A stretch of 64,000 nucleotides of DNA from Polaromonas sp. GTDB lineage: Bacteria; Pseudomonadota; Gammaproteobacteria; Burkholderiales; Burkholderiaceae_C. Shown piece after piece: positions 1 to 64,000 of this stretch. The translations under genes were made by a program, and so were the position numbers. The stretch covers positions 29,283 through 93,282 of the forward strand of contig JAYVTG010000097.1 of NCBI GenBank assembly GCA_043774625.1. The letters are read 5' to 3'. Within the stretch, counting starts at the first letter, position 1; the number at the start of each line of letters is the position of its first letter. The notes beneath the pieces are model-generated. The model had not been told where the DNA came from and ran no database searches. It saw only the letters and a program-made list of their open reading frames with translations.

Positions 1-35
1 GCAATGTCGATATAGGCTTCGTCAACAAATTTCAT
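1..35 (-). CDS. obg: GTPase Obg/CgtA, first 11 codons only (runs off left edge)
   Basis: Reverse complement of 1-35 reads MKFVDEAYIDI, the conserved Obg N-terminus. It lies downstream of rplU-rpmA, as in the usual operon. Confidence 0.55.
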   Translation of the reverse strand, partial: MKFVDEAYIDI

Positions 36-50
36 AATGAGAGTTTACAA

Positions 51-80
51 ATAAAAAACCCCGCATGGCGGGGTTTTTGG
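51..80. terminator. Hairpin terminator/attenuator between rpmA and obg
   Basis: aaaaaaCCCCGC-atg-GCGGGGttttt. A GC stem flanked by an A-run and a T-run. Confidence 0.7.
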
Positions 81-107
81 GTGAGATAAGGCAAATACCG
101 CTACAGA

Positions 108-368
108 TCAAGCCGCAGCAGACACGTTGATCGTATGCTTGTTCAGCGCACCTTTTTGGCCAAACGACACATGGCCATTTACCAATGCAAACAGGCTGTG
201 GTCTTTGCCCATGCCAACATTGGTGCCTGCGTGGAACTTGGTACCGCGCTGGCGCACGATGATCGAGCCAGCGGAGATGAGTTCGCCGCCAAAAGCTTTC
301 ACACCCAACATTTTTGGCTTGGAATCCCGGCCATTTCGCGTAGAGCCGCCGCCTTTTTTCTGTGCCAT
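108..368 (-). CDS. rpmA: 50S ribosomal protein L27
   Basis: 86-aa ORF starting [24 protein letters not shown], with the typical bL27 sequence and length. Confidence 0.97.
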
Positions 369-380
369 GACTAATGCTCC

Positions 381-752
381 TTATTTGCTAACATCACCAC
401 CCGCTTGGGCGGCAACATCTGCTTTAAAAACGCCACCTTTGCCGTCTGCAATTTCTGCAATAAACAGCTCGGTGTAGTTTTGGCGATGGCCTTGGCGCTT
501 TTGGTAGTGCTTGCGACGGCGCATTTTAAAAATACGCACTTTGTCGTGCCGACCTTGTGCCACAACAGTGGCTTTGATAGCTGCGCCTGCAACCAAGGGA
601 GCGCCAATCACAATATCGCTGCCGTTGCCGACCGCTAAAATCTGATCCAACACAATCTCTTGGCCTACGTCCGCAGCGATCTGTTCTACTTTAAATTTTT
701 CGCCAGCAGTAACTTTATATTGTTTGCCACCGGTTTTTACGACCGCGTACAT
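381..752 (-). CDS. rplU: 50S ribosomal protein L21
   Basis: ORF starting [14 protein letters not shown] is the typical bL21 N-terminus. It lies directly upstream of rpmA. Confidence 0.96.
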
Positions 753-812
753 AAGAACCTCTTAAGATTTATCTAATTGAGTGTCCGCGGACGAATTTCC
801 ACAGAGCCTTAG

Positions 813-841
813 ATTATAGCATGGTCAGTGCTTACTGACAA
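813..841 (-). promoter_or_regulatory. Sigma70-type promoter for rplU-rpmA
   Basis: The minus strand reads TTGTCA, a 17-nt spacer, then TATAAT, about 60 nt upstream of the rplU start. Confidence 0.6.
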
Positions 842-974
842 ATAGCTATTTTTTGGCAAACTCGGATCGCTGTAAGCAATTGACCCCGTAGCAAGGCTAT
901 CAAGCAATGTCGTCAAATTTCTGTGCTCTGTTTCTATAATCAGGCATTATTTTCGATTCACAGGCGCATCTGCT

Positions 975-1958
975 TTGTCTGCTTCCACTATCCATAATTC
1001 CACTGCCCTTGCTCTCATCTCAGCAGATATGCAAGAGGTAGACGCCGTTATCGCCTCTCGACTCAATTCGGGTGTGCCCTTGGTGGGCCAGGTAAGCCAC
1101 TACATCATGACGGCTGGTGGAAAGCGGCTGCGCCCTGCGCTCTTATTGCTAGTATGCGGTGCTTTGGGCTACCAGCAGGCCCAGCGCTTTAATTTGGCTG
1201 CCGTAGTGGAATTTATACACACCGCCACCTTGCTGCATGACGATGTGGTGGACGAATCCACCTTGCGTCGTGGTCGGGCCACCGCCAACGAGGCTTTTGG
1301 CAACCCTGCCAGTGTATTGGTAGGCGATTTTTTGTATTCCCGCGCCTTCCAGATGATGGTGGACAGCGGGCAAATGCGGGTGATGGAAATTTTGGCCGAA
1401 GCAACCAATATCATTGCCGAAGGTGAGGTGCTGCAATTGATGAATATGCATGATGCTAGCCTGGATGCAGAAGGCTATTTGCGTGTTATTCGCTCTAAAA
1501 CTGCCAAATTATTCGAGGCCAGCGCCCGCTTGGGGGCCGTGCTGGCCAAAGCCCCCACCCAACTCGAAGAAGCCTGCGCCACCTACGGCCAGGCTTTGGG
1601 AACGGCTTTTCAGGTGATCGATGATCTACTGGATTACGATGGTGATGCGGCCCTTATGGGCAAAAACCTGGGCGATGACCTGCGCGAAGGCAAGGCTACC
1701 CTACCCCTGATTATCGCCATGCAACGCGGCACACAGGCACAAGCTGCCGTGATCCGTCAGGCCATTGAGACGGGTGGTTTGGACCATTTGGATGCGATTG
1801 TGGCCATTGTGCGCCAAACGGGTAGCCTGGACGCGACACGAGCTGCCGCCGCTTTGGAAGCGCAACGTGCCATGGACGCACTGACCATATTGGAGCCTGG
1901 CGTTTACAAAGACGCATTGCTACAATTAGCCGCGCAATTGTTGGATCGCCGAGTCTGA
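975..1958 (+). CDS. ispB: Octaprenyl-diphosphate synthase (trans-polyprenyl synthase)
   Basis: Two Asp-rich motifs, LLHDDVVDE and FQVIDDLLD. At 327 aa it is typical IspB, and it is divergent from rplU. The start codon is non-ATG in the ORF track. Confidence 0.93.
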   Translation: MSASTIHNSTALALISADMQEVDAVIASRLNSGVPLVGQVSHYIMTAGGKRLRPALLLLVCGALGYQQAQRFNLAAVVEFIHTATLLHDDVVDESTLRRGRATANEAFGNPASVLVGDFLYSRAFQMMVDSGQMRVMEILAEATNIIAEGEVLQLMNMHDASLDAEGYLRVIRSKTAKLFEASARLGAVLAKAPTQLEEACATYGQALGTAFQVIDDLLDYDGDAALMGKNLGDDLREGKATLPLIIAMQRGTQAQAAVIRQAIETGGLDHLDAIVAIVRQTGSLDATRAAAALEAQRAMDALTILEPGVYKDALLQLAAQLLDRRV

Positions 1959-1982
1959 TTTTGCCCAGCTATTGCAGCAACA

Positions 1983-2060
1983 CGGGGTCTAGCTTAGCTC
2001 TGGTAGAGCGCTACGTTCGGGACCTGGAGGCCGGAGATTCGAATCCTCTCACCCCGACCA
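1983..2060 (+). tRNA. tRNA-Pro (anticodon CGG), with three non-canonical stem pairs
   Basis: Cloverleaf folded by hand. The acceptor is CGGGGTC/CACCCCG+ACCA, the anticodon loop is TTCGGGA, and the T-loop is TTCGAAT. Mismatches fall at 7:66, 30:40 and 53:61. Confidence 0.75.
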
Positions 2061-2201
2061 CAAACCACATTTTTGCGACTTTTCCTACACCTTGGCTGTC
2101 AAATGCAGATACAAGTTGCACATTCGATTTACACCACTGCCACAATCGGCGATGATGCAACTTAAAACTATTGCCCCGAACTATTCTTTTACACTTGTCG
2201 C

Positions 2202-3938
2202 ATGTCTGCTGTTGATACCCCTGCCACCTTAAATACTGCCGTTGCTCTGCCAGGACTGGGGCGCGCTCTGGTTATGGCCGGCAAAGTAGGCCAGCGCTCG
2301 GCTGAAGATATCTACAAAAAATCGCTAGCTACCCGCAGCAGTTTTATCGCTGAACTGCTTGGCGCGGGTGTAGTCTCTTCGGCAGATTTGGCACACACCA
2401 TGTCCATCGCGTTTGCCGCACCACTGCTGGACCTGGATGCGATAGACATACAACGCCTGCCCAAAGGCTTACTGGACCCCAAACTGTGCCAAAGCCAGAG
2501 GGTGGTTGTACTCAGTAAGCGCAATAACCGTCTGATTGTGGCCACCGCAGACCCGTCTGATCAGCAAGCAGCCGAAAAAATCAAGTTCTCGACCCAAATG
2601 GGCACGGACTGGGTGATTGCAGAGTACGACAAGCTCAGCAGAATGGTAGATGCGGCCTCCGTCACGGCTTCGGAGGCCATGGAAAGTATTCTCGGTGGTG
2701 ATTTCGAATTCGATGAATCCTCGATGGAGATAGCCAACGAGGAAGACAAAGACGCCATTTCTACGGACGTAGAAGACGCGCCAGTCGTCAAGTTTTTGCA
2801 AAAAATGCTGATCGACGCCTTCAATATGCGTGCATCCGATCTACATTTTGAACCCTACGAACACACCTACCGTGTTCGCTTTCGTGTAGACGGGGAGTTG
2901 CGCGAAATCTCTTCCCCGCCCCCTGCCATTAAAGAGAAACTTGCTTCCCGCATCAAAGTGTTGTCTCGTCTGGACATTTCTGAAAAACGAGTGCCACAAG
3001 ACGGGCGCATGAAGATGAAAATGGGCGGCAATCGCATGATCGATTTTCGTGTCAGCACGCTACCCACCATGTTTGGTGAAAAGATCGTTATCCGTATTCT
3101 GGACCCTTCCAGCGCAAAACTGGGCATTGATGCTCTGGGGTATGAGAAGGTAGAAAAGGATCGTTTGATGGCTGCTGTGGAGCGTCCGTATGGTATGGTC
3201 TTGGTCACCGGGCCGACTGGTTCTGGCAAAACGGTATCGCTTTACACCTGCTTGAATATTCTCAACAAGCCAGGGGTCAATATTTCTACCGCCGAAGACC
3301 CCTGCGAAATCAACTTGCCAGGTGTTAATCAAGTCAACGTGAACGATAAAGCGGGATTGACTTTTGCCGTAGCGCTCAAGTCTTTCTTGCGCCAAGACCC
3401 AGACGTGATCATGGTTGGTGAGATTCGTGACCTGGAAACGGCCGATATCGCCATCAAGGCTGCACAAACAGGCCACATGGTGCTCAGTACTCTGCACACC
3501 AATGATGCACCCACTACACTGACCCGCATGCGCAACATGGGCATTGCTCCATTCAACATCGCATCTAGCGTCATATTGATTACCGCCCAGCGCCTGGCTC
3601 GTCGCTTGTGCCCCAATTGCAAAAAACCCGCAGATATTCCGCATGAAACATTGCTGGAAGCAGGTTTTAAAGAAGACGATGTGGACGGCACTTGGACGCC
3701 CTATAAAAATGTTGGCTGTTCCATGTGCAATAACGGTTACAAAGGCCGCGTTGGCATTTACCAGGTCATGCCTATCAGCGAAGATATGCAACGCCTGATT
3801 TTGGCGGATGCGAGCGCGATGGATATTGCCACCCTGTCTGAAAAAGAAGGTGTGCGCAGTCTGCGTCAGTCCGGTTTGAGCAAGGTCAAACTGGGCATGA
3901 CAACCCTAGAAGAGGTTCTGGCCGTTACCAACCAGTAA
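2202..3938 (+). CDS. pilB: Type IV pilus assembly ATPase PilB
   Basis: GspE/PilB family features: Walker A GPTGSGKT and a C-terminal tetracysteine (CPNC...CSMC). It is followed by pilC and pilD. Confidence 0.95.
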   Translation: MSAVDTPATLNTAVALPGLGRALVMAGKVGQRSAEDIYKKSLATRSSFIAELLGAGVVSSADLAHTMSIAFAAPLLDLDAIDIQRLPKGLLDPKLCQSQRVVVLSKRNNRLIVATADPSDQQAAEKIKFSTQMGTDWVIAEYDKLSRMVDAASVTASEAMESILGGDFEFDESSMEIANEEDKDAISTDVEDAPVVKFLQKMLIDAFNMRASDLHFEPYEHTYRVRFRVDGELREISSPPPAIKEKLASRIKVLSRLDISEKRVPQDGRMKMKMGGNRMIDFRVSTLPTMFGEKIVIRILDPSSAKLGIDALGYEKVEKDRLMAAVERPYGMVLVTGPTGSGKTVSLYTCLNILNKPGVNISTAEDPCEINLPGVNQVNVNDKAGLTFAVALKSFLRQDPDVIMVGEIRDLETADIAIKAAQTGHMVLSTLHTNDAPTTLTRMRNMGIAPFNIASSVILITAQRLARRLCPNCKKPADIPHETLLEAGFKEDDVDGTWTPYKNVGCSMCNNGYKGRVGIYQVMPISEDMQRLILADASAMDIATLSEKEGVRSLRQSGLSKVKLGMTTLEEVLAVTNQ

Positions 3939-4009
3939 GCACATGCTACGCAAATCACTTGCCTTACACATTCATATTTGCCCAATAGCGGCGCTTGACG
4001 AGGGACACT

Positions 4010-5224
4010 ATGGCAACTGCTAAAAAAGAGGCTAAAGATTTTGTTTTTGAATGGGAAGGCAAAGACCGTAATAGCAAAGTAGTCCGTGGTGAGGTCCGCG
4101 CCATTGGCGAAGCGCAAGTGCAAGCCACCTTGCGCAGGCAAGGCGTACTCACCACCAAGATCAAAAAACGCCGCATGCGCTCGGGCCAGAAAATCAAGCC
4201 CAGAGATATTGCGATTTTCACGCGCCAACTAGCCACCATGATGAAGGCTGGCGTTCCATTGTTGCAATCTTTCGACATTGTGGGCCGTGGTAATACCAAT
4301 GCCAGCGTTACCAAATTGCTCAACGATGTTCGTACTGACGTCGAAACCGGCACATCGCTATCTGCCGCATTTCGCAAGTACCCCATGCACTTTGACAATC
4401 TGTATTGCAACTTGGTAGAAGCCGGCGAAACCGCAGGTATTTTGGAAGCATTGTTAGACCGTTTGGCGGTTTATATGGAAAAAACAGAAGCTATCAAATC
4501 AAAGATCAAATCTGCACTGATGTATCCTGCATCGGTGGTTATAGTGGCTTTCGTGGTGGTAGCCGTGATCATGATTTTTGTGATCCCGGCCTTCAAGCAA
4601 GTGTTTACCTCATTTGGTGCCGACTTGCCCGCACCCACCTTGTTTGTGATGGCTATCAGCGAAGTTTTTGTGAAATGGTGGTGGCTCATCTTTGGTGCCA
4701 TTGGTGGCGGTTTTTACTTTTTCATGCAGGCTTGGAGACGCAGCGAGAAAATGCAAAAATTCATGGATAGAGCTTTGCTGAAAATGCCTGTATTTGGTTC
4801 TCTCATTGAAAAATCTTGCATCGCACGCTGGACACGCACTTTGGCGACCATGTTTGCCGCTGGCGTACCGTTGGTCGAGGCGCTTGATTCTGTGGGCGGT
4901 GCTTCTGGCAACTCCAAGTATGCCGACGCTACAGTCAAAATCCAGCAAGAAGTGTCAACCGGCACCTCGCTCACGTCTGCCATGACCAATGCCAACCTGT
5001 TTCCCTCCATGGTGATTCAGATGACTGCGATTGGTGAAGAGTCTGGCTCGATTGATCACATGCTGGGCAAAGCTGCTGACTTTTATGAGGCTGAAGTGGA
5101 CGAGATGGTAGCCGGCCTGTCCAGCCTGATGGAACCCATCATCATCGTGTTCCTGGGCACCATTATTGGCGGTATTGTGGTATCCATGTACCTGCCTATC
5201 TTCAAACTGGGCCAGGTTGTGTAA
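4010..5224 (+). CDS. pilC: Type IV pilus inner-membrane platform protein PilC
   Basis: GspF/PilC-type duplicated domains with 3 TM segments. The ATG at 4010 is preceded by GAGGG. The ORF track starts at an upstream TTG (3995). Confidence 0.93.
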   Translation: MATAKKEAKDFVFEWEGKDRNSKVVRGEVRAIGEAQVQATLRRQGVLTTKIKKRRMRSGQKIKPRDIAIFTRQLATMMKAGVPLLQSFDIVGRGNTNASVTKLLNDVRTDVETGTSLSAAFRKYPMHFDNLYCNLVEAGETAGILEALLDRLAVYMEKTEAIKSKIKSALMYPASVVIVAFVVVAVIMIFVIPAFKQVFTSFGADLPAPTLFVMAISEVFVKWWWLIFGAIGGGFYFFMQAWRRSEKMQKFMDRALLKMPVFGSLIEKSCIARWTRTLATMFAAGVPLVEALDSVGGASGNSKYADATVKIQQEVSTGTSLTSAMTNANLFPSMVIQMTAIGEESGSIDHMLGKAADFYEAEVDEMVAGLSSLMEPIIIVFLGTIIGGIVVSMYLPIFKLGQVV

Positions 5225-6084
5225 TGGATTTATTGTCCTGGCTGGATGTCGCTTTAGTGGGCATTCTGGGTTTGCTGATCGGTAGTTTTTTAAACGTTGT
5301 CATATACCGCCTTCCCAAAATGCTGGAAGCGCAATGGGCAGCCGAATGTGCTGCCCTGTCTGACCAGACTGTTCCTGATCCTTCGGCACCTGAGCCTGCA
5401 CCGTTTAACCTTTTGGTGCCCCGTTCACGTTGTGGCTGCTGCGGACATATGATTCGCTGGTATGAAAATATTCCAATCCTCAGTTACCTGTTTCTGCGCG
5501 GCAAATGCTCTGCCTGCGACACCAAAATCAGCTTGCGCTATCCGTTGGTAGAACTGACCACTGGCGCCTTGTTTACATTTTGTGCAGCGCGATGGGGTTG
5601 GTCATTCACCACCGCCGTCTGGTGTGCTTTTTGCGCTGCCATGGTGGCTTTAGCCTGCATTGATTGGGACACTACTTTGCTGCCAGACGACATTACCCTG
5701 CCTTTGCTTTGGCTGGGCCTGATTGCAGCCGCAATGCGCTGGATCACGCCCCCCAGCCTGCCCGACGCCGTGTGGGGCGCTGTGGCAGGCTATCTGTCTC
5801 TGTGGGTAGTCTATTGGGCCTTCAAGCTGATCACGGGCAAAGAGGGCATGGGCTACGGGGACTTCAAGCTCTTTGCCGCTTTGGGCGCCTGGTTTGGCTG
5901 GCAAGCGCTGGTGCCGATCATTTTGATGTCCTCGGTGATTGGAGCGATTATCGGTATCGCGCTGAAGTTTTCTTCTGGGCTACGTGAAGGCGGCTATATC
6001 CCTTTTGGTCCTTTCCTCGTAGGCGCTGGGCTGACAGCGCTTATTTTTGGACCGCAGTCAATTTTGCGGGCAGTGGGTTTGTAA
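5224..6084 (+). CDS. pilD: Prepilin peptidase / N-methyltransferase PilD
   Basis: Polytopic membrane protein with Cys motifs (CGCCGH...CSAC) and GMGYGDFKL, typical of the A24 peptidase family. Its start overlaps the pilC stop (TAATG). Confidence 0.93.
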   Translation: MDLLSWLDVALVGILGLLIGSFLNVVIYRLPKMLEAQWAAECAALSDQTVPDPSAPEPAPFNLLVPRSRCGCCGHMIRWYENIPILSYLFLRGKCSACDTKISLRYPLVELTTGALFTFCAARWGWSFTTAVWCAFCAAMVALACIDWDTTLLPDDITLPLLWLGLIAAAMRWITPPSLPDAVWGAVAGYLSLWVVYWAFKLITGKEGMGYGDFKLFAALGAWFGWQALVPIILMSSVIGAIIGIALKFSSGLREGGYIPFGPFLVGAGLTALIFGPQSILRAVGL

Positions 6085-6115
6085 GCCCGCAATCACATCC
6101 CGAGGCAGGTACTTC

Positions 6116-6718
6116 GTGGCAATCCAGCTAGGCTTAACCGGCGGTATTGGCAGCGGCAAGACTACTGTCGCTGGCATCTGGGCGTCCTTGGGTGCCTATG
6201 TGATTGATGCAGATGCCCTGTCCCGCACACTTACCGCGAGCGGTGGTGATGCCATCAGCGCTATCCAAAAGAGCTTCGGGGCTCAAGCGATTGCAACTGA
6301 CGGATCGCTCAACCGCGATGCCATGCGTACTCTGGTTTTTACAGATCCAAGCGCCAAACAACGGCTTGAAGCCATTCTTCACCCCCTGATAGCAAAGCGC
6401 ATGGCCCAAGCACAATCCGACGCACAGCGCGCTGGCATGAACGTAGTCGTACTCGACATACCACTGTTGGTGGAGTCGCCCCGCTGGCGACCTCGACTGG
6501 ATCATGTAATGGTGGTGGACTGCGACAGCGCCACCCAAATACAGCGGGTGCAATCGCGCAGCGGCTGGACTGCAGAACAAACGCAGCAGGTCATTTCGGC
6601 GCAGGCCTCGCGGGCGCAGCGCCTGGCTGCAGCAGACATCGTTATGGTCAACCAGAACATCAACCTGTCACAGTTGGAGACCATGGTACGACAAGTTGCA
6701 CAGGACTTCGGGCTATGA
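6116..6718 (+). CDS. coaE: Dephospho-CoA kinase
   Basis: P-loop GLTGGIGSGKTT lies at the N-terminus if translation starts at the GTG at 6116. The ORF track begins at 6047, overlapping pilD. Confidence 0.9.
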   Translation: MAIQLGLTGGIGSGKTTVAGIWASLGAYVIDADALSRTLTASGGDAISAIQKSFGAQAIATDGSLNRDAMRTLVFTDPSAKQRLEAILHPLIAKRMAQAQSDAQRAGMNVVVLDIPLLVESPRWRPRLDHVMVVDCDSATQIQRVQSRSGWTAEQTQQVISAQASRAQRLAAADIVMVNQNINLSQLETMVRQVAQDFGL

Positions 6719-6740
6719 TGCGCGATACGAAAGTGCAACA

Positions 6741-7499
6741 GTGATCAACTACGAATACCCTTTTAATGAGCGCGTGCGTACCTATTTGCGACTTGAGCAC
6801 CTGTTCGAACGCTTGGGGCTTTTGCTGGCACGCGAAACTGCACTTGACCACCATTACGCCTTTGTCACGATTTTTGAGATCATCGAGGTCGGCGCCCGCG
6901 CCGACCTCAAATCAGACGTACTCAGAGACCTGGAAAAGCACCGCCAGCAGTTTGCCAGCTACCGCGACAACCCGGCTATTGCCCAAGATGTACTCCTGAA
7001 CACCTTGACCCAGATTGAAGCGTCTTATGCTGCACTCAACGGTCAACCTGGCAAGGCAGGCGTCACCCTGAACGACAATGAATGGGTGACGAGTGTGCGC
7101 AGCCGTATTGGCATACCCGCAGGTACTTGCGAATTTGATTTACCCGCTTATTACCACTGGCAACACTACAGCGCCGATCAGCGCCGCGCCGACCTTACCC
7201 GCTGGGCCAGTACGCTATGGCCGCTGGCACAGTGCATCAGCGTGCTGATGAAGTTGCTGCGCGACTCGGGTTCTCCGCAAAAAGTGATGGCTACCGCTGG
7301 GCAATACCAGCAAAACCTGCCCCAAGGCCGCAGTTTTCAGCTGCTGCGCCTGCGCATCGATGCCCATAGCGGCTTGATACCTGAGATCAGTGGCAATCGC
7401 CTGATGGTGTCTGTGCGGCTGTTACGCGCGGCCCTGGATGACAAGCTGCCATCTCCAAGTGGTGAAGATGTAGAGTTAGAACTCACTTTTTGTTCTTGA
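6741..7499 (+). CDS. zapD: Cell division protein ZapD
   Basis: YEYPFNERVRTYLRLEHLF is the conserved ZapD (YacF) N-terminus. A GTG at 6741 lies just after the coaE stop. The coaE-zapD-yacG order is conserved. Confidence 0.88.
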   Translation: MINYEYPFNERVRTYLRLEHLFERLGLLLARETALDHHYAFVTIFEIIEVGARADLKSDVLRDLEKHRQQFASYRDNPAIAQDVLLNTLTQIEASYAALNGQPGKAGVTLNDNEWVTSVRSRIGIPAGTCEFDLPAYYHWQHYSADQRRADLTRWASTLWPLAQCISVLMKLLRDSGSPQKVMATAGQYQQNLPQGRSFQLLRLRIDAHSGLIPEISGNRLMVSVRLLRAALDDKLPSPSGEDVELELTFCS

Positions 7500-7514
7500 T
7501 GGTTGGCATACGGC

Positions 7515-7721
7515 ATGAACAAGGCATCACCACCCACCGTCCGTTGCCCACAGTGCAAAGGCCCAACCCTGTTTGCTCCCAGTAACCCTTGGCGGCCTTT
7601 TTGCAGTGAACGCTGCAAAAACCGCGACTTTGGTGCTTGGGCGAGTGAGGAATTTCGCGTGCCCAGCACGCCACCGCCCGACGAGGTGTTTGGCGACGCC
7701 AGCCAGCAAAATATTCATTAA
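7515..7721 (+). CDS. yacG: DNA gyrase inhibitor YacG (zinc ribbon)
   Basis: Matches the YacG family: CPQCKG...[20 protein letters not shown]. Confidence 0.9.
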
Positions 7722-7733
7722 ATTCGCCTGATA

Positions 7734-7774
7734 CCAGCGTGGAATATGCGCGAGCAGCTATTATATTTATAGCG
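7734..7774 (+). repeat. REP-like 42-bp repeat, copy 1 (forward orientation)
   Basis: CCAGCGTGGAATATGCGCGAGCAGCTATTATATTTATAGCG. The same element recurs throughout the window. Confidence 0.9.
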
Positions 7775-7804
7775 TATAGAGTTTGCTTCCCAAGAAAATA
7801 CCCA

Positions 7805-7840
7805 TAAAAAAGCCGCCTGAATGACTTCGGCGGCTTTTTT
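7805..7840. terminator. Bidirectional rho-independent terminator (yacG / rpmG)
   Basis: aaaaaAGCCGCC-tgaatgacttc-GGCGGCTttttt, between convergent genes. Confidence 0.8.
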
Positions 7841-7856
7841 GATTCTGTGTACTGAA

Positions 7857-8024
7857 TTACTTCAGCTTGACTTCTTTGTAGTCCACATGCTTGCGAGCTT
7901 TTGGATCAAACTTGCTGATCAGCATTTTCTCGGGCATGGTTTTCTTGTTTTTGGTGGTGGTGTAAAAATGGCCGGTTCCAGCAGTGGATTCCAGCTTGAT
8001 TTTTTCGCGTGCGCCTTTTGCCAT
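7857..8024 (-). CDS. rpmG: 50S ribosomal protein L33
   Basis: Hand translation of the minus strand gives [55 protein letters not shown] (55 aa). It is below the ORF-track length cutoff. Confidence 0.92.
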
Positions 8025-8035
8025 GGTGCTTCTCC

Positions 8036-8269
8036 TTAAATCTGGCCACGTGCGCGCATGTCTGCGAGCACAGAGTCAATACCGTTTTTGTCGATCAAAC
8101 GCAAACCTGCATTGGTGATGCGCAAACGCACCCAACGGTTTTCGCTTTCGACGAAAAAGCGGCGGTATTGCAGGTTAGGCAAAAAACGACGCTTGGTTTT
8201 GTTATTGGCGTGGGAAACGTTGTTCCCCGTCATTGGGCCCTTGCCCGTTACTTCACATACACGTGCCAT
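8036..8269 (-). CDS. rpmB: 50S ribosomal protein L28
   Basis: [34 protein letters not shown] is a typical bL28. The internal ATG at 8269 is used rather than the longer ORF. Confidence 0.95.
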
Positions 8270-8455
8270 TACAGAGCACTCCTCAAGTGTAATTAACAGC
8301 TTTCGCTGCACCTCGCTCCGATCATTTGCACATTGCGCACAAATCACCCAGCGGTCTCATTTTGGGATAACCCAAAAGCCTTCAGTTTTTACCCGAAGCC
8401 TTTGATTATAGCTTTTTTCGGCACATTTTGGTCTTGCTAGGCGCGCCAAGGCCAT

Positions 8456-9415
<960 letters not shown>

Positions 9416-9597
9416 CTAAGGGAAATACTACGGGGAGATAACAGCTATTGGGTTAAAGTTAGGGCTATTGTGCACAAAATCAATCAGCTTGCTGGGATGA
9501 AGGCTCGAATTTGTGTTCATGCTGCGTAAAGCTTAGTTACAAGGCAATGCCCGCAAAGGTCAACTTGCCATCATCCAATAACAACAGAGGGTCTGAC

Positions 9598-10272
9598 ATG
9601 TCGATGCTATCCAACTTAGAGCTCATTCGCCGGGTTCCACTTTTCTCCATGTTAACGCCTTCTCAAGCTGAAGCTGTTGCTGAAGCCGTTATCAAGCGTC
9701 GCTTCAAACGGGGCGAAATGATTGTGGAGCAAGGTAAAAAGTCCAACGCTTTGTTCATTATTTTGACAGGCCGTGCACGGGTCATCACCACAGACACCCG
9801 TGGGCGCGAGGTGATTTTGGCCAGTCTGGAGCCCGGAGACTATATTGGCGAGATGAGTTTGATCGACAACGAGCCGCATTCTGCATCTGTGCGAGCCGAG
9901 GTGCAAACCGACGTGCTGATGCTGGGTCGGGTGGAATTTGCCCGCTGCCTACCCGAAAATACGTCTATGGCCTACGCGGTCATGAAAGGCTTGGTACAGC
10001 GCCTGCGCCATGCTGACCGCAAAATCGAGTCTTTAGCCCTGATGGACGTGTATGGCCGCGTTGCGCGCGCATTGATCGAAGCTTCTCACACCGATACGGA
10101 AGGCTTGGTCGTCATTCGTGACAAAGTGTCGCGCCAGGATCTGGCCAAAATGGTGGGTGCATCGCGCGAGATGGTCAGCCGCGTGATGAAAGACCTGGAA
10201 GAACGCGGCTATATTGAGACACAGGACAACGGCTCTTTGGTGATTAAAGAGCGCCTGAGCACGATGGGTTAA
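9598..10272 (+). CDS. Crp/Fnr-family transcriptional regulator (cNMP-binding domain plus HTH)
   Basis: A cyclic-nucleotide-binding fold (GDYIGEMSLID) with a C-terminal HTH (SRQDLAKMVGASREMVSRVMKDL). The ATG at 9598 has AGAGGG upstream. Confidence 0.85.
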   Translation: MSMLSNLELIRRVPLFSMLTPSQAEAVAEAVIKRRFKRGEMIVEQGKKSNALFIILTGRARVITTDTRGREVILASLEPGDYIGEMSLIDNEPHSASVRAEVQTDVLMLGRVEFARCLPENTSMAYAVMKGLVQRLRHADRKIESLALMDVYGRVARALIEASHTDTEGLVVIRDKVSRQDLAKMVGASREMVSRVMKDLEERGYIETQDNGSLVIKERLSTMG

Positions 10273-10326
10273 GCGGGGCTTGCAAAGCAAAGTTTCGCTA
10301 AGACTTGGGGTAAGCTCAGACTTAAT

Positions 10327-12687
10327 ATGACTTATTCCCTCGATACCCTCCGCACACCTGCCCGATCATCCGCGCGCACCGCCCAGCCAGCCGCTGGTCT
10401 GCGCCGCTTTGCGCAAGAATTTGCCCTGCTGGTAGGTGCACTGGCCTTGGTCTTTTGGCTCTTGGCCATGTTCAGCTATTCGCCTAGTGATGCAGCCTGG
10501 TCCACATCAGGCGCAAGTTCGGGCAACGCAGTGCGCAACTGGGCTGGCCGCTTGGGTGCTTGGGTGGCAGACGCGAGTTACTACTTGCTCGGATTTTCTG
10601 TCTGGTGGTGTGGCCTGGCCGGTGGGCGCGCCTGGTTATCGTCACTGGCACGCTGGCTGCGTGGTGGTGTAGACCACCCGGTGCATGAAGAAGATGTATC
10701 TGCTACACATTTAATAGCTACCCGCGCAGTGTTCTGGCTGGGATTAGCACTTTTACTCATCGCAAGCTGCACATTGGAATGGACCCGCGTGTACCGCATG
10801 GAAGCGCGCCTGCCTGGCCACGGCGGTGGTGTGCTGGGTTATCTGGCGGGGCCGTTTGCCCTGCGCTGGCTGGGCTTTACAGGCTCAGGTTTGGTAGCCA
10901 TTGCCATGGGCGTGATGGGCGCGGCCTGGGTGTTTCGCTTTTCTTGGACGCACTGGGCAGAAGGCATCGGTGGCTGGATCATGTCCAAAATCGAAGCACG
11001 ACGCGACAAGCGTGAAGCCGCGCAAGATATTGCCTTTGGCACCCAAGCCGCCCGTGAGCGTGACGAAGTGGTGCAAGTAGAGCGCGTAGAGATTGAAGAA
11101 CACCACCCAGGCCCGGTAATGATTGAGCCGACCCTGGTAGCCGTGCCCCAAAGCGCCCGCGTGGCCAAGGAGCGGCAAAAACCTTTGTTCAGCGACATGC
11201 TGGATAGCAAACTGCCCCAGGTCGATTTGCTGGACGGCGCGCAACTGCGCCAGGAAACCGTTGCGCCCGAAACGCTGGAAATGACCAGCCGCATGATCGA
11301 GAAAAAGCTCAAAGACTTTGGCGTGGACGTGCGTGTGGTGCTGGCCCAGCCTGGGCCGGTCATTACGCGCTATGAGATTGAACCTGCCACAGGCGTGAAG
11401 GGCTCGCAGATTGTCGGCCTGGCCAAAGACCTGGCACGTTCGCTGTCCTTGGTGTCCATTCGCGTGGTAGAGACGATTCCCGGCAAAAACTATATGGCGC
11501 TGGAATTGCCTAACGCGAAACGGCAAAGCATCAAGCTCTCCGAGATTTTGGGTTCGCAGGTGTACAACGACGGCAAGTCGCTGCTGACCATGGGGCTGGG
11601 CAAAGACATCATTGGCAACCCCGTGGTGGCCGACCTGGCCAAAATGCCCCACGTGTTGGTGGCGGGTACGACGGGATCGGGCAAGTCGGTGGGTATCAAC
11701 GCCATGATTTTGAGCCTGCTGTACAAAGCCGAAGCGCGTGACGTGCGCATGCTGATGATCGACCCCAAGATGCTGGAAATGAGTGTGTACGAGGGCATTC
11801 CGCACCTGCTGGCCCCTGTGGTGACCGACATGCGCCAGGCCGCGCATGGCCTGAACTGGTGCGTGGGCGAGATGGAGCGGCGCTATAAATTGATGAGCAA
11901 AATGGGCGTGCGCAACCTGGCGGGCTACAACGTGAAGATTGACGACGCCACGGCGCGCGAAGCATTCATTTACAACCCGTTTAGTTTGACCCCCGACAGC
12001 CCCGAGCCGCTGGAGCGCCTACCGCACATCGTCGTCGTCATCGACGAACTGGCTGACCTGATGATGGTCGTGGGCAAGAAGATTGAAGAACTGATTGCAC
12101 GCCTGGCACAAAAAGCGCGGGCAGCGGGCATCCATTTGATTTTGGCCACCCAGCGCCCCAGTGTGGACGTGATTACCGGCCTGATAAAAGCTAATATTCC
12201 CACACGCATCGCGTTTCAGGTCAGCAGCAAGATCGACAGCCGCACTATCCTGGACCAAATGGGTGCAGAAGCCTTGCTGGGCATGGGCGACATGCTCTAC
12301 ATGCCCAGCGGCACGGGCCTGCCCATTCGCGTGCACGGCGCGTTTGTGAGCGACGAAGAAGTGCACCGCGTGGTCGCTTACCTGAAAGAACAGGGAGGCG
12401 AACCTAATTACATCGAAGGCCTGCTGGAAGGCGGAACTGTGGACGGCGAAGAAGGTCTGAACCTGGATGGCGAAAACCCCAGCGGAGAAAAAGACCCTAT
12501 GTATGACCGGGCCGTAGACATTGTTTTGAAAAACCAGAAAGCCAGCATCTCTTTGGTGCAGCGCCACCTGAGCATTGGCTATAACAAAGCCGCCAACTTG
12601 CTGGAAGCGATGGAAAAAGTAGGCTTGGTCACCGCCATGAACGGACGCGGACAGCGCGAGATTTTGGTGCCCGGCGGGCGGGAGTAA
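10327..12687 (+). CDS. ftsK: DNA translocase FtsK
   Basis: N-terminal TM segments, a linker, a motor domain with Walker A GTTGSGKS, and a C-terminal gamma domain ([21 protein letters not shown]). Confidence 0.96.
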
Positions 12688-12690
12688 ACT

Positions 12691-13335
12691 ATGAAGTTGA
12701 AATTGATTGCTACGTTTTTAGTAGCTGCCTGCGCAATACCGGTGCTGGCAAACAGCCTAAATACGCTTGAAAACTTCCTCAAAACAACCAAAACGGGTCG
12801 CGCTGAATTTACCCAAACGGTCACCTCGGCTGCGCGAGAAGGTCAAACTGCCAAGGTCAAAAAAAGCAGTGGCGTGTTTGAGTTTGAACGCCCCAGTCGC
12901 TTCAAGTTTTTGTACAAAAAACCGTTTGAACAAAGCTTGGTGGCAGACGGTCAAACCTTGTGGATTCATGATGTGGACTTGAACCAGGTCACATCCAGCA
13001 AGCAAGCCAGCGTATTGTCGTCCACCCCCGCAGCACTAATTGCATCAGCGCCCGACTTGAAAACTTTGCAACAAAGCTTCAGCCTGCAAGCCGAACCTGA
13101 CAAGGACGGCCAGGCCTGGGTGCTGGCTATACCCAAAACCAAAGACGGCACCCTGCAAAGTATTCGCGTAGGCTTCAAAATGCCCAGCGGTGAACTGGTG
13201 GCCTTGGACATTTTGGACAACTTTGGCCAACGCTCTTTGATGCAGTTTCAAAAATTGGAACTCAACCCCGCGCTGGCCGCCGACAGCTTCAACTTCAAGC
13301 CACCAGCGGGTGTGGATGTGATCAAGCAGCCGTAG
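12691..13335 (+). CDS. lolA: Outer-membrane lipoprotein carrier LolA
   Basis: Signal peptide, LolA-like sequence (F.Q....s......G.f...RP.kFr) and the conserved position after ftsK. Confidence 0.9.
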   Translation: MKLKLIATFLVAACAIPVLANSLNTLENFLKTTKTGRAEFTQTVTSAAREGQTAKVKKSSGVFEFERPSRFKFLYKKPFEQSLVADGQTLWIHDVDLNQVTSSKQASVLSSTPAALIASAPDLKTLQQSFSLQAEPDKDGQAWVLAIPKTKDGTLQSIRVGFKMPSGELVALDILDNFGQRSLMQFQKLELNPALAADSFNFKPPAGVDVIKQP

Positions 13336-13340
13336 TCGTA

Positions 13341-13805
13341 CTAAATGAACGGTGTCTCCGTGATATACCGCGAAAATAAATCAGCGGCCTCCTGCGCATC
13401 CACGCGCTGCATTTCGGTTTGCAATTGCAAGCCTTCCAGCTTGGCATCGCATAACTGCGCTTGCATCAACTTGGTTGACACGTTGTGGGATTTGGCCAGG
13501 TTGGTGGCCAAGGTAGCAGCTATGGAGCACAGCATGGCACCAAAACACAGTAGCTGCCAGATGGGTTGACTAAGCCCAAACGAATCAGAAACCCACGTGG
13601 AGAAAGACTTGCCTCCCAGCGCGGGTCCAGCAGTCAGGGCGGCTGACAGTACGCTACCGACAATGGCGATATTGGTAAAACGGTTGCTGCGCTTGTCGTA
13701 ATTGTAGATAAAAGTTTTCAGTTCGCTGCGCTTGGCCTTGATTTTGTCCAATAGCGTGGTGCGCAAACCCGTTTGATTTTTTACTGTCATGAAGCCCCCT
13801 GTCAT
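13341..13805 (-). CDS. Hypothetical 2-TM membrane protein (possibly SLATT-like, unverified)
   Basis: 154 aa with two hydrophobic helices (IAIVGSVLSAALTAG; IWQLLCFGAMLCSIAATLATNL) flanked by charged helices. I recognised no family with certainty. Confidence 0.6.
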   Translation of the reverse strand: MTGGFMTVKNQTGLRTTLLDKIKAKRSELKTFIYNYDKRSNRFTNIAIVGSVLSAALTAGPALGGKSFSTWVSDSFGLSQPIWQLLCFGAMLCSIAATLATNLAKSHNVSTKLMQAQLCDAKLEGLQLQTEMQRVDAQEAADLFSRYITETPFI

Positions 13806-13976
13806 GCTGGGTAGAAAGTCTTTTACCTGGCACCGTGCTAGTGAATACCTTCATCTGCATGCCACACAGTTTTTTAACACTGCCCGGGCATAGCGCGCTG
13901 GAGAATGTCTACTTTTGTAAGAGATTTAAGTAACCAGACGTGTCTAACCAAGACGTGAATGCACGGGCCTATCTTG

Positions 13977-15332
13977 CTAGCCTTTGGCTAACCAGCGCTG
14001 CAACTGCACGTACACCGCTGCACTACTCAGCAAATCGAAATGGTCAGTCCCATAGACGATGTACTGGCGCTTTGCAGGAATGGGCAAAGCCTGCGCTGCC
14101 TCTTCATGCTGGCCCAGTGCACTGCGCACAGGCACCAAGCCGTCGCCGGGCAAGGGTTTGGTTGACCCGCCTTGCAGGCTGGCTTTTGCTGCGGTCTGGG
14201 CCATTGCAGGTTGGGCCTTTTTGGTGGCTGCCACCACATAACACTTCACCCCTTTGGGCAATGGCACCACGCTGCCCCGGTCGTGCGCGCGCACAGCGGC
14301 GCGGCCTTGCCAGTCAGCGTCCAGCAGATTGCCATGGCGCAGGTCTTTGATGCCTGCGCTGCGCACCAAACCCAGTTTGGCAAACGGCGCGGTGTAGGGG
14401 CTGATGCCCAGCAGATAGTCCACCCAGCTGCCGGCACGCTCCAGCGGCGCGCCGTGGTGGGGGGTACCCAGGCAGATGAGTTTGGTAAGCTGCTTGAGCC
14501 ATGTGTGGCCCTGCACGCGCGCCACCTCGCACGCGCTGCGCGACACCAGGCCGCCCATGCTGTGCCCGATGATGACCAGCTCGGTAATGGGCACAGGCCA
14601 GGCATGCACAAGGTTTTGCAATGTATCGGCAAACTCGCGTCCATTTTCGGAGATATGCCTGCCTGAGTTGTAGTTCAGATACACGGGCGTGTAGCCCAGG
14701 TCTTGCGCGAGCGATGCGCCATGGTCGTGGCCCACGCCGTCTTTTACATGGTTCCATTGCAGGTCGTTCATACACAGGCCGTGCACCAGTACCAATACTT
14801 TGCCGGTAGGCTGCATGAGTTGTGTTTTCAACGCGGCTTTGTTTAGCGTCAAAGCCACGCCCTGCTGGCGCAGTTGCATGCGAATGGCCAGCGGGTTGCC
14901 AGTCGCTGCCATCGTGTCGCCCAGCACGCCATTGGCGGCGGCCAGCACCGTTTCGCGGTACGGCTGCGCACTTTTCAAATTGAGCTTGGCGGCCAAAGGC
15001 TTAAGAGTGCGGCTGACCACCAGCGCCACGGCGGGCACGTCGCCCAAGCCCAGCCCTTTGTCCAGCCCCCAGCCCACTAGATTCGTCACCCCACGCACGC
15101 TGCGATACGCCAGGCCCGTGATGCCCTTGGTACGGCCAGCGGGCCGCGCGCCCACGATGGGCGACACGCTGGCAATGTTGCGGTGCATGTCCTCCACCAA
15201 ATCGGTAATGCCCTTGACCGCTGCAATCACCAGCGCACTGGTGCCGCGCAGGTTTGACGCAGTAGAGTTTGGATCGGTTTGGCTAGACTTATGCATGCCT
15301 GAGCATACAGGGCTTATGGTTTTGCTGCGCAT
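13977..15332 (-). CDS. Alpha/beta-hydrolase (lipase/esterase-like) protein with extended N-terminal region
   Basis: Nucleophile elbow GHSMGG, with VLVHGL upstream. At 451 aa it has about 190 aa of N-terminal non-catalytic sequence. Confidence 0.8.
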   Translation of the reverse strand: MRSKTISPVCSGMHKSSQTDPNSTASNLRGTSALVIAAVKGITDLVEDMHRNIASVSPIVGARPAGRTKGITGLAYRSVRGVTNLVGWGLDKGLGLGDVPAVALVVSRTLKPLAAKLNLKSAQPYRETVLAAANGVLGDTMAATGNPLAIRMQLRQQGVALTLNKAALKTQLMQPTGKVLVLVHGLCMNDLQWNHVKDGVGHDHGASLAQDLGYTPVYLNYNSGRHISENGREFADTLQNLVHAWPVPITELVIIGHSMGGLVSRSACEVARVQGHTWLKQLTKLICLGTPHHGAPLERAGSWVDYLLGISPYTAPFAKLGLVRSAGIKDLRHGNLLDADWQGRAAVRAHDRGSVVPLPKGVKCYVVAATKKAQPAMAQTAAKASLQGGSTKPLPGDGLVPVRSALGQHEEAAQALPIPAKRQYIVYGTDHFDLLSSAAVYVQLQRWLAKG

Positions 15333-15381
15333 TCCATTTGCAAAGAACGAAGGTCTGCGTTGATTAGAGCAGATTCAAATT

Positions 15382-15440
15382 GCTATATATTTAGTAGCTG
15401 CTCGCGCATATTCTACGCTGGCAATCGGCACTTTTCCCCA
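15382..15440 (-). repeat. REP-like repeat, copy 2 (reverse orientation, with 3' extension)
   Basis: GCTATATATTTAGTAGCTGCTCGCGCATATTCTACGCTGGCAATCGGCACTTTTCCCC. Confidence 0.9.
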
Positions 15441-15647
15441 ACAATATTGTTTCAAACCCATGCAAAAGCCATCCACAGTTAATCTTCCGCCCAAAGCAAA
15501 CAAGCCAAGCCTGCAAGATCAGGTCAGTGGGTTGCTTTGCGTAGCGAAATTAAGAAGGAGGCCTCGAGGCCGGATGACATTCGCGTAGCAAAGCAGCACA
15601 CTGGCATGATCACGTACAAAACCCAGCGTGGACGATTGCAAACCTAC

Positions 15648-16100
15648 TCATTTGGCCAAAGCCGCCTCCGCCAACCCCGCCAAGGCTTTAGTCAGCCCGC
15701 CTACAGCCGCGCAATCTCCCGCCGCATGCCGCTTGCCCAGGTAAGCAGGGTCGTTGTAGCCCAGCCAAACCTGGCCCTGCGGGTCTTCCCACACCAAGGC
15801 TTTGAGCGGCAGGTCGATACCCGCAGACTGGGCGCATTCCATCAGCGGGGTGCCGCCTTGCGGGTTGCCAAAAATCAGCACTTCGGTGGGGCGCAGGGTT
15901 TTGCCCACTTTGGCTGCGCCAGCAGCATGGTCAATACGTGCAAAAATGTTCAGGCCGCGCTGCTTGGCCATGTCTTCAAAGCGGTTCATCGTGTCTTTGG
16001 CGCTGTAGCTGCTTTTCAGGGCAATCAGGCCATCGGCTGCAAAGGCAGGCGCTGCAGCAAGAAGAAAGAAAGCAAAAATGAGTTTGAACGGTGTTTTCAA
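15648..16100 (-). CDS. DUF302-domain protein, secreted
   Basis: Signal peptide MKTPFKLIFAFFLLAAAPAFA and a DUF302-like core (LIFGNP..GTPLM......GIDLPLK.LVWED). Confidence 0.8.
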   Translation of the reverse strand: MKTPFKLIFAFFLLAAAPAFAADGLIALKSSYSAKDTMNRFEDMAKQRGLNIFARIDHAAGAAKVGKTLRPTEVLIFGNPQGGTPLMECAQSAGIDLPLKALVWEDPQGQVWLGYNDPAYLGKRHAAGDCAAVGGLTKALAGLAEAALAK

Positions 16101-16287
16101 AGTGATCTCCTTGCAGGGTTGGCCCCGTGATGAGGCGCTGTAGTGAATTAGATAGTCTTGCCGATAAACAAAAATTAGTCCAACGCCAACAAGCTTTCTT
16201 ACACTGGTGCGCCTGGTGTATGCAAAAGCCGCGCTATCCAGACAATAATCTGTGCCATAGCCTCAACCCGCGACATTGCATCCACCC

Positions 16288-17589
16288 ATGCCATCCACCC
16301 CCAGCCCCCACACCCCACTAGCTGAACGTCTGCGCCCGCAAACACTGGGCGGGGTGATTGGTCAGCAGCAGTTGCTGGGCGCTGGCATGCCGCTGCGCGT
16401 GGCGTTTGAGTCGGGTGTGCCGCACAGTTGCATTTTGTGGGGGCCACCGGGTGTTGGCAAAACCACCATTGCGCGGCTGATGGCCAACGCTTTCGATGCG
16501 CATTTCATCAGCATCAGCGCTACGCTGGGTGGGGTCAAAGACATTCGCGAGGCCGTGGAGCAGGCGCTGGTGTGGCAGGCGCAAGGCAAGCGCACCATCA
16601 TGTTTGTGGACGAGGTACACCGCTTCAACAAAAGCCAGCAAGACGCGTTTTTGCCGCATGTGGAAAGCGGGCTGTTTACCTTTATTGGTGCGACCACCGA
16701 GAACCCGAGCTTTGAGGTAAATTCTGCCCTGCTCTCGCGCGCAGCCGTGTATGTTTTGCAACCCCTATCGGCAGAAGATTTACAGCAAATAGTGCTCAAA
16801 GCCAGCGCAGAATATGCGCATGCGGCTACTAAAGGTATAGCAATTGAACAAAACGCTGCCGACCGCCTGGTAGCCTATGCAGATGGCGATGCACGCCGGT
16901 TGATCAACACTTTGGAGACTTTATTTGTCTCCGCAGAAAAGGAAAAGCTGGGCAACGTTACCGACGACTGGTTGCTGAAAGTTTTAGGTGAACGCATGCG
17001 CCGCTACGACAAGGGTGGTGAGCAGTTTTACGACACCATCAGCGCGCTGCACAAGTCCGTGCGTGGCTCAGACCCTGACGCATCGCTCTACTGGTTCATC
17101 CGCATGCTGGACGGCGGTGCAGACCCGCGTTACATGGCGCGCCGCCTGGTGCGCATGGCCTGTGAAGACATTGGCCTGGCCGACCCACGCGCCCTGCGCC
17201 TGGCGCTGGACGCCGCCGAAGTGTATGAACGCCTGGGCAGCCCCGAAGGCGAGCTGGCGCTGGCCGAATGCGTCATCTATCTGGCCATGGCACCCAAATC
17301 CAACGCCGTCTACACTGCGTTCAACGAAGCCAAGGCCCTTATCAAAAAAGACGGCACCCGCCCCGTGCCCATGCACCTGCGCAACGCACCCACCAAGCTG
17401 ATGAAAGAGTTGGATTACGGCAAAGGTTACCGCTACGCGCATAACGAAGCAGACGCTTTTGCAGCGGGCGAAACGTATTTGCCCGACGGCATGCAGGCCG
17501 AGTTTTATAGGCCCGTGGAGCGTGGCCTGGAGATCAAGATTGCTGATAAGTTGCGCGAACTGAAAGCACGCAATCATCACAAAAACTGA
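16288..17589 (+). CDS. rarA: Replication-associated recombination protein A (AAA+ ATPase)
   Basis: Walker A GPPGVGKTT, FVDEVHRFNK, and the MgsA C-terminal region (FYDTISALHKSVRGSDPDASLYW). It occupies the conserved position after lolA. Confidence 0.94.
   Translation: MPSTPSPHTPLAERLRPQTLGGVIGQQQLLGAGMPLRVAFESGVPHSCILWGPPGVGKTTIARLMANAFDAHFISISATLGGVKDIREAVEQALVWQAQGKRTIMFVDEVHRFNKSQQDAFLPHVESGLFTFIGATTENPSFEVNSALLSRAAVYVLQPLSAEDLQQIVLKASAEYAHAATKGIAIEQNAADRLVAYADGDARRLINTLETLFVSAEKEKLGNVTDDWLLKVLGERMRRYDKGGEQFYDTISALHKSVRGSDPDASLYWFIRMLDGGADPRYMARRLVRMACEDIGLADPRALRLALDAAEVYERLGSPEGELALAECVIYLAMAPKSNAVYTAFNEAKALIKKDGTRPVPMHLRNAPTKLMKELDYGKGYRYAHNEADAFAAGETYLPDGMQAEFYRPVERGLEIKIADKLRELKARNHHKN
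16802..16843 (+). repeat. REP-like repeat copy inside rarA coding sequence
   Basis: CCAGCGCAGAATATGCGCATGCGGCTACTAAAGGTATAGCAA, about 85% identical to the copy at 54122. It is translated in frame as ASAEYAHAATKGIAI. Confidence 0.85.
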
Positions 17590-17801
17590 TGTATTTCCAA
17601 AGCCTCTGATACAAGCTAAATCAACAGGGTAAACCCCTCCTTTCCCTCTGGGACAAGACGGCACAAAGAAGTCACCCTTCGATACAATCCGCGAACCAAC
17701 CCGCCGTTGCGACCAAAAGTCACAAATATGGCGGGTTTTTTGCTAGGATGACCTAGGAGTACAACGATGCGCCCAGGGCATCAGATTCGGAGAAAAAATT
17801 C

Positions 17802-18731
17802 ATGGAAATCTTTCTGCAACAGGTCATTAACGGCCTGGTTCTTGGCAGCATGTACGCGCTGGTCGCCTTGGGCTACACCATGGTGTACGGCATTATTAAC
17901 CTCATCAATTTTGCCCACGGCGAGGTGCTGATGGTCGGCGCTCTGACCAGCTGGACCAGCATCGGCGTTATGAAAGAGTCTATGCCGGGCACGCCGGGCT
18001 GGGTCATTTTGATCGTTGCGCTGCTGATTGCCTGCATCGTCTGCTCGGTGCTGAACTTCACGATTGAAAAAGTGGCCTATCGCCCGCTACGCAATTCGCC
18101 CAAGCTGGCCCCGCTGATTACCGCCATCGGCATGAGCATCCTGCTGCAAACCCTGGCCATGATCATCTGGAAGCCCAATTACAAGCCTTACCCATCTCTG
18201 CTGCCTACCGACCCCTACGAAGTGGGTGGTGCAGTCATCACGGTGACGCAGATTCTGATTCTGGGTTTTACCGCCCTGTCGCTGGCCGTGCTGATGTTTG
18301 TCGTCAACAAAACGCGCCTGGGCCGCGCCATGCGCGCCACCGCAGAAAACCCGCGCGTAGCAGGCCTGATGGGTGTCAAACCCGACGTGGTGATTTCTGC
18401 CACCTTCATTATTGGTGCTATTTTGGCTGCCATAGCTGGTGTGATGTGGGCCATGAACTACGGCACCGTGCAACACGCCATGGGTTTTTTACCTGGCCTC
18501 AAGGCCTTTACCGCTGCCGTGTTTGGCGGCATTGGCAATCTAGCGGGTGCCGTGGTGGGCGGCATTTTGCTGGGGCTGATTGAGTCGATAGGCGCGGGCT
18601 ATATCGGCGCGTTAACGGGAGGGGTTTTGGGCAGCCATTACACCGACATATTTGCTTTCATCGTGCTGATCATCATGCTGACCATCCGGCCATCGGGCCT
18701 GTTGGGTGAGCGTGTGGCTGACCGCGCATAA
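17802..18731 (+). CDS. livH: Branched-chain amino acid ABC transporter permease
   Basis: LivH-type polytopic permease and first gene of a livHMGF-like set. Confidence 0.9.
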   Translation: MEIFLQQVINGLVLGSMYALVALGYTMVYGIINLINFAHGEVLMVGALTSWTSIGVMKESMPGTPGWVILIVALLIACIVCSVLNFTIEKVAYRPLRNSPKLAPLITAIGMSILLQTLAMIIWKPNYKPYPSLLPTDPYEVGGAVITVTQILILGFTALSLAVLMFVVNKTRLGRAMRATAENPRVAGLMGVKPDVVISATFIIGAILAAIAGVMWAMNYGTVQHAMGFLPGLKAFTAAVFGGIGNLAGAVVGGILLGLIESIGAGYIGALTGGVLGSHYTDIFAFIVLIIMLTIRPSGLLGERVADRA

Positions 18732-18745
18732 AGAGGAGAACCCAC

Positions 18746-19876
18746 ATGCTAAAACTCTTTAACAACAACAAAACTATCGGCATTATCCTGTTGGCGCTGA
18801 TCGCCATTGTCTTGCCCCTGTTCGTACAGCAAGTCGGTAACGCCTGGGTGCGCATTTTGGACATGGCACTTTTATATGTGTTACTGGCCATGGGCCTGAA
18901 CATTGTGGTGGGCTACGCAGGTTTGCTGGACTTGGGCTATGTGGCGTTTTATGCGGTGGGAGCCTACATGTTTGGCCTGATGGCATCTCCGCATTTGACA
19001 GAGACTTTTCCGTGGATTGCCGCCTTGCTGCCCAACGGCCTGCACTCGCCGTTGTGGATCGTCATTCCAATGGCGGCGTTTTTAGCAGGGGCCCTGGGCG
19101 TGCTGCTAGGCGCGCCTACGCTCAAGCTGCGTGGCGACTATCTGGCCATCGTCACACTGGGCTTTGGTGAAATCATCCGCGTGTTCATGAACAACATGGA
19201 CCATCCCGTCAACATTACCAACGGGCCCAAGGGTTTGGGCCAGATTGATTCGATCAAGTTCTTTGGTCTGGATCTGGGCCGCCCGCTGGAGGTGTTTGGC
19301 TTCACCATCGCATCCGTCTCGCTGTACTACTACCTCTTTTTGGTGCTGTGCCTTTTCTCTATCCTGATTTGCTACCGCCTGGAAAAGTCGCGCATTGGCC
19401 GCGCCTGGATGGCCATTCGTGAAGACGAAATTGCTGCCAAGGCGATGGGTATCAACACCCGCAACCTGAAATTGCTGGCCTTTGGTATGGGCGCTACCTT
19501 TGGCGGGGTGAGCGGTGCCATGTTTGCATCGTTCCAGGGCTTTATTTCGCCAGAATCTTTCTCATTAATGGAATCAGTGATGATTGTGGCCATGGTGGTG
19601 CTGGGTGGCCTGGGCCACCTGCCGGGGGTAATTATTGGTGCGCTGCTGCTGTCTGCCTTGCCCGAGGTGCTGCGCTATGTGGCCGGGCCACTGCAAGACT
19701 TGTCCGGTGGCCGTCTGGACGCGTCGATCTTGCGCCAGCTCCTGATTGCCGTTGCCATGATCACCATCATGCTGATGAAACCGCGCGGCCTGTGGCCCAC
19801 GCCCGACCACGGCAAGTCGCTGGAACAAAGCGATGAAGCGTTGCGCGGCACGGCTGCAAAAGCAGGAGGCAAATAA
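18746..19876 (+). CDS. livM: Branched-chain amino acid ABC transporter permease
   Basis: LivM-type permease adjacent to livH. Confidence 0.9.
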   Translation: MLKLFNNNKTIGIILLALIAIVLPLFVQQVGNAWVRILDMALLYVLLAMGLNIVVGYAGLLDLGYVAFYAVGAYMFGLMASPHLTETFPWIAALLPNGLHSPLWIVIPMAAFLAGALGVLLGAPTLKLRGDYLAIVTLGFGEIIRVFMNNMDHPVNITNGPKGLGQIDSIKFFGLDLGRPLEVFGFTIASVSLYYYLFLVLCLFSILICYRLEKSRIGRAWMAIREDEIAAKAMGINTRNLKLLAFGMGATFGGVSGAMFASFQGFISPESFSLMESVMIVAMVVLGGLGHLPGVIIGALLLSALPEVLRYVAGPLQDLSGGRLDASILRQLLIAVAMITIMLMKPRGLWPTPDHGKSLEQSDEALRGTAAKAGGK

Positions 19877-19877
19877 C

Positions 19878-20645
19878 ATGGCTGATATTGTTCTCAACGT
19901 AGCCGGTGTTTCCAAACGCTTTGGCGGCCTGCAGGCTTTAAGCGATGTAGGTATCAAAATTGAACGCGGCCAGGTCTATGGCCTGATCGGCCCCAACGGT
20001 GCCGGTAAAACCACCTTCTTCAACGTGCTGACTGGCCTGTACACGCCAGACAGCGGCACGTTTGAGCTGGCAGGCAAGCCCTATACACCGTCTGCCGTGC
20101 ACGAAGTGGCCAAAGCGGGCATTGCGCGTACTTTTCAAAATATTCGTTTGTTTGCCGACATGACCGCTTTAGAAAACGTGATGGTAGGGCGGCACATTCG
20201 CACGGGCTCGGGCCTGTTGGGTGCGATTTTTCAAACACCCCATTTCAAGATGGAGGAAAAAGCCATTGCCCAACGTGCGCAGGAGTTGTTGGACTATGTG
20301 GGCATTGGCAAGTTTGCCGACTACAAAGCCCGCACACTGTCGTATGGTGACCAACGCCGCCTGGAGATTGCCCGCGCCTTGGCTACCGACCCCCAACTGA
20401 TTGCGCTGGACGAGCCCGCTGCAGGCATGAACGCCACAGAGAAAGTGCTGCTGCGCGAGCTGATTGACCGCATTCGCAAAGACAACCGCACCATCTTGCT
20501 GATTGAGCATGACGTGAAGCTGGTGATGGGCCTGTGTGACCGCGTGACGGTGCTGGACTACGGCAAGCAAATTGCCGAGGGTAAGCCAGCCGACGTGCAG
20601 AAAAACGAAAAAGTGATCGAAGCCTATCTGGGCTCAGACCACTAA
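19878..20645 (+). CDS. livG: Branched-chain amino acid ABC transporter ATP-binding protein
   Basis: Walker A GPNGAGKTT and signature LSYGDQRRLEIA. The ATG at 19878 follows AGGAGG. Confidence 0.92.
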   Translation: MADIVLNVAGVSKRFGGLQALSDVGIKIERGQVYGLIGPNGAGKTTFFNVLTGLYTPDSGTFELAGKPYTPSAVHEVAKAGIARTFQNIRLFADMTALENVMVGRHIRTGSGLLGAIFQTPHFKMEEKAIAQRAQELLDYVGIGKFADYKARTLSYGDQRRLEIARALATDPQLIALDEPAAGMNATEKVLLRELIDRIRKDNRTILLIEHDVKLVMGLCDRVTVLDYGKQIAEGKPADVQKNEKVIEAYLGSDH

Positions 20646-20663
20646 AGCGAGAAGGAAACCTAC

Positions 20664-21389
20664 ATGTCCGACAATAAAAAAGTCCTTCTGAAAGTCAGTG
20701 GCCTCAAGGTGTCTTATGGTGGCATTCAAGCCGTCAAAGGGGCGGACTTTGAAGTGCGCGAAGGCGAATTGGTGACCCTCATCGGCTCCAACGGGGCTGG
20801 CAAAACTACCACCATGAAGGCCATTACCGGGTCGCTGCCTGCAGCGGCTGGCAGTATTGAATACCTTGGCAAAACAGTGGCTGGCCAAGGTGCCTGGGAC
20901 TTGGTGGCACAGGGCTTGTGCATGGTGCCCGAAGGGCGCGGTGTGTTTGCACGCATGACGATCACCGAGAACCTGATGATGGGGGCTTACATACGCAATG
21001 ACAAAGCAGAGATTGCTGCCGACATGGAGAAAATGTTCAGCATCTTTCCGCGCCTGAAAGAGCGCAAAGACCAGTTGGCTGGCACCATGAGTGGGGGCGA
21101 ACAGCAAATGCTGGCCATGGGCCGCGCTCTGATGAGCCGCCCCAAAGTTTTGTTGATGGACGAGCCATCCATGGGCCTCTCGCCCATCATGGTGGCCAAG
21201 ATATTTGAGGTGGTGCGCGATGTATCCGCTCAAGGTGTAACGGTACTTCTGGTTGAACAAAACGCCAAGCTGGCCCTGCAAGCGGCAGACCGTGGCTATG
21301 TGATGGAAAGCGGCATTATCACCATGAGCGGCGACGCCAAAGAAATGCTGAACGACCCGAAGGTGCGCGCTGCTTACCTGGGTGAGTAG
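20664..21389 (+). CDS. livF: Branched-chain amino acid ABC transporter ATP-binding protein
   Basis: Walker A GSNGAGKTT and signature MSGGEQQMLAMG. Confidence 0.92.
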   Translation: MSDNKKVLLKVSGLKVSYGGIQAVKGADFEVREGELVTLIGSNGAGKTTTMKAITGSLPAAAGSIEYLGKTVAGQGAWDLVAQGLCMVPEGRGVFARMTITENLMMGAYIRNDKAEIAADMEKMFSIFPRLKERKDQLAGTMSGGEQQMLAMGRALMSRPKVLLMDEPSMGLSPIMVAKIFEVVRDVSAQGVTVLLVEQNAKLALQAADRGYVMESGIITMSGDAKEMLNDPKVRAAYLGE

Positions 21390-21397
21390 TGGGGTGA

Positions 21398-22540
21398 CTA
21401 GCTTGAGCTGAGTTTGTCATGCTCGCGCATGGCAAATCGGTCGGTCATACCGGCTATGTAATCTGCCACAGCACGCGGCAAGTTTTTTTGCTTCGCATAC
21501 GCTTGCGGCATTAAAGCTGGCTTGTCCAAGTAGGCTGAAAATAAATCTTGCACCACCTGTTTGGCATGTTTTGTGGTTTGCATGACTTGCTCGTGCCGGT
21601 ACAAGTTTGATAGCAGCCAGCGCTTTATCTGCGCTGACTGTAGCCGCATTTCTTCAGAAAACAGCACAGTAGCTGGTGCGTGCTTCACGTCTTCAGTGCT
21701 GCGTATGTGGTGTTTTTCAATCGCCACTTTGGTCGAAGTAATCACGTCATACACCTGTGCGCTGAGCATGCGGCGAATCGTCTCGTGCAGCAGCCTGCGG
21801 CCTTGCACCTGTGGGTATTCAGCCAGAACAGCGTGGTGGTGCTGCGCAAACCAGGGCAGGTCACACAATTGTTCGATGGTGATGAGGCCAGAGCGCACGC
21901 CGTCGTCCATGTCATGCGCGTTGTAAGCCATCTCGTCGGCCAGATTGGTCAATTGGGCCTCCAGGCTGGGTTGGGTGCGGTCCATAAAGCGCCGCGCTAC
22001 GCCGCCAGGTTCTTTGGTTTCCAGGCGCTGGGCGTTGGCAGCAGAGCAGTGCTTCAAAATACCTTCGCGCGTTTCCAGCGTCAGGTTCAGGCCGTCAAAC
22101 TGGGGGTAGCGTTCTTCCAGCGCGTCCACTACGCGCAAGCTTTGCAGATTGTGTTCAAAGCCGCCGTGGCCTGGTGCACGCTGCTGCAGGCTGTCGTTGA
22201 GCGCGTCTTGCCCGGCGTGGCCAAAAGGCGTGTGGCCCAAGTCGTGCGCCAGGCTAATGGCTTCTACCAGGTCTTCATGCAACCCCAAGGCTCGCGCCAT
22301 GCTGCGGCCCAGTTGGGCTACCTCCAGCGAATGGGTCATGCGCGTGCGAAATAGGTCGCCTTCATGGTTGAGGAAAACCTGCGTTTTGTAGACCAGGCGG
22401 CGAAACGCCGTGCTGTGCACAATGCGGTCGCGGTCACGCTGAAAAGCGTTGCGGTCTTCGGCACTGTGGCGCTGCGCGGGTTCATCGTACCTGCGGCCCT
22501 TGCTGGCTGCCGGATTGCATGCATACGCTTTAATTATCAT
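21398..22540 (-). CDS. dgt: dGTPase-family triphosphohydrolase (HD domain)
   Basis: FQRDRDRIVHS..FRRL..KTQVF, an HD motif (AHDLGHTPFGH), and a C-terminal DYIAGMTDRFA. Confidence 0.9.
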   Translation of the reverse strand: MIIKAYACNPAASKGRRYDEPAQRHSAEDRNAFQRDRDRIVHSTAFRRLVYKTQVFLNHEGDLFRTRMTHSLEVAQLGRSMARALGLHEDLVEAISLAHDLGHTPFGHAGQDALNDSLQQRAPGHGGFEHNLQSLRVVDALEERYPQFDGLNLTLETREGILKHCSAANAQRLETKEPGGVARRFMDRTQPSLEAQLTNLADEMAYNAHDMDDGVRSGLITIEQLCDLPWFAQHHHAVLAEYPQVQGRRLLHETIRRMLSAQVYDVITSTKVAIEKHHIRSTEDVKHAPATVLFSEEMRLQSAQIKRWLLSNLYRHEQVMQTTKHAKQVVQDLFSAYLDKPALMPQAYAKQKNLPRAVADYIAGMTDRFAMREHDKLSSS

Positions 22541-22556
22541 TAAAAACAGTCCATTG

Positions 22557-22596
22557 CCAGCGTGGAATATGCGCGAGCAGCTATACTATTAATAGC
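22557..22596 (+). repeat. REP-like repeat, copy 3
   Basis: CCAGCGTGGAATATGCGCGAGCAGCTATACTATTAATAGC. Confidence 0.9.
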
Positions 22597-22701
22597 ATTT
22601 ATGAATACCTGCGTGTCGTATGATTGCCCCATGGCATCAAGATCAGGCATGCACACCAACGCGTCGTATATCGCTCTTTTGTGAACCTTGGCATGCATAG
22701 A

Positions 22702-23835
22702 CTAAGCCATGCTTTGCGTAATCACACTACGCACCAGCGCATCTGGCGCGGTGCGCACACCCGCGCGGCCAGGTGTGTCGATCGTTACAAACTTGATCTC
22801 TCCCGCTTCGGCTTTTTTGTCTACCCGCATGAGCTGCAGGTAGCGGTCTACGCTGTCTTTTGCGCCCATGGGCTCCAGCCGTGGAGCCACGGTGGGCAAA
22901 CCTGCACGCTGTATCAGTGCAGTTAAACGCTGTACAAAAGCCGCGTCTACCAGCTCCAACCCCTGCGACAAGCGCGCCGCCATCACCATGCCGCAGCCTA
23001 CCGCTTCACCATGTAGCCAGGCGCCATAGCCCATACCTGCCTCGATAGCATGGCCAAAGGTGTGGCCAAAGTTCAAAATGGCGCGTAAACCCTGCTCACG
23101 CTCATCAGCGCCCACCACCTGGGCCTTGATCTCGCAACTGCGCTTGACGGCATGGGCCAGCAAGGCGGCATCACCGTTGCGCAGGCCGTCCATGTTGGCC
23201 TCAATCCAGTCAAAAAACGCCATGTCGGCAATCGGCCCATATTTAATAACTTCGGCCAAGCCAGCCGACATTTCGCGTGCTGGCAAAGTTTTAAGCGTGT
23301 CCAGGTCGCACACCACCAGGGCGGGCTGGTAGAAAGCGCCAATCATGTTCTTGCCCAGTGGGTGGTTAATAGCCGTCTTGCCGCCCACCGAAGAATCCAC
23401 CTGCGCCAAGAGCGTAGTGGGCACTTGCACAAAAGGCACCCCGCGCATGTAGCTGGATGCAGCAAAGCCCGTCATGTCGCCCACCACGCCACCACCCAAG
23501 GCAAACAGCACCGTCTTGCGGTCGCAGCCCTGGGACAGCAAAGCATCAAATATCAGGTTCAGTGTTTGCCAGGTTTTATGCTCTTCGCCGTCTGGCAAGC
23601 TCACGGTGTGGATGTGCGCGTATTGGCCTTGTAGAGCTTGTGTCAGGCGCTGCGCATACAAAGGTGCCACCAGCGTGTTGCTGACGATCAGCGCGTGCGT
23701 GGCCTTGGGCAAGTTTGCATACGTAGTGGGTTTGTCAAACAAGCCCGCGCCAATGGCGATAGAGTAAGCGCGATCGCCCAGTGCGATAGAAACGGAGGAG
23801 TGGGCTAAGTCGGTTGGGTGGGTTTGAGTGTTCAC
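22702..23835 (-). CDS. aroB: 3-dehydroquinate synthase
   Basis: [30 protein letters not shown] and [10 protein letters not shown] motifs. Confidence 0.95.
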
Positions 23836-23853
23836 AGGGTTGATTATCCCTGC

Positions 23854-24435
23854 TTAGGGCAAACCGCGAGCCAGCTCCAACTGCATCACAATCATGTTCA
23901 CCAGCGTAGCCACCGATGGACGGCCCGTCTCCACCACAAAATGCGCCGTCTCGCGGTACAGCGGGTCGCGTACATCAAACAAGTCTTTAAGACGTTGTAA
24001 GGGGTCAACCCCTTGCAAAAGTGGCCTGTTACGGTCGTGGCGCAGTCGCTTGACCAATTCTTCGGGATTGGAACGCAAATACACTACCGTGCCACTGCCC
24101 CGCAACCGCTGGCGATTTAATGGTCGCAACACCGTACCTCCCCCCGTAGAAAGCACCGCAACACGAGCCACGTTTGCAACAACCTGAGAACCATGACTGG
24201 AACCAGCACTAGGATCCAAATCACTAGCTTGCGCTTGAGTCAACTCCGCAATCTTAGTCTCCTCCACATCCCGAAATCTCTCCTCTCCTTCGCGCTCAAA
24301 ATACTCCCGAATTGAGCAGCCGAGCCGCTGCTCAATTTCGTGATCGGAATCAAAAAAAGGCAAACCCAGCCGCCGCGCCAACTGGCGCCCGACTGTAGAT
24401 TTGCCCGATCCGGGGAGGCCTACGAGAGAGATCAA
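23854..24435 (-). CDS. aroK: Shikimate kinase (TTG start, internal low-complexity insertion)
   Basis: P-loop GLPGSGKST near the N-terminus, plus STGGG. The only in-frame start after an upstream stop is TTG at 24435. Confidence 0.88.
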
Positions 24436-24443
24436 ATTGACTT

Positions 24444-26009
24444 CTAGTTAATTGGATATACAGCAATTAAGTTGACAAATCGAACACTGGTGCCAGTAGT
24501 AAATGTTAGTTTAATGTCCGCAGTAGCTGCATTAGGCCCACCGACAACGCAAAGTGGACTCAAAGTTGCATTCGACAAATCGACTTCAATTGTAAAATCG
24601 GAGCGCAAGGATAACCGATCTAAGATCGGTGAACCATCGATTAAGGCAGCCGATGTATTAGTCGTTAGCGACTTGACTGCGATCGTTGTACCTGCAGCTG
24701 GGGGCAATCCCGCTGGCGTTCCCGCGAATAATTTAAAAGACCGTTTGCAAAAGTTTCCCATAAAAACGCTGCTGACTGGAAACCCACCAGTTTGCAGGTT
24801 AAACGCATCAACTAAAAATATATCAGGTTGCAGAAATGATATAGAGCTGCTGATAACCGTTCCACTACCCAATCGTGTGGAAGCAATTACAGTAGCGCGC
24901 TGTCCATCTGGTGGGCGTGGGTTCTGTACGGTGTAATCAACACTGCAACTTCCGTTTACTGTTAAGCATCCGCCTCGGCTGGAAGTCGCAACACCACCAT
25001 AGTTCGCAGTAAACAATACGGGTAGGCCATCCGCAACTTTATTGCCGTTTGAGTCGAGCACGCGTACAGTAATAACACTGAGGTCGCCAGTTAATTGATA
25101 ATTCAAATTAAATTTACTTGCCGATAAATCGAATCCGCCCTGCGTAGCCAATCCTGTCGTTACAACTAACTGGTCAGATTGTGAAGTAATTCCTCTTGTA
25201 TCGACTGTCGCAGATACAACGACTGGAGTTGCAATCGAACCTGAGGAAATCGTGGTCACGATCACACCATCATTGTCACTCGTAGCTGTGGGAATATTCA
25301 GTGTAACAGGCGCTGTTCCAATTGAGAATGTAACTGCAACGCCTTTCACTGGGGAGTTATTTTTGTCAACGACCCTGAAACGCAAAGATGCAGATTCAGA
25401 ACGGCCATTACCGCCCGTTCCAGCCAAAACTATAGACTTGTCTGAAGGCACCACATCAAGAAAATTGAGTGCATTGGCAAGCAGTTGAGGACTCGTACCC
25501 ACAACTGCAGGAGCGCTCGAAATAGAGATCGCCTTATTAGCGCTAATCAAACTACCATTAACCACAGCAGAGGCACCAATCTGAGTGGCTCCCGCACTGC
25601 TTGAAGTTTTAGCTCTAAATTCGACAATAGCCTTCCCCAGGTTATCTGTCAACGCAGTAGCAGATATCGGTGCAATTGTGACTAGACTAGATACACTTTC
25701 AACAAACGCAACAATGGCTCCAACAACAGGCTTGCCGCTGCCATCTTTTACTGTCGCACTGATCTGGCCAATCTCTAGCGCTGAAATGGAACTGCTAGGA
25801 ACACCAACTCCATTCAAGATATCTACCGTTATCGCACCCAGTGTGGTAGTTTGAGAGTTTCCAGTCGTGGAAACGACTGACGTAGTTGTTGAATTAGCGT
25901 TTGCAGTTGTACCCGTATTCAAATTTCCACCAGGGCTCCCGCCCCCGCCGCTACAAGCGGCTAATGCAGCCAAAGCTACGCTCACTAACAAAATCTTAAA
26001 TAATTTCAT
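24444..26009 (-). CDS. Lipoprotein with repeated bacterial Ig-like (Big/invasin-type) domains
   Basis: Lipobox LAALAAC|SGG, a Ser/Thr/Val-rich 521-aa sequence, and three segments of the form (V/R)V.D..G.PV.G..V.F. GC is visibly lower (about 45-47%) than in the flanks. Confidence 0.75.
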
Positions 26010-26068
26010 GATGTTACCTACAAACCTAAAGTGCCAACCAGTACAAATAATAAATACAAAGTAACTAC

Positions 26069-28228
26069 TTAACGCACCGCTGCTCTGTCCGATACCATCT
26101 TGGGCGTGATAAATACCAGCAATTCCTGTTTATTTGAGCTGCGCTGGCGGCTCTTGAACAAATTACCCAGGTAAGGTATGTCTCCCAACAAAGGCACTCG
26201 CGTTTCAGATTCTGTTTCGTTCAGTTCAAAAATACCGCCAATCACTACCGTTCCGCCATTTTCTACCAGTACCTGGGTTTTGATGTGCTTGGTGTTGATG
26301 GCAAAGCCTGCAGCCGTGGACTGGCCTACGCTGTCTTTGTTTACATCCAGGTCCATTATGATATTGCCCTCAGGCGTGATTTGAGGCGTAACCTCCAGCT
26401 TAAGGTTGGCTTTTCTAAAGGCAATAGAAGTGGCACCGCTGGATGTGGCAATTTGATACGGCAGTTCAGTACCCTGCTCAATCAAGGCGCGGGTTTGGTC
26501 GGCAGTCACAACGCGCGGGCTGGAGACCACTTTGCCTTTGCCATCGGCTTCAAGGGCAGATATTTCCAAATTCAAGAAACGGTTGGCAGCAGAACTGAAA
26601 ATAGACAAGGCGAAAGTAGCAGCGTTGTAGCCATTTTGGCCGGGTGCTGGCAGGTTGACAAAGTTGCCACCGGTATCTATAGCACCGCCTTGGCCGTTGG
26701 TGCCAATCACGTTGCCATAGCTGGTGCCAGCGGCTACGCGGTTGTTACCCAACACGTTGTATCCAGCGTCACCACCGCGTACGCCGCGCAAGTCGTTGCC
26801 ACCCAGCTTAATGCCTAATGACTTTCCGAATGTGTCCGAAGCTTCGACGATACGCGCCTCAATCAACACTTGTCGCACAGCGATGTCTAGCTTGGAGATA
26901 AGCGTCTGCACTTGCTCTAGCCTGGATGGAATGTCGGTGACAAACAATTGGTTGGTTCGCGCTTCTGCAATTACGCTGCCACGTGGCGACAAGATGCGTG
27001 TACTGTTGCCACCTTGGCCACCACCACTACTCTGACTGATTTGACTCGCGATGTCTGCTGCCTTGGTATAGTTCAACTGAAATGCTTGGGAACGCAACGG
27101 CTCAAGCCCTTGTAGTGCTGCTTTTGCCTCTAGTTCCAGCTTGTCTTTGGCATTCAGTTCGTCTTTAGGTGCAATCAAGAGAACATTCCCCGTTTTGCGC
27201 ATGCCCAAGCTCTTGGCTTGCATGATGATGTCTAGTGCCTGGTCCCAAGGCACATCTTTCAAGCGCAATGTAACGGCACCTGTCACCGTGTCTGAAGTGA
27301 TGATGTTGAAGTTGGTGAAGTCAGCTATTACCTGCAAGAGTGAACGCACTTCGATATTCTGGAAGTTTAACGACAGCTTTTCACCCTTAAAGCCAGAACC
27401 TTGGGTCAGCTTGTCTGGGTCAATTTTTTGCTGGCGTACTTCTAATACAAACTGACTGTCACTTTGATACGCACTGTGTTCCCACTGACCCTTGGGCTCT
27501 ACCACCATGCGAACGCGGTCGCCCACCTGGAAAGTGGTGACCAGTTGAACGGGTGTACCAAAATCGGCCACATCCAACCGACGACGCAAACCTTCTGGCA
27601 AAGATGTTTTTAGAAATTCCACAACCAGGTTTTGACCTTGCTGTTTGATGTCTACACCCACTTGATTATTTGGCAGGTCAATGATCAACTTGCCTGAACC
27701 TTCTGTACCGCGACGAAAGTCGATGTCCTTCAAAGGCGCTGAGTCACGGCTACGATTTTCGGCAAAAGCGGGTTGTGCCGCTACCGCTTGGGCCGCTGGG
27801 GCAGCCACTGCAACAGGGTCTAATGTAATGAGTAGCGATTTGCCAAGAATCTCAGCTTTGTACGCAGTGGCTTGTTTAAGATTAAGCACCAAACGGGTAC
27901 GTTCTCCAGCCTGTACAACGTTAGCTGAGCGCAGATTACCCTGGTTCATATCTACGGACGAGCGGCCCATCGCATTGTTCACACCAGGAAAATCCAATGC
28001 GATGCGAGCAGGAGATTGAATGGTGAAGCCAGTAGGTACAGCTGATAAAGGCTGGGTCATTTCAATGCGAACTACTTCGACGCCACCCTGTATGGAAGCC
28101 GCTACCGACTCGATAGCGTTTTGTGCATGGGCAAGAATCGAGGTAGCCGTAAACAGCAGGCCTAGAGCTAACTTGCGGATTGCCGCCGCCTTGATAACTG
28201 GAGTTTTTATATTCATAGGGTGCATCAT
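26069..28228 (-). CDS. pilQ: Type IV pilus secretin PilQ
   Basis: Signal peptide, N-terminal AMIN-like regions, and a C-terminal secretin domain (VPLLGDIPYLGNLFK). It lies downstream of pilMNOP. Confidence 0.95.
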   Translation of the reverse strand: MMHPMNIKTPVIKAAAIRKLALGLLFTATSILAHAQNAIESVAASIQGGVEVVRIEMTQPLSAVPTGFTIQSPARIALDFPGVNNAMGRSSVDMNQGNLRSANVVQAGERTRLVLNLKQATAYKAEILGKSLLITLDPVAVAAPAAQAVAAQPAFAENRSRDSAPLKDIDFRRGTEGSGKLIIDLPNNQVGVDIKQQGQNLVVEFLKTSLPEGLRRRLDVADFGTPVQLVTTFQVGDRVRMVVEPKGQWEHSAYQSDSQFVLEVRQQKIDPDKLTQGSGFKGEKLSLNFQNIEVRSLLQVIADFTNFNIITSDTVTGAVTLRLKDVPWDQALDIIMQAKSLGMRKTGNVLLIAPKDELNAKDKLELEAKAALQGLEPLRSQAFQLNYTKAADIASQISQSSGGGQGGNSTRILSPRGSVIAEARTNQLFVTDIPSRLEQVQTLISKLDIAVRQVLIEARIVEASDTFGKSLGIKLGGNDLRGVRGGDAGYNVLGNNRVAAGTSYGNVIGTNGQGGAIDTGGNFVNLPAPGQNGYNAATFALSIFSSAANRFLNLEISALEADGKGKVVSSPRVVTADQTRALIEQGTELPYQIATSSGATSIAFRKANLKLEVTPQITPEGNIIMDLDVNKDSVGQSTAAGFAINTKHIKTQVLVENGGTVVIGGIFELNETESETRVPLLGDIPYLGNLFKSRQRSSNKQELLVFITPKMVSDRAAVR

Positions 28229-28788
28229 TTTGTCCTCTCTTGAAGCTGCAAGCTGGCTTGGCGTTCAATCCATTCGCCTGCGGCGTCTTGAACAATTTCT
28301 CTTAGTGAAACTTCGGTTTCAGTAACTTTGGTAACCTTGCCATAATTTTGACCAAGGTAATTGCCGATTTTTATTTGATACAGCAGGTTGTCGACCTTAA
28401 CCAAAGCTATGGATTTACCCGCTGGCAACAGACTGCCTACCAAGGCCATTGTGTCCAGAGGGAAGGCTTCCAGGGGCTCTTTACGGCGATTGAGTTCTGG
28501 TGCCACCAAGGCCGCATTTGCCGTGGCCTGCGAAGACTCTCTTTTCAGGGCTTGTGTCAGTTTCTGATTACTAAACGGCTCTGTGGACGCTTCTTGCGTA
28601 TAGGCTTTTGGCGTAAACCGCTTAGGCTCAGCAATTGGCTGAACATTGGGTTTAGTAGAGGTGCGCAGTTCTGTCATCCACGACTGCAACTCATCTTGCT
28701 CAGAGATACCACAAGCAGATAACAACGACGTCAACGCGAGGACTGCAAAGACCCTGCGCTTGGAGATTTGGAGGAAGCTAAGCGTCAT
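28225..28788 (-). CDS. pilP: Type IV pilus assembly lipoprotein PilP
   Basis: Lipobox LLSAC, and size and position between pilO and pilQ. Confidence 0.85.
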   Translation of the reverse strand: MTLSFLQISKRRVFAVLALTSLLSACGISEQDELQSWMTELRTSTKPNVQPIAEPKRFTPKAYTQEASTEPFSNQKLTQALKRESSQATANAALVAPELNRRKEPLEAFPLDTMALVGSLLPAGKSIALVKVDNLLYQIKIGNYLGQNYGKVTKVTETEVSLREIVQDAAGEWIERQASLQLQERTK

Positions 28789-29462
28789 TTTTTAGCTCCT
28801 GGCGCGGTAGCTTTCTTTTGCGCAGCGACTTCTTCCTGGTCCAAATACCGGTAAGTGCGAGCCGTGGCTTCCATACCTAATGCGCCATCGCGCGCAGCAA
28901 GAATGCTCAGATTATTCAGGGTCACAATGCGCGAGAGGTTAGCAATATCGGATGCAAAAGAACCCAAGTCGTGGTACCGGCCAACCACCTTTAAGGAAAT
29001 GGGTAATTCAGCGTAATACTCTTTCACACTGACAGCGCCAGGCTTGAAAAAATCAAATTGCAGACTGCGCCCCAAACCAGCCTGGTTGATGTCTGATAGC
29101 AATGCATCCATCTCCGCTTTGCTAGGGAGTTGCTTTTCAAGTTGTGTAACGTACTGCTGCACCTGTTCGCGCTGCTTTTTAAGTGCATCCAGATTGACTG
29201 CTTGCACCAATTTTTTCTTATAGTCTTCGCGTAGCGTGAGTTCCTTGGCTTGCTCTGCCTTAAGCTCATCGTCGTAACTGTTTAACCAGGCAAACCATAA
29301 GGCTGTCACTACTGCAATAGTCACCACAATGCATAGCCCATATCGGGGCAAGGCAGGCCATGTTGATGGGTCGTTATGATTGAGGCCACGGAACTGCGAA
29401 GCTACTTTTTCTTGTAGCGTCGCAAAATCGGTAGTAGATGCGGGTTTGGAAGAAGTTACCAT
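28785..29462 (-). CDS. pilO: Type IV pilus assembly protein PilO
   Basis: Single TM, coiled coil, and position in the pilMNOPQ operon. Confidence 0.85.
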   Translation of the reverse strand: MVTSSKPASTTDFATLQEKVASQFRGLNHNDPSTWPALPRYGLCIVVTIAVVTALWFAWLNSYDDELKAEQAKELTLREDYKKKLVQAVNLDALKKQREQVQQYVTQLEKQLPSKAEMDALLSDINQAGLGRSLQFDFFKPGAVSVKEYYAELPISLKVVGRYHDLGSFASDIANLSRIVTLNNLSILAARDGALGMEATARTYRYLDQEEVAAQKKATAPGAKK

Positions 29463-29478
29463 GTCGTTTTGTCCTGCG

Positions 29479-30135
29479 TCATGCCTTCTTGGCTACAGAT
29501 GCAACAGGCGTAGCTGGTGCTACACCTGAAGCTGATGCTGGTGCACTGGCTGCAGTAGCGGCTTTTTGCACGTCTGCTGGTTTGCGCAATTGCATCTTCA
29601 TGGAGAAGTTGGCTACGCGCCGTTGGTCGCGAGGAGTCAAGCTCACCGTGGATGCCACAATTTCAATCAACTCAGGCTTGGTGAGCCAGACACTGTTGTT
29701 ACTGAGGTTGCGCAGCAATTCAGACACACGCTCGCTGGACTGGGCTACGCCAGTGACTGCGATATTGGATCCATCTTGTTTCATGGAATTCACATAGACA
29801 CCGTCGGGCAATTGCTTGACGAGTTCGTCAAGTAAATACACCGGCATGTTGCGGTCAGCTTGCAAATCTTCTACTGCCAACTGGCGTGCCCGCAGTGCCG
29901 CGATTTCAGCTTGCAAAGTGGCAATATCCTTGATCTGCACTTCCAGTTCTTTGATTTTTGACGTCAAAAAACTGTTTTTGTTTTGTTGGTTGGAAATTTG
30001 CGCCTGGTACCAGACATAGATTCCACCGCAAATCAGTCCGCCCAAAAGTGCTGCTACACCCAGTGTGGCAAAAAATATTTCTTTCCTGCGCTTGCGTGCC
30101 GCCTCACGGTGCGGCAACAGGTTGATGAGTATCAC
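29479..30135 (-). CDS. pilN: Type IV pilus assembly protein PilN
   Basis: The N-terminus (V)ILINLLPHREAARKRRKE is the conserved PilN motif. The GTG start overlaps the pilM stop (GTGA). Confidence 0.85.
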   Translation of the reverse strand: MILINLLPHREAARKRRKEIFFATLGVAALLGGLICGGIYVWYQAQISNQQNKNSFLTSKIKELEVQIKDIATLQAEIAALRARQLAVEDLQADRNMPVYLLDELVKQLPDGVYVNSMKQDGSNIAVTGVAQSSERVSELLRNLSNNSVWLTKPELIEIVASTVSLTPRDQRRVANFSMKMQLRKPADVQKAATAASAPASASGVAPATPVASVAKKA

Positions 30136-31223
30136 TGCAAGAACCTCCGCATGGCCAGACCACAAGCACTCAAATAGGAAGGCGCTTCACGGCGTAATTT
30201 TTTCTCACGTACGCCATCGCCCATTTTCATGCCCTCAAAAGGGTTAAGTAGCTGGCAGGCAAATGAGGTTTGCGCAGTGACGGCTTCCGTTAGGCCAGGC
30301 AGAGACGAGGAACCACCAGCCAACATGACATAGTCCACGCGGTTGTGCGGCGTACTGGTGAAGAAAAACTGCAGTGCACGTCCAATCTCTTGCGACAAGT
30401 TTTCTACAAACGGACGCAAAACGCTTGCTTCATAATCTTCGGGCAAGTCACCACCGCGCTTTTTACTTTCGGCTTCTTCGGGCGAAAAACCATATTGCCG
30501 CACTATCAACTGGGTAAGCTGTGCACCACCAAAAGCCTGATCGCGGTCATACAACACTTCATCATTGCGAATTACTTGCATGCTGGTCGTCATACCACCC
30601 ACTTCAAACAAAGCCACCATCATGTCAACGCCCTTGTTGGGCAGACTGTCAATCAATCGGCCCGTAGCCAATCGTGACGCATAGGATTCAACGTCTATTA
30701 CCACGGGCTTAAGACCCGCTGCCTCTGCCAAGCCTTGCCGATCTTGTACCTTTTCTTTGCGCGATGCAGCAATCAGCACGTCAACATCGCCAACAGAAGC
30801 TGCGCTTGGGCCGACAACACAAAAATCCAGACTCACCTCATCCAGCGAGAAGGGTATGTATTGATTAGCTTCAGCCTCCACTTGTATCTCAAGCTCAGCA
30901 TCCGTCAAGCCGCCAGGTAACACTATTTTCTTAGTAATGACGGCTGAAGCGGGTAGCGACATAGCTACATGCTTGGTTTTGGTGCCGCTTTTCTTGACCA
31001 GACGTCGTACTGCGTCCGCTACTTCGTCAAACTTTTCAACGTTACCATCCGTAATCCAGCCTTTTTCAAGCTGCTCTACAGCGCAACGCTCCAGGATCAG
31101 TTCTCCGTCTTTGGCGCGGCTCAGCTCAACCAGTTTGACGCTGGACGAGCTGATATCCAGCCCGATCAAGGGGGCTGGCTGCCGACTGAAGTAGGATGCA
31201 AATGGTATCAAATTGATCCCCAA
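30132..31223 (-). CDS. pilM: Type IV pilus assembly ATPase-like protein PilM
   Basis: Actin-like fold protein (GLDISSSSVKLVEL) and first gene of pilMNOPQ. Confidence 0.9.
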   Translation of the reverse strand: MGINLIPFASYFSRQPAPLIGLDISSSSVKLVELSRAKDGELILERCAVEQLEKGWITDGNVEKFDEVADAVRRLVKKSGTKTKHVAMSLPASAVITKKIVLPGGLTDAELEIQVEAEANQYIPFSLDEVSLDFCVVGPSAASVGDVDVLIAASRKEKVQDRQGLAEAAGLKPVVIDVESYASRLATGRLIDSLPNKGVDMMVALFEVGGMTTSMQVIRNDEVLYDRDQAFGGAQLTQLIVRQYGFSPEEAESKKRGGDLPEDYEASVLRPFVENLSQEIGRALQFFFTSTPHNRVDYVMLAGGSSSLPGLTEAVTAQTSFACQLLNPFEGMKMGDGVREKKLRREAPSYLSACGLAMRRFLQ

Positions 31224-31468
31224 GGATTATGGTTAACCGGGTTTTAAGAAACTGAAAGCTTGTGCTTCAAAACTTAAGAAAGTACTTCAATGTTATCAGT
31301 AAGCCCTTTGAACGGCAACGATTTTTTCCTTTTTGCAGGGTTCTCACCGTTGTCAAAATCCCACGCTTTTTTGAAAACCCAAATACCCGTCTAGCTTCTT
31401 ATAATATGGGGTGCAAACTGGGGCACCTTGTTCCAAGTCTGTACCAAACTGATTAATTCAGCCACCTT

Positions 31469-33889
31469 ATGCCCGATAACTCCCGCACAGACCCCTCCGA
31501 TTCACCAAACAAAGCTAGCCGCAAGGCTGGCGCCGTTTCTGGACGCAATTCTTCGTGGCTGGGGCTTTTGGGACGTTTTGCTGTAGGCTTGGGTGCCATC
31601 ACTTTAGCGGGAGTTGTAGCGGCGTTGATGGTACTGGCTACCGCGCTGGCGGTGGCTTACCCCAATTTGCCGGACATTTCCGATTTATCCGATTACCGAC
31701 CCAAGCTTCCGTTGCGCGTCTTTACTGCCGACGGTGTGATGATTGGCGAATTTGGCGAAGAGCGGCGCAATATGACGCCGATTGATGAAATCCCTCAAGT
31801 GATGAAGGACGCTGTGCTGGCGATTGAAGATGCACGCTTCTTCTCCCACGGTGGCGTGGACTATACGGGCATGATGCGTGCTGTACTGGCTAACTTCAGC
31901 CGTGCCAGGGGCCAGGGTGCCTCCACCATCACTATGCAAGTGGCGCGTAACGTGTATTTGTCCAACGAAAGAACCTACACGCGCAAAATTTATGAGATTT
32001 TGCTGACTTTCAAGCTGGAGCACATGCTGACCAAGAACCAGATTCTCGAAATCTATATGAACCAGATTTTTCTGGGTAACCGCGCTTACGGTTTTTCTGC
32101 AGCTTCTGATGCGTATTTTGGTAAACCCCTGAAAGACATCACCATTGCCCAGGCAGCCATGCTGGCTGGCCTGCCCAAAGCTCCATCCGCCTACAACCCT
32201 ATTGTGAACCCTGTGCGAGCCCGCACGCGCCAGCAGTACATCATCGAGCGCATGCTGACCAATGGCTTTATCACTGAAGAGCAAGCCATCATCGCCAAGG
32301 CAGAAGACATTAAAGTAAAAACCGGGCCCGACAGCACGCGCGTGCATGCAGAATACGTCGCCGAAACGGTTCGCCAGCTGATTTTTGCGCAGTATGGCGA
32401 CGAAGCCTACACCCGTGGCCTGAATGTTTTTACTTCATTACGTTCTGGCGAGCAGCAGGCTGCCTACCGCGCCCTGCGCAAAGGCATCATGGACTATGAG
32501 CACCGCCAAGCCTATCGCGGCCCAGAAAAATATATCGAGCTGCCCAAGTCCGGCCAGGAAATGGATGACGCGATTGAAGAGGCATTGGTGGATTTTCCAG
32601 ACAACGACGACATCATGTCAGCCGTGGTTTTGGAGGCCAACAGCCGAAAAATAGTAGCCGTACGCCCCAATAACGAACGTATCGAGATTAGCGGAGATGG
32701 CCTGCGCCCAGCACAGTCTGGCTTGTCTGACAAGGCTGCGCCCAATATCAAAATCCGCCGAGGAGCGCTGATTCGGGTCGTCAAGACACCCCGAAACACC
32801 TGGGAGATTACCCAGTTGCCCGAGGTTGAAGGGGCCTTTGTTGCTGTAGACCCCCGCACTGGAGCTATTCGCGCTTTGGTGGGCGGCTTTGACTACGAGA
32901 AGAACAAGTTCAACCATGTCACCCAAGCCTGGCGCCAGCCTGGATCCAGCTTTAAGCCGTTTATCTATTCGGCCGCGCTGGAAAAAGGTTTCACACCCGC
33001 CACCGTGATCAACGATGGCCCGCTGTTTTTTGATGCCAACGCAACAGGTGGGCAGCCTTGGGAGCCCAAAAACTACGACGACAGATTCGACGGCCCCATG
33101 ACGCTGCGGCGCGGCCTGGCCAAGTCAAAAAACATGATTTCCATTCGCATTTTGCAGTCGGTAGGCCCACAAAATGCACAGAACTGGGTGACCCGTTTCG
33201 GCTTTGATGCAGACAAAAACCCGCCGTACTTGACCTTGGCTTTGGGTGCTGGCTCTGTCACGCCCATTCAAATGGCCTCGGGCTATTCGGTATTTGCCAA
33301 TGGCGGTTACCGCGTCAATCCATGGATGATCGCCAAAATTACCGACCAGAAAGGTAAAGTACTGACTGAATTCACCCCTCCAGTGCTGAACGAATCATTG
33401 CGTGCAATCGACGCACGCAATGCCTTCATGATGACCAGCCTGCTGCAAGAAGTAACCAAGTCTGGCACGGCAGCCACCGCATCGTTACAACTGAAACGAC
33501 CCGATATTTACGGCAAAACCGGCACCACCAACGATTCAATCGACGCCTGGTTTGCGGGCTATCAGCGCAACGTGGCAGCCATTTCATGGATTGGCTATGA
33601 CACCCCACGCAAGCTGGGAGACAAGGAAACGGGCGGCGGGTTGAGTCTGCCGGTGTGGATCAGTTATATGAAATCTGCTTTGCAGGGCGTGCCAGTGTCC
33701 GAGCCAGCAGCACCCGAAGGTGTTGTCAATATTGGTGGCGAGTGGTACTACAACGAATACGCCCATGGTGCCGGAGTACGCAGTCTGGGTGTGGAACAAA
33801 AGCCTGCCGAAGTCCCTGCAGATGCGTCTAATCCAGACTCGGCGCCCATGGAAGAGAAGAAGAAAATTCTCGATCTGTTCAAGAGCTAG
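31469..33889 (+). CDS. mrcA: Penicillin-binding protein 1A (bifunctional transglycosylase/transpeptidase)
   Basis: GT51 motifs IEDARFFSHGGVD and GASTITMQ, and transpeptidase motifs SSFKP and KTGTTN. It is divergent from pilM as in many proteobacteria. Confidence 0.95.
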   Translation: MPDNSRTDPSDSPNKASRKAGAVSGRNSSWLGLLGRFAVGLGAITLAGVVAALMVLATALAVAYPNLPDISDLSDYRPKLPLRVFTADGVMIGEFGEERRNMTPIDEIPQVMKDAVLAIEDARFFSHGGVDYTGMMRAVLANFSRARGQGASTITMQVARNVYLSNERTYTRKIYEILLTFKLEHMLTKNQILEIYMNQIFLGNRAYGFSAASDAYFGKPLKDITIAQAAMLAGLPKAPSAYNPIVNPVRARTRQQYIIERMLTNGFITEEQAIIAKAEDIKVKTGPDSTRVHAEYVAETVRQLIFAQYGDEAYTRGLNVFTSLRSGEQQAAYRALRKGIMDYEHRQAYRGPEKYIELPKSGQEMDDAIEEALVDFPDNDDIMSAVVLEANSRKIVAVRPNNERIEISGDGLRPAQSGLSDKAAPNIKIRRGALIRVVKTPRNTWEITQLPEVEGAFVAVDPRTGAIRALVGGFDYEKNKFNHVTQAWRQPGSSFKPFIYSAALEKGFTPATVINDGPLFFDANATGGQPWEPKNYDDRFDGPMTLRRGLAKSKNMISIRILQSVGPQNAQNWVTRFGFDADKNPPYLTLALGAGSVTPIQMASGYSVFANGGYRVNPWMIAKITDQKGKVLTEFTPPVLNESLRAIDARNAFMMTSLLQEVTKSGTAATASLQLKRPDIYGKTGTTNDSIDAWFAGYQRNVAAISWIGYDTPRKLGDKETGGGLSLPVWISYMKSALQGVPVSEPAAPEGVVNIGGEWYYNEYAHGAGVRSLGVEQKPAEVPADASNPDSAPMEEKKKILDLFKS

Positions 33890-33958
33890 GTTCAACCATT
33901 TGGCTGTAGCCAACTGGGGGCAAGCTGCGCAGCTGAGAGATGCCACCGCTTACTTTAT

Positions 33959-33998
33959 GCTATTTATTTAATAGCTGCTCACGCACATTCCACGCTGG
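33959..33998 (-). repeat. REP-like repeat, copy 4 (reverse orientation)
   Basis: GCTATTTATTTAATAGCTGCTCACGCACATTCCACGCTGG, between convergent mrcA and cyaY. Confidence 0.9.
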
Positions 33999-34005
33999 CA
34001 TTCGG

Positions 34006-34338
34006 CTATTTATTGTTTAAAAACACCAATGCAGCGCCTGACTGCTCGCTGGCATGGCGGCTCAAATCCGCAAAGAACTCTGAGCCCTCGCGCGTACTGC
34101 GCCACTCGCCGTCAAACTTGTAGTGGAAACCACCTGCGCGGGTAGCCATCCACACCTCTTGCAGTGGCTTTTGCAGGTTGATGACAATCTGGCTGCGGTT
34201 CACAAAAGTCAGCGTCACCATGCCACCCACGCGCTGGTTGTCGATATCCGCATCCGTCTCGTCGTTCACGCGGTCGCATTGTGCCTCTACAGCCTTGAGC
34301 AAGGCTTCGGCGTGGTTCATGTAGTCAAGATCAGTCAT
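34006..34338 (-). CDS. cyaY: Frataxin-like iron-sulfur cluster protein CyaY
   Basis: [22 protein letters not shown]...[15 protein letters not shown], 110 aa. The ORF track extends it artificially to 34590. Confidence 0.9.
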
Positions 34339-34463
34339 ACAAATTGAAGGTGCAAAGCGGCAAAAATACAGGCTTTTAAAGCCTGCGCGGTCAATAGTTT
34401 GAAAAACATGCGTTGAAGGTCGGTTGCGCTGCCAGTGAACTGGTCGCCATTTACAATCCCTAC

Positions 34464-34706
34464 ATGACCAAACTACCCATTGTAGACATCTGTCGGGTTT
34501 ACTCGCTGCTAGCAACGCTGTTGGCACTGGGCCTTCTGTGTGCTTGCGGCCAAAGGGGCAATTTGGTGCTACCCACCGAGCCAGCCGCACAAAACCGCGC
34601 TACCTTGCCGCAGGTGCTATTGCCCTTGCCACGGCCTTCTGCATCCAGCGCGTCCGGCTCAGTGCCACCCGCATCTCCCACTACACCAGCCTCTTCTGCT
34701 CGATAA
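34464..34706 (+). CDS. lptM: Small lipoprotein upstream of lysA (LptM/YifL-like)
   Basis: Lipobox LLCAC|GQRGNLVLP followed by a Pro/Ser-rich tail, immediately upstream of lysA. Confidence 0.7.
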
Positions 34707-34729
34707 ACACTTTCCAACTACCTCGCTTC

Positions 34730-36037
34730 ATGACCGCCTCTACACCGTCCATTACGCCGTCCCATGTACCCACTATCTTGCCTGGCCAGCCCTTCATTGC
34801 TTACAAAGAAGCCGAGCTGCATGTAGAGGGCGTTGCTCTGTCTGCGCTGGCGCAGGCCCACGGCACACCGCTGTTTGCCTATTCCAAAGCCTCCATGCTG
34901 AACGCATTGGCGGCTTACCAGCGCGGCTTTGCAGGGCGCAATGCGCAGGTGTGCTACGGCATGAAGGCAAATTCTTCGCTATCAATTTTGCAGCTGTTCG
35001 CGCAAGCGGGCTGTGGCTTTGACATTGTTTCTGGTGGAGAATTGCAACGCGTGATGGCCGCTGCTGGCGACCCTGGCAAGATTATTTTCTCGGGCGTGGG
35101 TAAAACCCGTGCCGAAATGCGCATGGCTTTGGACGCAGGCATTCAGTGCTTCAACGTAGAAAGCGAAGCTGAGTTGGAGGTATTGAGCGAAGTCGCTCTG
35201 GGTATGGGCAAACGCGCGCCTGTCAGCATTCGCGTCAACCCAGATGTAGACGCCAACACCCATCCTTACATTTCCACCGGTCTCAAAGGCAACAAATTCG
35301 GCATTGCGCATGAACGGGCAGTGCAGGTGTACCAGCGCGCGGCGTCCTTGGCAGGGCTGCATGTGGTGGGCATCGACTGCCATATTGGCTCACAAATTAC
35401 CACCGAAGCTCCTTATCTGGACGCCATGGACCGCGTGCTCGACATGGTGCAATCCATAGAAGCTGCGGGTATTCCCATTCACCACATCGACTTTGGCGGT
35501 GGTTTGGGTATTGACTACAACGGCGATACGCCGCCCGACGCGGGCGATTTGTGGAAAAAACTGCTCGCCAAGCTCGACGCACGGGGTTATGGCCAACGCA
35601 TGCTGATGATCGAACCTGGCCGTTCGCTGGTTGGCAATGCGGGCGTTTGTGTCACGCAAGTGCTGTACCTCAAACCTGGCGAGCAAAAAAACTTTTGCAT
35701 CATCGACGCCGCCATGAACGACCTTCCCCGTCCGGCTCTGTACCAAGCCTTCCACGTCATCGCCCCATTAAAGCCACGCTCGGGCGAAGTAACCACTTAC
35801 GAAGTTGTGGGCCCTGTCTGCGAAAGCGGCGACTGGATCGGCCATGACCGCGCCCTCAATGTGCAGCAGGGTGACCAATTGGCTGTTTTGTCCGCTGGAG
35901 CCTATTGCATGAGCATGGCCAGCAATTACAACACCCGTGGCCGTGCAACCGAGATTTTGGTAGATGGCAGTGCAGCACATGTGATTCGCACCCGCGAGAC
36001 TGCCGCCCAACAAATGCAAAACGAGAAATTGCTCTAA
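34730..36037 (+). CDS. lysA: Diaminopimelate decarboxylase
   Basis: PLP-dependent fold III decarboxylase ([22 protein letters not shown]). The ATG at 34730 is used, because the ORF-track start overlaps lptM. Confidence 0.94.
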
Positions 36038-36054
36038 AACCGCCCTGCGGCAGA

Positions 36055-36078
36055 AAAAGCTTATAATAGAAAGCTTTT
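36055..36078. promoter_or_regulatory. Perfect 8-8 palindrome overlapping a TATAAT box upstream of rpmE2 (candidate Zur-type operator)
   Basis: AAAAGCTT-ATAATAGA-AAGCTTTT, with TATAAT spanning the left arm and centre, 57 nt upstream of the rpmE2 ATG. Confidence 0.4.
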
Positions 36079-36134
36079 CGCGGAAAGTACGTGACACGGT
36101 GTTACGCGGCTGCCGCACTACAGAGGACAAGACC

Positions 36135-36395
36135 ATGAAAGAAGGCATTCACCCCAATTACCGCGAAGTGTGCTTCCAAGACTTGAGCAACGGCTTCAAA
36201 TTTGTGACACGCTCATGCGCCAACACCAAAGAAATGATCAAGATGGAAGACGGTCGCCAACTGCCGCTGTACAAGCTTGACACTTCCAGCGAAAGCCACC
36301 CGTTCTATACAGGCACCCAAAAGTCTGTGGACACTATGGGCGGTCGCGTGGAGAAATTCCGCAACAAGTTTGCAAAAGCCGGCGTCGCTAAGTAA
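36135..36395 (+). CDS. rpmE2: 50S ribosomal protein L31 type B (non-zinc paralog)
   Basis: [23 protein letters not shown]...HPFYTG lacks the CxxC zinc motif of type A. Confidence 0.92.
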
Positions 36396-36465
36396 TTTTG
36401 GCTCACTACGCACTGACTACGAGTGACAAACAAAAGCTAAAGCAAAGTACTCAGTTCAAAATATC

Positions 36466-36497
36466 AGGCAGCATGGGCAACCTTGCTGCCTTTTTTA
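36466..36497 (+). terminator. Rho-independent terminator after rpmE2
   Basis: AGGCAGCA-tgggcaacct-TGCTGCCTTTTTTATT. Confidence 0.8.
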
Positions 36498-36499
36498 TT

Positions 36500-38197
36500 G
36501 TGAATACCACCTCCAGCAACCCATCCAATCCACCCAGCCCGGCTATTGTGTCGCAAGAAGCTGTGCGCAGACTGCCGCGCCTGGGATTGGTGCTGCTGTG
36601 CGTGGCTTACGTTCTGGCTGGCTATATCGGGCGTGAGCCTTGGAAGTCTGCCGATATGGCGGCCTTTGGCGTCATGCGCGACATCGCGCTGGGTTACAGC
36701 CAATGGATGATGCCCACACTGGCTGGCATGCCCGCCGATATACCCGCCTTGCTGCCTTACTGGCTGGGCGCGCTAGCCATCAAGGCCGGCCCTGCATGGT
36801 TGCCCATGCATGTCGCTGCACGCATACCCTTTGGCCTGTTACTTGCACTGACCATGCTGGCCACCTGGTATGGCATTTATTACCTGGCGCGTCGACCCGC
36901 AGCCCAACCTGTGCCTTTTGCTTTTGGTGGAGAGGCGCAGCCTACCGACTACGCACGCTGCCTGGCTGATGGCGGCTTGCTGGCCTTGGTGGCCATGCTG
37001 GGGCTGGCACAACTTTCGCACGAAACAACACCAGCCCAGATGCAATTAGCCTGCACCGCGCTACTCTTTTACGCCACTGCGGCCAGCGTTTACCGTCGTG
37101 TAATACCTCTGTTAGCAGCCACACTAGCCACGCTGGGCTTAGCGCTGTCGGGGGCACCCGCCCTGGGCCTGGCACTAGCACTGGTTGCCGCAGCTACGCG
37201 GGCGATGCAAAAGGACGACGACACAGCAATCTATTGGGGCCTGGCCTTGGCATTGTTGAGTATTTTGTCCACCCTGTTGGCCCTTGGCTTTGGGCAATGG
37301 CCAGTGCAATGGGGCAACTGGCCCCAAGACTTTGCTGCCTGGCGCAGTTTGGGTCGCATGTTTTTATGGTTTACCTGGCCCGCATGGCCTTTGGCGCTGA
37401 TAGCAGCGTGGAAGTGGCGCAAGTGGTGGCGCAGCCTGCATATGGCGCTGCCATTGGCAATCGTGCTGCTCATCTTTGTCGTTAGCCTCTTTCGCCCGAA
37501 TGCTGACCGTGAGTTATTACTGGCTTTGCCAACCCTGGCCTGTTTGGCCGCTTTTGCGCTTCCCACCTTGCAACGCAGCGTGGCATCCTTGATCGACTGG
37601 TTTACCCTGCTGTTTTTTTCTTGCTGCGGCCTTGTGATCTGGATAGTGTGGGTGGCCATGCAAACCGGCATGCCAGCCAAACCCGCCGCCAACGTGCAGC
37701 GCCTGGTACCGGGTTTTGCAGATCATTTCTCTTTCACTACATTTTTAATAGCTGCTTGCGCAACATTGGCGTGGGCCTGGCTGGTAAAGTGGCGTGCTGG
37801 CAGGCACCGTGCTGCGCTGTGGAAGAGCCTGGTGTTGCCCGCTGGAGGAGCTGCGCTTTCCTGGATCTTGCTCATGACCTTGTGGATGCCCTTGCTTGAC
37901 TTTGCCCGCAGCTACGCGCCACTGGCGCGGCTGGTGGCACAGCGAGTGGGGCAAGCACATTGTGTACAAATGGTTGGTTTATCAGCGGGTCAAACAGCCG
38001 CTTTCAGCTACCACGCTGCGTTACACCTCAAGCCCATCACACAAGATGCCCAATGCCCATGGCTGATCGTAGACAATGATTCAGCATCCAAAGCTCCCTT
38101 GCTGACCGATATGCGCCAATGGACTCTGCGCGCCACCATGCGCCGCCCCTCTGACGACAACGAAGACGTGCTGCTGTTTGAGCGCAGCGCGCCCTGA
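36500..38197 (+). CDS. Polytopic membrane protein, GT39/ArnT-like glycosyltransferase family (tentative)
   Basis: More than 10 predicted TM helices and an N-terminal GYIGREPWKSADMAAFGV-type region. The start is placed at the GTG just after the rpmE2 terminator. The true start is uncertain. Confidence 0.65.
   Translation: MNTTSSNPSNPPSPAIVSQEAVRRLPRLGLVLLCVAYVLAGYIGREPWKSADMAAFGVMRDIALGYSQWMMPTLAGMPADIPALLPYWLGALAIKAGPAWLPMHVAARIPFGLLLALTMLATWYGIYYLARRPAAQPVPFAFGGEAQPTDYARCLADGGLLALVAMLGLAQLSHETTPAQMQLACTALLFYATAASVYRRVIPLLAATLATLGLALSGAPALGLALALVAAATRAMQKDDDTAIYWGLALALLSILSTLLALGFGQWPVQWGNWPQDFAAWRSLGRMFLWFTWPAWPLALIAAWKWRKWWRSLHMALPLAIVLLIFVVSLFRPNADRELLLALPTLACLAAFALPTLQRSVASLIDWFTLLFFSCCGLVIWIVWVAMQTGMPAKPAANVQRLVPGFADHFSFTTFLIAACATLAWAWLVKWRAGRHRAALWKSLVLPAGGAALSWILLMTLWMPLLDFARSYAPLARLVAQRVGQAHCVQMVGLSAGQTAAFSYHAALHLKPITQDAQCPWLIVDNDSASKAPLLTDMRQWTLRATMRRPSDDNEDVLLFERSAP
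37746..37785 (-). repeat. Degenerate REP-like copy inside the GT39-like CDS
   Basis: TTAATAGCTGCTTGCGCAACATTGGCGTGGGCCTGGCTGG. The first 17 nt match other copies exactly and the rest is diverged. It is translated as LIAACATLAWAWL. Confidence 0.5.
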
Positions 38198-38208
38198 TCC
38201 ACGCAGCC

Positions 38209-39585
38209 ATGGCCTCATCTGGCTCACTGCGAGAAGACCTGCGCGTCTTGTTGCGCCATGCAGGTACCGTGCTGGTGGGGCAGCTGGCCGTGATGGCATT
38301 TAGCATTACAGACACCATAGTCGCCGGCCGCTATGCGCCCGAGGCATTGGCGACTCTGTCGATTGGCGCGGCCATCTACATCAGCGTATATGTGTCGATT
38401 ACGGGTGTGCTGCAGTCCTTGCTGCCTGTGTACGCTGAACTGCATGGTGGCAAGCGTTATGCGCAGCTGGGGCAAACCTTTCGCCAGTCGCTGTATTTGT
38501 GTGCCCTGCTTATCGTCTGCGGCATGGTCGTTTTGCTGTGCCCGGGTGCCTTACTGCGCTGGGCACAGGTGCCAGACACGCTACAAGCCAGCGTTCGCGA
38601 ATACCTGGCCATTTTGGCCTGGGCGCTCATACCTTCGCTGTGCTTTCGCATGTATGCCTCGCTCAACCAGGGTTTGGGTAAACCGCTCTTCGTTACCTGG
38701 CTGCAACTGGGTTCGCTGTGCCTCAAGCTGCCATTGACCGTGTGGTTTACCTTTGGCGCTGCGGGTGTACCCGCCATGGGGCTGGCAGGTTGCGCGTGGG
38801 CCAGCTTCATCGTGCAATGGCTCATGCTGGCCTGCGCGGTCGTCATGTTGCGTACCCAGACCCTGTACGTACCGCTCAAACTGTGGCAAGCCATGGAGCC
38901 GCCGCAGTGGCCGCAAATCAGGCAATTTATACGCCAGGGACTACCCGGCGGTTTGGCGTATCTGGTGGAGATAACGTCATTTACCTTGATGGCGCTTTTT
39001 ATCGCGCGTCAGGGCATTACCAGCGCCGCCAGCCATCAGATTGCGTCCAGCATGGCAGCTGTGATGTACATGGTGCCGCTGTCGCTTGCCATTGCATGCA
39101 GTGCCAGGGTATCGTACTGGTTGGGCGCCGGCGACCCATTGCGCGCCAGGCGAGTAGCCGGTTTGGGCCTGGGCAGCGCCGCATTGCTAGCCAGCACCAT
39201 GGCGCTGCTGTTGTGGCTATTTGCACAGCCCATTGCGTCCTTGTACTCCAATAGCCAGACCGTGGTGGCCTTGGCAGCATCCCTGTTGGCATGGGTGGCC
39301 TTGTACCATGTGGCAGATGCAGTACAGACCATTTGCGCCTTTGTGCTGCGGTGTTACCGCGTAACCCTGTTGCCGCTCTTGATCTACGGCGTGATGCTCT
39401 GGGGTATTGGCTTGCTGGGTGGCTACTGGCTGGCGTATGAAGGCGTAGGCAGTCTAGGGGCCATGCAAAAGCCGCAAGCATTCTGGATTGCTGCGGACAT
39501 CGCGCTGATCACGGTAGCTATTATTTTCATAGCTATCCTGCAATACTTTCTAAAGGCGCAACAGCCTTCTTGGGGGCGGAAATAA
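38209..39585 (+). CDS. MATE-family multidrug efflux transporter
   Basis: 12-TM protein of 458 aa with an N-terminal MATE signature region (VLVGQLAVMAFSITDTIVAGR). Confidence 0.85.
   Translation: MASSGSLREDLRVLLRHAGTVLVGQLAVMAFSITDTIVAGRYAPEALATLSIGAAIYISVYVSITGVLQSLLPVYAELHGGKRYAQLGQTFRQSLYLCALLIVCGMVVLLCPGALLRWAQVPDTLQASVREYLAILAWALIPSLCFRMYASLNQGLGKPLFVTWLQLGSLCLKLPLTVWFTFGAAGVPAMGLAGCAWASFIVQWLMLACAVVMLRTQTLYVPLKLWQAMEPPQWPQIRQFIRQGLPGGLAYLVEITSFTLMALFIARQGITSAASHQIASSMAAVMYMVPLSLAIACSARVSYWLGAGDPLRARRVAGLGLGSAALLASTMALLLWLFAQPIASLYSNSQTVVALAASLLAWVALYHVADAVQTICAFVLRCYRVTLLPLLIYGVMLWGIGLLGGYWLAYEGVGSLGAMQKPQAFWIAADIALITVAIIFIAILQYFLKAQQPSWGRK
39517..39533 (+). repeat. Half copy (hairpin module only) of the REP-like repeat
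   Basis: GCTATTATTTTCATAGC, compared with GCTACTTTTTTCATAGC at 56355. It lies in the overlap of the MATE and phoR 3' ends, and the phoR stop codon abuts it. Confidence 0.45.
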
Positions 39586-40918
39586 CCACCCGCGCCTTGG
39601 GCACGTCAAATGCAAAGATTGACCCTCTGCCCATGACCGACTCCACCCGCAGTTCGCCACCGTGGCGCTGCACCACATGCTTCACAATGGCCAAGCCCAA
39701 CCCTGTGCCGCCCGTCTCGCGTGAGCGGCTGCGGTCAACCCGGTAAAAGCGTTCAGTCAGTCGCGGCACATGCTCGGGTGCAATGCCGGGGCCTGTGTCT
39801 TGCACTACAAATTCTGCACCTCCACCGGGCAAACCGCGCCAACATACGCTGATACGCCCGCCCGCAGGCGTATAGCGCACGGCATTGCTCACCAAGTTGC
39901 CCATGGCGCTAAGCAGCTCGGTGCGGGCACACAGCACGGCAGCTTCGTCTTCCAGCTCGTTGTCAAAGTGCAGGCGTTGCTGCAAGCCGGTGCCTGAGGG
40001 CGACAGCATCTGCGACAGGGCACGTGCCTCTTGCTCGCACTGTGCCAGCAGCGCGTCTACCGACGTAGCTTCGGTCATGCTGGGCTGGGGGCCACCTTCC
40101 AAACGCGACAGGGTAAGCAAGTCACTCACCAGGGTCTGCATGCGCTCTGACTGTTGTCCCATCAGCCCCAAGTAGCGGGTGCGCTGGTCTTCATTCAACG
40201 GCAGGTTTTGCAGTGTCTCAATAAAGCCCGACAACACCGTGAGCGGTGTGCGAATTTCGTGTGACACATTGGCTACAAAGTCGCGGCGCATAGCGTCCGC
40301 TCGCTCTATCGCCGTTACGTCGCGGGTCAATAGTAACTTGCGCCCCTCGCCATAGGGGTGCAATTGCAAAGATACTCGCACTGGGCTTTGGGTATTGCGC
40401 TGACCCGAAGCCCCCGGAGCGGCTATCACTACTTCGTGGTCAAAATTCTCCGTATGCAAATACGCAGAAAAATCTGGATCGCGTACCAGGTTGCCGATTT
40501 GTTGTTCGACATCCCGCTGTGCGTTCAGACCCAGTTGCCTGGCCGCTGTCTGGTTGCACCACTCAATGCGGTTACGTGCATCGAGCAGCAGTACGCCGTT
40601 GGGCGAGGCTTGAATGGCGGCTAAAAAGTCTGTCATGCGTTGTTCGCTGGCAGCTATCTGCTGGTCTTTGCCGCGCTGCAAACGGCGTATGCGTTCTGCC
40701 ACAGCTCCCCACCAACCGGGTAGCGTTGCCAATGCGTTTCCCGCCTGCGCATCGCGCAACGCGGCTTCCAGATGGGCAACCCGCCAGCTATCCCATAGTA
40801 ACCACAGCAGTGCGGCTACCAAACCACCCAGTGCCGCCGTTTCAGCACCAAAAAGGCCGAAATCCAGCGCTGCACCTGCGCAAACAGCTATCAAAAATGT
40901 AGTAACTCTAATCCACAC
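39533..40918 (-). CDS. phoR: Phosphate regulon sensor histidine kinase PhoR
   Basis: TM region, PAS-like region, H-box FVANVSHEIRTPL, and ATPase G-boxes. It lies downstream of phoB. Confidence 0.92.
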   Translation of the reverse strand: MWIRVTTFLIAVCAGAALDFGLFGAETAALGGLVAALLWLLWDSWRVAHLEAALRDAQAGNALATLPGWWGAVAERIRRLQRGKDQQIAASEQRMTDFLAAIQASPNGVLLLDARNRIEWCNQTAARQLGLNAQRDVEQQIGNLVRDPDFSAYLHTENFDHEVVIAAPGASGQRNTQSPVRVSLQLHPYGEGRKLLLTRDVTAIERADAMRRDFVANVSHEIRTPLTVLSGFIETLQNLPLNEDQRTRYLGLMGQQSERMQTLVSDLLTLSRLEGGPQPSMTEATSVDALLAQCEQEARALSQMLSPSGTGLQQRLHFDNELEDEAAVLCARTELLSAMGNLVSNAVRYTPAGGRISVCWRGLPGGGAEFVVQDTGPGIAPEHVPRLTERFYRVDRSRSRETGGTGLGLAIVKHVVQRHGGELRVESVMGRGSIFAFDVPKARVVISAPKKAVAPLESIAG

Positions 40919-40968
40919 GGCTATTGCACAATATGATGCGCGGGGTAGCCTGGTGCAACGAGCAGGCT

Positions 40969-41661
40969 TTAAACCGAGACATTACGGGTAATGCGGTAGC
41001 CAGCGCCTCGCACGGTTTCCACCATGGCGCCTGCTTGTCCCAAGGCCTCGCGTAAACGTTTCACGTGTACATCGACCGTGCGTTCTTCAATAAATACGTG
41101 GTCACCCCATACTTTGTCCAGCAACTGCGATCTGCTGTGCACACGCTCAGGGTAGTTCATCAAAAAATTCAGCAGTTTAAATTCGGTCGGCCCCAGCTTC
41201 AATTCTGCGCCCTGGTGGCTCACGCGGTAGGTGGCACCGTCTAACTGTAGTGCGCCCACCGTCAGTGTTTCTTTCACTTGCTCTGGCGTGCGGCGGCGCA
41301 GCACTGCGCGCATACGTGCGAGTAGTTCTTGTGTTGAAAATGGCTTGGTAATGTAATCATCAGCCCCGGCATCCAACCCCTGAATTTTGTCAGGCTCGTC
41401 GCTACGCGCGGTCAACATCAAAATGGGCACAGTCTTGGTACGCGGGTCAGCTCGCCATTTGCGTGCCAGACTAATACCGCTGGCACCGGGCAGCATCCAG
41501 TCGAGCAAAATCACATCGGGCAGCACCGCGTCCAATTCACGTTGCGCCTGTTCACCATCGCTCGCAATGACAGGTAAAAAACCGTGGTGCCTCACATTCA
41601 CCGCGATCAACTCGGCTATCGAAGCTTCGTCTTCAACAATCAGTACACGTGGTGCTTTCAT
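40969..41661 (-). CDS. phoB: Phosphate regulon response regulator PhoB
   Basis: Receiver domain (VLIVEDE...DVILLDWMLPG) plus an OmpR-type winged helix. Confidence 0.94.
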   Translation of the reverse strand: MKAPRVLIVEDEASIAELIAVNVRHHGFLPVIASDGEQAQRELDAVLPDVILLDWMLPGASGISLARKWRADPRTKTVPILMLTARSDEPDKIQGLDAGADDYITKPFSTQELLARMRAVLRRRTPEQVKETLTVGALQLDGATYRVSHQGAELKLGPTEFKLLNFLMNYPERVHSRSQLLDKVWGDHVFIEERTVDVHVKRLREALGQAGAMVETVRGAGYRITRNVSV

Positions 41662-41662
41662 A

Positions 41663-42373
41663 TTAATACTTTGACTCCACCGCAGACTCTATGTCTTGCA
41701 TCGAGCTGTGGCGCACGTCTGCACCCTTCACAATGTAGATGACTGATTCGGCAATATTCTTGGCGTGATCCCCAATGCGCTCGATGGCTTTGGCAATAAA
41801 CAATAAGTCCAGACTGGCAGAAATGGTGCGCGGGTCTTCCATCATATAGGTCACTAGTTTTCGCACAAATCCGCCAAACTCCCGGTCAATCACATCGTCT
41901 TCTTTTAAAATCTCTACTGCCAAATGCGTGTCCAGCCTGGCAAATGCATCCAGCGATTTGCGCAACAGTGCCGAAGCAGTTTCTACCGCCAAATTCAGCT
42001 CATGGGCCGGCAAGGCGCGGGCTGAGCCACTGGTCACTATGTTTTTCACCATGCGCGCAATTTTGTGCGCTTCGTCGCCTGCACGCTCCAAATTGGCCGT
42101 GATGCGTGAGATAGCCATCAGCAAACGCAAATCGCGTGCTGTGGGTTGTCTGCGACCAATGATGGATGTCAATTCGCGGTCAATCACAATCTCCATGGCG
42201 TTGACACGTTCTTCAGTTTCTATCACGCGGTCAGCGGCTTCGTTGTTAAAGCGTGTCAATGCATCTATCGCACCTCGGGTTTGGGATTCAACCAAACCGG
42301 CCATTTCCATCACACGGGAAGACACGGCGTTCAGGTCGGAATCAAATTGGGTTGAAAGGTGTTTGTCTGACAT
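41663..42373 (-). CDS. phoU: Phosphate signalling protein PhoU
   Basis: Duplicated PhoU repeats (ERIGDHAKNIAE; ERAGDEAHKIAR), located after pstB. Confidence 0.94.
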   Translation of the reverse strand: MSDKHLSTQFDSDLNAVSSRVMEMAGLVESQTRGAIDALTRFNNEAADRVIETEERVNAMEIVIDRELTSIIGRRQPTARDLRLLMAISRITANLERAGDEAHKIARMVKNIVTSGSARALPAHELNLAVETASALLRKSLDAFARLDTHLAVEILKEDDVIDREFGGFVRKLVTYMMEDPRTISASLDLLFIAKAIERIGDHAKNIAESVIYIVKGADVRHSSMQDIESAVESKY

Positions 42374-42398
42374 ATTTTCTCCTGCTACCTATTTCTGT

Positions 42399-43172
42399 CT
42401 AACCAAAGCGACCTGTAATGTAGTCTTCGGTTTCTTTGCGTTTGGGTTTAAAAAACACTTGCTCTGTGCTACCAAATTCGACCAGATCACCCAGGTACAT
42501 ATATGCAGTGTAGTCGCTGCAACGCGCAGCTTGCTGCATGTTGTGGGTGACAATAACCACGGTGTAATCCGCTTTCAGTTCTGCAATCAGTTCTTCAATC
42601 TTGGCGGTAGAAATAGGGTCCAGCGCCGAGCATGGCTCGTCCAGCAACAAAACCTCTGGCTTGATGGCAATGCCGCGTGCAATGCACAGGCGCTGCTGTT
42701 GTCCACCCGACAAACCCGCACCACTTTGGTTAAGCTTGTCTTTTACTTCGTTCCACAGCGCTGCCTTGCGCAGCGCCCATTCCACGCGGTCGTCCATGTC
42801 GCTGCTGCTTAAGGATTCAAACAACTTCACACCAAAAGTAATGTTGTCATAAATCGACATAGGGAAAGGGGTGGGCTTTTGAAAAACCATACCGATCTTG
42901 GCGCGAATCAGGGCTACATCTTCCTTGCTGGTCAGCAGGTTGTCGTTGTCCAGCAAAATCTCGCCGGTGGCACGTTGCTCGGGGTACAGCTCAAACATAC
43001 GGTTAAAACAACGCAGCAAGGTAGACTTGCCGCAACCCGATGGCCCGATGAAGGCCGTCACTTTTTTCTCGGGAATTTCCAGGTTGATGCTTTTGAGGGC
43101 GTGGAATTTTCCGTAGTAAAAATTCAGGTCGTTAACCTTGAGTTTGGGGGTTTCCAAAATTGCTTCTGTCAT
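42399..43172 (-). CDS. pstB: Phosphate ABC transporter ATP-binding protein
   Basis: Walker [10 protein letters not shown], signature [13 protein letters not shown]. Confidence 0.96.
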
Positions 43173-43208
43173 GATTTTATCGGTCTCAATATTTTTTAAT
43201 CAGCACAT

Positions 43209-44165
43209 TCAATGTCTTTGCCTGGTCAACACACGCGCCAGGATATTGAGGCCCAGCACAGTCAACGTAATGATGAAAACACCTGCCCAGGCCAGCTTTT
43301 GCCAATTTTCATAGGGGCTCATGGCAAATTTAAAAATCGTCACTGGCAAACTTGCCATGGGTTTGGACAAGTCTGTCGTCCAAAACTGATTACTCAGCGC
43401 TGTGAACAGCAGCGGTGCCGTCTCGCCGGCAATGCGCGCCACCGCAAGTAGCACACCGGTCACCACCCCTGCTCGCGCAGCTTTTAGCGTAATGCCCATG
43501 ATGACTTTCCACTTGGGTGAACCTAGCGCATAAGCTGCTTCACGCAGTGCACTGGGGATCAAGAGCAGCATGTTTTCTGTGGTTCGAATCACCACGGGAA
43601 TCACAATCAAGGCCAGCGCCAGCACCCCTGCCCAGCCGGAAAAACTGGTAAACCGCGTAACCACTACAGAGTAGATAAACAATCCCACCACAATGCTGGG
43701 CGCAGACAACAAAATATCGTTAACAAAGCGCGTGACCGACGACAAAGTGTTGCCGCGTCCGTATTCGGCCAGGTAGATGCCCGCCATCACGCCTATCGGT
43801 GCGCCCACCAGCGTAGCCAGCGTCACCATGACAGCAGAGCCATACATGGCGTTAGCCAAACCGCCCACCTCATTGGGCGGGGGCGTAGACTGGCTGAATG
43901 TAGCCCAGGCCAGGCCCCCTACACCCAGAACGATGGTCTCCCACAAAATCCACACCAGCCAAAACACGCCAAACACCATGGCAGCCAAGGACAAAACCAG
44001 AGCCATCTGGTTCACCAGTTTGCGCCGCGCAAATTTGGCAGCCTTGGACTGCTGGGACACTTTAACTGCTACCAAGTCTTCGCTGGTGGTTTTGGCAGGC
44101 GCTATAGGTTTTGCAGCAGCATGATCTGGCGACTTTGCTGGTGCGTTGTTGATGACAGCGCTCAT
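43209..44165 (-). CDS. pstA: Phosphate ABC transporter permease PstA
   Basis: Permease with an EAAYALG motif, in pst operon order. Confidence 0.92.
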
Positions 44166-45109
44166 GATCGCGCTCCTTCAGATTTTTGCAAACGTGACAA
44201 CAAAATTTTGGACAAGGTCAGCACCACAAAAGTGATGAAAAACAAAATCAGCCCCAGATAAATAAGCGATGCCTGGTGCAAACCTTCACCCGCCTCGGCA
44301 AACTCGTTGGCCAAGGCGGACGTAATACTGTTAGCTGCCTCAAATACGCTCAAGCTATCCAACTGGTTCATATTGCCAATGACGAAGGTTATTGCCATCG
44401 TCTCGCCTAATGCGCGCCCCAAGCCCAGCATGACGCCGCCGATCACACCTGTTTTGGTATAGGGCAATACGACCTGGCTCATCACCTCCCAGGTGGTGCT
44501 GCCCAGGCCGTAGGCAGATTCTTTAAGCAGGGGCGGTGTCACTTCAAACACATCACGCATAACCGACGCAATAAACGGAATGACCATGATCGCCAAAATA
44601 ATGCCTGCAGACAAAATGCCAATACCCACTGGCGGGCCAGATACCAGAGCACCCAAATAGGGCACACCAGCGAACACGGCCTGCAGCGGTTGTTGCACAT
44701 AGGTGGACAAGATTGGCCCAAAAACCATCAAACCCCACATACCGTAGACGATGGACGGCACCGCTGCCAGCAGTTCAATGGCCGTGCCCAACGGACGCTT
44801 GAGCCAAGCCGGTGACAGCTCCGTTAAAAACAGCGCAATACCAAAGCTGACTGGCACCGCAATAAGCAGTGCAATAAACGACGTGGCCAGCGTGCCATAG
44901 ATCATGACCAGGCCGCCGTAGTCGTTTTGCACCGGGTCCCACACACTGCGCGTCAAAAAAGTCAGTCCGTACTTTTCAATCGCAGGCCAGGCACCTAAAA
45001 ACAGGGAAAAGATGATGCCAAACAGCAAAGACAGTGTGATCAAAGCAGCCAGTAAGGCACCGCTTGCAAACAATCTGTCGGGTAAATGGCTGTAGGTATT
45101 TGATTTCAT
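44162..45109 (-). CDS. pstC: Phosphate ABC transporter permease PstC
   Basis: Permease with an ESAYGLG motif, located upstream of pstA. Confidence 0.92.
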
Positions 45110-45134
45110 TTTTTAGTGTACTTTTAGCCAAATG

Positions 45135-45176
45135 CCAGCGTGGAATATGCGCAAGCAGCTATTTATTTAATAGCAA
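45135..45176 (+). repeat. REP-like repeat, copy 5 (overlaps pstS stop)
   Basis: CCAGCGTGGAATATGCGCAAGCAGCTATTTATTTAATAGCAA. The last four pstS codons plus TAA (gtt gct att aaa taa) lie inside it. Confidence 0.9.
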
Positions 45177-46197
45177 CCGATTTTCCGGCAGCATCTTTGA
45201 TCTCGCTCCAGGTTTTCTCAATCGACGCAATCACCGTGCTGGGCATGGGCACGTAGTCCAGCTCTTCGGCCTGCTTGCCGCCGTTGGCATACGCCCAGTT
45301 AAAGAACTTCAGCGCAGCGGTGGCATTGGCTGGTTTGTCCTGCGTCTTTTGCATCAAGATAAACGTCGCGCCACTGATGGGCCATGCGTCTTTGCCAGCC
45401 TGATTCGTCAAAATTTGGTAGAAGCTTTTGTTCCAGTCGGCACCGGCTGCTGCTGCCTTGAAGGTGGTGTCATCAGGTGACACATAAGCACCGGCTGCAT
45501 TTTGCATTTGCGCGTAGTTCATCTTGTTTTGCTTGACGTAGGAGTATTCCACGTAGCCAATCGAGTTGGGTAGGCGGTTTACAAAGGCTGCGACCCCTTC
45601 ATTGCCTTTACCACCAGCGCCTGTGGGCCAATTGACTGCGGTACCCTCCCCTACCTTGGTTTTCCAGTCTGCGCTGACCTTGCTCAGGTAGTTGGTAAAG
45701 ATAAAGCTGGTGCCAGAACCATCGGCACGGCGCACGGGAGCAATGGCCGCATCGGGCAATGGCAATGTAGGGTTCAACGCCTTGATGGCCGGGTCGTTCC
45801 ATTTGGTAATTTTGCCCAGGTAGATGTCGCCCAGCACCTGGCCGTTGAGCTTCATTTGGCCGGGATTGATGCCTTTGATGTTGATGACCGGCACGACACC
45901 CCCAATCACAGTTGGAAACTGCACCAGGTTCTTGGCTTTGAGCTCTTCATCTTTCAAAGGCATGTCGGACGCACCAAAATCAACGGTCTTGGCCTCAATC
46001 TGGCGCAAACCTGCACCTGAACCCACGGACTGGTAATTGATCTTGATACCAGTGGACTTGTTGTACTCGGCCGCCCATTTGGCGTACAGCGGTGCAGGAA
46101 ACGTAGCACCTGCGCCAGTGATGTCTTGGGCTACAGCCGATTGCGCCATCACGGCACCAGCAGCGAGAAAAGCGGTTGCAAAAGCAGTTTTGAACAT
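45163..46197 (-). CDS. pstS: Phosphate-binding protein PstS
   Basis: Signal peptide, GAGATFPAPLYAKW and YQSVGSGAG motifs. Confidence 0.95.
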   Translation of the reverse strand: MFKTAFATAFLAAGAVMAQSAVAQDITGAGATFPAPLYAKWAAEYNKSTGIKINYQSVGSGAGLRQIEAKTVDFGASDMPLKDEELKAKNLVQFPTVIGGVVPVINIKGINPGQMKLNGQVLGDIYLGKITKWNDPAIKALNPTLPLPDAAIAPVRRADGSGTSFIFTNYLSKVSADWKTKVGEGTAVNWPTGAGGKGNEGVAAFVNRLPNSIGYVEYSYVKQNKMNYAQMQNAAGAYVSPDDTTFKAAAAGADWNKSFYQILTNQAGKDAWPISGATFILMQKTQDKPANATAALKFFNWAYANGGKQAEELDYVPMPSTVIASIEKTWSEIKDAAGKSVAIK

Positions 46198-46261
46198 AAA
46201 AACTTCTCATCAGGTTAAAAAATGGATGGTGAAAAAAAACACTGGACAAACGCAATGTACA

Positions 46262-46291
46262 CAGTGTTTGTGACGGTTTTGTGACCGTCAC
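46262..46291 (-). promoter_or_regulatory. Pho box upstream of pstS
   Basis: The minus strand reads GGTCACaaaacCGTCACaaacaCTGTGT, with 11-bp phased hexamers resembling CTGTCA, about 65 nt upstream of the pstS ATG. Confidence 0.65.
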
Positions 46292-46334
46292 ATTTCTTGG
46301 CCTCCATTTTTCTCACTTGGGCAGAGGTACCTAT

Positions 46335-46373
46335 TGTCACCAATTTGTCATTTTTTCTTCACAACAGTGTCAT
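46335..46373 (+). promoter_or_regulatory. Tandem Pho boxes upstream of the fasciclin gene
   Basis: TGTCAC, TGTCAT, CTTCAC and TGTCAT start at 46335, 46346, 46357 and 46368, exactly 11 bp apart. TACAGT follows 10 nt downstream. Confidence 0.65.
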
Positions 46374-46445
46374 GTACCGGTTTTACAGTTTTGGCTATGG
46401 GTACCTCGCATGGCCCATGCAAATTCAACATAAAGGAAGACCACC

Positions 46446-46922
46446 ATGTTTCGCCGCCTCTTACTCATTTCCACCCTGGCTATCGTGCTGGCAGCTTGTG
46501 CTAGCAAGCCGACACCGAAACCCGTAGCGCAGACCATCGCTGCCAACAGCCAGCTTTCCACCTTGAAAAACCTGATCGACAAAGCTGGTTTGCAAAGCAC
46601 GCTGGAAGGAACTGGCCCTTTTACTGTGTTTGCACCCAGTGACGATGCTTTCAAAGCCGTTCCGCAAAAGACTCTGGACGAGCTAATGGCCAATCCAGCG
46701 CAGTTAAAAGACGTGCTGACCTACCACGTGCTGGCCGCCAAGATAATGGCAGATGACGTGAAGAACGGCAACGCCAAAACAGTGCAGGGCGCTAACCTGG
46801 CGGTGTCCAAGGCGGGTGGATTCATCACTGTAGAAGACGCAATGGTGCAAACCGCCGACATCATCGCCACCAATGGCGTGGTGCATGTGATTGACCGCGT
46901 ATTGTTACCTCCTAAACGTTAA
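46446..46922 (+). CDS. Fasciclin (FAS1) domain lipoprotein
   Basis: Lipobox LAAC, then L..AGL...L...GPFTVFAP.D.AF....................L.YHV...........NGVVHVID.VL. Confidence 0.88.
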   Translation: MFRRLLLISTLAIVLAACASKPTPKPVAQTIAANSQLSTLKNLIDKAGLQSTLEGTGPFTVFAPSDDAFKAVPQKTLDELMANPAQLKDVLTYHVLAAKIMADDVKNGNAKTVQGANLAVSKAGGFITVEDAMVQTADIIATNGVVHVIDRVLLPPKR

Positions 46923-46945
46923 TTTTATGAGAAATACCGTCAATA

Positions 46946-46987
46946 CCAGCGTATATCATGCGCAAGCAGCTATGCTATTTATAGCAA
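46946..46987 (+). repeat. REP-like repeat, copy 6
   Basis: CCAGCGTATATCATGCGCAAGCAGCTATGCTATTTATAGCAA. Confidence 0.85.
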
Positions 46988-47207
46988 CAAGAATTATTGA
47001 ACGTACTCGTCAAGTGTGGTTGAACACATCACAGAGGACTACTCCGCCCCAAGGACAAGGTAGTGGGCGGCACTCAGATTTTGCTGCCCAAAGCGTCTTG
47101 ATTCAAGGCGACCGCGTCTTGGGCTAACCCTCTGCAAGTTCAGTCAGACCTGTCGGCTCGGGTGCTATGCTCTGCTCTGTTAAAAACGACATGCACAAAA
47201 CAGGCAT

Positions 47208-48698
47208 ATGCAAAACGGAAGTTTATTAGCCGCAATTGATTTGGGTTCGAACAGCTTCAGACTGGAAATAGGTCGTCTGGAGCATGGCCAGGTGCAACGC
47301 GCCCAATATATCAAAGAGACTGTTCGCCAGGGAAATGGCCTGGATGCAGAGCGCAACCTGTCGCCAGAAGCGATGCAGCGCGGCTGGGATTGCTTGGCAC
47401 GATTTTCAGAGCGTTTGTCCAATTTTGACCCTAACCATGTGCGCGCTGTAGCCACCCAGACCCTGCGCGAAGCGCGCAACCGCGAAGAATTTTTAACCAA
47501 AGCCAACCAGATATTGGGCTTTCCCATTGAAGTGATTTCCGGGCACGAAGAGGCGCGGCTGATCTATGTGGGCGTGTCCCGTTTATTGCCCCAGTCGAAT
47601 GAGCGGCGCCTGGTGCTGGACATTGGCGGGCGGTCTACCGAGCTGATTTTGGGGCAAGGCTACCAGTCGGGCAAAGCAGAGTCGTATCGTCTGGGCAGTG
47701 TGGCCTGGTCTATGCGCTATTTTGGTGAAGGGCAGTTAACAGCGTCTGCTTTTGCCAAGGCAGAAGTGGCTGCCAAAGCCGTGCTGGATGAAGCTATCAC
47801 CGAGTTTTCGGCAGCAGCGTGGGACACCGCCTACGGGTCTTCAGGAACGGTCGGTGCTGTGGCAGACATATTGCAGGCAGCCGGTTTTGCTGGCATTGAA
47901 CCCAATGGGCTGGACTGGTTGTACCAGCGCCTGCTGGACGCCAAACACATAGACAACCTCAAGCTGGACGGCATGCGAGACGACCGTCGCGCCGTGATTG
48001 CAGGGGGTGTCAGCATCATGCGGGCGCTGTTTGACCTGTTGAACATCAAAACCTTGCATGCAGCCCAGGGGGCGTTGCGGCATGGGCTGTTGTTTGACCT
48101 GATTGCAGACGAAGAGGGTAGCGCCGACGTACGACAAGAAACTGTGAACCGGCTGACAACTAAGTTCAACGTCGATGCCCGGCACAGCACGCGTGTGCGT
48201 GACACGGTGGCGCATTTGATGGCAAATATCAAATCACAAAGCGTGACCATGCCCACAGCACGGCTATTGCGCAAAACACTGTGGGCTGCGCAGTTGCATG
48301 AGATAGGTATCAAAATATCGCACAGCGACTACCACAAGCACGGTGCTTACATACTGGATAACGCCGACGCAGCAGGCTTTGCGCAAAGTGAGCTGCACCG
48401 CTTAAGCTTGCTGGTACTGGGACAGCGCGGCAAATTGAAAAAACTCGGCGTCCAGCTCTGCGAGCCTGACTTTGCAGCCCAGCTTTTAGCCTTGCGCCTG
48501 GCCGTTATTTTGTGTCACGCCAGAAAAGACCCTGCCCTCAAAGGCCTGGAACTGCGCGCCAGCGCTGACGGTTTTGTGTTGACTCTGGCTCAAACATGGA
48601 CAACTGCGTATCCACAGTCCATCTACCTATTGCAAGAAGAATGTGCAGCCTGGCAAAAAATGGGATGGGACTTTGTAATCACAATCGTTGGCAAATAA
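47208..48698 (+). CDS. ppx: Exopolyphosphatase (Ppx/GppA family)
   Basis: AAIDLGSNSFRLEI, EARLIY.GV and DIGGRSTEL motifs, 496 aa. Confidence 0.93.
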   Translation: MQNGSLLAAIDLGSNSFRLEIGRLEHGQVQRAQYIKETVRQGNGLDAERNLSPEAMQRGWDCLARFSERLSNFDPNHVRAVATQTLREARNREEFLTKANQILGFPIEVISGHEEARLIYVGVSRLLPQSNERRLVLDIGGRSTELILGQGYQSGKAESYRLGSVAWSMRYFGEGQLTASAFAKAEVAAKAVLDEAITEFSAAAWDTAYGSSGTVGAVADILQAAGFAGIEPNGLDWLYQRLLDAKHIDNLKLDGMRDDRRAVIAGGVSIMRALFDLLNIKTLHAAQGALRHGLLFDLIADEEGSADVRQETVNRLTTKFNVDARHSTRVRDTVAHLMANIKSQSVTMPTARLLRKTLWAAQLHEIGIKISHSDYHKHGAYILDNADAAGFAQSELHRLSLLVLGQRGKLKKLGVQLCEPDFAAQLLALRLAVILCHARKDPALKGLELRASADGFVLTLAQTWTTAYPQSIYLLQEECAAWQKMGWDFVITIVGK

Positions 48699-48709
48699 GC
48701 TGCCTGCCG

Positions 48710-49192
48710 CTAAACAAATTCGGGCGATTGCACCGTCACCAGCAAAGTTTGCTGCACGCCTTCGCGCACACGTGAGCGCAGCCACCAGATAGAGCCTTTT
48801 TTGATACTGCACTCAGTGTCTTTCAGGCCCAGCAAATGTGCTGCCAGTTGGCCCAGGCCAGGCTGGTGGCCTACCAACACCACAGTAGCCTTGCCGTCAG
48901 GCCACTGTGAAGCGGCCAGCAAATCAGCCGGGGTGGCAAGCGGCCCCAAGGTATGCAAAACTTTGTGTTTGCGGCCCAGAGCACGTACCGTAGCCAGCGT
49001 ACGCACTGCAGGGCTCGTCCATATCTTGGCAGATTCGGGCAACTGGCGGTCTAGCCAGACGGCCATGCGGGTAGCCTGCTTTTCACCTCGGCTGGTCAGC
49101 TCGCGGGCCATGTCAGCAGCAAGGTCATGCATTTTGCCTTCTGGCAGTTCTATTGCTTCTGCGTGCCGCCACAAAATCAGGTCCATGGCCAA
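48710..49192 (-). CDS. sixA: Phosphohistidine phosphatase SixA
   Basis: LILWRHAEA (RHG-type phosphatase motif), LT.RGE.QA, VGHQP, about 160 aa. Confidence 0.85.
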   Translation of the reverse strand: MAMDLILWRHAEAIELPEGKMHDLAADMARELTSRGEKQATRMAVWLDRQLPESAKIWTSPAVRTLATVRALGRKHKVLHTLGPLATPADLLAASQWPDGKATVVLVGHQPGLGQLAAHLLGLKDTECSIKKGSIWWLRSRVREGVQQTLLVTVQSPEFV

Positions 49193-49199
49193 AGCCTCC

Positions 49200-51281
49200 T
49201 TAGTCGTTGGATGCAGAAATTTGATTCAACCTGGAAAAATACTGGGCCAATTCTGTTTGCGCACTGAGCGATTGGGTTGTAACAGGCATCTGGGTGTAAG
49301 TGCCATCTTGCTGCAAGAACCAGACGTCTTTGCCATCGTGCAAATAGGGAACCAGACACTCATCAATCACACGGCGTTTTAGGGCGGGGTCTGTGATAGG
49401 CCAGGCGATTTCAATACGGCGCATCATGTTGCGGCTCATCCAGTCGGCACTAGACAAATACACCGCCTCATCCCCGTCTTGGCGGAAATAAAACACCCGT
49501 GAATGCTCTAAAAACCTTCCAACAATGGAGCGCACAGTCACATTTTTATGCACCTGCTTGTCAGACAGGGGCAATATGCAGGCACCCCGCACGATCAAGT
49601 CGATTTTTACGCCTTTGCGCGCCGCGTCCAGCAAAGCCATAGTCAGCACAGGGTCGGTCAATGCATTCATTTTGGCGATGATCCGCGCGTCTTTGCCTTG
49701 GCTTGCGGCTAGTGCGATGGCGTTGATGGTTTCTACCAATTGGGTGTGCAGATTGAAGGGGGCCAGCCACAGTTTTTTCAGCTTGGGCAACTGGGTCTGG
49801 CTCGCCAGGTTCATGAAGATGGCGTCCATATCGGCCGTCATTTCAGCATCGGCGGTGAGGTAGCTGATGTCGGTGTACAGCTTGGCAGTACGCGGGTTGT
49901 AATTACCCGTAGACAGATGGCCATACCGGCGCAGCACACGGCCTTCGCGTCGGGTAATTAGCAGCATCTTGGCGTGGGTTTTAAGGCCCACTACGCCGTA
50001 GACCACCTGCGCGCCAATGGACTCGAGCATTTCTGCCCAGTTTATATTGGCCTCTTCGTCAAAGCGGGCCTTCAGCTCCATCACCACAGTCACTTCTTTG
50101 CCCTGGCGCACGGCTTCGCGCAGCAGTTCCATCATTTCAGAATCAGCCCCGGTGCGGTAAATGGTTTGCCGAATAGCCAGTACGTTAGGGTCGCGCACGG
50201 CTTCGCGCAAAAAGGCTAGCACGCCGCCAAAGCTTTCAAAGGGCTGGTGGATAAGAATGTCTTTGGCGCGTACCTGTTCAAAAATCGGCACATGCGGCTG
50301 CAAACCAATGGGTGGCACGGGCCGATGCGCCGGAAAAAGTAAATCTGGCATATTGACCAGGTCAATCAACTGGCTAAAGCGCACCAAATTTACGGGGCCA
50401 TGCACTTTGTACAAAGCCTGTTGCGGCAAGTCAAACTGTTTGCATAAAAACTGGGCCAAATAGTCTGAACACCCTGACGAAACTTCCAACCGCACTGCCT
50501 GGCCATAGTGCCGGTGTTCCAGCCCCTGGCGCAGTGCTTTGCGCAGATTGAGCACCTCGTCTTCGTCTACCGACAAGTCGGAATGGCGGGTAACGCGAAA
50601 TTGCGAAAATTCGGTCACGACACGGTCTGAAAACAGGTCATGCAAGTGCGAACGCATGATGCTGGTGAGTGACACCAGCGCAATGCCGGTGCCAGCCACT
50701 TTAGGGGGCAACCGTATCAAACGCGGCAAGGCACGCGGCACCTTGACAATGGCGATTTCATTGCGTATGCCAAACGCGTCTTTGCCGTCGCGGCGCACTA
50801 TGAAGTTGAGCGATTTATTGGCCACCAAAGGAAACGGGTGCGCCGGGTCCAGGCCTACGGGCGTAAGCAACGGCCGCACTTCACGCTCAAAATATTCGTG
50901 CACCCATTTACGTTGGGCGGGGTTGCGGTCACCGTGCGAGATGACACGTATGCCCCGCTCGGCCAGTGCTGGCATGACTTCATCATTGAAAATTTGGTAT
51001 TTGTCTTTGACCAGGGCATGCACCGCTACGGCCAGGGATTCAAACGAGGCAGAGTTGTAAAGACCCTTGGGGTCTTGCAAAAGCGCCGCGCTGAGCAGGG
51101 GTTCTGCTCGCACCTCAAAAAATTCATCCAGATTGGAGGTGACGATGCACAGGTAACGCAAGCGTTCCAAAATAGGGACATCACCACGCTGCGCCCAACT
51201 GAGCACTCTGCGGTTAAATTGCAAAATGCTGTCGTCGCGGTCTAAAAAATGGTCCGTTTGAGAAATGGGTGTGGGCTTCAA
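49200..51281 (-). CDS. ppk: Polyphosphate kinase 1
   Basis: 693 aa with an N-terminal FNRRVLSWAQ, the conserved PPK1 middle region, and two PLD-like C-terminal domains (KTHAKMLLI; GRFLEHSRVF). The start codon is TTG in the track and is uncertain. Confidence 0.94.
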   Translation of the reverse strand: MKPTPISQTDHFLDRDDSILQFNRRVLSWAQRGDVPILERLRYLCIVTSNLDEFFEVRAEPLLSAALLQDPKGLYNSASFESLAVAVHALVKDKYQIFNDEVMPALAERGIRVISHGDRNPAQRKWVHEYFEREVRPLLTPVGLDPAHPFPLVANKSLNFIVRRDGKDAFGIRNEIAIVKVPRALPRLIRLPPKVAGTGIALVSLTSIMRSHLHDLFSDRVVTEFSQFRVTRHSDLSVDEDEVLNLRKALRQGLEHRHYGQAVRLEVSSGCSDYLAQFLCKQFDLPQQALYKVHGPVNLVRFSQLIDLVNMPDLLFPAHRPVPPIGLQPHVPIFEQVRAKDILIHQPFESFGGVLAFLREAVRDPNVLAIRQTIYRTGADSEMMELLREAVRQGKEVTVVMELKARFDEEANINWAEMLESIGAQVVYGVVGLKTHAKMLLITRREGRVLRRYGHLSTGNYNPRTAKLYTDISYLTADAEMTADMDAIFMNLASQTQLPKLKKLWLAPFNLHTQLVETINAIALAASQGKDARIIAKMNALTDPVLTMALLDAARKGVKIDLIVRGACILPLSDKQVHKNVTVRSIVGRFLEHSRVFYFRQDGDEAVYLSSADWMSRNMMRRIEIAWPITDPALKRRVIDECLVPYLHDGKDVWFLQQDGTYTQMPVTTQSLSAQTELAQYFSRLNQISASND

Positions 51282-51333
51282 ATGGTTGTCTCACTGTGTT
51301 TTTAACAGCATGTTGCATTTGAAGTATGAAGAT

Positions 51334-51364
51334 TTCATGACAAATAAATGTCAATTTTGTGACG
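51334..51364 (-). promoter_or_regulatory. Tandem Pho boxes upstream of ppk
   Basis: The minus strand reads CGTCACaaaatTGACATttattTGTCATgaaatCTTCAT, four hexamers phased at 11 bp, about 50 nt upstream of the ppk ORF start. Confidence 0.55.
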
Positions 51365-51403
51365 AGCCATTTTTAACCACACAGCATACACCTGCACAAC
51401 AAC

Positions 51404-52252
51404 TTATAACATCGCAAAGTGCCTGCGATAACGCGGTGCGATATCGTCAGTGTGCATCAGCATTGGCAAGTCTGCGCTATTGAAGTCTGGGTCCCACGCT
51501 GGCGGGCCCATCACCCGTGCACCCATGCGCAACATGCCTTTAATCAAGGCGGGAGGGTCTACATCCACAACATCATTGAGTTTTTCTACGGGTAAGGGCA
51601 AATGCGGCTGTGCTGAATATTCATCCGCAGCCATATAGTTTTGCTTGACCTGGCGCCAAATACTCGCAGCAGCGTGGCCACTGATGACACCGTTATGCAG
51701 CAGGGGAATGCTGGCACTGCCCACCAGGCAGTCCAGCTGGTTACGCTGCATAAATTCATACAGCGCACCCCACAGCGCCAATATCACACCCCCGTGGCGG
51801 TGATCTGGGTGCACGCAACTACGGCCCAGCTCGACCATGTTGTGGCGCAAGGCGCTCAGACTAGACAGATCAAATTCTGTGTCGCTATAAAAACCACCTG
51901 CGCGGCAGGCCTGGGTGGGTGTGAGTACCCGGTAAGTGCCAATCACTTCAGCCGTATCAGCATCGCGCACAATCAGGTGCTCGCAAAAGTCGTCAAAGTG
52001 GTCAATGTCGTGGTCTGCAACCGGGCAATTGAGCCGCGCACCCATTTCCCCTGCAAAAACCGCGTAACGCAGGCGCTGGGCCTCACGCACTTCGTCTAAA
52101 TGCCTTGCCCATACGACTTGGATTGCGTTGCCTTTCTGGTTGACCACTGTTGCATCACGGACTGCATTTTGCGCATTAGAGCGTGGATGAAGTGACCCCC
52201 GAGGTAAGGCTGCGGGAGACAAGGCAAATGTGGGTACTGGTAGTTCTTTCAT
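51404..52252 (-). CDS. GNAT-family N-acyltransferase (OlsB / putative-hemolysin type)
   Basis: EAQRLRYAVFAGEMGA...D.FD..C.HLIV.D......IGTYR.L matches the COG3176/OlsB-like family as I recall it. Confidence 0.75.
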   Translation of the reverse strand: MKELPVPTFALSPAALPRGSLHPRSNAQNAVRDATVVNQKGNAIQVVWARHLDEVREAQRLRYAVFAGEMGARLNCPVADHDIDHFDDFCEHLIVRDADTAEVIGTYRVLTPTQACRAGGFYSDTEFDLSSLSALRHNMVELGRSCVHPDHRHGGVILALWGALYEFMQRNQLDCLVGSASIPLLHNGVISGHAAASIWRQVKQNYMAADEYSAQPHLPLPVEKLNDVVDVDPPALIKGMLRMGARVMGPPAWDPDFNSADLPMLMHTDDIAPRYRRHFAML

Positions 52253-52338
52253 GGCTTACTCCTTTTGCAAGGAGTTTTGCAGTTGCGCGTGACGCAGGCA
52301 TGTCAGTTTGATGGCGACCGTGTGACATCAGGGCTTGC

Positions 52339-52380
52339 AATATTTCCATAATTCAATTATTATTGAATTATGGAAATATT
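52339..52380. promoter_or_regulatory. 19-bp perfect inverted repeat overlapping the arsR start codon (candidate ArsR operator)
   Basis: AATATTTCCATAATTCAAT-tatt-ATTGAATTATGGAAATATT. The arsR ATG (52370) lies inside the right arm. Confidence 0.6.
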
Positions 52381-52705
52381 AACTTCGACTTCAGCCATCG
52401 ACGAACCGCGTGTTTTGGCGTCGCTTACCGCTTTAGCGCAAACACAGCGCCTACGGGCTTTTCGCGCCCTGGTGGTGGCGGGTGCCGATGGTCTGACACC
52501 CAGCGCAATGGCGGCCTTGCTGGACATCGCCCCCAGCGCACTGTCCTTTCATTTGAAAGAACTGGTGCACAGCGGCCTGTGTAGCGCCGAGCAGCGTGGC
52601 CGCAACCTGATTTACCGCGCCAACTACGGCCAGATGACCGCGTTGTTGGCGTATTTGACCGAACACTGCTGCGCTGCAGCAACCGAAAAAACAGATTGTT
52701 GTTGA
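52370..52705 (+). CDS. arsR: ArsR/SmtB-family metalloregulator
   Basis: A winged HTH (LA...RL..FR.L........L......APSALSFHLKEL..SGL) and a C-terminal Cys cluster (HCCAAATEKTDCC). Confidence 0.88.
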   Translation: MEILTSTSAIDEPRVLASLTALAQTQRLRAFRALVVAGADGLTPSAMAALLDIAPSALSFHLKELVHSGLCSAEQRGRNLIYRANYGQMTALLAYLTEHCCAAATEKTDCC

Positions 52706-52764
52706 GCAGTCTGCGCGCCCAAGGTTTTTAACTGCTTTATTTAACCCACCCAGAAAGGCACAGT

Positions 52765-53301
52765 ATGAAACGCTTTCACGTCCATATCGCTGTTGACAGC
52801 ATTGACAACTCCGTCAACTTTTACAGCAAACTATTTGGCCAGGCACCGTCGGTGCAGCACGGTGACTACGCCAAATGGATGCTGGATGACCCGCGCGTGA
52901 ATTTTGCTATTTCTACACGCAGCCAGACCACGGGCCTAGACCATTTGGGTTTTCAGCTAGACAGCAAAGAAGAGTTGGACGACATGACGGCGCAACTGCA
53001 AAAAGCCGATCTTGCCGTGTTTGGCCAAGGCGCTGCCACCTGTTGTTATGCCCAAAGCGACAAAGGCTGGGTGCATGACCCGCAAGGCATTGCTTGGGAA
53101 AGTTTTGTGACAACAGGGTCGTCAACTACCTACGGAACCGATACCGCTGCCAACAACCAGATCGAAAGCGCTTGCTGTGCGCCGCAGGCTGTAGCTGTTG
53201 ATGCAGTGGCAAGCACCAGCAAACCGCGCGTCAAACTTGGGCAAATTGCAGTTGCCACCAGCTGCGGTACAAGCCCTTCGACAGGCAGTAGCTGCTGCTA
53301 A
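52765..53301 (+). CDS. arsI: ArsI/CadI-type glyoxalase-fold protein (candidate organoarsenical C-As lyase)
   Basis: VOC fold (RFHVHIAV.D...S..FY..LFG), a vicinal Cys pair (ATCCYA), and a Cys-rich tail. It sits in an ars context. Confidence 0.75.
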   Translation: MKRFHVHIAVDSIDNSVNFYSKLFGQAPSVQHGDYAKWMLDDPRVNFAISTRSQTTGLDHLGFQLDSKEELDDMTAQLQKADLAVFGQGAATCCYAQSDKGWVHDPQGIAWESFVTTGSSTTYGTDTAANNQIESACCAPQAVAVDAVASTSKPRVKLGQIAVATSCGTSPSTGSSCC

Positions 53302-53341
53302 ACACGCGCTCTTCAAATTAATTTATCACCTTGTCAACATC

Positions 53342-53839
53342 ATGACTACATCTCTGAACGTCCTGTTTCTGTGTACCCATAACTCGGCCCGCAGTATTCT
53401 GGCCGAGGCACTGCTAAACCATTACGGTAAAGACCGCTTCAAAGGGTTTTCTGCTGGCAGCAGCCCGCGAGACAACCAGCAACCCAACCCGCTGGGCTTG
53501 CAGGTGCTGCGAGATGCAGGCATTTCTACTGAAGGTTTGCGCAGCAAAAGTTGGGACGAGTTTGCCCTGCCCACGGCACCCCACATGGACTTGGTCATCA
53601 CCGTGTGCGACAACGCCGCTGGCGAGGTGTGCCCCTATTGGCCCGGCCAGCCCGCCACCGCGCACTGGGGCTACCCAGACCCCAGCGCAGGCGACGCAAC
53701 TGATAACCAGAAGCTGCTGGCCTTCAAAAATACCCTGCACACCATGCGCAAGCGCATAGAACTGCTCATCAGCTTACCTGCCGACAAGCTGCACAAGCTA
53801 GAACTACAAACTGCTGCCCGTGATTTGTCTGCATCATGA
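53342..53839 (+). CDS. arsC: Arsenate reductase, LMW-PTPase (thioredoxin-coupled) type
   Basis: The N-terminal motif VLFLCTHNSARS and VITVCD...GEVCP. Confidence 0.9.
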   Translation: MTTSLNVLFLCTHNSARSILAEALLNHYGKDRFKGFSAGSSPRDNQQPNPLGLQVLRDAGISTEGLRSKSWDEFALPTAPHMDLVITVCDNAAGEVCPYWPGQPATAHWGYPDPSAGDATDNQKLLAFKNTLHTMRKRIELLISLPADKLHKLELQTAARDLSAS

Positions 53840-54558
53840 GTGCCGTCAATCACCACACACCCCTAGACAAAACCGCAAGTTACAGCCTGACACAACGCGC
53901 CCTGGCCGAATGCCTGGGCACGGCCATGTTGCTGTGCGCCGTCATTGGCTCAGGCATCATGGCTGAACGCTTGAGTGGTGGCAATAACGGCGTCGCACTG
54001 CTGGCCAATACCTTGGCAACGGTGTTTGCATTGTTTGTTTTGATTGAAATTCTGGGGCCGATCAGCGGAGCGCACTTTAACCCGCTGGTTAGCATTATTT
54101 ACCTGCCAAAACAACCTGCAGCCAGCGTAGAATATGCGCAAGCAGCTACTATTTATATAGCAGCGCAATTGGCAGGTGCTGTGTTGGGCGCATGGCTTGC
54201 CAACGCCATGTTTGACTTGCCGGTGCTGCACACCAGTGCCAAGCTGCGTGGCGGCTGGGGGCAGTGGCTGGCAGAAGCCGTGGCCACTGCGGGCTTGATT
54301 TTCGTCATCGCACGTGCGGGTGCAGCGGGGGTGCACGCCAAAGCCAGTGCGCTGGTAGCTTGTTACATTGGCGCGGCCTATTGGTTTACCGCCAGCACGT
54401 CGTTCGCCAACCCCGCTGCCGTGATGGGCCGCATGCTGAGCGACAGTTTTGCAGGTATCGCACCGGCCAGTGCTTGGGGTTTTGTACTGGCGCAATGTGT
54501 GGGTGCCGTGGCGGGGGTGTGGGCATCGAAGGCGTTTGCAGCACCTGCGCGCCAGTGA
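53836..54558 (+). CDS. MIP/aquaporin-family channel (AqpS-like, candidate arsenite channel) carrying an in-frame REP-like copy
   Basis: A six-TM MIP with GAHFNPLVS in place of the first NPA box and FANPAAV as the second. It overlaps the arsC stop. Confidence 0.82.
   Translation: MSAVNHHTPLDKTASYSLTQRALAECLGTAMLLCAVIGSGIMAERLSGGNNGVALLANTLATVFALFVLIEILGPISGAHFNPLVSIIYLPKQPAASVEYAQAATIYIAAQLAGAVLGAWLANAMFDLPVLHTSAKLRGGWGQWLAEAVATAGLIFVIARAGAAGVHAKASALVACYIGAAYWFTASTSFANPAAVMGRMLSDSFAGIAPASAWGFVLAQCVGAVAGVWASKAFAAPARQ
54122..54161 (+). repeat. REP-like repeat copy inside the MIP channel CDS
   Basis: CCAGCGTAGAATATGCGCAAGCAGCTACTATTTATATAGC, translated as ASVEYAQAATIYIA in the same frame as the rarA copy. 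Confidence 0.88.
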
Positions 54559-54588
54559 CGGCGTAAAATGCCCAAAAAAGGAGCCACT

Positions 54589-54876
54589 ATGAATATCGAG
54601 CAAATGAGCGAAGAGTTTTCCCAGCAACTGGCCCGCGACGGCTATACCGAAACGCTGACCCGTACCTGGGAGCCGAACCAGCAGGTCGCCACCCACAGCC
54701 ACCCCTTTGACGCCCACGCCATGGTGCTGCAAGGCGGATTCACACTCAGCTGGAACGGCCAATCGAAAACCCTAGGGCCTGGCGACACCTTCAGCATGGC
54801 TGCGGGTTGCGACCATGTGGAGCAGTACGGCCCGCAGGGCGCCACGTACTTGGTGGGGCGCAAATACCAAGCCTAG
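54589..54876 (+). CDS. Cupin-domain protein
   Basis: The motif H.H.....VL.G......G....L..GD.F, with AGGAG 8 nt upstream of the ATG at 54589. Confidence 0.75.
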   Translation: MNIEQMSEEFSQQLARDGYTETLTRTWEPNQQVATHSHPFDAHAMVLQGGFTLSWNGQSKTLGPGDTFSMAAGCDHVEQYGPQGATYLVGRKYQA

Positions 54877-54948
54877 GTAAGCTGGCTGGGCGTCGTGTAG
54901 GTGCAGCTGGTACATTCGGCAGGCCAGTGCACCAGATGATGCAGCCGT

Positions 54949-56283
54949 TCAGGCGGTCACAGCATCTACCAAGCGCTGCGCACAGCTTTGGGCTTGCGCG
55001 GCGTTGCGCGCTTCCACCATCACGCGCAACAATGGCTCGGTGCCACTGGCGCGAATGAGCACGCGGCCCGTCTGGCCCAGTTCTTGAGTCACATCCTGCG
55101 TGGTTTTCTCCAGCAGGGCATTGGTTTCCCAGTTTTCCTGGCCAGGCTTTAGGCGCACATTGAGCAGCACCTGCGGGAACAGCGTCAAACCTTCCAGAAG
55201 TTGCGCCATGCTTTTACCGCTGCGTTGTACGGCTTGTAGCACTTGCAGCGCGCTAATCAGGCCATCACCCGTGGTGTGCTTGTCTAGCGCCAGCAGGTGG
55301 CCCGAGCCTTCGCCACCCAGCAGCCAGCCGTGTTTTTCCAGTGCTTCCAGCACGTAGCGGTCGCCCACTTTGGCGCGCACAAACTGCACGCCTTTTTCTT
55401 TCAGGGCCACTTCTACGGCCATATTGGTCATTAACGTGCCCACCGCACCGGGTACTGCTTCGCCGCGCTGCAATCGCTCGGTCACCATCAGGTACAGCAC
55501 TTCGTCGCCGTTGAACAACCGCCCCGTTGCGTCCACCACCTGCAGGCGGTCGGCATCGCCGTCCAGCGCAACGCCGTAGTGGGCGTGGTTGGCTTTGACT
55601 GCAGCCACCAAAGCTGCGGGGTGCGTGGCACCCACGTCTTTGTTGATATTCAAACCGTCTGGTGCACAGCCGATGGAAATGACTTCTGCACCGAGTTCGT
55701 GCAGAGCCTTGGGTGCGATGTGGTAACCCGCGCCGTGAGCCGCATCGACGACAATTTTGAGGCCCTTGAGCGACAGGTCATTGGCAAAAGTGGACTTGGC
55801 AAATTCAATATAACGACCTGCGGCGTCGTCCAGGCGGCGGCTTTTGCCCAATTTGGCGGATTCTGCCCACACGGGCTCTTGCTTTAATGCGGCTTCGACA
55901 GCCTCTTCCCACGCATCCGGCAACTTGGCACCCTGTGCGCTGAAAAACTTAATGCCGTTGTCTTCAAACGGGTTGTGGCTGGCGCTGATGACTACGCCCA
56001 GACTGGCTCTCAAGGCCCGCGTCAGGTAGGCTACGCCGGGTGTGGGCAGGGGGCCAAGCAAGATCACGTCCACACCGGCAGAGTTAAAGCCAGACTCCAG
56101 CGCGGATTCGAGCATATAGCCGCTGATGCGCGTGTCTTTGCCAATCATCACGGTGGGGCGTGCTTCGGTTTTGCGCAGCACGTGGCCCACCGCATGGGCC
56201 AAACGCAGCACAAAGTCTGGGGTGATGGGCGCTACGCCTACGGTGCCGCGAATGCCGTCGGTGCCAAAATATTGTCTTGCCAT
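54949..56283 (-). CDS. glmM: Phosphoglucosamine mutase
   Basis: N-terminal YFGTDGIRG, and the active-site serine loop [16 protein letters not shown]. Confidence 0.96.
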
Positions 56284-56331
56284 GCTCGTTGCCTCCTGTT
56301 TTTTAGAATTAAACGTATTTTACGCCTCTAG

Positions 56332-56371
56332 CCAGCGTAGATTATGCGTGAGTAGCTACTTTTTTCATAGC
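56332..56371 (+). repeat. REP-like repeat, copy 8 (forms the folP 3' end)
   Basis: CCAGCGTAGATTATGCGTGAGTAGCTACTTTTTTCATAGC. The last folP codons (MKKVATHA) and the stop lie inside it. Confidence 0.85.
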
Positions 56372-57226
56372 ATTCCACACCGCCAGTGCCTGCGCAGTTT
56401 CGCGTACATCATGTACCCGCACAATGCTGGCACCGCGTTCTACGGCCAACAACGCTGCGGCCACGCTGGGCAGCATGCGGTCTGCTGCGTCCAGCCCCGT
56501 CACTGCGCCCAAAGAAGACTTGCGCGACCAGCCCGCCAACATGGGGTAACCCAGGCTCAGCAGTTCTGCCTGGCGCGCCAGCAGCGCAAAGTTTTGTTCC
56601 ACACTTTTGCCAAAACCAATACCGGGGTCGATGACGATACGGTTTTTAAACGATTCAGCAGCGTTTTTACCTATCAAATCAGCCTGTTGCCAGCGCGGAA
56701 TATGCGCGAGCAGCTCACAAAAAGATAGCAACTGGTTTTTCACTTCTGCCACGGTATCAGCACCATGCATCGGCTCTACCTGCATGGTCTGCGGGTCACG
56801 GTGCATGTGCATCAGCACCACGCCGCACTGGCCATGCTGCGCTACCACTTGCGCCGCGCCGCTTTGGCGAAAAGCCCAAATATCGTTAATGATGTCTACG
56901 CCCAGGTCCAGCGCGGCCAGCATCACTTCTGGCTTGTAGGTGTCCACCGACACCGGCACGCCCAGCTTGACCGCCGCCCGCACCAGTGGCAACACCCGCG
57001 CCAGTTCGTCAGCCAGCGGCAGCGGCGCAGCCCCGGGGCGTGACGACTCGCCGCCTATGTCCAAAATATGCGCCCCGTCCTTGATCAATTGCTCGCAATG
57101 CGCCAAGGCATCACGCGTGTTGGCATGTAGCCCGCCGTCTGAAAACGAGTCGGGCGTGACGTTGACAATGCCCATGATCTTGGGAGTTGTCAGTTCGATC
57201 TGGAAGCGGGTGGTTTGCCAATGCAT
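56342..57226 (-). CDS. folP: Dihydropteroate synthase
   Basis: MGIVNVTPDSFSDGG, DIGGESSRPGA and DPGIGFGK motifs. The start is taken at MHWQTTRF (57226), while the ORF track extends to 57271. Confidence 0.93.
   Translation of the reverse strand: MHWQTTRFQIELTTPKIMGIVNVTPDSFSDGGLHANTRDALAHCEQLIKDGAHILDIGGESSRPGAAPLPLADELARVLPLVRAAVKLGVPVSVDTYKPEVMLAALDLGVDIINDIWAFRQSGAAQVVAQHGQCGVVLMHMHRDPQTMQVEPMHGADTVAEVKNQLLSFCELLAHIPRWQQADLIGKNAAESFKNRIVIDPGIGFGKSVEQNFALLARQAELLSLGYPMLAGWSRKSSLGAVTGLDAADRMLPSVAAALLAVERGASIVRVHDVRETAQALAVWNAMKKVATHA
56690..56731 (+). repeat. REP-like repeat copy inside folP coding sequence
   Basis: CCAGCGCGGAATATGCGCGAGCAGCTCACAAAAAGATAGCAA, exactly 42 bp. It is read on the minus strand as LLSFCELLAHIPRWQ. 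Confidence 0.88.
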
Positions 57227-57288
57227 TTCTGGATGGTAACAAAGCTTGTTTTCTTGTGGGCGTGTATGCATACGGCTTAATCTTGTAC

Positions 57289-57362
57289 GCAGGGTGAGCG
57301 TATCCTGCAGCCCCTCATGTAGGAGTACCTAAAATCGGGTCAACAGCATACGCTCACCCTGC
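57289..57362. repeat. Palindromic element H1 (15-bp perfect stem, 44-nt loop carrying a conserved 23-mer)
   Basis: GCAGGGTGAGCGTAT...ATACGCTCACCCTGC. The loop contains TCATGTAGGAGTACCTAAAATCG (57315-57337). Confidence 0.85.
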
Positions 57363-57443
57363 TGCGATTGGGGTTGGCGTTCAGACAGTCACGGCCTCGG
57401 GGGTTGTGGATATTTAACCGTTGCTCGCCCACCATTTTTGCTG

Positions 57444-57541
57444 CTTGGTGAGTCTTTGGCGCAGTGTGCGCGGGCTCCGCGATTTATGCGTATGCCGCAT
57501 CATGAGCGGAACCGCGCACACTGCGCCAAAGACTCACCAAG
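57444..57541. repeat. Palindromic element H2 (98 nt; 30-bp perfect stem plus inner stems)
   Basis: CTTGGTGAGTCTTTGGCGCAGTGTGCGCGG...CCGCGCACACTGCGCCAAAGACTCACCAAG, with inner TCCGC/GCGGA and ATGCG/CGCAT pairs. Confidence 0.9.
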
Positions 57542-57545
57542 CCCG

Positions 57546-57577
57546 TGCAAAACGCAAAACGGAGCCGAAGCCCCGTT
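57546..57577 (-). terminator. Rho-independent terminator after ftsH
   Basis: The minus strand reads AACGGGGC-TTCG-GCTCCGTT followed by TTGCGTTTTG. Confidence 0.65.
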
Positions 57578-57598
57578 CTTACAAGAAGTACAAGGGAC

Positions 57599-59527
<1,929 letters not shown>

Positions 59528-59775
59528 TCCAAGGGCATGGTGCCCGATGACTACAAATATGAGGCTATTTTAGGCTTTTCAAGCACTGTTTTGGTGGTTT
59601 GGGCGGTAACTGGGGGTTTTGCAGGGCTATTCGTGGCTTTATGGGCTTTATTTGCTTTGCTGGCATTGGTTTGCTTCGCCGCTCATGCTTGGTCTCTGGC
59701 TGCGGGTGGGTGCCGTGGCTGGGTGGGTCTGCTTCGCCGCTCTACTTTGGCCACTGGCTGCTGATGGGTGCACGT

Positions 59776-59815
59776 CGAGTGTGCTCATGCAGGAGTACCT
59801 GAAATCGCCCACTCG
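59776..59815. repeat. Element H3: 6-bp stem enclosing the same conserved 23-mer as H1
   Basis: CGAGTG-tgc-TCATGCAGGAGTACCTGAAATCG-cc-CACTCG. The downstream TGCATGGGGGGTTGCGCTC resembles TGCGATTGGGGTTGGCGTTC found after H1. Confidence 0.7.
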
Positions 59816-59896
59816 CCATGCCTCCATCCGCGCTGCATGGGGGGTTGCGCTCTGTGGTTTCTGGCCTATCTTTTGTAGTGGTGGTATTGTGGTCAC

Positions 59897-59935
59897 TATG
59901 AAAATAATAGCTGCTTGCGCATATTCTGCGCTGGC
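59897..59935 (-). repeat. REP-like repeat, copy 10 (start of composite unit A)
   Basis: TATGAAAATAATAGCTGCTTGCGCATATTCTGCGCTGG. Confidence 0.88.
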
Positions 59936-60056
59936 AACTGGCATTTTTCTCTAACATCCGCATAAACACAGCGCAACAGACTGCGCACACCGCTCACACT
60001 GCGCTAGCGCATCATGGACTGTACGCACACGCAACTTGCTCAGAAGGCGCGGCGAT

Positions 60057-60154
60057 AGTAACAAAGGCTTGCCGGATTTCACGCTTAATTTATACCTGAT
60101 ACTATTTACAGTGTAGTGGCTAGCAAAGCTAGTGTGCAAGCGGCTTGTCACGCC
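60057..60154 (+). other. attC-like site (long class, R' degenerate GTC)
   Basis: TAGTAAC-aaagg-CTTGCCG ... GCAAG-cggctt-GTCACGC. It is about 80% similar to the site at 62149. Confidence 0.5.
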
Positions 60155-60177
60155 TTTTCAAAGTCAATGCATACATT

Positions 60178-60207
60178 TGAGCACATACGGCACACAACGG
60201 TATAATC
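60178..60207 (+). promoter_or_regulatory. Promoter for brnT-like operon, apparently leaderless
   Basis: TTGAGC, an 18-nt spacer, then TATAAT. The -10 box ends 8 nt before the ATG at 60216, and no SD is present. Confidence 0.45.
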
Positions 60208-60215
60208 CTGTTTAG

Positions 60216-60509
60216 ATGCTTAAAAAACCGATCCGCTGGAGTCCCGAAAAAAATATAGAGCTCATGCAAGAGCGAAGTATTTCGTTTGAAGAGATCCTCT
60301 CCTGCATTGAACAGGGTGGCCTGCTGACTGTTTTAGACCATCCAAATCAGCAAAAGTATCCGGGCCAGAGAATTTGGGTGGTGAAAGTCCGAGGCTACGC
60401 TCACCTGGTTCCGCTGGTCGAGTCAGAAGATGAAATATTCCTTAAAACAATTAAGCCTAGTCGCAAAGCGACGAAGCAGTTTCTAAGCGAGGTTAGCGAT
60501 GAAGAGTGA
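60216..60509 (+). CDS. BrnT-like (DUF497-type) toxin
   Basis: 97 aa, overlapping a downstream RHH/CopG-type antitoxin gene. The N-terminal W..EKN..L...R.ISFEE pattern resembles BrnT. The family assignment is from memory. Confidence 0.6.
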   Translation: MLKKPIRWSPEKNIELMQERSISFEEILSCIEQGGLLTVLDHPNQQKYPGQRIWVVKVRGYAHLVPLVESEDEIFLKTIKPSRKATKQFLSEVSDEE

Positions 60510-60822
60510 TAAAGACTACGAAATGGATATCCTGCGTTCGTTTGAAAAAGGCGAGTGGGAACCCATAAAAAATTTGAAAAAAGAAATGGATCGCTATCGC
60601 GAAGCGGCGGCCGAAACATTGCTGAAGAATAAACGTGTAAACATCCGTATTTCGGCAATTGATCTTGAGGGGCTACAAGCCAGAGCAGCAGCAGAGGGGT
60701 TGCCCTATCAAACATTGATGGCCAGTGTGCTTCATAAATATATTTCGGGTCGTCTTGTGGACGGACCGAAAGGTATAACTAGCCGTCCAAGCCCGTCAAC
60801 GCGAAAGCGCGTTGTGGCTTAA
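60499..60822 (+). CDS. BrnA/CopG-type antitoxin
   Basis: The C-terminal KRVNIRISAIDLEGLQARAAAEGLPYQTLMASVLHKYISG is typical of BrnA-like RHH antitoxins. It overlaps the toxin gene by 11 nt. Confidence 0.7.
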   Translation: MKSDKDYEMDILRSFEKGEWEPIKNLKKEMDRYREAAAETLLKNKRVNIRISAIDLEGLQARAAAEGLPYQTLMASVLHKYISGRLVDGPKGITSRPSPSTRKRVVA

Positions 60823-60830
60823 CTTCGATG

Positions 60831-60872
60831 TTGCTATTAACTTCATAGCTGCTTGCGCATATTCTGCGCTGG
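60831..60872 (-). repeat. REP-like repeat, copy 11 (start of composite unit B)
   Basis: TTGCTATTAACTTCATAGCTGCTTGCGCATATTCTGCGCTGG. Confidence 0.9.
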
Positions 60873-60987
60873 CAATCCCCTGTTTTGCCTCCAAAATCCG
60901 CATACATACAGAGCCACAGACTGCGCACATCGCGCTCGCGCACCATAGGCTGTGGGCACGCGTAGCATGGCGGGTAGGCCTGTGCGC

Positions 60988-61016
60988 TTCGAGTTTTCAA
61001 GGGTTTGGGCTATAGT
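60988..61016 (+). promoter_or_regulatory. Candidate promoter inside composite unit B
   Basis: TTCGAG, a 17-nt spacer, then TATAGT, 32 nt upstream of the ATG at 61048. The same module occurs at 62074-62102. Confidence 0.35.
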
Positions 61017-61047
61017 GCAGGCAACACATTCGTTCGCGCAACTCGAT

Positions 61048-61320
61048 ATGAAAAAGGTATCTACCGAAATGGCTGATCAAGACATTCCTGAATTAAAGCG
61101 CGATCAGCTAGGAAAAGGGGTGCGTGGCAAGTACCTCAAACACTTCAATCAAGGTAGCAACGTCATCGTTTTGCAGCCCGAAATTTTGAAGGTATTTCCG
61201 ACTTCTGAGGCTGTCAATAAGGCTTTAGCAAGCATGCTGGCTTTCGCTCAGGAGACGCAAGGTTTAACAAGTCGCTCAGGTCGCTCAAGTCGGACACCGC
61301 GTAAACGCGCCGCCGTGTAG
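61048..61320 (+). CDS. Small hypothetical protein (antitoxin-like, orphan)
   Basis: 90 aa with DQLGKGVRGKY...VIVLQPEILKVFPTSEAVNKAL and a basic tail. No SD precedes 61048, and an alternative ATG lies at 61069. Confidence 0.5.
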   Translation: MKKVSTEMADQDIPELKRDQLGKGVRGKYLKHFNQGSNVIVLQPEILKVFPTSEAVNKALASMLAFAQETQGLTSRSGRSSRTPRKRAAV

Positions 61321-61362
61321 CTCCAGAGTTGAAACCGTCTCAGTTCAGTGTACGATCTTGCC

Positions 61363-61587
61363 ATGACTCCAACAGCAATCGAACAATCTGTACTCGGCTT
61401 GCCCAAGTCTGAACGCGCGCATTTGCTGCATTTGTTGCTCGATAGCCTCGATGCACCGTCGGAGTCTGATATACAGGAAACCTGGCTGAATGAGGCGCAG
61501 CGCCGCGCGCAGGATATTGACGCAGGCAGAGTCGAACTTGTGAGTGGCGAGCAGCTTGAGCGACAAGTTCAGGCGCTTTTTAAGTGA
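61363..61587 (+). CDS. Addiction-module antitoxin (Unstab_antitox / TIGR02574-like)
   Basis: LGLPKSERAHLLHLLLDSLD....D.QE.WLNEAQRRAQDIDAGRVELV. Its stop overlaps the GTG of the downstream toxin (GTGA). Confidence 0.75.
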   Translation: MTPTAIEQSVLGLPKSERAHLLHLLLDSLDAPSESDIQETWLNEAQRRAQDIDAGRVELVSGEQLERQVQALFK

Positions 61588-61877
61588 TCTATTGGCTCCA
61601 TCCCGAGGCCGCTGAAGAACACAAAAACCAGGTCGCGCACTATGAAGGGCTTCAAGTCGGGCTGGGAAAGCGGTACCACACTGAATTTCAAAATGTCGTG
61701 GCTTGGGTTTGTGCTTCGCCTGATCGCTCACGTATTGTTTTTGCCCCGGATATTCGACGTGCAATGTTTAAGGTTTTTCACTTTGACCTTGTCTACCGCG
61801 AAGTCGATGGCTCAGTCCAAGTGCTGGCCATCGCCCATCATCGTCGCCAGCCAGGGTATTGGATGGCTCGACTTTAA
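61584..61877 (+). CDS. ParE/RelE-family toxin
   Basis: 97 aa, translationally coupled to the antitoxin, with a C-terminal FHFDLVYREVDGSVQVLAIAHHRRQPGYW pattern. Confidence 0.75.
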   Translation: MIYWLHPEAAEEHKNQVAHYEGLQVGLGKRYHTEFQNVVAWVCASPDRSRIVFAPDIRRAMFKVFHFDLVYREVDGSVQVLAIAHHRRQPGYWMARL

Positions 61878-61915
61878 CTGGTTGATCGACCCAACTTTCG
61901 CGGGTCACCGTCAAC

Positions 61916-61957
61916 GTTGCTATTAACTTTATAGCTGCTTGCGCATATTCTGCGCTG
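61916..61957 (-). repeat. REP-like repeat, copy 12 (start of composite unit C)
   Basis: TTGCTATTAACTTTATAGCTGCTTGCGCATATTCTGCGCTGG. Confidence 0.9.
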
Positions 61958-62073
61958 GCAATACGCCTATTTTGCCTCTAAAGTCCGCATACATACTGAG
62001 CAACAGACTACGCACATTGCGTTAGCGCATCATGAACTGTGGGCACGCGTAGCCTAGCGACTAGGCCAGAGCA

Positions 62074-62102
62074 CTTCTAGTTTTCAAGGGTTTGGGCTAT
62101 AG
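62074..62102 (+). promoter_or_regulatory. Candidate promoter inside composite unit C
   Basis: TTCTAG, a 17-nt spacer, then TATAGT. This is homologous to 60988-61016. Confidence 0.3.
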
Positions 62103-62148
62103 TACAGGCAACAAATTCGTTCGCGCAACTGGCTCAGAAGGCCCGGCG

Positions 62149-62244
62149 ACAGTAACCAAGGCTTGCCGGGTTTCATGCTTTATTTATACCTGATATTATT
62201 CATAGTGCATCGCTGCAAAACCAGTGTGCAAGAGGGTTGTTACG
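62149..62244 (+). other. attC-like site (long class)
   Basis: CAGTAAC-caagg-CTTGCCG ... GCAAG-agggtt-GTTACGT, with an imperfect extended stem (CGGGTTTCATGC / GCATCGCTGCAAAACC). Confidence 0.55.
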
Positions 62245-62337
62245 TCTTTAAAAATCAATATATACGGCAGCCGCCAGATTATGTTGCAGCGTCTGCTGTA
62301 TGCATTACGTTATTAGTCTTAATCGCAAGGTGTTCCC

Positions 62338-62679
62338 ATGAAAGTATCTGCACTTACATTGCTAATTTTGAACCTCAACAGTCTCATTGATTCAGGAAAA
62401 TATGCGGACATCACCATTGACGACATTCACAAGGCAATTGAAGGAAAACGTGTTTTACGCTTCCTAAAAGAACGAGCGAGAGATATTGACCTTAGCATCC
62501 ACCTGGATAGCAATGCTTACAATGGCTTCGAGTCTTACTATGAAACCCAGCTTGAAAATATCTATGGCGGGTCTGCTGGTAATGAGCGCAGAAAATGGGG
62601 CGTTGAGAAGTCAGGACTATGTCTTGTATTGGCTTGGACGAATGAAATTATCCAGCAGGGACAAAACCTTGAGTGGTAG
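62338..62679 (+). CDS. Hypothetical protein (cassette ORF)
   Basis: 113-aa ORF in low-GC DNA, bounded by attC-like sites. No family recognised. Confidence 0.55.
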   Translation: MKVSALTLLILNLNSLIDSGKYADITIDDIHKAIEGKRVLRFLKERARDIDLSIHLDSNAYNGFESYYETQLENIYGGSAGNERRKWGVEKSGLCLVLAWTNEIIQQGQNLEW

Positions 62680-62687
62680 CACCAGAC

Positions 62688-62747
62688 TCATAACCCTGCG
62701 CTCAAGTGGGACTGGTTTTCAGCCGGCCCCTTAGCTCCATGTTATAG
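62688..62747 (+). other. attC-like site (60-bp class)
   Basis: TCATAAC-cctgc-GCTCAAG-tgggactggttttcagccggccc-CTTAGC-tccat-GTTATAG. This is the classic R''-L''...L'-R' layout, with an extra base in L''. Confidence 0.7.
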
Positions 62748-62795
62748 ATCATGCGACCATAGTTGTATTCAGCAACGATAAATCAGGAAAACCTT

Positions 62796-63287
62796 ATGAA
62801 CAATCCTTTAGTCACACTTGACCAAAATGCGGTTGCTAACGAAATAGAAAGGCAGATTGCACTTCGCCAGTCTGCGGGGCAACCCCTTGCTCACGACCAC
62901 AAGCTAATCGCAGCGATTGAAAGCGTCACTGATAACACGGTGAAAGCAAAATTACTGCAAAAATGCATCGAATCAGTTAGCGAGCATCAGAGTCTAGTAG
63001 ATGCCGCTTTTCTTGCCGAAGTAAACAGCCGAATAAAAATTATTGATCACGAAATTGCGAAGGACCAATCAAGGGTCGAACTGTTCAATAGTAGGCCACT
63101 AATCCTTTTTGCGTGGTGTTTCCCAATCGCAGTCGGATTTGGCGCCATCAAATATCTTGACTCCTATGTTTTTGCAATTTTCACAATCATAGTTTTGTAT
63201 GGCGTATTAATTGCACTTTATTTTTCTCAGTCAACCGGCTTGATTGAAACTTTGAAAGGTTTTGCAAAAGCCGGGAGGAAGCTTTGA
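62796..63287 (+). CDS. Hypothetical membrane protein (cassette ORF)
   Basis: 163 aa from the ATG at 62796 (AGGAA upstream), with two C-terminal TM helices. Confidence 0.55.
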   Translation: MNNPLVTLDQNAVANEIERQIALRQSAGQPLAHDHKLIAAIESVTDNTVKAKLLQKCIESVSEHQSLVDAAFLAEVNSRIKIIDHEIAKDQSRVELFNSRPLILFAWCFPIAVGFGAIKYLDSYVFAIFTIIVLYGVLIALYFSQSTGLIETLKGFAKAGRKL

Positions 63288-63297
63288 CAACCAGACT

Positions 63298-63606
63298 ATG
63301 CTGGGGACCATTGCTGTGATTTTACTTTTCGCGATTTCAGGCTGGATAGAATTCCAATACTTTCGTACGAAACAAATGCTTGTTAGCTCGTCACTTGATG
63401 TAAAGCTAAGAATATGCCCGATACCTAAAGATGCAAAGTGTCCAGCGTTGCTCATAATCCCAAAAGGTAGTGTCGTCAAAGTATCCCGTCAAACTCAGTT
63501 TTACAAACAAGCGGATGGGCACGAGACTACGTGGAAGAAAGTTGAGTTTCAGTCTCAAAAGGGTTGGGTAAACGAAACCTTGCTTAGCAATGGGCCAGTC
63601 AAATGA
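63298..63606 (+). CDS. Hypothetical membrane-anchored protein with SH3b-like C-terminal region
   Basis: An N-terminal TM (IAVILLFAISGWI) and a C-terminal pattern G..V.V........W.KVEFQSQKGWV. An alternative TTG start lies at 63262. Confidence 0.5.
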   Translation: MLGTIAVILLFAISGWIEFQYFRTKQMLVSSSLDVKLRICPIPKDAKCPALLIIPKGSVVKVSRQTQFYKQADGHETTWKKVEFQSQKGWVNETLLSNGPVK

Positions 63607-63627
63607 TCTATATCTTGGCACTTTGTT

Positions 63628-63695
63628 GCCGTAAACCGCAACCCCAACAGGGTGCGGCTCGCTTGGGACGGGGAAGTCCCTTTCATTCGTTAGGC
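63628..63695 (+). other. attC-like site (68-bp class) ending in canonical GTTAGGC
   Basis: GCCGTAAAC...AACAGGG...CCCTTT-cattc-GTTAGGC. The next ORF starts 3 nt after the R' core. Confidence 0.5.
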
Positions 63696-63697
63696 CG

Positions 63698-64000
63698 ATG
63701 GAACTACCCCTCATAACCCTTCTCCTGCTCGTTCTCTTTGTCCAATACGGCGGCAGGCTTAAAGATGACTTGCGCCGAGCGATCGGTACGAATCCATCTG
63801 GGGTGATCAAGTACTTTGGCTCAGCAGCGGTGCTGTCAGTTGCACTCTCTTCTTTACCAGGAGTATTACTGTCCATATACATGCGCAACAATGGCTTTTT
63901 TGCGTTTGAATTGTTTGGCGAACGTCAGCACGCGTTTCAGGTTTTAAGCCTCAATGTCTTTTTCAATCTGCTTGTTGTCTCTCTGTATTTTTTTGCAGTG
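63698..64000 (+). CDS. Hypothetical membrane protein, 5' part (open to the window end)
   Basis: Hand translation from the ATG at 63698 gives MELPLITLLLLVLFVQYGGRLKDD...SLYFFAV. There is no stop for 101 codons and the sequence is hydrophobic. It is absent from the ORF track because it lacks a stop. Confidence 0.5.
   Translation, partial: MELPLITLLLLVLFVQYGGRLKDDLRRAIGTNPSGVIKYFGSAAVLSVALSSLPGVLLSIYMRNNGFFAFELFGERQHAFQVLSLNVFFNLLVVSLYFFAV

Follow-up and report, generated by a model that had tools for sequence, protein, structure and literature searches.

How did a copy of an interspersed repeat come to lie, in frame, inside an essential gene? The question is raised by the dihydropteroate synthase (DHPS) gene folP in a 64,000-nucleotide stretch of Polaromonas sp. 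DNA, hereafter referred to as the window. The gene (56342..57226, minus strand) is an intact open reading frame encoding 294 amino acids. It is flanked by ftsH (57599-59527) and by glmM (54949..56283, minus strand), a phosphoglucosamine mutase gene that lies downstream of folP and whose orthologues are annotated with PGM_PMM domains I-IV. The FolP protein matches the Pfam family PF00809 (Pterin_bind) over its entire length (positions 1-244 of 244, E 9e-68, 228.9 bits). The best match among solved DHPS structures is the Burkholderia cenocepacia enzyme 2Y5J (E 1.5e-76), and the AlphaFold model has a pLDDT of 87.5 and a pTM of 0.89. Alignment revealed that the catalytic motifs DxGxES, DPGxGFxK, SRK and RVHDV are all intact, and the protein belongs to the Pterin_bind TIM barrel family of DHPS. 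The original prediction placed a 42-nt repeat copy at 56690..56731 on the minus strand, between the AEV segment and the DPGIGFGK motif. It is indeed located there. It corresponds to FolP codons 166-179 and is translated as LLSFCELLAHIPRW, i.e., 14 amino acids; a fifteenth letter, Q, included in the earlier translation, belongs to the next codon.

A profile search of the window confirmed that the repeat family is real, with 14 copies scoring above 40 bits and 4 weaker ones. When the profile was built from 13 copies, with the folP copy left out, nhmmer still detected the latter at 56675-56733 (59 nt, E=1e-12, 43.7 bits). The folP copy matches 41 of the 52 consensus-defined positions, compared to 34-49 for other copies; the matches include 30 of 38 positions inside the 42 nt and 11 of 13 further 3'. 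The element-like stretch as a whole is about 69 nt long (56663-56731) and encodes LLSFCELLAHIPRWQQADLIGKN. On the combined evidence of the profile and consensus matches, the stretch that is probably element-derived spans 56663..56733 on the minus strand and reads TTGCTATCTTTTTGTGAGCTGCTCGCGCATATTCCGCGCTGGCAACAGGCTGATTTGATAGGTAAAAAC. The exact 42-mer occurs only once in the window. Repeat search and hand alignment gave the family consensus, in the folP sense, as TTGCTAT-N7-ATAGCTGCTTGCGCA-TATTC-YRCGCTGGCAA-..GGC...TTT..C....AA, with ATAGCTGCTTGCGCA...GCGCTGGCA as the element core. In this consensus, [A/G]TAGC precedes a 25-nt imperfect palindrome, TGCTTGCGCA-TATTC-TGCGCTGGCA. The family was also found in loci of relatives (L081-L085, L001, L002 and others).

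Five of the 14 strong window copies overlap genes, and three reading frames are used by element copies (LLS..ELLAHIP, IAACAYSALA and ASAEYAQAAT). At the 5' end of lolA (12691-13335), a copy at 12705..12763 on the plus strand (43.4 bits) encodes a signal peptide, MKLKLIATFLVAACAIPVLANS; the Pfam LolA domain covers residues 32-203 of the product. The rarA/mgsA gene (16276-17589, plus strand, identified with Pfam) carries an antisense copy at 16785..16845 (minus strand, 53.0 bits) encoding LKASAEYAHAATKGIAI. This segment is common to RarA proteins at 84-91% identity and different in others, with a net gain of 2-5 amino acids. Another antisense copy (54105..54164, minus strand, 56.1 bits) lies in an aquaporin (MIP) gene, the plus-strand open reading frame 53836-54558. 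The peptide encoded there, PAASVEYAQAATIYIAAQ, directly follows the NPx motif, and orthologous copies are present in MIP genes of L081 and L083. A further copy (45119..45178, minus strand, 61.1 bits) runs over the stop codon of a PstS-like gene (45163-46197) and ends just before the start of the next gene. Copies located between genes were found by nhmmer at 7719..7775 (minus strand, 58.6 bits), 15379..15438 (plus, 64.7 bits), 22542..22599 (minus, 59.0 bits), 33957..34012 (plus, 55.6 bits) and 46929..46988 (minus, 47.9 bits). Three more, at 59892..59951 (60.0 bits), 60830..60888 (56.9 bits) and 61916..61975 (60.3 bits), all on the plus strand, belong to repeated units upstream of ftsH. The weaker matches in the window fall in membrane segments of ftsK, phoR and a gene for a 599-amino-acid protein.

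The AlphaFold model was used to locate the element-encoded residues in the enzyme. A core helix formed by residues 158-174 takes in the sequence LLSFCELLA, so that residues 166-174 of the 42-nt segment are part of it, while residues 175-179 belong to a low-confidence excursion. Between this helix and the strand IVID (residues 197-200), which leads into DPGIGFGK, residues 175-194 are modelled as two short helices with pLDDT values of 56-68; the same range applies to residues 171-190. The excursion would lie on the helix-to-strand side of the TIM barrel, opposite the active site. None of the solved structures contains the element-derived segment.

FolP was compared with its orthologues, many of which come from metagenome-assembled genomes. 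Normal-length proteins have 25 residues from D.V to the R before IVLDPG, as in B. cenocepacia. They are encoded by most loci from Comamonadaceae reference genomes and occur in Acidovorax, Variovorax, Hydrogenophaga, Polaromonas sp. C04 and a Rhodoferax metagenome-assembled genome (for example DVVPQVLSFLELSAQALQALGVDKA, or DVVAAVREFLEAQAGALMTRGVQAE in Variovorax). Long proteins, with 32, 39 or 40 residues in this interval, are found in the window and in L085, L081/82, L083/84, L001, L002 (Variovorax sp. PCZ-1), L012, L019, L009, L021 and L005. These 11 sampled sequences come from independent assemblies and include FolP proteins whose identity is as low as about 65%. Long-form proteins form a single Comamonadaceae clade in a tree from which the region was omitted. 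Every long-form folP is element-like in DNA over about 66 nt, and the strict element pattern is confined to loci of this clade. We conclude that the element copy in folP is an old feature of a related bacterial group and not a recent acquisition. Among the sampled loci, no two close relatives were found of which one had an empty and the other a filled folP site. A metagenome scan for nearer relatives returned only loci of at most 70% identity, which contributed normal-length forms and gave no fine mapping of conversion tracts.

Codon alignment showed that the excess length of the window FolP was acquired in parts. Seven residues are common to the whole clade. Seven further codons, GKNAAES (residues 186-192, 56651..56671, minus strand), are present only in the window, L085, L081 and L083; the corresponding alignment columns 190-196 are gaps in L001, L002, L012 and L019. 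Part of the other sub-clade gained 8 residues independently at the same spot. LLSF[CY]E.L is present in all 33 closest FolP proteins (69-82% identity) with L166, L167 and F169 invariant, while downstream sequence and length vary. LLSFCELLA aligns with VLSFLE..AQ of normal-length orthologues that lack the repeat. The new material in long folP genes comprises 4 codons just 5' of the CTA-T.. block and the part from about residue 175 on. In the nearest normal-length outgroups (L004 and L006) native folP DNA reads GTGCTATCGTTTCTGGAGCG, which resembles the first hairpin of the element.

A parallel case was found in relatives in rlmE, a gene that does not lie next to ftsH in the window. The rlmE genes of L083, L002, L021, L012 and L005 contain a full 68-nt element in the same frame as the folP copy (LLSK[IV]E..A[HQ]IPS.., for example LLSKIELLAHIPSGLQADLPDK). 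Element-bearing RlmE proteins are 243-247 amino acids long, compared to 217-220 in genomes with normal-length folP, a net gain of 19-23 amino acids. The phyletic pattern of the rlmE element is that of long folP. In outgroup rlmE genes, too, GTGCTACAAAAACTGGAGCA is the native sequence of the site; the 4 added codons lie 5' of this block.

A second family copy is associated with folP itself. It is located at 56316..56374 on the minus strand (50.8 bits), 358 bp downstream of the internal copy and oriented like it. This second copy takes in the folP stop codon (56342-56344) and encodes the C-terminal FolP tail AMKKVATHA, with its remainder in the folP-glmM spacer. The corresponding tails are AMKKVAVSAIPTPATG in L085 and AMNSVAACAISA in L083. 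A copy in this position and orientation, after or overlapping the folP stop, is present in L001, L002, L005, L009, L012, L018, L021, L083 and L085; none was found at the folP stop in L019 and L081. In normal-length outgroups the folP-glmM spacers are -4 to 16 nt long or consist of unrelated sequence. When exchange of sequence between the two folP copies was tested, 39.9 versus 35.9 matches of 66 were obtained (p 0.0004 overall), a weak signal that is confounded by shared ancestry and whose excess within clade A amounts to only about 3 matches.

The reading we put forward, with our judgement about evenly poised between accepting and doubting it, is that the folP stretch is a long-resident, translated copy of an interspersed, REP-like element, now incorporated into the predicted FolP protein. 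The net gain in folP (+7, then +14 residues) is far below the 59-69 nt of the element, which argues against a simple additive insertion and is better accommodated by replacement at an element-like site. We infer that element DNA may have entered through a replacement-type event in the clade ancestor, at a native site that already resembled the 5' end of the element (GTGCTAT-N5-CTGGAGC). The event would have replaced the last codons of the helix and the helix-to-strand connection with a net gain of 7 codons, and 7 more would have been added later in the window sub-lineage. The first nine element codons would re-create the end of the helix that precedes the DPG strand, and residues from about 175 to 194 would form a loosely structured excursion on the barrel face away from the active site, so that the enzyme could tolerate the element. 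Once in place, the copy would have been kept element-like by nucleotide-level selection, by gene conversion from other copies, or by both. The 5' half of the folP stretch, where LSF.E..AQ matches normal-length orthologues, may be native rather than element DNA. A single insertion in the clade ancestor leaves the element-like site in normal-length folP genes of Acidovorax and others unexplained.

Next, synonymous sites were analyzed. In pairwise comparisons of the 11 long-form folP genes, codon identity at positions with the same residue was 72.5% in the region and 47.4% outside it. The value for the region was not attained by any of 20,000 random column sets, and the best sliding windows all overlapped the region. 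Amino acid conservation, conversely, is lower in the region (0.51 compared to 0.77 elsewhere). A single codon is used in only 5 of 121 fully conserved folP columns, and 3 of these 5 (CTA, TTT and GAG) are located in the region, within a span of five codons. CTA is used in 11 of 11 long-form sequences, while it accounts for 7% of leucine codons elsewhere. The effect extends to the normal-length VLxFL group, with CTA in 13 of 13 and TTT in 13 of 13 sequences and a value for the region of 0.64 versus 0.52 (p about 0.007).

The same folP site carries different variants in different lineages. The window and L085 read CCGCGCTGG, identical to the consensus, while L081, L083, L002 and L009 read CCATATGGG, with five adjacent differences, which speaks for a shift of the folP copy towards the family. 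With the window-type profile, matches were obtained in the folP genes of the window, L085, L081, L012 and L019 and in 'ELQAHNL'-type metagenome forms of normal length; Acidovorax-type folP gave none. The latter genes are of normal length and contain a perfect stem, GCGCTTG-N5-CAAGCGC, with variable loops. A probe for an Acidovorax-type repeat matched Comamonadaceae plasmids (e.g., TTTGCTATTATTTTGATAGCTGTTAGCGCTTATCCATCAAGCGCTAGAGGCCAATTTTG in Diaphorobacter), which establishes the existence of such a family. A profile of four plasmid copies was then run against 636 kb of sequence. Its best match was the folP helix region of an Acidovorax metagenome-assembled genome (E 1.3e-4), and the next matches fell on the corresponding position of five further Acidovorax-type folP genes. 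A plasmid search with the Acidovorax folP segment gave no match. The Comamonas variant is a near-perfect long palindrome, ATAGCTGCCAGCGC...GCGCTGGCAGCTAT. With 6-20 kb available per relative, the family consensus of each genome rests on few copies.

The lineage variants suggest that the folP copy and the family either exchange sequence or are subject to common selection. Together with synonymous conservation, the Acidovorax-type variants at the same site point to DNA-level constraint or gene conversion rather than to a one-off insertion. A broader formulation, which we offer tentatively and with doubt somewhat outweighing trust, is that across Comamonadaceae a fixed folP site, namely the helix preceding the DPG strand, undergoes concerted evolution with a REP-like family that is present genome-wide. 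Each lineage (the window clade, the Acidovorax type and the 'ELQAHNL' group) would have its own variant, with or without a change in length, and synonymous sites would be constrained. If so, an essential coding sequence would be rewritten recurrently by a selfish repeat, through conversion that is targeted or guided by homology; alternatively, selection would long have acted on a REP-like signal within the gene.

The main rival to a long-resident element copy dispenses with a mobile event altogether. According to it, folP contains a selected nucleic acid signal, a REP-like hairpin or a protein-binding site, that is also used intergenically, and the similarity is maintained as a partner factor drifts in each lineage; it might, for example, act in the differential decay or processing of mRNA from the rlmE-ftsH-folP-glmM cluster. 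We consider this explanation improbable but deserving of serious attention. In its favour, synonymous sites are conserved in excess in long as well as normal-length genes, and the Acidovorax-type stem combines variable loops with rare codons (CTT and CAA) in a gene of normal length. The persistence of a copy in the folP-glmM spacer across genera and the location of related motifs elsewhere, mostly within 50 bp of gene ends (PMC5217627), are also consistent with it. However, predicted folding is weak: single copies mostly folded no better than shuffled sequences (z-scores mostly 0 to -1), and RNAalifold analysis of 19 copies from both clades revealed no consensus structure. The first hairpin is broken in coding copies (TAG is changed to GAG), and in the window the orientation of copies relative to genes is inconsistent. 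No promoter- or terminator-like site was evident, a scan of positions 56200-57600 giving nothing above shuffle expectation. Finally, imported DNA is suggested by the appearance of the rlmE copy, which is near-additive, and of the folP copy in its 3' part.

The relationship could also be reversed, with the family descending from a progenitor, or master copy, in folP, either the segment that encodes the helix or the copy at the 3' end of the gene. folP carries the variant of each lineage, and native A-Q...A-L-G codons give GCGCAG...GCGCTGG, a sequence like the second hairpin of the element. Yet all dispersed copies share palindromic features that folP is without: they have ATAGC where folP has GAGC, and the Comamonas palindrome is another such feature. 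We know of no mechanism that would amplify a gene-internal fragment, and regard an origin of the family from folP as highly improbable.

A further explanation is the view originally taken of this locus, that a recent, exact and additive 42-bp insertion added precisely LLSFCELLAHIPRW to FolP. It had a sound starting point: in the stretch between the conserved V..V and DPG the protein is 14 residues longer than the B. cenocepacia enzyme 2Y5J, an excess equal to that originally proposed, and the 42 nt match the family. The 14-residue excess and the 42 nt do not coincide, however. Similarity to the element runs over 59-69 nt rather than 42, the segment is common to relatives at 65-80% identity, and in the 33 closest FolP proteins LLSFCELL shows little or no variation. 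The helix part of the segment aligns with native VLSFLE residues, so that orthologues without the repeat in part carry matching residues, one of the outcomes originally named as a refutation. The excess is split into 7 + 7 residues, located mostly 3' of the 42 nt, and the agreement of 14 × 3 with 42 is therefore coincidental. Orthologue alignments thus refute a recent exact insertion, which is hardly credible any longer. Chance resemblance or an assembly artefact, for which only the short length of the element speaks, has a negligible probability given the E value of 1e-12 and the presence of the same segment in 11 or more independent assemblies, including those of isolates; its occurrence in these assemblies and in the 33 closest proteins argues against an assembly error, which the original prediction had listed as a possible refutation.

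We next compared the long-resident element with known repeat systems. The likeness to Rickettsia palindromic elements (RPEs) noted originally is apt as a description; it does not extend to a clean indel of element length. RPEs are short many-copy repeats, a sizeable share of which lie in frame in housekeeping genes with their peptides tolerated (PMC10969869). The present element likewise forms a multi-copy interspersed family with in-frame copies in conserved genes (folP, rarA, the aquaporin gene and lolA, and rlmE in relatives). In contrast to RPEs, which are about 150 bp long and add their full length, it is about 60-70 nt long and the gain is much smaller in folP (+7/+14 amino acids), in rarA (+2 to +5) and in the aquaporin gene; near-additivity is confined to rlmE. 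Further differences from RPEs are the free-living betaproteobacterial host, the use of three reading frames, and the combination of synonymous conservation with lineage-specific variants in the folP copy. A sequence relationship between the element and RPEs was not seen.

The 25-nt imperfect palindrome following [A/G]TAGC, hundreds of copies located mostly near gene ends and the near-perfect long palindrome of the Comamonas variant recall REP/REPIN sequences, which are mobilised by RAYT transposases. The hairpins predicted for the element are weak, however. REPs are extragenic by definition; the element differs in that 5 of its 14 strong window copies overlap genes. The window contains no inverted doublets (REPINs) or close inverted pairs and no RAYT gene within its 64 kb.

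Two motif pairs reported previously are probably related to the family. ATAGCT(N)22CAAAAG is present in 125 copies, 18 of them in genes, in Polaromonas naphthalenivorans CJ2, and GCTTAT(N)5AAGCG in 114 copies, 5 in genes, in Acidovorax ebreus TPSY (PMC5217627). Both were described as 'potential novel motifs', i.e., statistical motif pairs without element boundaries, a family description or an analysis of in-gene copies (PMC5217627). They share with the element the ATAGCT core, the GCGCTT..AAGCGC hairpin and a distribution that is mostly intergenic near gene ends with a minority in genes; judging from the shared core, the window family presumably corresponds to these pairs.

Other identities were rejected. 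BRE, found in Bordetella and Comamonadaceae, is about 90 bp long with 69% G+C, is often tandem (TTTGCCGCGGGCCGCCCAAGGCAAAAAAGCCCCCTCGGGGGGCAGCAAGC...) and has some copies wholly within coding sequences (PMC3110155). It is similar as a betaproteobacterial repeat with in-gene copies, but the published BRE sequences are unrelated to the element (PMC3110155). MITEs such as ERIC, BOX and those of Anabaena are small non-autonomous repeats that, like the element, are able to fuse in frame with host genes. However, the consensus has ends that are not complementary; terminal inverted repeats are lacking, and a clear target-site duplication was not found. A GCTAT-like motif is seen near the 3' end in some copies, though not consistently. 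Rfam searches gave no match to the repeat, either in the whole window at gathering thresholds or around folP at permissive ones, where a nearby palindrome gave the only match, a spurious one to a microRNA below threshold. A search with a concatenated query revealed no other proteins with the element-encoded peptide. DUF1010 (PF06231), the domain encoded by integron cassette orfF/gcuF, was also rejected: orfF itself matches it at 98 bits, while seven translations across window copies gave no match. One variant of the repeat is carried in this cassette, orfF (DUF1010), on many resistance plasmids, the link to the family being at the DNA level only, via a shared core, ATAGCTGCTTGCGC.

Small bacterial repeats are usually treated as intergenic, with Rickettsia as the textbook exception in which copies inside genes are translated. 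In-frame repeat insertions are known from Rickettsia and for some MITEs (PMC10969869). The sequences compared here would extend the phenomenon to a free-living betaproteobacterial lineage and to several conserved genes, namely folP, rlmE, rarA, the aquaporin gene and the signal peptide of lolA. What is unusual is a gain much smaller than the element, persistence across genera with constrained synonymous sites, and the tracking by folP of the variant of each lineage. If this is upheld, folP would be a tractable case for sequence exchange between a repeat and an essential gene, or for a function of REP-like signals within coding sequences. In annotation, these repeats cause spurious open reading frame calls and mis-scored indels.

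Copies of the repeat family, a REP-like interspersed element, were found to encode the N-termini of proteins. In lolA (12691-13335) of the window a family copy at 12705-12763 (43 bits), translated in a second reading frame, codes for the signal peptide of LolA, MKLKLIATFLVAACAIPVLANS. As with LolA, the N-terminus of a DUF4124 protein, MNATKFIAACAINTMASAVLL, is coded by a family copy in L083, a relative's locus with a long-form folP.

Two strong copies lie within conserved genes in antisense orientation, one in rarA (16785-16845) and the other (54105-54164) in the aquaporin gene (53836-54558). Both are read in one common frame, ASAEYAHAAT / ASVEYAQAAT. Protein length differs by no more than 2-5 residues net. 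Weak matches to the family, of 22-24 bits each, were located in transmembrane segments of ftsK (10700-10748), of a 599-aa protein (37736-37771) and of phoR (40850-40907). All three are read in the frame ..IA.CA.., and they could be decayed old copies or could match the family by chance via hydrophobic codons.

Apart from the in-frame family copy in the dihydropteroate synthase gene folP of the window, length variation was seen in folP of relatives. The folP of L021, another relative's locus with the long form, contains AAAATAGCATCT within its 8 extra codons (inside 3483-3633). Judged by its sequence, this stretch resembles the beginning of another copy of the element, and on that likeness the later expansions of folP may have come about by tandem addition of parts of the element. 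A separate His/Gly/Asp-rich insert of 9-24 residues, for example QDHSGHGGHDGYGSHDGHDEVGD, is present in some close FolP proteins (P0002, P0004, P0007, P0019). In an alignment of the window FolP with its closest relatives this insert occupies columns 179-197, in the loop preceding the helix that leads to the DPG strand, and is absent from the window protein.

Upstream of ftsH, at 59600-62200, the window contains repeated units spaced ~1,087 bp apart, each with one family copy. Small ORFs resembling toxin-antitoxin pairs are found among the units (e.g. 60216-60822). The gene that relatives have at this site is rlmE, and no rlmE is present in the 64-kb window. The gap between ftsH and folP carries an inverted repeat (57443-57542), whose 31-nt arms match perfectly around a loop of 38 nt, and a second, imperfect palindrome of 35 nt (57289-57362), neither of which is related to the repeat family. 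An Rfam microRNA match on the former was sub-threshold and spurious.

The class 1 integron cassette orfF/gcuF (array dfrA12-orfF-aadA2; E. coli plasmid NZ_MZ513635, 2357-2647) contains a repeat of the Comamonadaceae type, ATAGCTGCTTGCGCTTGCTACGCAAGCGCTAGAGGCC. The cassette locus is present in >1,700 plasmid records, and its product is annotated as a DUF1010 protein (PF06231 match, 98 bits). The repeat hints at a betaproteobacterial repeat of this type as the source of the cassette; perhaps the Pfam family of its product arose likewise.

Variants of the repeat were found in other Comamonadaceae. Plasmid NZ_CP019241 of Rhodoferax antarcticus, a named, cultured species, carries 5 window-like copies in 26.5 kb, whose form, ...GCGCATATTCCACGGGGGCTACAGCC..., is intermediate between the Acidovorax type and that of the window. 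On Comamonas odontotermitis replicon NZ_CP083452 the variant is a long near-perfect palindrome, ATAGCTGCCAGCGC-N-GCGCTGGCAGCTAT, which may be the archetype of the repeat superfamily. This replicon is a plasmid by record type, yet contains a ribosomal protein operon.

Follow-up and report, generated by a model that had tools for sequence, protein, structure and literature searches.

An integron-derived gene cassette array, probably without an adjacent integrase, in the rlmE/ftsH interval of a Comamonadaceae chromosome

The segment from 59.9 to 64.0 kb of the window (the whole 64-kb stretch of DNA analyzed here) is, with high probability, the proximal part of a gene cassette array that derives from an integron and whose integrase was lost or never adjacent (CALIN), set in the rlmE/ftsH interval of a freshwater-type Comamonadaceae chromosome. 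The core proposal of a preliminary description of this DNA, an integron-type cassette array without an integrase, is supported by attC models, by recurring cassettes and by the remnant of an insertion sequence (IS). As had also been described, the region is AT-richer (GC 0.41–0.54 from 59.9 kb rightward, against 0.55–0.62 leftward), carries only small plus-strand ORFs, and has ftsH (57599–59527, minus strand) as its left neighbor.

A comparison with related strains, which the preliminary description had proposed as a check, identified relatives that lack every array gene and in which the end of rlmE lies ~107 nt upstream of ftsH; the array is therefore an insertion between these two genes. On the minus strand, a retained ftsH 5′ region (59528–59590) with the motif CTTGAAA.GCCTAAAAT is common to the relatives (blastn and sequence comparison; loci L002, L003, L007, L008 and L019), and homology to them stops near 59590, which is where the insertion begins on its left side. 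Beyond it lies a G/T-rich spacer of ~305 nt (59591–59895), unique in that it matches none of the fetched loci. Two 46-nt copies within it (59668–59713 and 59726–59771) form a tandem duplication whose period is 58 nt; the spacer has neither integrase nor attI similarity, IntI giving no match there, and its ORFs have no Pfam match.

Sites of the attC type were scored with three covariance models (R1, R2 and R3), self-built from 15–91 sites with a shortened calibration and serving as surrogates for the IntegronFinder model. The site at 62688–62747 on the plus strand (attC d; TCATAAC CCTGC GCT[C]AAG tGGG[A]C...CCC CTT AGC TCCAT GTTATAG), already singled out in the preliminary description, is a true attC: both extrahelical bases are present, and it scores 28.9, 28.8 and 36.6 bits with R1, R2 and R3, respectively (window E 1.4e-5 to 1.4e-6), the first value falling in the range of known true attCs held out of R1 (22–32 bits). 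Three further plus-strand matches are degenerate. In attC a (60773–60836; 13.8, 15.9 and 17.3 bits with R1, R2 and R3), which overlaps the stop codon of an antitoxin gene and the 16 codons before it, an intact L box (GTC[C]AAGCC...GGCTTAAC) is combined with an R box that pairs via AAC/GTT only; at the equivalent codons, a homologous antitoxin gene (locus L133) has an attC of canonical form. In attC b (GTTTAAC...GTTGAAA, 61262–61334; 18.4, 17.0 and 10.6 bits with the same models), a 9-nt tandem duplication (GCTCAGGTC/GCTCAAGTC) occupies the spacer separating the R″ and L″ boxes; the site is homologous, at the same codons, to a canonical attC of locus L112 (GTTTAAC TACCC GCTCAAC TCGGAC...), and a repeat at this position (D12) is identical in 13 of 14 positions to the L″ box of the strong attC d. 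The short attC c (61872–61922; CTTTAAC TGGTT GAT[C]GACCC...GGGTC ACC GTCAAC GTTGCTA) scores 7.4 bits with R2, rank 4 in the array, and 15.6 bits with R3 (window E 0.18). None of these three sites, located at the 3′ ends of the genes for the BrnA-like protein, the orphan antitoxin and ParE, respectively, had been named in the preliminary description.

With filters off, a search of the whole window placed the top three R2 matches and four of the top five R3 matches inside the 4.1-kb array, and 1.2 Mb of related Comamonadaceae loci gave zero R2 or R3 matches at E≤10. Only attC d is individually significant; the other three, at 7–18 bits, would probably fail the genome-wide E≤1 cut-off of IntegronFinder, and when folded as single strands the sites show no energy advantage over shuffled sequence. 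Such scores, together with the 15–18 bits that a 27-nt non-attC hairpin at 20268 reaches with the covariance models, speak for a quite different and very improbable reading, by now largely refuted, of an ordinary small islet of toxin-antitoxin and orphan genes, linked by host REP-like repeats, that happened to pick up one stray cassette and whose weak attCs are chance hairpins. Against it, the weak sites are codon-for-codon homologous to canonical attCs in homologous cassettes, and all four matches lie on the plus strand, each at the 3′ end of an ORF. As to the heterogeneity ascribed to the attCs, the sites do differ (49–73 nt, with little mutual similarity); the proposed three classes, however, rest on three sites (60057–60154, 62149–62244 and 63628–63695) that gave no score at E≤10, even when the 4.1-kb array alone was searched.

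The cassettes themselves bear further on these readings. Cassette 1 (60172–60832, plus strand) consists of a sigma-70-like promoter (60177–60206, promoter scan) followed by BrnT-like toxin and BrnA/CopG-like antitoxin genes (60216–60509 and 60499–60822); the suggested assignment of this pair holds, weakly, at Pfam E-values of 1e-3 to 5e-4, below curated cut-offs, and BrnT of the homologous L133 pair reaches 34.0 bits against a cut-off of 34.5. In another genome (loci L233–L241), cassette 1 recurs with 88–89% nucleotide identity over exactly 60172–60832, flanked by GTTGTAG and GTTAGGC cores in unrelated GC-rich surroundings, and such exact GTT-core boundaries again argue against an islet of ordinary genes; the left junction in the window has no GTT core. 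It is followed by an orphan antitoxin gene (61048–61320, plus strand), 49% identical by tblastn to an L112 ORF that sits downstream of a bona fide BrnT toxin gene (Pfam E 2.7e-29), a partner that is absent at the window locus. Cassette 3 (61329–61917, plus strand), with boundaries inferred from attC b and attC c, comprises a promoter-like site (61329–61356, promoter scan) and the Unstab_antitox/ParE pair recognized earlier (61363–61587, Pfam E 3e-14; 61584–61877, E 3.6e-5; both above cut-offs).

Three cassette junctions are occupied by copies of a plus-strand repeat, each consisting of a host REP-like element as its head and an extension of 160–300 nt: copy A (59896–60174; head 59896–59948), copy B (60830–61043; head 60832–60885), which is truncated on its 3′ side, and copy C (61916–62265; head 61918–61971), the full-length unit. 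Mismatches between B and C are spread 10:9:8 over the three codon phases, which indicates that the repeat is non-coding. The long attC class of the preliminary description (60057–60154 and 62149–62244) turns out to be the 3′ part of copies A and C, and the supposedly degenerate GTC R′ likewise belongs to the repeat and not to an attC; the REP-like element heading each copy was absent from that account. The presence of REP-headed repeats at three junctions fits an islet held by host repeats. It is also conceivable, though improbable, that the repeats are mobile themselves and entered the R′ position, either as a miniature element directed at attC or as cassettes devoid of an ORF: they are non-coding, the end of copy A is the start of cassette 1, and the starts of copies B and C fall exactly on the R′ core (GTTGCTA) expected for attC a and for attC c, which in both cases coincides with the first bases of the REP-like element. 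However, terminal inverted repeats, target duplication and a 3′-end attC are all absent from the repeats, their 55-nt head is a genome-wide dispersed repeat present in ordinary intergenic regions, and the other sequences compared contained no copy of the extension.

An integron integrase recombines the folded bottom strand of attC between the G and the TT of the R′ core. Within the array, only the intact plus-strand cassette at 62311–62741, which starts with TTATTAG and whose last base is the G of the R′ core, looks excisable, given an integrase in trans. Homology to loci L103–L107 (81%, 62303–62714) begins at the core (GTTATTA/GTTATGA), and the homologous cassette then has an attC of its own (25.8 bits with R2, 41.0 with R3). 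The protein encoded by its ORF (62338–62679) belongs to a family of at least 156 members with 57–91% identity in Proteobacteria and beyond; its model (pLDDT 90) matches only PDB 3FXH, the integron cassette protein Hfx_cass2 (TM 0.75, rmsd 2.2 Å over 106 columns), which is also its sole profile match (E 0.016). The two proteins share a compact all-alpha fold despite a sequence identity of just 22%. Hfx_cass2 was recovered by cassette PCR from a Halifax Harbour sewage outfall, and no homologues were reported for it (PMC3548836), in contrast to the size of the family found here.

To the right of attC d, a two-gene module on the plus strand (62742–63610) encodes a membrane protein (62796–63287) and an SH3-like protein (63298–63606). 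Of its attC only a truncated R″ is left; ATGATCTATA (63601–63610) and the cassette start TATAGATCAT (62743–62752) are exact reverse complements (inverted repeat I1). Homologous gene pairs are found elsewhere outside attC contexts, which is in keeping with the islet reading. The site proposed as an attC at 63628–63695 is mostly a ~77-nt, transposase-proximal end of an attC-targeting, IS1111-type IS (63612–63688, plus strand; no transposase gene) that abuts the R′ core GTTAGGC (63689–63695), the leftover of an interrupted attC and the mark of the next cassette start. Homology to the IS110/IS1111-family end, of up to 91%, is confined in the window to 63612–63696. The motif GGRAGTCCNTTTCATTCGTTA of this end occurs in at least 120 metagenome contigs, where the upstream gene carries DEDD_Tnp_IS110 and Transposase_20 domains; arrays with the related IS family hold 118 attC matches in 421 kb, and in them cores of the kind GTTAGGC or GTTAGAC lie directly next to the IS end. 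Transposase-less remnants like that of the window are present in about 12 of 86 metagenome loci. Descent from an attC-specific family is a further point against an islet with chance hairpins. A last cassette on the plus strand (63690–64000, start only) has an ORF from 63698 that runs past the window end; its sole homolog found (P0001 in L100, 76–84% identity) has a strong attC downstream of it, with scores of 42.1 bits (R2) and 43.2 bits (R3).

The IS1111-attC group of insertion sequences was reportedly treated by Tetu and Holmes in 2008 and by Post and Hall in 2009. Like its members, the full IS related to the remnant has a DEDD transposase and a long non-coding region downstream of tnp, and is inserted between attC spacer and R′ core in one orientation; by contrast, the window keeps only ~77 nt of one end and neither the transposase nor the other end. 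The likeness is to the family rather than to a named IS. IS1111 members that target attC have been published, for example ISPst6 and ISKpn4 (PMC11187229).

The orientation of the attCs places attI and intI on the left, as the preliminary description had reasoned, where ftsH, folP and glmM are found and an integrase is absent; its statement that no integrase is encoded also stands, IntI1 giving a best E of 0.23 by tblastn against all 64 kb, and no similarity to IntI-like or other tyrosine recombinases exists within the window, which ends at 64000. The array might instead belong, as a distal or displaced segment, to a complete integron, and not be functionally orphan; its integrase would then lie past the window or elsewhere on the chromosome, split off by rearrangement. 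This reading, possible but clearly the less favored, is consistent with the continuation of the array past position 64000 on a source contig of ~148 kb, with the IS remnant as evidence of past rearrangement, and with the report of Cury et al. that about half of CALINs lie in IntI-encoding replicons and that rearrangements can split integrons (PMC4889954). Against it stand the lack of recombinase similarity in the 60 kb on the side where intI is expected, and the heterogeneous, degraded attCs, which suggest that integrase activity has long been absent.

The preferred assignment as a CALIN, defined as a cluster of attC sites lacking an integron-integrase (Cury et al. 2016, PMC4889954), fits the presence of several one-strand attCs within 4 kb with no intI nearby, and cassettes that differ from those of clinical integrons and are mostly of unknown function; no intI pseudogene is recognizable, which also holds for 95% of CALINs (PMC4889954). 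The array departs from this pattern in having only one strong attC, three decayed ones and one replaced by an IS remnant, with host REP-like repeats at cassette junctions. With sedentary chromosomal integron arrays such as the Vibrio superintegron it shares a chromosomal location, a mixture of small promoterless ORFs and toxin-antitoxin cassettes, and promoter-like sites belonging to the latter, but it lacks an integrase and attI, and its heterogeneous attCs do not form one homogeneous family.

In summary, the array is a decayed example of a known and common kind of element, with toxin-antitoxin pairs and small genes as cargo. Its cassettes would formerly have been mobilized by an integron integrase; one attC (62688–62747) is still canonical, three (those starting at 60773, 61262 and 61872) are degraded, and a fifth was lost when an IS1111-type element that targets attC inserted into it and a subsequent deletion left ~77 nt of IS end and the R′ core. 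Today the array is probably sedentary; since there is no upstream Pc promoter, transcription of the two toxin-antitoxin cassettes would start at the promoter-like sites within them, and these cassettes, as in other chromosomal arrays, may stabilize the region.

The DNA to the right of ftsH, from about 59.9 kb to the end of the window, is a gene cassette array of integron origin with no integrase beside it in the window. It is CALIN-like, a CALIN being defined as a cluster of attC sites lacking an integron-integrase (PMC4889954). This reading, proposed in the preliminary description, is supported by recurring cassettes, by a canonical attC site at 62688–62747 and by the lack of any IntI match: tblastn with IntI1 returned nothing in the 64-kb window (best E 0.23) or in related loci, and the ORFs at 59.6–60.0 kb have no Pfam match. 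Since all attC sites lie on the plus strand, attI and intI are expected on the ftsH side, as had been predicted from the orientation; the side upstream of the first cassette consists of ftsH and about 305 nt without IntI similarity, and neither tblastn nor Pfam detected an integrase in the array within the window or in the 60 kb that precede it. The intI gene and attI site of a complete or sedentary chromosomal integron are therefore both absent from this stretch. The compositional shift and gene layout described earlier were also borne out, with GC content falling from 0.55–0.62 on the left to 0.41–0.54 from about 59.9 kb on, and with all plausible array genes being small and encoded on the plus strand.

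The left neighbor is indeed ftsH (57599–59527, minus strand), followed by folP and glmM, also on the minus strand. In eighty Comamonadaceae loci collected with the FtsH N-terminus (best identity 91%) from Limnohabitans-, Rhodoferax- and Polaromonas-like MAGs, the gene order is carB-greA-(membrane protein)-yhbY-rlmE-ftsH, with about 107 nt between the end of rlmE and ftsH. A conserved motif upstream of ftsH, CTTGAAA.GCCTAAAAT (59560–59584), is retained in the window, and similarity to the relatives stops near 59590; carB, greA, the membrane protein gene, yhbY and rlmE were not found within the window, and the array ORFs and repeats, which might have proved to belong to a conserved synteny, are present in none of the 80 loci. 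Given the gene order of the relatives and the point where homology ends, the array is an insertion into conserved synteny, in which ftsH has been parted from rlmE by everything from about 59.6 kb on. The sequence upstream of ftsH is separated from the first repeat by a G/T-rich spacer of about 305 nt (59591–59895), which includes a tandem duplication at 59668–59771 (46-nt copies, 80% identical, 58-nt period). Near the left end of the window, the plus-strand segment 1983–2057 matches the Rfam tRNA model above the gathering score (37.2 bits) and is not called by ARAGORN. Several non-standard pairs are flagged in its alignment, and its anticodon loop is UUCGGGA; the segment may be what is left of a tRNA-like sequence or a degenerate tRNA-Pro.

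The attC sites were located with three covariance models, used as surrogates for IntegronFinder's own model and thresholds: R1, built from 15 attCs delimited in plasmid class 1 integron arrays; R2, from 33 R1 matches; and R3, from 91 environmental attCs. R1 recovered three of four held-out attCs (estX 32.0, dfrA14 30.4 and dfrA27 22.2 bits; dfrA1 was missed) and gave no wrong-strand match in 258 kb of plasmid loci. A full-length scan of both strands of the window with filters off identified site d, 62688–62747, at 28.9, 28.8 and 36.6 bits with R1, R2 and R3, respectively (window E-values 1.4e-5 to 1.4e-6); it has R''/R' and L''/L' boxes and both extrahelical bases, and is the textbook attC that it had been taken for. 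Weaker matches on the same strand, at 7–18 bits, are sites b (61262–61334; 18.4, 17.0 and 10.6 bits), a (60773–60836; 13.8, 15.9 and 17.3 bits) and c (61872–61922; no R1 match, 7.4 bits with R2 in the array-only search and 15.6 bits with R3), and homology backs two of these three. All four sites coincide with ORF 3' ends. Elsewhere in the window, the highest-scoring match is a 27-nt hairpin at 20268 (15–18 bits, R box only), and R2 and R3 found zero matches at E<=10 in 1.2 Mb of related Comamonadaceae DNA.

Of the four attC sites listed in the preliminary description, only 62688–62747 stands, while sites a, b and c had been missed. No score was obtained for 63628–63695 in the 4.1-kb array-only search, nor for 60057–60154 and 62149–62244, which had been grouped as a long attC class; the former is an IS1111-type end, and the latter two are the 3' parts of repeat copies. 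Single-strand DNA folding of the four listed sites was no better than that of shuffled sequences (z from −1.5 to +0.9), so that folding energy alone cannot discriminate any of them. Although three of the sites on which it had been based are thus unscored as attC, the heterogeneity then reported does hold for a–d, which range from 49 to 73 nt and differ in sequence, with only a 14-nt L'' segment common to b and d; these are not the homogeneous attCs of a complete or sedentary chromosomal integron.

Two of the cassettes recur elsewhere between the same borders. Cassette 1 (60172–60832) matches contigs L233–L241, reached through the 90% cluster of its BrnA-like protein, with 88–89% nucleotide identity over exactly its own length; there it has a GC content of 0.49 within flanks of 0.64–0.65, lies between histidine-kinase-like and Slt-like genes, and is bordered by ...TTTCAC|GTTGTAG and ...TTCCAC|GTTAGGC. 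The cassette starting at 62311 is 81% identical to contigs L103–L107 over 62303–62714; similarity begins at the core GTTATGA/GTTATTA (window 62310–62316), and the homolog has an attC of its own behind it, scoring 25.8 (R2) and 41.0 bits (R3). Judged from sequence comparison, these G|TT-core bounds and this recurrence across genomic contexts are what would be expected of integron cassettes. Moreover, the R'' of the 62311 cassette is complementary to the cassette's own start (CTAATAAC against CTCATAAC, 7/8 in the window and 8/8 in contig L104), as are the remaining 10 R'' bases of the 62742 cassette (10/10); cassettes that now begin with a REP-like element do not show such complementarity. In contigs L233–L241 (e.g. 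L235 401–1068) the BrnT/BrnA-like unit is a lone cassette in a genome with GC 0.64; the adjoining histidine-kinase-like gene looks truncated, the other neighbor is an Slt-type transglycosylase gene, and there is a resemblance between the flanking sequence on the left, GGTCACTTTCAC|G, and the attC end of the BrnT/BrnA-like cassette, TTTGACTTCCAC|G.

The two genes of cassette 1 (60216–60509 and 60499–60822) can be called BrnT/BrnA-like at most, because the similarity on which their earlier naming rested exists but is weak (Pfam E 1e-3 to 5e-4) and stays below the curated cut-offs (BrnT_toxin 19.3 bits against 34.5, BrnA_antitoxin 18.3 against 26.1). A toxin-antitoxin pair inside an array on contig L133 is 61%/54% identical to them, its BrnT reaching 34.0 bits against the same 34.5-bit cut-off, and L133 carries a canonical attC over the same C-terminal codons as site a. 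The product of the next gene (61048–61320), which matches no family, is 49% identical to that of the gene following a true BrnT (Pfam 2.7e-29) in contig L112; the window gene is therefore an orphan antitoxin. At the end of the L112 gene, over the same codons as site b, is a canonical attC, GTTTAAC TACCC GCT[C]AAC TCGG[A]C...; the low score of site b results from 9 nt that are tandemly duplicated in the window copy, between its R'' and L'' boxes. The previously recognized Unstab-antitoxin/ParE pair is a ParE toxin with its Unstab_antitox antitoxin, both above the Pfam gathering score (Unstab_antitox, 61363–61587, E 3e-14, 53.2 bits against 23.3; ParE, 61584–61877, E 3.6e-5, 24.7 bits against 23) and encoded by genes that overlap by 4 nt.

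The remaining ORFs (62338–62679, 62796–63287, 63298–63606 and one from 63698 that is open at the window end) belong to no Pfam family; the only homolog found for the last of these is upstream of a 42-bit attC in contig L100. PADLOC assigned no defense system to the array ORFs tested, a set that left out the ParE gene, its sole match being a weak one of 62796–63287 to PDC-M14B (E 0.0043); no Rfam family matches the array, and a protein search of a plasmid collection gave one uninformative match, in Desulfosarcina. Homologs of the two-gene module 62796–63606 are found repeatedly in unrelated contigs without attC sites, namely L101 (203–3641), L108 (6810–10805) and L109 (479–4474), where genes for a DUF898 protein and an M48 peptidase (DUF7092) lie immediately upstream of them; this may reflect another favored location or a functional association.

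The predicted structure of the 62338–62679 protein (pLDDT 90.4) has a single PDB match, 3FXH, described as integron cassette protein Hfx_cass2 (TM 0.75, rmsd 2.2 Å), which is also its top profile match (E 0.016). Hfx_cass2 was obtained by cassette PCR and reported to have no homologues (PMC3548836). The window protein has relatives in at least 156 clusters, 57–91% identical and spread over many taxa, so that its family supplies the sequence relatives missing from that paper, and a widespread small protein family is tied to the orphan fold of Hfx_cass2. Carriers of this small all-alpha protein include Pseudomonas, Pectobacterium, Enterobacter, Morganella, Cellvibrio and Chlorobiales.

The sequence 5' of the cassette homolog in L104 resembles 63628–63695, and at least 120 metagenome contigs share with it the motif GGRAGTCCNTTTCATTCGTTA. 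About 100 nt from the motif, these contigs have the start of a divergent gene for a protein of 335–341 aa with DEDD_Tnp_IS110 and Transposase_20 domains; on its other side follow GTTAGGC, GTTAGAC or similar cores and then cassette arrays, with 118 attC matches in 421 kb on the matching strand. A branched or novel class of attC, and a conserved attI from which the following arrays would start, were both considered for this segment and rejected, since in contig L184 attCs lie on either side of the element and its neighbor is an IS110-family transposase gene. The far end, TACAAGGGCTTCCCC, immediately follows the L'-spacer of an attC; the transposase gene, the flanking attCs and the two ends therefore identify an insertion sequence located between attC spacer and R', and the long non-coding region downstream of tnp places it in the IS1111 type, members of which are known to target attC (PMC11187229). 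Environmental cassette arrays very commonly contain members of this IS1111-type family, one end of which, GGGGAAGTCCCTTTCATTC, hardly varies (at least 120 contigs among L112–L231, e.g. L118, L171 and L184). In contig L163, a miniature derivative of about 125 nt (5890–6020) joins the far end to the sequence that immediately precedes tnp.

Homology of the window to the IS is confined to 63612–63696, with up to 91% identity to contigs L215, L179 and L131, and no trace is left of the DEDD (IS110-family) transposase gene found in the full metagenomic copies; similar transposase-less remnants occur at about 12 of 86 loci. Of two features of the IS1111-attC group, 63612–63688 lacks the DEDD transposase gene and has the end sequence, which abuts an attC R' core as it does in cassette arrays. 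Just 5' of the remnant, ATGATCTATA (63601–63610) is identical, once reverse-complemented, to the first bases of the cassette before it (62743–62752). It is probably a truncated R'', left by a deletion that would have taken away the remainder of that attC together with most of the IS.

Three copies of a repeat, A (59896–60174), B (60830–61043) and C (61916–62265), complete the array. They are non-coding, given that mismatches between B and C are spread evenly over the three codon phases (10:9:8), and each is headed by an element of about 55 nt, (G)TTGCTAT-N7-ATAGCTGCTYGCGCATATTCYRCGCTGGCA. The supposed long attC class falls within copies A and C; as attCs of about 95 nt, these sites were rejected for their 5-bp L box, lack of an extrahelical base and lack of any model score. 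The head element belongs to a REP-like repeat that is dispersed in this genome; the 64-kb window has about 19 copies, on both strands. It appears to be lineage-specific, as it was not found in the 80 related Comamonadaceae loci. Its copies are mostly between genes (e.g. 7720–7773, 15381–15435, 22543–22597, 33958–34010, 45126–45176 and 54113–54162); one, at 56676–56731, is in frame inside folP (56342–57271, minus strand), and FolP has 10–15 extra residues (...SFCELLAHIPRWQQADLIGKNAAESFKN...) in a variable loop relative to its relatives. An exact 30-mer of the repeat has zero matches in the genome contig and metagenome contig collections, and the plasmid collection has no match for the repeat. 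Exact-protein look-ups gave only a 1.7-kb contig identical to window 61933–63641 (L001; Logan SRR23617269), and translating the remaining ORFs from alternative start codons yielded no identical record. The contig, assembled from short reads of the same strain, stops precisely at the REP-like head of repeat C on one side and within the IS remnant on the other, so that both are probably repeated elsewhere in the genome or sample.

The three REP-headed repeats sit exactly at cassette junctions; two begin where the R' core is expected, and in two attCs the seven bases with which the REP-like element starts serve as the core. We regard it as improbable that the element interacts with the integron machinery, whether through its GTT acting as a secondary site of cassette integration or because REP-headed non-coding units constitute a new attC-targeting non-autonomous element. 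If true, this would tie the dispersed repeats of the genome to the way in which cassette arrays form or decay, against the background of a long-standing open question, the origin of attC sites and new cassettes.

With 279 CALINs against 164 complete integrons in sequenced genomes (PMC4889954), the array belongs to an already known and commoner kind, and it leaves existing knowledge of integrons unchanged. Its cassettes would have been captured by an integrase that was later lost or became separated from them, and it is presumably immobile at present; its toxin-antitoxin cassettes may be transcribed from promoter-like sites of their own at 60177–60206 and 61329–61356, picked out by a scan that overall is not above chance. 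Orphan arrays of this sort are easy to under-call, as only one site would probably be reported here by a standard scan for attC. What the locus offers is a worked example of the aging of an orphan cassette array in a betaproteobacterium from the environment, through erosion of attC sites, insertion and subsequent deletion of an attC-specific IS and arrival of host repeats, while the toxin-antitoxin cassettes persist.
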